DNA of 20,000 nt from an uncultured virus (IMG/VR IMGVR_UViG_3300037963_004868) (IMGVR_UViG_3300037963_004868); one strand, 5' to 3'; shown: positions 1 to 20,000, numbered from the stretch's first letter. Notes: a model not told the origin generated them from the letters alone. Numbers and translations are program-made.

Positions 1-3000
1 TCATATATTCATCATCAATCTTAAGTAAATCTCTTGGTTGAATAGAAGAAATACCACTAACATTGAAAGTTGAAAGACCTACAGGAATTGTTCCAACCCC
101 AGCAACATTATAGAATCCATTATTTTCAAGAGTGTGTGAAACTGGAGTAAATGTAATTGGTTGTTGAATAATACCATCAAGACTGATAACTGTCTTAGAT
201 AGTTTCTTAGTAAATTCCAATTTATGTGCATTACCCTCACCAGGATTAGTGAAAGTTACTCCAATTCCAGAATTTGCTCTCTCTTTGGTTGTTGCTAATC
301 GGAAACTATTTGCGTTAATGACAATTGGATATACTTTTTCTGGGAGTTGATCTACAACAACGCCAAGGTAGTTTGAAGTTTCTCCAATACCAACTTCAGA
401 TTTTCCAACCCCAACAAAAGTAGATCCTGGAGTGTAAGTCAATTCTTCTCCGGTATTGAAGAAGTGGTTATTAATTGTAAAAATACCTGTTACTGGATTA
501 AGAACATTTGTATTGGATGGATCAAAAACTTTTTCATAGATAGGAATACCCTCATGATTTAGATCAAATGAAGTTCTATTTGCTCTAAATCCATTTAAAG
601 AATCAAAAGAGGAAAGGAATAAATTTTGCTCAAGTGAATTATACTTCAGAGTATTTGGTATATTGTCAAAATCACTTATAGTGTAGAATACTTCGTTAAA
701 TGATTGAGTTGTATAGTTTGTAGAAATATCATCTGGATAGAAATTAACAAAGAAATTGTTGCCTACAATCTTAGCACCGAATGAACCCAATCCTGCAGAA
801 CCGGCAGTTGCTACAAACATTCCAGGAATAACAGTAACTTCTGAACCACTGCACAAAGCAGTTACTTGATGCAGAGCTGAACTTGAACCAACAGAAACTC
901 TAACAAGTGATGAAACTGAAGATATAAGAGTTTTATCATATTCTGCAATAGTTGTAATACCTGTGTGAGTGTCAGATACACAGTCAAGTAACGCACTTCT
1001 TTCGGATGTTGGAGGTTGACTATTTTCTAAGAATCTATAAGTATCATCTGTTCCAGATTGTGTAAATTCAATAATACTTGAGCGAACATCATAGGTAGAG
1101 GTATCAATGCCAGGATTTTTAATACTAACAGTGACAATTCCTACACCATCATATATTGTGGTAACAATACCAACATTGGAAGAACTATATGAAAGAGTAT
1201 CAGAATCAAAATAGTATTCACTAAGATAAGTGTTTGTCCCATCAAAATTAACAAATGCTTCAATATTTGCAAAATCACCTTTATCAAATCTGTTAATCAT
1301 TTCAATGCTTATAAAAGCAGCATTGAAATCTGCAGAGTCAATTTGATACAATGCTTTTTCACTAGAAGCAGTTCCTACACTGGTAATGCCAGTAACGTTT
1401 GAATTGACTAAATCGATTGAACCAATTGTATGAGATCCAGTTCCACTAGAAGAATTTAAATATTTCCTCTTAAGAATTTTGATATCTAAATCAGTATCAA
1501 AAGGATCTGTTGGTGTGAAGAATAATATCTTCCTTTCATTTTGAATGTCAAGACTAAATTCTCCAAAACTTGTAGTCAATCCTGCAGAAAATGCATTATT
1601 TTTTTCAAAAAGATACGTATCAATATTTGATGTTTGAGCAATCAACTCAGAAATCTGAACATCTAAGGTATCTGGATTTACAATTTGAATTAAATATCTA
1701 ACATTTGTGTCAGCGATGTTAATCTCTTCAATTTCTATTATATTGCCTTCAAATCCTTTACTGGAAAACTTACCGCTAATATCATCATGAATAAGAACTC
1801 TGTTAGTTTTACATTCGGTATAGTTTGCTAGTTTTCTATTACCAATTCTAAGGAATTTAGATTGCTCAGCACCAAGAGAAGTTACTCTAGTATCATCATC
1901 AACTGCTATATCAAAATTATTGATTGTCCAAACTTTAGATTCATCAATAATATCAAGAACAGCTACTGCCGTAGTAGATCCTGACAATTCAGATGCACTA
2001 TCTACTGATGATGTAATACCAACATCAGCAAAATTTTTCATGCCTGCAGGATGAACAATAGAGTTCAATGGACCAGACATTACTGACCAAGGTATTGGAC
2101 TCTTGACAGAATATGAAAGATTCTGATAATAATCATTATCGGGAGTTACTTGATAGTCTTCACTTAATTTACCCTTATCATCTTTCCATCCAAATTCCTT
2201 TTTAGAAGAATAATTAATATTAAACTTAGCTCTATCTTTGCCAATTGATATAATTTCGGCAATAGTTCCGGTAATTTTACCTTTAATTTTATCTCCAGAT
2301 TTGAACTCTTGAGGTCCAACTGTTTTAATAAAGTCTGGTCTTACTAAAGAAACAACTGCTTTAGTCTCTACAAAACCAGAACCACTGTTAACAAATAAAC
2401 CTTCATTTAGTGTAAATGATGATCTAGATTGAATAACTTCAATGTCTGGATAATCTTTTTTGTTTATAATAGTGGCATATCCAGATTGACTAGTCTTTGC
2501 AATACCAGGATTAGTTGTCAAACCAACACCATCTTCATCCACAAGTGAAAATGTAAGTTGCGCTGGATTAGAGTTAACAAAACTATCAACTTTGAAGAAT
2601 CTATAGTTATAATTTTCAGAATTATACCCTTGACCATTAGTTCCAATTAATTCAATACCTTCAACAAAAATTTGATCACCATCTGCAAAAAGTGATGTAG
2701 TAAATCCTAAAATAGGTGTCTTCAATGTGCAAGTCGCAACACCACTAGAACCAGAAACAATAGAACTAATTCCAACTCCATTTGAATTGTTTATTGCAAC
2801 CACTCTATGAGGTTCCGATTCCATACCAAGAATTGGTGCAATTTGTTTAATATCAGAAATTGCTGTATTTGGTATAATTGGTAATAAAGAAGAGTTATCT
2901 ACAACAAAGTTATTTGTTTGATTCCACAATAAAAGATTTGGCGGTGTAATATATTTAAATCCACCACTAATGATATTAAATTCAGAAATAGTATCTAAAT

Positions 3001-6000
3001 TATCAATATTAAGTTTTGTAGGAAGTGCCGCTTCTGGTCTCAATGTTTTATCTGATGGATATCCGTATCCAAGATTCTCAATTCTAATTTTATTAAGTTT
3101 ACCTACTGACGTTGAAATTGCTACTAAATTAGCATTTATACCATTTTTAGAAGAAACATCTGTAAACTTTGGTAATTTTTTATAATTAAATCCAGAAGAT
3201 AAAATTTTAACCGATCCAATAGAACTTCTTGCAGTATTTGATTTAGTTTTATATGTCGCTTCATCACATTCTTCTCTAACATTATATTTTAATACTGATG
3301 GTAATCTATATGGAGAAATTTTAAAACTTGTTGAAGTTACACCAGTAATATTATATGTTCCATTATATTCACTCTTTTCATAATTAATTTCTGAATAATT
3401 TTTAACATCAATATCTGCAGTACTAATATATCCTGCTTTTTCTACTGCATAGAAAAGTTTTGATGGAATATTTTCCGAGTACCTTAAGGTTATAGATGCA
3501 GTTCCAACTCCAGAAACACCAATATTTTCAACATTAAAATTGGTGTCATCATATGAAGTTATAAACTCATTTTCAAAATTTTCATCATAGAAAATCTTAA
3601 AATTATATTCAGTCAGAGAAGGATCTCCTAAAAGGAATTGAATATCAGAATTTCTAATAACATCAATCTTTGGATTTACTTTAGCAAAACTATGAATACT
3701 TGCACCTGTTCCAACAATATTAACTACTTTTTCTGTTTTTGGATTTGATTCATATAAAGTTTCTGCAAGTCTAAATGTGTTTCTACCGTCTCTGATAGTA
3801 TAATATAAACCTGTAGTTAATCCTGATGCAACTTCTATACTCTCATAATAAACTTTTTCGCCAGTTTCAAATCCGTGATTGGTTAGAGTAATTGTATTTG
3901 ATGCTATATTGATAGCATCAGAATTGATGCCAATAGGATTGATTAATAATGATTTTGTATCTTCTTTGAATACTACAGTTGCTGCGGCAGTTGTTCCAAC
4001 TCCAACAATAGTATTTGGTTTTACATCAAGAGTAATTACATCATTATTTCTCAATCCATGTGTTGAAGAAGTACTAACAGTAGTGATAAGTCTATCAACA
4101 TCGCCAGTAATTTGTGTTGGATTATTTTTAAGTAAGTATTCTGCATTATTCGATCCACCACTACGGAAATAAAGTCCATCGGTAAATGTTGAAAGACCTA
4201 CTGTGGTAGTCAGTCCAATATAATTTTGACCCTTATTGATTGCATATACAGTTGCTACAGTTGCTCTATTTTCTGGTAGATTAAACTGAGTTGAATCTGA
4301 CTCGTCTGAAACAATGAGAACATCAGCGGCAGTAACAGCACTATCATTCATGCTGAAACTAAGTTCTTCACCAGTCTTAAATCCATGATTAGGTACATAG
4401 ATTGTTCTAGTTGGAATTTTAACCAGGTTATCTACACCACCAATAGTGATAGTTTTTTCAATAGCACCATTAGTAGTGGTTCCAAATCCAACTGCATTAT
4501 TCGCATTAAAATAAACTAATTTAGAACGCGACGATTTAAAAGATGGAGTTTTTGCTTGAATTTTAATTCTATCTGGAATTAAATTAACTTCACTACTCAG
4601 AGTATGAGCAACACCAGCGTTTCCAAATCTCTTAACTTTTATAGTGCCATTATTGTAGTTGTTTAAAACTCTTACAGTTTCATCAGTTATAATACTGCCA
4701 TCATCAGAGTGAATGACAATAGTACTACCAATGGAAATATTTGCCAATTGATCAATAAAAATATCTTCAGTTATACCACCATTTGTGGTATAAGAACTCA
4801 TTGTTGCTGCAAGACTAATAGTATCTGAAGAAATACCTGCTTTATGCGTACCTTTTAAATTTGCAATAGATGTTGTCAATCCACTGATAAGAATATTTTC
4901 ATTATTATTGACATCAAATCCATTTTCAAAATATGCAGATACTTGGAATTGACTGTCTCTAACAAAAACTGAATTTGCGTATTGATCTAAGTCTGTATCA
5001 ATTTCTGTAATATTTTTACCAATGAGTTCAGATACTTCAACCGATAGTCCGGACCCACCAGTTTCAGTTTGATCAAAATTGACTATATCACCTACCTGAT
5101 AATCTTTACCACCAGAAAAAATATCAATTTTTTCTACAGAACCTCTAGTGACAGAGGTAACAAAAGTTTTTTGTGCAAAAGTTTCATACCCCTCATCAAT
5201 AAAATCATAATCTGCGTTTTCACTAGCGATTTTATATGGGAATACATTTCTAACTAGATTTGAATTGTTAAAGTCAAATGTCTGATCTAAGTATAAATTA
5301 TCTTGATCAAGTTTTGATTTAAATGTATTTCCAACAAAATATGGATAAAGTGGAACAAGTTTGTTTACGACTAAACTTGTTGTTACACCTGCAAAATATG
5401 CATAAATTCCATTTGGAAACTCTGGAGTTTTGCAAAATCTTCCATTATGAACATCTAAATCTCCATTATTATCGAACTTATAATCTTCAATGAAATATCC
5501 CGGTGCAAATATAGATGTGCTTGGTCTATCAAAAACAGAATTTGAATCTAAAGAATATCCAGGAGTAAGTAAAGTGGGACCAGACTGAACATTATCAGCA
5601 TCTTTGTATCCATATGGTCCATAGATTGGATTGCCATCATATGCCCAACCAATAATTTTAGAGTGTTCGCTGTTTATTTTATCATCAAAAACACCTGCCA
5701 AATCTTCAGAATATCCCAAAATAGAATATTCTAATCCATCTTCTGTATTATTTTCTTTTAAAATTCCAAATATTTTTTGATTTTTGAGAATAGAACTTTC
5801 AGCGTATCTTTCCGCATCATTTACAGAAAGACTTCTAATCTTTGTATTGAAAATTGCACCAGAACCTCTTGGTTTTACTCTGATAGTTGTGCTATCTGGA
5901 TTATAACCAATACCTTCATTGATAACGATTACATCATTAATTTTCCCATTAACAATTACTGGTCTTAAAATTGCACCAGAACCAACGTTAAATTCATCTT

Positions 6001-9000
6001 CAACAATTAACTCTGGAGTAGAAAAATATTCTTTTCCAGAACCAAGTACTTGTACTTCAATAATTCTACCATTTGATATTATTGGATTAAGTTGTGCAAG
6101 TTTTCCATTCTTTATACTAACAATAGGTTGTTTCTGTAAATTCAATACAGTCGAACCATATCCAGCACCAGATTCATACATGTAAGCATCTACAATTGGT
6201 CCTGTAATAATTGGTGTAAAATTAAGATTACCAGTTAATGTTGAACCAAAAGAAACTGTTGCAGTTACTGTAATTGGTGGATATTGGAATACATGATATC
6301 CAGAACCAATACCAGATATTTCTGTATATCTAGATCTTGTTAAATCATTAGTGAGAGTTGCTCCTGCACCAACGTTTATTAATCTAAAATTATCATCATC
6401 AAGTTTTTGAATTGAATATTGAACGTTTGTTGAAAGTCCATCAATTAATTGATTACCCTCAGTTGTTTCTTCTGTAGAATATTCAACAATATCACCATTG
6501 TTAAATCCATGATTTTTAAAAGTAAATCTATCATACTGGGTGGATATTCCGGAGGATTTTATTCTTAACTTCCTGTGTTGATATCCAGAACCTGGTTCTA
6601 TGACTTTTACTTTTTTCAGAGTTGGTGTAGGAATAGTTCTGAACTGGTGTATACCACTTTCTGTAGTTGCTGTGCTAAATCCAATTGTATTAATACCTGA
6701 AGAGGCATCTGAGATATTATTAAAAAGTTTAATTGTTGAAGTGTTTACTATTCTAACAAAGTATTCATCTCCAGATACAAGTCTATTATCAAGACTGTTT
6801 GAAGGATCTTGAAAATCTCCGATACCAATTTCATTATTTCCATTTGAATTGTAGGATACTTTTTGAAATTGTGATAAATTATGTGGTTTGAGGAAGGTTA
6901 TTGTTTCATCATTACTATCAATACCACCACCTAATTGGAGTGCTCTACTATCAAACTCCAATGTTCTGAATCTATCTCCAATGATAGGTTCTAAAATACA
7001 TCCACTGCCATTCGCACCTTGTAACGTTATTGCAGAAATTCCATCGATATCAAAGTCCTGTGGGTCAATTAAAACTTCAGAAACCGAACCAGAAATAATT
7101 GGTTCTACAAGAGCAGATGAACCTACACCAGTAGTAATTCTCAACTGTGGTGGATTAATCATATCATAATTCATACCACCATTAAAAACTTCAAAATCTG
7201 TCAACGGTCCATAATAAATTTTATCATTGGACTTTGGACTTAAAATTTGTACACCATCTATTAATTGTCCAATATGTAAAGTTCCTCTGTCTGAACTATC
7301 CGAGTTTGTAATTACTTTATTGAGGGGATATTTTCTCAGTATTGGTGATGGTAAAATTTTTCTAGATTTCTGAGTTATTAATGTAAATCTATGTGTTGCT
7401 GCAGTATCTAAATTTGGACTAAACTCAATAAAATCAGTTCCAGATGATAATAAAGAACTTGAAATGTAAAGTCTAATTTTATTGGGTTGAATTACATCAA
7501 CAATATATGATTCTCCAGACTTAAGACCTTTAAGCGGTTTATCTGAAGTATATCTAACTCTATCACCATCAATAAATTTTATGGTAGATGAAAATTTTAT
7601 TATTGAATAGGATTTACTAAAATCACTGTATCCTCCAAAATTATCCACTGTACCATCTGAAAGTTCATATTCAATCAAAGAATCTTCAATTTCATATTCA
7701 GGTAAAGAAAGTGATGCAACATATCCAAATGTTGAATTGTCATCACAATATACATTTTGAATATTGGCAAAATACTTATCGTTCCCTAAAACTAAGTCAA
7801 CATTAGAGCTTGTAACTTTTTCAATTTTTCTTCTAATACTATACTCAACGAGAGGGTTTGGATTAAAAGAAGTGTCTATATTACTAACTATAACCTGATT
7901 AAGTGTAGTATTAATTGATGAAATTGTGGCATTACTAGCAACTACCGTTTCCGAACTACCAACTAGTATGTCAATTATATCTCCAATCTTTAAACTTGAT
8001 TTATCAATTTTGGAATATAATGTGTATGTTGAACCTTCAATCTTTTTAACATTATATCTTGAACTTGTATTGTAAATCCAGGAATTAGCAAAAATTTCTT
8101 TGTAAGAAGTATATACTTCTGGATTTTGAATTACTTCTCCAGTAGATAATATTCTAATTTCTTCTCCCTCTTCTAGAAGTGAGACATCATCAATCTCCAC
8201 AAAATTATTTAAAACACCTGTCAAACGGATGTTTACTTTTCTTTCTAAATCTCCATTACCATATCCATAAACAAATACTTCAGATCTAACTTCATCAGTT
8301 ACATTAACTGCTTCAGTAATACCAGTACATCCAAAAAATTGGTTTATACTTTTAGAAGTAAAGTTAATAGTATTATTTCCTGAAACAATAGTTCCAGAGT
8401 CATTAAAACCAATCGTAGAATCTACAGTAAGTATATCTGCACCTATTGCAGCAGATTCTATTGCTTTAGTGAATCCAGGTACAATGAAAGAATTTTCAAA
8501 ACTTGAGTTGTCATCAAATCCTACAAAAAGTTCAAGTTTATAATATGTTTTTGTGTCTCTGGTAAAAACTTCTACATTAGATACAGACGCTGTAGCGATG
8601 GGAATTGTAGAATCATCAAGAGATCTGTAAATCGCTTGACCCTCAAGTTCAAATGGATTGCCAGAAATAATTTCAGCAACAACAACTTCTCTTCTAATAT
8701 ATTCTGCACCAGATGATTTAATCAGTCGTGTTTCAAGATCTATAACATCTGCTTGAACACCATAAAGAACTTTAAACAGAATTTTTACAGATTCTGCAAT
8801 ACCTTTACTTTGATAAAAATCTTTAATTTGCCTGATGAAGTTTGCTACATCTAAATCAGAAATAAACTTTTGATTTTCAAACCCTGGAGCAAATGCAGTT
8901 TTAATTTTGCGATAAAATTCTTGTAAAAATAGTGAACTTAAATTAGATACACTACTCCCTTGAATATGAGAACTTGATTTAGTATCTGAAAAATTTACTG

Positions 9001-9430
9001 TCTGCTTGTTTACATTAGAAAAATCTTTCTCAATATTATTATTATATCCATCAATTCCAGAAAATCCTCTAATACATCCTAAAAACTCAGTATCAGTTTT
9101 TGATGTATACGTAATAATCTCATCATCAATCTTTAAAAGACCATACTCTTCTGGATAACCTTTTGTCGAAGATACTGTAATTGTGGTATCTGAAGGTTGA
9201 ATGGCAATAGAAAGAGTGGTCTTTCCAATAATAACTTCTGGAATTAAATTATCTAATTTTAAATATCTGTCAAGATTACTAATTAAATCATCAGGTGAAC
9301 CTTGACTTTCTTGCGAAATATAATATTGCTTGAGAAAATCTACCGCTTTTGGAAATTCGGCAACTAAAAATTCTGGAAGTTGACTCTCAATAATTTTATT
9401 GATTTGCAACTTTCTTTCAAAATGCGACAT
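1..9430 (-). CDS. gp7: Giant baseplate wedge initiator (gp7-like, cyanophage VrlC-type), C-terminus beyond the window edge; >3,140 aa
   Basis: ATG at 9430, 3 nt after the gp6 stop, reads MSHFERKLQINKIIESQLPEFLVAEFPKAVDFLKQYYISQE. The same frame is open at the left edge (SGISSIQPRDLLKIDDEYM). The ORF track lists no minus-strand ORF here, consistent with no internal stop. Motifs FYQSKGIAESVKILFKVLYG (~8760-8820) and DNDYYQNLSYSVKS...VHPAGMKNF (~2030-2140) are typical of this family, and gp25-gp6-gp7 synteny fits. Confidence 0.88.
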   Translation of the reverse strand, partial: MSHFERKLQINKIIESQLPEFLVAEFPKAVDFLKQYYISQESQGSPDDLISNLDRYLKLDNLIPEVIIGKTTLSIAIQPSDTTITVSSTKGYPEEYGLLKIDDEIITYTSKTDTEFLGCIRGFSGIDGYNNNIEKDFSNVNKQTVNFSDTKSSSHIQGSSVSNLSSLFLQEFYRKIKTAFAPGFENQKFISDLDVANFIRQIKDFYQSKGIAESVKILFKVLYGVQADVIDLETRLIKSSGAEYIRREVVVAEIISGNPFELEGQAIYRSLDDSTIPIATASVSNVEVFTRDTKTYYKLELFVGFDDNSSFENSFIVPGFTKAIESAAIGADILTVDSTIGFNDSGTIVSGNNTINFTSKSINQFFGCTGITEAVNVTDEVRSEVFVYGYGNGDLERKVNIRLTGVLNNFVEIDDVSLLEEGEEIRILSTGEVIQNPEVYTSYKEIFANSWIYNTSSRYNVKKIEGSTYTLYSKIDKSSLKIGDIIDILVGSSETVVASNATISSINTTLNQVIVSNIDTSFNPNPLVEYSIRRKIEKVTSSNVDLVLGNDKYFANIQNVYCDDNSTFGYVASLSLPEYEIEDSLIEYELSDGTVDNFGGYSDFSKSYSIIKFSSTIKFIDGDRVRYTSDKPLKGLKSGESYIVDVIQPNKIRLYISSSLLSSGTDFIEFSPNLDTAATHRFTLITQKSRKILPSPILRKYPLNKVITNSDSSDRGTLHIGQLIDGVQILSPKSNDKIYYGPLTDFEVFNGGMNYDMINPPQLRITTGVGSSALVEPIISGSVSEVLIDPQDFDIDGISAITLQGANGSGCILEPIIGDRFRTLEFDSRALQLGGGIDSNDETITFLKPHNLSQFQKVSYNSNGNNEIGIGDFQDPSNSLDNRLVSGDEYFVRIVNTSTIKLFNNISDASSGINTIGFSTATTESGIHQFRTIPTPTLKKVKVIEPGSGYQHRKLRIKSSGISTQYDRFTFKNHGFNNGDIVEYSTEETTEGNQLIDGLSTNVQYSIQKLDDDNFRLINVGAGATLTNDLTRSRYTEISGIGSGYHVFQYPPITVTATVSFGSTLTGNLNFTPIITGPIVDAYMYESGAGYGSTVLNLQKQPIVSIKNGKLAQLNPIISNGRIIEVQVLGSGKEYFSTPELIVEDEFNVGSGAILRPVIVNGKINDVIVINEGIGYNPDSTTIRVKPRGSGAIFNTKIRSLSVNDAERYAESSILKNQKIFGILKENNTEDGLEYSILGYSEDLAGVFDDKINSEHSKIIGWAYDGNPIYGPYGYKDADNVQSGPTLLTPGYSLDSNSVFDRPSTSIFAPGYFIEDYKFDNNGDLDVHNGRFCKTPEFPNGIYAYFAGVTTSLVVNKLVPLYPYFVGNTFKSKLDQDNLYLDQTFDFNNSNLVRNVFPYKIASENADYDFIDEGYETFAQKTFVTSVTRGSVEKIDIFSGGKDYQVGDIVNFDQTETGGSGLSVEVSELIGKNITEIDTDLDQYANSVFVRDSQFQVSAYFENGFDVNNNENILISGLTTSIANLKGTHKAGISSDTISLAATMSSYTTNGGITEDIFIDQLANISIGSTIVIHSDDGSIITDETVRVLNNYNNGTIKVKRFGNAGVAHTLSSEVNLIPDRIKIQAKTPSFKSSRSKLVYFNANNAVGFGTTTNGAIEKTITIGGVDNLVKIPTRTIYVPNHGFKTGEELSFSMNDSAVTAADVLIVSDESDSTQFNLPENRATVATVYAINKGQNYIGLTTTVGLSTFTDGLYFRSGGSNNAEYLLKNNPTQITGDVDRLITTVSTSSTHGLRNNDVITLDVKPNTIVGVGTTAAATVVFKEDTKSLLINPIGINSDAINIASNTITLTNHGFETGEKVYYESIEVASGLTTGLYYTIRDGRNTFRLAETLYESNPKTEKVVNIVGTGASIHSFAKVNPKIDVIRNSDIQFLLGDPSLTEYNFKIFYDENFENEFITSYDDTNFNVENIGVSGVGTASITLRYSENIPSKLFYAVEKAGYISTADIDVKNYSEINYEKSEYNGTYNITGVTSTSFKISPYRLPSVLKYNVREECDEATYKTKSNTARSSIGSVKILSSGFNYKKLPKFTDVSSKNGINANLVAISTSVGKLNKIRIENLGYGYPSDKTLRPEAALPTKLNIDNLDTISEFNIISGGFKYITPPNLLLWNQTNNFVVDNSSLLPIIPNTAISDIKQIAPILGMESEPHRVVAINNSNGVGISSIVSGSSGVATCTLKTPILGFTTSLFADGDQIFVEGIELIGTNGQGYNSENYNYRFFKVDSFVNSNPAQLTFSLVDEDGVGLTTNPGIAKTSQSGYATIINKKDYPDIEVIQSRSSFTLNEGLFVNSGSGFVETKAVVSLVRPDFIKTVGPQEFKSGDKIKGKITGTIAEIISIGKDRAKFNINYSSKKEFGWKDDKGKLSEDYQVTPDNDYYQNLSYSVKSPIPWSVMSGPLNSIVHPAGMKNFADVGITSSVDSASELSGSTTAVAVLDIIDESKVWTINNFDIAVDDDTRVTSLGAEQSKFLRIGNRKLANYTECKTNRVLIHDDISGKFSSKGFEGNIIEIEEINIADTNVRYLIQIVNPDTLDVQISELIAQTSNIDTYLFEKNNAFSAGLTTSFGEFSLDIQNERKILFFTPTDPFDTDLDIKILKRKYLNSSSGTGSHTIGSIDLVNSNVTGITSVGTASSEKALYQIDSADFNAAFISIEMINRFDKGDFANIEAFVNFDGTNTYLSEYYFDSDTLSYSSSNVGIVTTIYDGVGIVTVSIKNPGIDTSTYDVRSSIIEFTQSGTDDTYRFLENSQPPTSERSALLDCVSDTHTGITTIAEYDKTLISSVSSLVRVSVGSSSALHQVTALCSGSEVTVIPGMFVATAGSAGLGSFGAKIVGNNFFVNFYPDDISTNYTTQSFNEVFYTISDFDNIPNTLKYNSLEQNLFLSSFDSLNGFRANRTSFDLNHEGIPIYEKVFDPSNTNVLNPVTGIFTINNHFFNTGEELTYTPGSTFVGVGKSEVGIGETSNYLGVVVDQLPEKVYPIVINANSFRLATTKERANSGIGVTFTNPGEGNAHKLEFTKKLSKTVISLDGIIQQPITFTPVSHTLENNGFYNVAGVGTIPVGLSTFNVSGISSIQPRDLLKIDDEYM

Positions 9431-9433
9431 ATT

Positions 9434-11353
9434 TTATTTCCTCTCTAATGCTCCGTTTGAGTAACTTGAAGTATAATAATCTCTTGTGAAAGAAACGCCA
9501 GAAATATCTTCACCAGATGCAATAACATCTTTAATCATATTTATTCTACTATTGGAAACATCAAAACTAAGATATAAGTCTTTTAATCCAACAATATCAT
9601 TTGATTCTGGAAATGCCTGAATCTCAATAATATTATCTTGAAGAGAAGTTTCTACAATATTAATTGTATTTAAAATAATTTCCCCCTTCTGATAATCAAC
9701 AACTCCAGCATCTTTACTAACAACTATTGTTTCTCCATTGCCCATTTGTTTTACAATGGAAAGAATACCAGTTTTTGTAGTTTGAGGCGTATCAGTGAGA
9801 AATACTGTTGAAGAATTTCCTGCAATTTTAAATCCAGTACTCTTAATGTTTAAACCTTCTGGATTTACATGGAACCTATTACCAAAACATAATTCATACT
9901 GTGCAAATTGATTAGTAAGTGCTCTCAGGTCTCTTCTAATTTTTACTTTTGTTATATTAGAAGTAATTGAAGAGTCCACTCTATCAATCAATTGAAGCAT
10001 CTTGCTATACTTAAACCTTCCACCAAACTTATTAATATCAACATCTTGTGAATAGAGTGACAATGCATCTATTATGCTAGTTCTCAAATCATCAACATTA
10101 GAAATTTGATTGTTGTTATAATATATTGAAGAATCAATCTCAACATAAAGAACCTTAAGATCAATTATATTTTGATTGATACCTGCAATAGCATATTGTT
10201 TCAATTTATTTAAAATATTTTGTTTATCAAAATCTGAAATATATGTACCATTTTTTGGTTTGATGCTGATTTGAACAGTACCAAACTTTGGTGGACTTAA
10301 TTCTTCACCACCAACAACTGCTACAGATTCGGTAGTTGGATAGATTGATTGAATGATTGCCTCATAATCCCTTGCTGTAACCGCCCTAGACTGTGCTGCA
10401 TAGAGTCTGGGAGCAAAGTACTTAATAGAAGATACATTCTCAATATCGCCACCGTTTATCGCCTTCTGAATGGTAGTTACGTTAATTGTATCGTCTGGAA
10501 TTAATCTTTTAGGTTGATTTGACTGGGTTGTTTCGGTCTCTACAAAATTACCCTGGAAGTTAAATTGTGATGGACCGTTACCTGCCTTACCTTCAGTAAT
10601 AATATACCTTACGGTAATGATAGCATTATTCTCTAATGGTCTTCCAAAGTAACCATCACCAAACAAGAGTTCATATTTTTCATCCTGAATCTCTTGAATA
10701 AGATAGATTTCAGAATTTTTGTCTACTTCTAGTATATTATCTGCTCTACGATATTCTCTTCCAAGTCCACTATCATTAATACCCTTTACATATACTCTAA
10801 TCGTTGAAGAATCAACATTGGGGTTATCAATAATAAATCTTTGATCAGTTGATGTATTGACTAAAAACTGCCTTGAAAGTGATGAACCTTGATAAATTTT
10901 AACTGGTTTATCAGCAGTACCAAATTGTGCTTTTCCGTCAATAACCTGAGCAGTTATGTCTTCTGGGATTGAGAAGCGATAAGCTGTGTTATTAAACGCT
11001 CCAGTACACACCAGACCCGCTGTAAGGGTGATAAAACTACTGTTAGTATCAGTAGGGACAGAGAACGTTACACTCGCCGTAGCGGCAGTTTTAGAGCGTG
11101 GTACATAACCAATATTTCTAGCAAGAGAAACAACATTCTCACGTACTGTTGCTGCGTCTAAAAATGATTCATTTACGACAAGATTAGCATTGAACGCATT
11201 AATATACGTATTATATGCTAAAGTATCAATCAAGACAGAAAAATTAGACCCTTCAAAGTCAAAATCTGTGAAATTTGAATTTGCACGAAGATAATCTTTG
11301 ATTTGAGTCTTGATTTGATCGAAATCAAGATTAGTAAACTGTGTAAAAGGCAT
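9434..11353 (-). CDS. gp6: Baseplate wedge subunit gp6
   Basis: 639 aa with LDFDQIKTQIKDYLR...FTDFDFEGSNFSVLIDTLAYNT, SLARNIGYVPRS, YELLFGDGYFG and RAVTARDYEAII, all characteristic of T4 gp6. Confidence 0.95.
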   Translation of the reverse strand: MPFTQFTNLDFDQIKTQIKDYLRANSNFTDFDFEGSNFSVLIDTLAYNTYINAFNANLVVNESFLDAATVRENVVSLARNIGYVPRSKTAATASVTFSVPTDTNSSFITLTAGLVCTGAFNNTAYRFSIPEDITAQVIDGKAQFGTADKPVKIYQGSSLSRQFLVNTSTDQRFIIDNPNVDSSTIRVYVKGINDSGLGREYRRADNILEVDKNSEIYLIQEIQDEKYELLFGDGYFGRPLENNAIITVRYIITEGKAGNGPSQFNFQGNFVETETTQSNQPKRLIPDDTINVTTIQKAINGGDIENVSSIKYFAPRLYAAQSRAVTARDYEAIIQSIYPTTESVAVVGGEELSPPKFGTVQISIKPKNGTYISDFDKQNILNKLKQYAIAGINQNIIDLKVLYVEIDSSIYYNNNQISNVDDLRTSIIDALSLYSQDVDINKFGGRFKYSKMLQLIDRVDSSITSNITKVKIRRDLRALTNQFAQYELCFGNRFHVNPEGLNIKSTGFKIAGNSSTVFLTDTPQTTKTGILSIVKQMGNGETIVVSKDAGVVDYQKGEIILNTINIVETSLQDNIIEIQAFPESNDIVGLKDLYLSFDVSNSRINMIKDVIASGEDISGVSFTRDYYTSSYSNGALERK

Positions 11354-11356
11354 ATT

Positions 11357-11758
11357 TTACCTTGTCGATTCTAATATGAATGAAAACTGTTGTGATGGGA
11401 GGTCTTGTCCCACGATGTCAAAGAAGACTATGACATCAAAACTGTTATCATCAGGTCTTGGGTCCACTTGAACACGAGTATTTTCTACTCTATCTTCATA
11501 AAAATTGATTGTATTCAATATTTGAACACGAATTGCACTTGCAGTACCGACATCAACAAAGTCAAAAAGACTTTTACGCACATCGGAACCCAATTTGGAG
11601 TTAAAAAACCTTTCAGTTGGAATGGTTTCAACTAAATTACGAATAGATCTGATGATTGAACGCTCATTTATCAATACAGGAAGATCCTTCGTCACCGGAT
11701 GTGGGTCAAATGAAAAACTAATATCCTTAAAAGCGCGAGAAACCCTCTTAGTAGGCAT
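11357..11758 (-). CDS. gp25: Baseplate wedge subunit gp25 (GPW/gp25 family)
   Basis: 133 aa with FKDISFSF..HPVTKD, SIRNLVET..ERFF...GSDVRKSLFD and YEDRV; lies directly upstream of gp6. Confidence 0.93.
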   Translation of the reverse strand: MPTKRVSRAFKDISFSFDPHPVTKDLPVLINERSIIRSIRNLVETIPTERFFNSKLGSDVRKSLFDFVDVGTASAIRVQILNTINFYEDRVENTRVQVDPRPDDNSFDVIVFFDIVGQDLPSQQFSFILESTR

Positions 11759-11781
11759 TGAGCGTGTATTTTCTATAGATT

Positions 11782-11789
11782 TATTTATA
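11782..11789 (-). promoter_or_regulatory. T4-type late promoter TATAAATA for gp25-gp6-gp7
   Basis: Exact TATAAATA on the minus strand, 23 nt upstream of the gp25 ATG. Confidence 0.85.
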
Positions 11790-11804
11790 CCTTATATCAG
11801 AAAA

Positions 11805-11948
11805 TTATTGTTTTCTTTCCTTTTCAGTCAATTCTTCAGGGATATCATTGGTTTTATGTGGTTTACACCAATAATCTGTTATCAAACTAGTGGTTCCCCA
11901 CATTTTGTACATGTACTCAGTATCTCTATCAACATGATACTTTGCCAT
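11805..11948 (-). CDS. Small hypothetical protein, 47 aa (MAKYHVDRDTEYMYKMWGTTSLITDYW...ERKQ)
   Basis: Hand-translated; AGGAG SD just upstream of the ATG; below the ORF-track cutoff. Confidence 0.75.
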   Translation of the reverse strand: MAKYHVDRDTEYMYKMWGTTSLITDYWCKPHKTNDIPEELTEKERKQ

Positions 11949-12002
11949 TTTGCTCCTGTTTTATAAAAACAGAACTTTTTGAGGGGTTGCTATCCCTATC
12001 AG

Positions 12003-12010
12003 TATTTATT
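12003..12010 (-). promoter_or_regulatory. Late promoter variant AATAAATA
   Basis: NATAAATA on the minus strand immediately after the stop at 12011 and upstream of the 47-aa ORF. Confidence 0.65.
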
Positions 12011-12142
12011 TTACGCTTCCTCAGTCAAATTTTGAGGTTCATCGTCTTTATCGGTGTTTTTATTATCACCAACGACCTCACGAATTAGTTTTTCATGCTG
12101 TTTTGCTGCTAAATTGTCCAAAAAGTCACTAGTTGGTTCCAT
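12011..12142 (-). CDS. Small hypothetical protein, 43 aa (MEPTSDFLDNLAAKQHEKLIREV...)
   Basis: The ATG at 12142 overlaps the end of the upstream gene and has a GGAGGA-like SD; preferred over the longer track start at 12223. Confidence 0.7.
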   Translation of the reverse strand: MEPTSDFLDNLAAKQHEKLIREVVGDNKNTDKDDEPQNLTEEA

Positions 12143-12803
12143 TTTCTTCCTCCTGTTGGCGTTCTTTTGCTGTTTTCCAGTGATATTCGTCTTCACGACC
12201 CATACCAAGTCGTTCAAATCCATTTTCTACTTGATAATATTCGGTTGAAACCTTAAAATCAGGCATTTTTGGTTCCATAGGTGTCAAACTATTGTCAAAA
12301 ATACGCAATCTATTGTTTGGATAGAGTGCATATTGACCATTATTCAATTCAATAAGGTTATGAGACTTATGTTCAGCAGGATTTTCACTTGTTGCCCAGT
12401 CTACGTAGTCTGGATCATGATGATAGTTATCAATTGTACAAACATAAGTACCTTTCTGAATACCAAAGTCGCGTGTATAGCATTCAAAGTCCATTGAACC
12501 AATGAATTTTTTATCTATACTAACGACACCATAGTCCATACAGTTCCAGAATTGTAAATTAGGTAAATCCATATCAGGATCAGGAGTTTCTGGTTCTGAG
12601 AGGAAAGCGGAAATCGGTAATTTATCATAAATTGCCGCATATTCTGGTAAATAAGTTTCAAAATAAAAAGTGCGTCCAGGTATAGACTTAGCCGATACCC
12701 AAACGCCTTTTACAAATTCACCATGTCCACTTTGATGGTCAGTCAAATATTCTTTACGTACCCATACTTCTTGTGACGGAAGATTAGTAATAAGACAAGC
12801 CAT
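12129..12803 (-). CDS. Phage hypothetical protein, 224 aa
   Basis: Long ORF in operon orientation with WVRKEYL.DHQ.GHGEF and EHKSHNLIELNNGQYALYPNNR motifs that I recognise from marine phages; function unknown. Confidence 0.85.
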   Translation of the reverse strand: MACLITNLPSQEVWVRKEYLTDHQSGHGEFVKGVWVSAKSIPGRTFYFETYLPEYAAIYDKLPISAFLSEPETPDPDMDLPNLQFWNCMDYGVVSIDKKFIGSMDFECYTRDFGIQKGTYVCTIDNYHHDPDYVDWATSENPAEHKSHNLIELNNGQYALYPNNRLRIFDNSLTPMEPKMPDFKVSTEYYQVENGFERLGMGREDEYHWKTAKERQQEEENGTN

Positions 12804-12830
12804 TCAAAACGATGTAACTGGTCTATTTAA

Positions 12831-12983
12831 TCATCGCCCTTGTCCACGATATGCTTTCTTAGCGTTATTGCGAGAAGAAGCGGCATACTTCGTGTTTTTT
12901 CCGGACCCTTGACGAGTCTTCTTTGGTTTTCCAGGCATAAACCCTTCTTTACCAAGAGCACCAATCTTTGAACGCATTACCAT
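12831..12983 (-). CDS. Small basic protein, 50 aa, ending KKAYRGQGR
   Basis: Hand-translated MVMRSKIGALGKEGFMPGKPKKTRQGSGKNTKYAASSRNNAKKAYRGQGR; AGGAG SD at 12992-12996; the C-terminal YRGQG motif is recurrent in phage microproteins. Confidence 0.85.
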   Translation of the reverse strand: MVMRSKIGALGKEGFMPGKPKKTRQGSGKNTKYAASSRNNAKKAYRGQGR

Positions 12984-12994
12984 AATAATAACTC

Positions 12995-13153
12995 CTAGAA
13001 CTTAGTAATTTTTGTCTCAAGGTCTTGAGAACGTGGAGAACCTTTCTGATAAAATTCAATTGAAAGGTCTTCCATAATATCAAAGTACTTATCTTTAGTC
13101 AAGTTTTTATAAAGTACTTTCCCCTTATGGAGAATTGTATACTTCTCCTCCAT
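12995..13153 (-). CDS. Small hypothetical protein, 52 aa (MEEKYTILHKGKVLYKNLTKDKYFDIMEDLSIEFYQKGSP...)
   Basis: Hand-translated; fills the gap between flanking genes exactly. Confidence 0.78.
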   Translation of the reverse strand: MEEKYTILHKGKVLYKNLTKDKYFDIMEDLSIEFYQKGSPRSQDLETKITKF

Positions 13154-13157
13154 AATA

Positions 13158-13919
13158 TCAGATTACGCGAGACTTTTCGTGACCAACGCGAACGCGAGGA
13201 TCACACCAAATCTCAAATCCTGCTTCTTTTGCATCAAGACAGAATGATACATCTTCTCCACACATGTCCTGTACTTCACCAGATTCAAAGACTTGCATCT
13301 TTGGTGCAAACCAAGGATAAGGCATACCCTCATGTTCAAAGACTCCATTCTTAATCAACAACCATCCAAATCCTGCATAGTCTACAGTAAATGGTTTACG
13401 ACGCTTTGAAATAGTCTCCCCAGTTTCATGATTCATCACTCCACCATTATTACGGAAATCATCTTCTTCCATCCAATGTGCAACACTTGTAGTTTGACCA
13501 TCTTCGGTCATGTACCACCCACTTGCAATATCCTTATCCATTAACACCAGTTGATAGAATTTCTCAGTGTTAAACACAATGTCACTATCAATCCACAACT
13601 GATAGTCATACTTCAATTTACCATCCCATGGTTTTTGCTGAGGTCCACGCAATACATTTGCACCAAGACACTTACAACGTGCAAAGTTCACCATTGAACT
13701 ATAGTCTTGTGAAATTTGAATACTAGCACCACACTGTACTAGATCAAAACAAAGTTGCACAAAGTTTTTAAGATACGTATATGATACTCCACGACCAGGA
13801 AGACAGAAGACTACTGTCTTTCCTTTAAGCATCTCTCTTGCTTTATTATAGTCCCACTCTTGCTCTGCTGCTTTTGGTTTAGCGGGCGCTTTTGCTTTTA
13901 CTGTAAATCCTTTTGCCAT
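13158..13919 (-). CDS. GT-A fold glycosyltransferase-like protein
   Basis: 253 aa; YDYQLWIDSDIVF (DxD), AGFGWLLIKNGVFE, GEDVSFC...GFEIWCDPRVRVGHEK are GT2-like signatures. Confidence 0.8.
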   Translation of the reverse strand: MAKGFTVKAKAPAKPKAAEQEWDYNKAREMLKGKTVVFCLPGRGVSYTYLKNFVQLCFDLVQCGASIQISQDYSSMVNFARCKCLGANVLRGPQQKPWDGKLKYDYQLWIDSDIVFNTEKFYQLVLMDKDIASGWYMTEDGQTTSVAHWMEEDDFRNNGGVMNHETGETISKRRKPFTVDYAGFGWLLIKNGVFEHEGMPYPWFAPKMQVFESGEVQDMCGEDVSFCLDAKEAGFEIWCDPRVRVGHEKSRVI

Positions 13920-13958
13920 AATTAGGTCAAGTTTTGAATGTGAATCGATTCAATAGTA

Positions 13959-13987
13959 ATTATACTAGTAACTTAAGTGATAGTCAA
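13959..13987 (-). promoter_or_regulatory. Host sigma70-type promoter TTGACT-N17-TATAAT
   Basis: Near-consensus boxes with a counted 17-nt spacer, about 40 nt upstream of the glycosyltransferase ATG. Confidence 0.85.
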
Positions 13988-13989
13988 TA

Positions 13990-14178
13990 CTAGCATTCGG
14001 TTATTACGATGCTATCCTTATCTACCTCCATATTAATCTCTGTACCCTCATACCACCCAAACTCAGATATAATCCATTCAGGTATCTTCATAACATATTC
14101 ACCAGTTACAGGATCAACCTCTACATTGGTAAAATTTTCTCCGGGATTTTTTTGCATATGATGTATTTCGTTTTCCAT
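13990..14178 (-). CDS. AbrB/MazE/SpoVT-fold small DNA-binding protein (start may be 14157)
   Basis: GEYVMKIPEWIISEFGWYEGTEINMEVDKDSIVI fits the swapped-hairpin pattern IP..(l)...(l)g...G..v.(l).v....i.i. Confidence 0.7.
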   Translation of the reverse strand: MENEIHHMQKNPGENFTNVEVDPVTGEYVMKIPEWIISEFGWYEGTEINMEVDKDSIVITEC

Positions 14179-14278
14179 TCTTGGTTTATATAGAAAAGTG
14201 AAGAGTTATACAAAGACCTCGCAAAAGCAAGACTTTATAGATTAATGGTACCTAGTGGTTTTATATACGGGGCGCGGC

Positions 14279-14305
14279 GGCACCCCCGACGGCGGGGGCA
14301 CTGCC
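14279..14305. other. Strong GC hairpin at the island boundary
   Basis: GGCA-CCCCCG-acgg-CGGGGG-cac-TGCC; no U-tract on either side. Confidence 0.6.
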
Positions 14306-14326
14306 TATCACGCACTAACGCTGCTG

Positions 14327-14530
14327 TCAAGCGACCGTGTGCCAGTTGTCATTCTGCCACCAGGCGGCGTCGTGATATGCTACCCAGAACTCATGCCACA
14401 GTTGCTTACTGTCTGCGATGTTAAGTTCTGTCATCTCCGACACCCAATCATAGGCAAGGTCCAGGGATGCAGTGTTATCAGCAACAAAGGCGGGCAGTTG
14501 CAGGAGAGCGTCGGAGAATGAGAGAGGCAT
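14327..14530 (-). CDS. Early hypothetical protein, 67 aa, acidic and Trp-rich
   Basis: ORF preceded by the cassette promoter and leader. Confidence 0.75.
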   Translation of the reverse strand: MPLSFSDALLQLPAFVADNTASLDLAYDWVSEMTELNIADSKQLWHEFWVAYHDAAWWQNDNWHTVA

Positions 14531-14615
14531 GGTCCTTGTGTGAACTGAGATAATTGTAGGCGATGGAGAGGGCAGACTGTGGATGCCTGCCCTATCTTTA
14601 ACAATCGTTCACACT
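14531..14615 (-). promoter_or_regulatory. Cassette promoter 1: -10 TACAAT, hairpin over the -35 region, upstream HLR1-like direct repeat
   Basis: -10 at 14553-14558; AGGGCAG/CTGCCCT inverted repeat; TTAACAAT-cg-TTCACACT at 14598-14615. Confidence 0.7.
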
Positions 14616-14908
14616 CCCATCAGGCGGGCGATGCGCTCACGCTTACGCAGCGGCAGGAGTCGCTTGTAAGTGATCATTTTCTGTTTGCCCATCATGTACT
14701 CATAACGGCGGACCATGCCCTGAGACGCCATCGCCTTGAGCAGGAGCGTTACCGTTGTGCGTGCTTCCTTAGGCATCCCCAGTGCCTGATTGACCTCACA
14801 GGCACGCAGTCCGCCGCGTTGCTTATCAGTGTCCATAGGGAGCGTTGAGAGCACCGCCCACTGATAGGTGGCACCGAAAGATTGGCGGCGGGTGATGGAG
14901 GTGAACAT
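14609..14908 (-). CDS. Basic 99-aa protein, probable winged helix-turn-helix
   Basis: GLRACEVNQALGMPKEARTTVTLLLKAMASQGMVRRYE...ITYK matches a helix-turn-helix plus wing pattern. Confidence 0.6.
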   Translation of the reverse strand: MFTSITRRQSFGATYQWAVLSTLPMDTDKQRGGLRACEVNQALGMPKEARTTVTLLLKAMASQGMVRRYEYMMGKQKMITYKRLLPLRKRERIARLMGV

Positions 14909-14995
14909 GGTTCGTTTGTGTGAACTGAACTAATAATAAGAGATCAGGAAGGGGAACTGTAGATGGTTCCCCTTTTTTTAACAATCCGTCACATC
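14909..14995 (-). promoter_or_regulatory. Cassette promoter 2: -10 TATTAT, hairpin over the -35 region, upstream HLR1-like direct repeat
   Basis: -10 at 14933-14938; AAGGGGAAC/GTTCCCCTT inverted repeat; TTAACAAT-cc-GTCACATC at 14978-14995; spacing identical to promoter 1. Confidence 0.72.
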
Positions 14996-15488
14996 ACCAG
15001 CACTCTGAGAAAATGAACCCATCCTGTTCGCTGTAGTCATGACGTTCCAGGTTCTCCCAAGTCTCCTGCCAGTCAACCTCTACGAATCCAGGCAGATCCA
15101 GACAGTAGCAATCAGTGACCAACTGCTCAGCGAACTCAGCGCCTGACATTTCACCCTGATAGGAGTCACTGAAGCGGTCCAGATCATCTTCTCCATAAAG
15201 TTCAATAAAGGCGCGAATTGCATCAGCAGGATAATCTTCCAGGAGTTCATTAATTTGCTCCTGATAGTCACTATCCTCTGCCTTAATTTCCACCGCTTCG
15301 TTATCATCAAGAACGCGAAGAAGAGCGCCCTTAGACTTCAATAACTCAGTGTAGAAATCGGTGAAGTTAATCTTAGTGTTAGATCCTTCTGCCGTTGAGT
15401 AACCACAAGCGATGGCAATCTCAGAGGGTTTTTTACCCTGTTCGCGCATAGCGTTGTAGGTATCCAGGAGAGCGGTGCCAGTGATCAT
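14994..15488 (-). CDS. Fusion of a cyanobacterial AbrB-like N-terminal domain and an ArdA-like acidic antirestriction (DNA-mimic) domain
   Basis: Residues 1-54 (ITGTALL...SEIAIACGYST......INFTDFYTELLKSKG) resemble the cyAbrB N-terminus; the C-terminus (AIRAFIELYG..DLDRFSDSYQGEMSGAEFAEQLV...VDWQETWENL..DY...DGFIF) resembles ArdA. Confidence 0.75.
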   Translation of the reverse strand: MITGTALLDTYNAMREQGKKPSEIAIACGYSTAEGSNTKINFTDFYTELLKSKGALLRVLDDNEAVEIKAEDSDYQEQINELLEDYPADAIRAFIELYGEDDLDRFSDSYQGEMSGAEFAEQLVTDCYCLDLPGFVEVDWQETWENLERHDYSEQDGFIFSECW

Positions 15489-15546
15489 GGTTCGTTTGTT
15501 TGAACTTGAGTTAATGGTAGCACAGGATGGGCGGAGTCAACCGCCC
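15489..15546 (-). promoter_or_regulatory. Cassette promoter 3: extended -10 TGcTACCAT with a GGGCGG/CCGCCC hairpin whose loop is TTGACT
   Basis: -10 at 15514-15519; leader AAGTTCAAACAAACGAACC-ATG is nearly identical to that of promoter 2; the TTGACT spacer is only 15 nt. Confidence 0.65.
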
Positions 15547-15557
15547 AAACCTTAAAT

Positions 15558-15845
15558 TCAATGGAAGGAATCGTAAGCGGTGTCGGGCGTCGGGTCGTAT
15601 CCGTCCTCAATCGCAGCGACAGCATCCCGTGCAGTGTCTTCTACCTTATACGCTGCCAGGATCTCCTCCAATGCCCACCCGTCCTCCAGGTCCACCGGAA
15701 GGTCATTCAGCAGTTCTACCTCATCCCAGAAGGTACGGAAACCAAAATCATCCCAGCAAGTGTCGGTGTCCAGCGCCTGGCGGTTGCGGTCGTCCGCTGC
15801 CTGTTGCGCTTCGTATTGGTCCAGGGAGTAGTTGTGAAAGTCCAT
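15558..15845 (-). CDS. Highly acidic early hypothetical protein, 95 aa
   Basis: D/E-rich ORF with upstream -10 TATCAT and the palindromic operator at 15902. Confidence 0.75.
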   Translation of the reverse strand: MDFHNYSLDQYEAQQAADDRNRQALDTDTCWDDFGFRTFWDEVELLNDLPVDLEDGWALEEILAAYKVEDTARDAVAAIEDGYDPTPDTAYDSFH

Positions 15846-15901
15846 GGGGTGGATTGCAACTAAGAGAATGATAGGTCATTTTTTATCCTATGCCGCGGCC
15901 T

Positions 15902-15924
15902 TGTGCCAGTTGGCGAACTGTCCA
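15902..15924. promoter_or_regulatory. Palindromic operator-like motif, copy A (TGTGCCAGTT-ggcg-AACTGTCCA)
   Basis: One of four spaced copies; lies between divergent -10 boxes. Confidence 0.75.
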
Positions 15925-15965
15925 AAATTGGTTGGCGGGTGGTCGTGCGGATGTATGATAGGTTC

Positions 15966-16032
15966 AAATCAAAGGAGGTGCGGGGTAGCACTGCAGACGC
16001 CAAAGGTCGTCACCTCCCCTGCCTGCCGGTAA
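15966..16032 (+). ncRNA. Candidate structured small RNA, copy 1 (67 nt)
   Basis: -10 TATGAT at 15954-15959; aligns end to end with 16868-16935; stem GTGC-GGGGTA-GCAC covaries with copy 2. Confidence 0.65.
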
Positions 16033-16116
16033 TTGTTTCAGGAATGTTAAATTTCCAGAGGGTGTCCCATGGTGTGCTAGGATAGAGGTAGACCCTCCGG
16101 TAGGATTCTTAAATGT

Positions 16117-16144
16117 AAAAAAAGGGGAGAAAATATCCCCCCTT
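16117..16144 (-). terminator. Intrinsic terminator after the 110-aa gene
   Basis: GGGGA/TCCCC stem followed on the minus strand by T7. Confidence 0.75.
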
Positions 16145-16152
16145 AAATGTTA

Positions 16153-16485
16153 TCAACCCAGGCGCATTGATGAAAAGAAAGGAACAGTGCTGATACCTTG
16201 CACTGTGTTAATGTTCACAAACCAGTCAAAGTTTTTCTGAAAAACACAATCACCATCTTCACCATGTTCTGCCAAAATAGCATTAAGGCGGGATTTTGTG
16301 GTCACTGATTGCCAACCGCCGTCAAACAATCGGATGAAAGTATCACCAACCTCAGCAATTTTGTTTCCGTGGAGATGAACAGTAGAGACGCCAGATTCTT
16401 CGTCAAAATGAACAGAAGTGTTGCCAGATTGCCAGTTCTGATTGTTCTGAATGGCGGCGTTCATCAGGGATTCAATCTTACGCAT
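16153..16485 (-). CDS. Phage early protein, 110 aa (MRKIESLMNAAI...LHGNKIA...DGGWQSVTTKSRLNAIL)
   Basis: The ATG at 16485 follows promoter TGGCAC-N17-TATCTT and a typical leader; LHGN.IA and GW...TTK.RLNA motifs recur in phage early proteins. The track start at 16542 lies inside the promoter. Confidence 0.85.
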   Translation of the reverse strand: MRKIESLMNAAIQNNQNWQSGNTSVHFDEESGVSTVHLHGNKIAEVGDTFIRLFDGGWQSVTTKSRLNAILAEHGEDGDCVFQKNFDWFVNINTVQGISTVPFFSSMRLG

Positions 16486-16512
16486 GGTTGGGTGCCTTTG
16501 TTTGACTCTTTT

Positions 16513-16570
16513 AAGATACAGGAGGGAGCGGGTCTGTGCCACTCCCTTGTGCCACTAGGTTGACTGTCCT
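16513..16570 (-). promoter_or_regulatory. Promoter TGGCAC-N17-TATCTT plus operator copy B (16548-16570)
   Basis: Counted 17-nt spacer; TGTGCCACTA-ggtt-GACTGTCCT directly upstream. Confidence 0.7.
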
Positions 16571-16745
16571 ATGCCAGACGCTGCCAACCTTGTCCGGCAT
16601 TCTGTCGCCATTCTGCCCTAGCATCTTCCCGCGTCATCATCAGCATTTGAGAATCAGCGATCACCAGAACCTGATCGCCAATCGGTGTGAATGAAACCGT
16701 CTCCCCAAAATACGGGGCGTTGGGGTGTTGCTGAATGTAGGTCAT
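16569..16745 (-). CDS. Early hypothetical protein, 58 aa (MTYIQQHPNAPYFGETV...AREWRQNAGQGWQRLA-like end)
   Basis: The ATG at 16745 follows promoter TGGCAC-N17-CATCAT; the longer track version runs through regulatory DNA. Confidence 0.72.
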   Translation of the reverse strand: MTYIQQHPNAPYFGETVSFTPIGDQVLVIADSQMLMMTREDARAEWRQNAGQGWQRLA

Positions 16746-16769
16746 CGGGTTGCGGTGTGACTTGACACA

Positions 16770-16827
16770 ATGATGCCCCAAAATCAGACCCTGTGCCACC
16801 AAAGTAGACAGTTCAGAAAGTGGCACA
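16770..16827 (-). promoter_or_regulatory. Promoter TGGCAC-N17-CATCAT plus inverted operator copy C (16804-16827)
   Basis: Counted 17-nt spacer; GTAGACAGTT-caga-AAGTGGCACA. Confidence 0.7.
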
Positions 16828-16867
16828 GCAACCTCCCATAGTGTCCCAATCCCTGTTATCTTATAGG

Positions 16868-16935
16868 AAATCAGAGGAGCGGTGGGGTAACCGTGCGGAC
16901 GACAATACATCGCCACCGAACCTGCCGTCCGGTAA
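16868..16935 (+). ncRNA. Candidate structured small RNA, copy 2 (68 nt)
   Basis: Extended -10 TGtTATCTT at 16854-16862; stem CGGT-GGGGTA-ACCG; paralogous to 15966-16032. Confidence 0.65.
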
Positions 16936-16939
16936 ACAT

Positions 16940-16962
16940 AAAAAAAACCCCTGTCAAGGGGT
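16940..16962 (-). terminator. Intrinsic terminator with TTGACA as its loop
   Basis: Minus strand reads ACCCC-TTGACA-GGGGT then a T-tract. Confidence 0.7.
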
Positions 16963-16964
16963 CG

Positions 16965-16988
16965 TGTGCCAGTTTAGAAAGTGTCCAC
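16965..16988. promoter_or_regulatory. Operator-like motif, copy D (TGTGCCAGTT-taga-AAGTGTCCAC)
   Basis: Best match to the four-copy consensus. Confidence 0.75.
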
Positions 16989-16993
16989 TGTTC

Positions 16994-17182
16994 TCACCAA
17001 ACAGGTTCAATCTCCTTTACTGTGGCATCGACACATTCATCACCTTCTAATCCCAGAACCTCATTCCAGTCTAGGTCTTCTAGGGTTAGATCATCATAAC
17101 ACTCTACATCAAGTGTAACACGGATGGTACGCTTTGTGTGTGTAAGCATGTGTCTAGTGCGTGTGTGCATGTATTGTATCAC
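16994..17182 (-). CDS. Small acidic hypothetical protein (start uncertain: 17182, 17170 or 17149)
   Basis: KRTIRVTLDVECYDDL...DWNEVLGLEGDE; GTGA overlap with the upstream stop. Confidence 0.7.
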   Translation of the reverse strand: MIQYMHTRTRHMLTHTKRTIRVTLDVECYDDLTLEDLDWNEVLGLEGDECVDATVKEIEPVW

Positions 17183-17370
17183 GCATAATGACGATACGCA
17201 AGCGCATCATAGTCTTGTGTATCACGAGCATATTCATCATCTAGATGAAGATCTTCATCTAGATAGACCTGACTAGACGAACTAGATTGTATCCAAGAGT
17301 CATAAATCTCGTCGAGATCGTACTCATACTGTGGAGCATAAGTATAGTCGAGATCGTAGTCGTCGTACAT
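17179..17370 (-). CDS. Asp/Tyr-rich acidic hypothetical protein, 63 aa
   Basis: ORF directly downstream of a near-consensus sigma70 promoter; the coding DNA is packed with palindromes. Confidence 0.7.
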   Translation of the reverse strand: MYDDYDLDYTYAPQYEYDLDEIYDSWIQSSSSSQVYLDEDLHLDDEYARDTQDYDALAYRHYA

Positions 17371-17454
17371 AGTCTTCGTCTAGATTCTTGTGTATTATAC
17401 AGATAACTCGTCGAGAAGTCAACTAGAAGAACCAGTGAGTCTCGTCGAGATTCA
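17239..17454. repeat. Palindrome cluster: perfect 26-bp ATCTAGATGAAGATCTTCATCTAGAT and repeated CTCGTCGAG-type dyads
   Basis: 26-mer at 17239-17264; ATCTCGTCGAGAT 17306-17318; CTCGTCGAG 17407-17415; TGAGTCTCGTCGAGATTCA 17436-17454. Confidence 0.85.
17394..17422 (-). promoter_or_regulatory. sigma70 promoter TTGACT-N17-TATAAT
   Basis: Counted 17-nt spacer containing a CTCGACGAG dyad. Confidence 0.85.
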
Positions 17455-17461
17455 TAGTGGT

Positions 17462-17469
17462 TATTTATA
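17462..17469 (-). promoter_or_regulatory. T4-type late promoter TATAAATA
   Basis: Exact match, intergenic. Confidence 0.6.
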
Positions 17470-17521
17470 CAAAGAATTATAAAAATGTTAAGTTATGCTG
17501 ATTTTTGCCCGTCCCCGTGGG

Positions 17522-17550
17522 TTGACAGACTGCGCGTCTTATGATACGCT
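17522..17550 (+). promoter_or_regulatory. Plus-strand sigma70 promoter TTGACA-N17-TACGCT with no downstream gene
   Basis: Consensus -35, counted 17-nt spacer, extended TGn -10. Confidence 0.7.
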
Positions 17551-17740
17551 CGCTAAACTCACAACACCTCAGCACCTTTCTATAAGATTTTAGAGCACTT
17601 AACTGGACACCTTTACAAGACATTAAAAGCACATAAAATGCTTCAAAGATACTCCGAAGACACCCTAAAGCAACCACACAGTATCTAAGAGATAAAAAAC
17701 AGTTTTATATTTATTATCATATTAAAAACCTTTTTTTAAC

Positions 17741-17935
17741 CTATTTCTCTATAATAACTGTATCAACGAATACATTTGTCTCTGAGTTCCAATGTCTAAC
17801 CACCCCTGCCATAATGAAGGAGTTAGTAATCATATAACCCAACAAAATAAGGGTACGAATAACAGCAACTGCATCTGCTTCTCTGTTACTCTTACCCTCT
17901 TTTGTACCTAATGCTTTACACCAAATCTTCCACAT
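17741..17935 (-). CDS. Small putative membrane protein, 64 aa
   Basis: MWKIWCKALG.K......AD.VA.IRT followed by a hydrophobic helix and RHWN; pattern seen in cyanophage hypotheticals. Confidence 0.8.
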   Translation of the reverse strand: MWKIWCKALGTKEGKSNREADAVAVIRTLILLGYMITNSFIMAGVVRHWNSETNVFVDTVIIEK

Positions 17936-17958
17936 TTGTAAGATTCATGATTATTAAA

Positions 17959-18573
17959 TTAAACTTTCTTCAATCTTGCTTTAATTGCATCTCTTATCTG
18001 TTGCTCTCTAGGATCACTAGGATTCTGTAATTGCTTATATTGTCCATAGAGTTTAGCATCTCTATTCTTATTATCCTCTGTGACTAATCCTTGTCTAATT
18101 AACTTCTGCTTCTCCTTATCTGATATTTGCATTGAATCTAATTGTGACTTTGTTATCGTCTTTCTCCTCTTCTTAGTAGTCCTCAATATATGATCTGCTT
18201 GTACTTGTAACTCAGATCTCTTTGGACCTTGAACATTAGGTTGATACTTTTGTGTGAAATCCTTGAAAGTTGTTTGCCTATTGACCGTTGGTTTTGTTGT
18301 CGGTTTCAGCACCGTCTCTTTCGATCCTTTCACCAATGCACTTTTAACCTTTGAGACTGTCTCTTGATTAACAAATCCTCTCCCCTTCAATTCACTCTCA
18401 AAGTTTTTAATAGCACGGAAGTCTGATGTAGTCTTAGGAGCAGTAATCTGATGACCCGCTGCATCTCTAAACACATTATGCTTCTTACTTCTTACAAGTT
18501 TAGCGCCGTACTTTGCCGCTAACTTTATAAACGCTGCTCCTGCTTTTATCTTTCCTTCAGTTATTATGTTCAT
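17959..18573 (-). CDS. 204-aa basic protein with an N-terminal HicA-like domain
   Basis: LAAKYGAKLVRSKKHNVFRDAAGHQITAPKTTSDFRAIKNFESEL resembles the HicA-like G..L.R..KH..f....G..(v)t.pkTpSD.Ra..N pattern. Confidence 0.65.
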   Translation of the reverse strand: MNIITEGKIKAGAAFIKLAAKYGAKLVRSKKHNVFRDAAGHQITAPKTTSDFRAIKNFESELKGRGFVNQETVSKVKSALVKGSKETVLKPTTKPTVNRQTTFKDFTQKYQPNVQGPKRSELQVQADHILRTTKKRRKTITKSQLDSMQISDKEKQKLIRQGLVTEDNKNRDAKLYGQYKQLQNPSDPREQQIRDAIKARLKKV

Positions 18574-18620
18574 TTTCGGGCGCGACTCAACTCGTAAGAA
18601 ACCTCGGAAGTATTTAGAAA

Positions 18621-18926
18621 TTACTGAGGATCTTGGTATCTACCTTCTTGAGACTTGTAGTCTTCTATGTTTATTGAATCTCTCCTATTTTTGATGTATT
18701 GGAGTTCTTCCCAATACTGAGGATAACAAACAACTAAACAATGAATCTTCTTGTGCTTCTCTTCTTTGGTGTACTCACACTTGGGTTTATCTTTGACGCC
18801 AATCTCTATCGTAATATAAGCATCATCTCTAAAATAAACCCAACCTTCTAATAGTCCTGTTTGACTATGCCACTTGACATAATCATCAACTTTAGGAGAA
18901 TAAGAGTTGCTCAAGGGGATTACCAA
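18621..18926 (-). CDS. Hypothetical protein (start uncertain)
   Basis: PKVDDYVKW....EGWVYF....YITIEIGVKDKP; operon orientation. Confidence 0.8.
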   Translation of the reverse strand: MVIPLSNSYSPKVDDYVKWHSQTGLLEGWVYFRDDAYITIEIGVKDKPKCEYTKEEKHKKIHCLVVCYPQYWEELQYIKNRRDSINIEDYKSQEGRYQDPQ

Positions 18927-19188
18927 AGTTAAGTTGCATTGCTGAGAAAGGTGTAGTAGATTCTATGTCTACTACTGCGCCGATCTTTGTATGATTGATT
19001 GGCGCGTGATATTGTCGTTTCTTTGTATTGTAGAATCCCCAGATACAACGACATTCATTATGATCATTGTAATTAAACCCACGCTCATAAACACTCCAAA
19101 TTGCAACAACATTACTGTTCTTACAAATTGATTCGTATCTGTATCCTGTTGGTGGTTCATGTGGAAAATCGTTTGGTAATTCAAGCAT
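18892..19188 (-). CDS. Hypothetical protein, 98 aa (MLELPNDFPHEPPTGYRYE...IWGFYNTKKRQYHAPIN)
   Basis: The ATG at 19188 overlaps the upstream stop (ATGCTTGA). Confidence 0.82.
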   Translation of the reverse strand: MLELPNDFPHEPPTGYRYESICKNSNVVAIWSVYERGFNYNDHNECRCIWGFYNTKKRQYHAPINHTKIGAVVDIESTTPFSAMQLNFGNPLEQLLFS

Positions 19189-19342
19189 CACGACGTACAC
19201 GAAGACGGTTAGGATTTAATCCCTCATGTTCTACCAATAACTTATACTCTTCACTTGCTTGCTCTCTTGTTAAATTATTCTTGAGAGGTTCCCATCCAGT
19301 GGTGATAAGTTCTTCGATACGGTACAGTGGTTGTTCAGTCAT
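19181..19342 (-). CDS. Hypothetical protein, 53 aa (MTEQPLYRIEELITTGWEPLKNNLTREQA...EGLNPNRLRVRRDA)
   Basis: Hand-translated; fills the gap exactly; not in the ORF track. Confidence 0.8.
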   Translation of the reverse strand: MTEQPLYRIEELITTGWEPLKNNLTREQASEEYKLLVEHEGLNPNRLRVRRDA

Positions 19343-19347
19343 TGTTC

Positions 19348-19581
19348 TTAAGTAGTAAAGGCATCAATAATTGCAGATTCATATTCATCTACAAGTGCAA
19401 ACTTTTGAGCACGAAGTATATTAGGCATGATACGATCTTCATATCCTGGATGATTTAGTCCTTCTTCATCAGCACATAATTCAAATGCTTCAGAATCACT
19501 CCCAGCAATTAAATTCACAACTCCACCATATTCAGATTGTGGAAATGGTACCCAATAATCAACAATGTAAAGACTTTTCAT
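19348..19581 (-). CDS. Hypothetical protein, 77 aa (YIVDYWVPFPQSEYGG...)
   Basis: ORF track; ATGA coupling with the upstream gene. Confidence 0.82.
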   Translation of the reverse strand: MKSLYIVDYWVPFPQSEYGGVVNLIAGSDSEAFELCADEEGLNHPGYEDRIMPNILRAQKFALVDEYESAIIDAFTT

Positions 19582-19763
19582 TTCTCCGTGGTTGTTTTCT
19601 TAATTTTATCAGTGATGCTGAGATTCGTCAACTGCCTTTCTAATTCACACTTGATTGTATTCAAGTGTATGAAAATGTATTGACGATAAGGATTATCTTT
19701 CGTAAGTCCGATAATCCCTTCAACTTGATGTAACGCTAGGATTAACTTTGTTTGTTCATCCAT
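19578..19763 (-). CDS. Hypothetical protein, 61 aa (MDEQTKLILALHQVEGI...ELERQLTN)
   Basis: The ATG at 19763 overlaps the upstream stop (ATGGATGA). Confidence 0.78.
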   Translation of the reverse strand: MDEQTKLILALHQVEGIIGLTKDNPYRQYIFIHLNTIKCELERQLTNLSITDKIKKTTTEK

Positions 19764-19917
19764 AACGTAACCTGTCTTCATGTGCTTTGATCTTATCCAT
19801 CAATTTGTAGTGATTAACACTGGGGGCAACAGATTCGCGACCTTGAGCAATAATATAAGAACTGGTAGAACGTAAAACATGATTCAAATACTTTAATTCT
19901 TCAGCATTAAAATTCAT
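19756..19917 (-). CDS. Hypothetical protein, 53 aa (MNFNAEELKYLNHVLRSTSS...)
   Basis: Hand-translated; AGGAG SD; ATGA coupling. Confidence 0.72.
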   Translation of the reverse strand: MNFNAEELKYLNHVLRSTSSYIIAQGRESVAPSVNHYKLMDKIKAHEDRLRYG

Positions 19918-20000
19918 AGAAACTCCTGCATATAATAATCAACAGTCACTTCAAGTTCTGATGCTTTCTTTTCATAAAACTGCTCAGTGTATGCTCTCGC
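19914..20000 (-). CDS. 3' end of a hypothetical protein (...FYEKKASELEVTVDYYMQEFL)
   Basis: Open frame to the right edge, stop at 19914. Confidence 0.7.
   Translation of the reverse strand, partial: ARAYTEQFYEKKASELEVTVDYYMQEFL

Follow-up and report, generated by a model that had tools for sequence, protein, structure and literature searches.

A candidate small RNA gene family, widespread among T4-like cyanophages, with a conserved-loop hairpin and a freely covarying stem

Non-coding stretches that occur twice in the same piece of viral DNA and that face all the genes around them raise the question of what they are: a part of the neighbouring genes, a site in the DNA, or genes in their own right. 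Here, we address this question for two such stretches in 20,000 nt of DNA from an uncultured virus (IMG/VR IMGVR_UViG_3300037963_004868); this whole stretch is called the window. An earlier note, made from the sequence alone, had proposed that the two belong to a family of structured plus-strand RNAs that are antisense to the genes around them and driven from separate promoters. All sizeable ORFs of the window are encoded by the minus strand. Two of them, 11357-11758 and 9434-11353, match the baseplate wedge proteins gp25 and gp6, respectively (they are followed by an ORF of 3143 aa), and a DNA search with positions 15000-18000 matched 275 records, which were from cyanophages only, mostly from Synechococcus phages. 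All these matches are on the minus-strand gene 16153-16485, which encodes the Kyanoviridae Gp96 protein (Kyano_Gp96). From the matches of the genes and of the DNA we can conclude that the window is part of the genome of a T4-like cyanomyovirus. Both stretches are found in an island (about 14000-17000) with a G+C content of 44-54% as compared to 34-38% in the genome. The genes of this island are small and encoded on the minus strand; one of them matches anti-restriction PHROGs, and the 99-aa ORF 14609-14908 has winged-helix matches below the threshold only. The region of the family holds host-takeover and anti-restriction-like genes. A near-identical virus record of 54 kb (G001) contains the same two copies as the window.

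The two stretches exist with the letters that had been quoted. The conserved core of copy 1 covers positions 15966-16032 and that of copy 2 positions 16868-16935, both on the plus strand, and the 3' end of copy 1 may reach as far as a hairpin at 16122-16144. The covariance model R1, which was built from relatives, matches copy 1 at 15963-16036 (75.2 bits, E 2.5e-16) and copy 2 at 16865-16939 (77.4 bits, E 6.9e-17); these are the only two matches in the whole window, with the next best at 12.6 bits. As judged from the sequence and from the pairing statistics of the family, each copy contains a plus-strand hairpin, P1. In copy 1 (15977-15992), a closing G.U pair and the stem GTGC/GCAC enclose the loop GGGGTA (15982-15987), and in copy 2 (16879-16894) the same loop (16884-16889) is enclosed by a closing G.U pair and the stem CGGT/ACCG. 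Thus, the stem differs at three of its four pairs, all of which still pair, and both copies have the flanking G and T, just as the earlier note had it. Counted on the family alignment, 50 of 68 aligned positions are identical. The pattern GGGGTA-N4-TGCRGACG occurs twice in the window (15982-15999, 16884-16901) as compared to 0.03 expected occurrences, and CCTGCC-N2-CCGGTAA is likewise present twice (16018-16032, 16921-16935) with 0.09 expected. The likeness of the two copies is far beyond chance, since the same unit turns up in no fewer than 87 distinct viral sequences.

These at least 87 distinct family members were identified by pattern scans of IMG/VR, with membership decided by the flanks only. 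A pattern for the 3' part returned 17 IMG/VR loci, 14 clear relatives and three stretches of unrelated coding DNA. A pattern for the hairpin region, in which the stem was left free, had at least 120 IMG/VR matches, 93 of them unique among the matches listed, and a third pattern, which covered the 3' half only and left the hairpin wholly free, added loop variants and more wobble pairs. The pooled viral loci comprised 92 unique flank-defined matches; five of these, with a loop other than nnGGTn, look unrelated and were dropped, which leaves 87. Many homologues were also found with a covariance model. Over 60 or more bases, the mean column identity is about 76% in phages from marine and freshwater habitats. 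According to R1, two copies are present in G001, in G003 and in the isolate Synechococcus phage S-SRM01, and a single one in G002 and in DSL-LC03, which is a metagenome-assembled genome according to the available part of its description (PMC10611076); the record G004, which came from a chance pattern match (L020), contains none. The two copies of S-SRM01 are located at 88581-88657 and 90133-90207 of NC_070963.1, with the RNA on the minus strand of this record. The family had been called multi-copy, and this is true for the window with its two copies, but across the family there are only one or two copies per genome of roughly 175-240 kb in the records that hold it, with the members of a pair 0.9-1.8 kb from each other.

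Is this family already known, and is it restricted to viruses? In a megablast-type search of 50,697 phage records, copy 2 of the window had no match, and three other family queries found DSL-LC03 and S-SRM01 only. In both deposited genomes, the element is intergenic and carries no annotation. A word search in the text of the S-SRM01 paper yielded one unrelated passage and no mention of the element, and no description of the family turned up in a literature search that covered journals other than those on subscription. With Rfam 15 (4227 models), the window had no match at the gathering score; for five relatives, E values up to 10 gave three chance-level matches, none of them on the element. 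ARAGORN detected no tRNA or tmRNA gene in the window. A pattern scan of bacterial and archaeal genomes gave no family member among the 121 matches listed, and R1, used with stricter filters, had no match in two named and 151 evenly sampled cyanobacterial genomes. These searches show that the family, as defined by its sequence, is restricted to viruses among the collections searched. Taken together, the conclusion holds that the two copies are members of a previously undescribed, widespread family of putative small RNA genes in T4-like cyanophages.

The strongest signal within the element comes from the hairpin. In an alignment of 86 sequences, i.e. the two window copies and 84 loci (L006 was omitted as a near-duplicate of copy 2), the four-bp stem and its closing pair are paired in 430 of 430 cells, and for four of the five helix pairs both sides change (76 cells). 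The closing pair is G.U in 80 of these sequences and G-C in six. The covariation score of 0.228 compares to 0.066 in shuffled alignments, none of 500 of which reached the observed value, and to at most 0.056 when the partners were slid against each other. The covariation claimed for the GGGGUA hairpin is therefore overwhelming. The stem has 15 variants among the 87 members. Of the 93 unique matches listed for the stem-free pattern, 67 are family-like by their tail; 65 of these have four Watson-Crick pairs, two have one G.U pair, and a broken stem was not observed, whereas none of the 26 unrelated matches has the stem. The loop is as constant as the stem is free: GGGGTA is found in 73 of the 87 members, GAGGTA in five, AGGGTA in four, AGGGTC in three, and CAGGTC and AAGGTC in one each.

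Beyond this helix, little appears to be paired. For 70 sequences, RNAalifold predicts a single helix, the closing G.U with the four pairs, and in a mutual-information screen for further pairs the hairpin columns alone stand out. A second stem (GACG/UCGyC) and a pseudoknot between the loop and UGCC had been thought plausible; neither withstood the comparison. The second stem has an overall pairing of 79% with A35:N50 paired in only 17 of 86 sequences and no compensatory change (it is also altered in S-SRM01), and for the pseudoknot, A25:U60 is unpaired in 22 of 86 sequences, again with no compensatory change. In folds of single sequences, the G-rich 5' part pairs over a long range with the C-rich 3' part, and this was rejected as well: the pairing lacks specific covariation, the duplex energy of the native 5' and 3' parts (-13.61 kcal/mol) compares to -13.65 kcal/mol when the 3' parts were swapped between members with other stems, and the native duplex was the better one in 46 of 87 cases. 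Moreover, single sequences did not fold better than their shuffled counterparts (z -0.3 to -0.9). The data thus support one helix of five bp only, i.e. a single short hairpin whose loop is conserved; the roughly 40 conserved bases that follow it are probably unpaired.

The pairing statistics also tell which strand is folded. When read on the plus strand, the 348 stem cells of the 87 members consist of 342 Watson-Crick pairs and six G.U wobbles, and the closing pair is G.U in 80 members and G-C in seven. Since all six wobbles are G.U on the plus strand but would be A.C on the minus strand, and since the closing pair is likewise G.U or G-C, we conclude that the folded strand is the plus strand. 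On this strand, 68 members had enough upstream sequence for a count of -10 boxes, and 66 of them contain a TAnnnT box with its end 14 or 16 nt ahead of an invariant GAG; 25 of the 66 boxes have a TGn extension. The -35 elements are weak across the family; the member in DSL-LC03 has TTGACG, 16 nt and TAGAAT. In the window, the -10-like boxes are present at the places given in the earlier note. The candidate promoter of copy 1 (15932-15959, plus strand; 9/12 in a consensus scan) consists of TTGGCG, a spacer of 16 nt and TATGAT (15954-15959); its position is kept in the family, and the core begins 6 nt past the -10 box. Copy 2 is preceded by the extended -10 element TGtTATCTT (16854-16862, plus strand) without a good -35 element, and TGnTATCTT is found at equal distance in many relatives. 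By consensus match, the element thus has its own promoter at a fixed distance, as is expected of an sRNA gene, and lies on the plus strand just downstream of this predicted sigma-70-type promoter. T4-like cyanophages drive their early genes from host-type sigma-70 promoters. The proposal of independently promoted, structured plus-strand RNAs antisense to the surrounding genes is supported by the homologues found with R1, by the covariation and by the lack of Rfam matches.

As is also expected of an sRNA gene, the sequence of the element is conserved independently of the neighbouring genes. Clustering of the 63 minus-strand ORFs that flank the element yielded 35 clusters; the one with the most members (seven) is Gp96-like and occurs on either side of the element. 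In both annotated records, DSL-LC03 and S-SRM01, the flanking CDS is on the opposite strand. Crude ORF calls at 40 loci gave a minus-strand neighbour to the left of the element in 25 cases and to its right in 29 cases, and a plus-strand neighbour in 12 and 9 cases, respectively; these plus-strand calls were judged to be mostly spurious ones in G+C-rich DNA. A same-strand ORF downstream, as it would follow a riboswitch or another cis-regulatory leader, was not found in the window, in DSL-LC03 or in S-SRM01. A small protein gene was considered for either strand and rejected: the would-be start triplet varies and can even be TAG, and the alignment rows contain a one-base indel and, in some members, in-frame stops. 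The earlier note had likewise stated that no peptide is conserved.

At their downstream side, the elements run into the terminator of the convergent gene. A terminator scan placed the intrinsic terminator of the minus-strand gene 16994-17182 at 16946-16963 (minus strand), immediately next to copy 2 at its 3' end, and it is possible that this terminator is a stop for the plus-strand RNA as well. The hairpin at 16122-16144 (minus strand), about 90 nt 3' of copy 1, was identified by the same scan as the intrinsic terminator of the Kyano_Gp96 gene. Applying a strict rule, a downstream hairpin preceded by an A-run was detected in 27 of 66 members, and eight of these are also T-rich after the hairpin; a U-tract after the hairpin is absent in both window copies.

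The units are, in addition, flanked by a repeat that resembles an operator. A motif scan for GACA-N10-TGGCAC, called motif M, located one site at 16807-16826 (plus strand), some 30 nt ahead of the -10 box of copy 2, and another one at 16966-16985 (minus strand), just past the terminator 3' of this copy, so that copy 2 is bracketed by two sites; the relatives are arranged alike. A third site (15903-15922, minus strand) lies upstream of copy 1 in inverted orientation and faces the minus-strand gene 15558-15845. Four exact sites are present in the window, and with at most one mismatch there are six as compared to 0.65 expected. Related genomes contain the motif two to seven times as compared to zero for a reversed control, and in relatives it takes the form of the palindrome GTGCCA-N10-TGGCAC. 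In most members, it is found about 30 nt upstream of the -10 box and again past the terminator, and it also precedes minus-strand genes of the island. A palindromic operator had been suggested for the two units, and the motif, as a putative operator-like repeat, fits this suggestion.

The locus is present in 14 DNA runs, and parts of it in five RNA runs. In four RNA runs, the contigs cover genes, intergenic DNA, elements and promoters alike and come without strand or molecule ends; the metatranscriptome contigs over the locus may be due to DNA carry-over or to read-through. One RNA-library contig joins position 15995 to 16898 and thus fuses copy 1 to copy 2, with 902 nt skipped. Either a relative with one copy exists or the copies recombine.

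How might the element work? The free stem, the fixed loop together with the single-stranded part, and the differing neighbours lead us to infer that it acts in trans, and we put the probability that it is a functional plus-strand sRNA with such an activity at about 0.6. A host sigma-70-type promoter (TAnnnT, often with TGn, and a weak TTGnnn), flanked by the operator-like sites GACA-N10-TGGCAC, would fire rightward against all neighbouring genes. The transcript, which would presumably be made early, would begin about 8-10 nt before the invariant GAG. Its five-bp hairpin, composed of the G.U or G-C closing pair and the four free Watson-Crick pairs, would present the fixed RRGGUA loop, to be followed by about 40 nt of conserved C-rich RNA that would be unpaired for the most part (GACG..UCGnCAC..CCUGCC). 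An A/U-rich tail would then extend into the hairpin that terminates the convergent gene. The hairpin may be the recognition site for a phage or host protein, and the unpaired 3' half could be either part of the site for this protein partner or a pairing seed. For an sRNA of this type, we lean slightly towards protein recognition over base pairing. It is tempting to go one step further and to speculate that the RNA serves recognition or as a decoy, with the RRGGUA hairpin and the C-rich tail neutralising or redirecting a host or phage protein, and that the cassette moves with anti-defence genes; this specific version is doubtful. Candidates for the protein to be bound early in infection would be a nuclease of host defence, a regulator that binds RNA or the machinery of RNA decay, and the gene would be a cassette under operator control that is exchanged between cyanophages.

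Among the alternatives, the one that survives best is that the unit consists of the promoter and the 5' leader of a cis-antisense transcript, or that it is a transcriptional-interference or insulator module, in a mobile regulatory cassette of the hyperplastic region similar to the PeSL cassettes discussed below. The target would then be the convergent upstream gene, and the sequence of the RNA would matter little beyond the stabilisation of its 5' end. Indeed, the unit is always found between small genes of the same strand and is directed towards the right-hand gene at its 3' end with the terminator, most members are without a clear plus-strand terminator, and shuffling of the neighbouring genes is apparent from the 35 clusters that 63 ORFs form. 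The contig that fuses copy 1 to copy 2 can be read as the outcome of cassette recombination, and the PeSL cassettes of other T4-type phages behave likewise, as far as they are described in the available part of PMC4122927. However, the 60 or more bases with about 76% conservation are kept in marine and freshwater phages while the supposed targets differ, and interference needs no invariant loop on a freely covarying stem. Moreover, there are only one or two copies per genome, and PeSL promoters drive the same-strand downstream ORF, which is not the case here. We therefore regard this explanation as unlikely.

Clearly less probable is a site that functions at the level of DNA or that is primed by RNA, i.e. 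the plus-strand hairpin in single-stranded DNA or an R-loop of the G-rich transcript beside the A/T-rich tract, for replication initiation, recombination or cassette exchange. As G.T is the most tolerated mismatch in DNA hairpins, the strand signal of the wobbles fits plus-strand DNA too, and the joint between copy 1 and copy 2 in the contig as well as the order of promoter, G-rich stretch and A/T-rich tract would suit such a site. This order recalls transcription-primed origins. On the other hand, most of the A/T tract belongs to the A-run of the neighbour's terminator, and in the window the tract is short. The fixed position of the -10 box (66 of 68 members) speaks for transcription of the conserved part, and among the 63 flanking ORFs genes for nickases, transposases or integrases are not consistently adjacent. 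The idea that the minus strand is the functional one, with the element located upstream of the promoter or in the 5'-UTR of the minus-strand gene that comes next, is highly improbable. In its favour, the minus strand encodes all genes, TATGAT or TATGTT after the T-run of a terminator resembles a -10 box at a place just upstream of the element when that strand is read, and ORF 16569-16916 runs through copy 2. However, all six non-Watson-Crick stem pairs and 80 of the 87 closing pairs would be A.C, the TGn extension and the TTGnnn -35 element fit the plus strand only, the distance to the next minus-strand start varies widely, and ORF 16569-16916 has no homologue (tblastn, 50,697 phage records), its frame stops inside copy 1, the stem changes would alter its residues, and a one-base indel and in-frame stops are present in some members.

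The family offers a concrete and testable access to RNA-level control in the infection of picocyanobacteria, because with S-SRM01 there is an isolate that has a culturable host. The family is kept from marine metagenomes to freshwater phages and resides in a fast-evolving region, and the covariance model R1 is ready to be used for the annotation of the element in deposited genomes. Should the decoy idea be true, this would add a new RNA-based principle of host takeover or counter-defence in viruses that are among the most abundant ones in the sea.

Several known RNA elements invite comparison. Likenesses to an NtcA-type site, to a sigma-54-like TGGCAC, to a hammerhead-like CUGAUGA, to tRNA-like arms and to a complement of the 3' end of 16S rRNA were considered and rejected, as words are shared in subfamilies only. 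For an antitoxin or mimic of the ToxI type, one would look for a tandem array of the element and for a toxin gene on the same strand; neither was found in the window, and a host homologue that might be mimicked was absent from the 151 sampled cyanobacterial genomes and from the 121 bacterial and archaeal matches listed. The boxB sites of N proteins and the operators of coat proteins are phage RNA hairpins that are bound by proteins in a loop-specific manner. The resemblance is limited to the way of working: they share with the element the short stem that is free in sequence but paired, the invariant loop and the position near the 5' end of a phage transcript; however, the element has neither an operon on the same strand nor a start codon to occlude, and the sequence of its loop is unrelated.

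Closer in kind are OOP of phage lambda and sar of P22, two short phage sRNAs that are listed in PMC12197685. Each of them is transcribed from a promoter of its own towards the gene next to it. The element resembles them in its size (about 70-80 nt), its own promoter and the orientation opposite to the adjoining gene. Whereas OOP and sar act by perfect complementarity to the gene that they overlap, with a sequence that follows that gene, the element keeps its own sequence while the neighbours change, and an overlap with coding DNA is not needed. Few non-coding RNAs are known from cyanophages: CfrI, PhotoRC-II, wcaG, manA, glnA and abiF are the only ones given in the available parts of a cyanophage paper from 2023 (PMC9964418) and a review from 2025 (PMC12197685), and none of these is an independently promoted, virus-only sRNA of such an architecture. 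According to the same sources, they also reside in the non-coding DNA of T4-like cyanomyoviruses; unlike the cis-regulatory motifs, the element is not located upstream of a same-strand gene, and unlike CfrI it is not located at psbA.

The arrangement in the genome is most similar to that of the PeSL cassettes of T4-type phages, which were reportedly described by Arbiol in 2010. In the part of a later paper that is available (Comeau 2014, PMC4122927), these promoter-early stem-loop cassettes of T4-type phages are non-coding modules of promoter and terminator between the small variable ORFs of hyperplastic regions. Both elements of the window are likewise located between small variable ORFs as non-coding modules with a promoter and a terminator, and there are signs of recombination between copies in both systems. 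As outlined in the same text, PeSL cassettes have their stem-loop just upstream of a sigma-70-like promoter, after which come the Shine-Dalgarno site and the start codon of the next same-strand ORF, and are present in many copies per genome. In contrast, the promoter of the cyanophage element points the other way, about 67 bases are conserved and include a covarying hairpin, and one or two copies are present; in the window, with its two copies, the promoter faces the terminator hairpin and is followed by no plus-strand gene. Because three of the four defining features are thus lacking, the element is not a PeSL in the defined sense. As judged by its sequence, the family, which is a member of no Rfam family, is new within a known kind, the small RNAs encoded by phages.

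Between about 14000 and 17000, the window contains an island of 44-54% G+C in a surrounding genome of 34-38% G+C. Small genes lie within this island, among them one matching anti-restriction PHROGs (14994-15488) and the Kyano_Gp96 gene (16153-16485). The island looks like an early or accessory region that is horizontally exchanged.

Both candidate sRNA genes, copy 1 (15966-16032, plus strand) and copy 2 (16868-16935, plus strand), are bracketed by an operator-like motif, GACA-N10-TGGCAC, which is also found upstream of the minus-strand genes of the island. The motif is present at 15903-15922, 16549-16568 and 16966-16985 on the minus strand and at 16807-16826 on the plus strand, and there is a weaker copy at 14339-14358 (minus strand). 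Related phage genomes, in which it takes the form of the palindrome GTGCCA-N10-TGGCAC, each contain two to seven motifs as compared to none for the reversed control. The motif probably serves as the binding site of a dimeric regulator.

In one metatranscriptome contig (run X16) position 15995 is joined to 16898, so that copy 1 is fused to copy 2 and 902 nt are skipped: This contig reflects either a relative with a single hybrid copy or recombination between the two copies. Precisely at positions 15966 and 16773, other contigs run on into unrelated sequence. At one IMG/VR locus of the sRNA family (L081) a truncated extra copy, consisting of the promoter and the first bases of the element, lies directly upstream of a full family member that has no -10 box of its own. 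The truncated copy looks like the scar of a recombination event inside the family.

Downstream of copy 1, there is a second extended -10 box on the plus strand, TGcTAGGAT (16075-16083). The stretch that starts with this box extends to the terminator hairpin of the Kyano_Gp96 gene (16122-16144), and the box plus the bases after it are found again in several relatives in both orientations. The box may mark a further short plus-strand transcript.

On the minus strand, an ORF finder extends one reading frame through copy 2 (16569-16916); this ORF has no homologue in 50,697 phage records searched by tblastn. Since the ATG at 16745 is preceded by a leader-like sequence similar to that of other island genes, the 58-aa product starting there seems the more likely one. 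Downstream of gp25 and gp6, a giant minus-strand ORF of at least 3143 aa (2-9430), open at the window edge, presumably encodes a structural or fibre protein.

The island also contains a repeated 87-nt intergenic cassette (14536-14622 and 14916-15002; 71% identity), composed of a terminator hairpin, a -10-like A/T-rich stretch and a conserved leader that reaches up to the start codon. The leader is also repeated by itself (14901-14926 and 15481-15506; 92%). These cassettes are oriented along the gene strand, and it is they, rather than the sRNA units, that better match the published arrangement of the PeSL cassettes of T4-type phages, in which a stem-loop lies upstream of a promoter driving the next ORF on the same strand.
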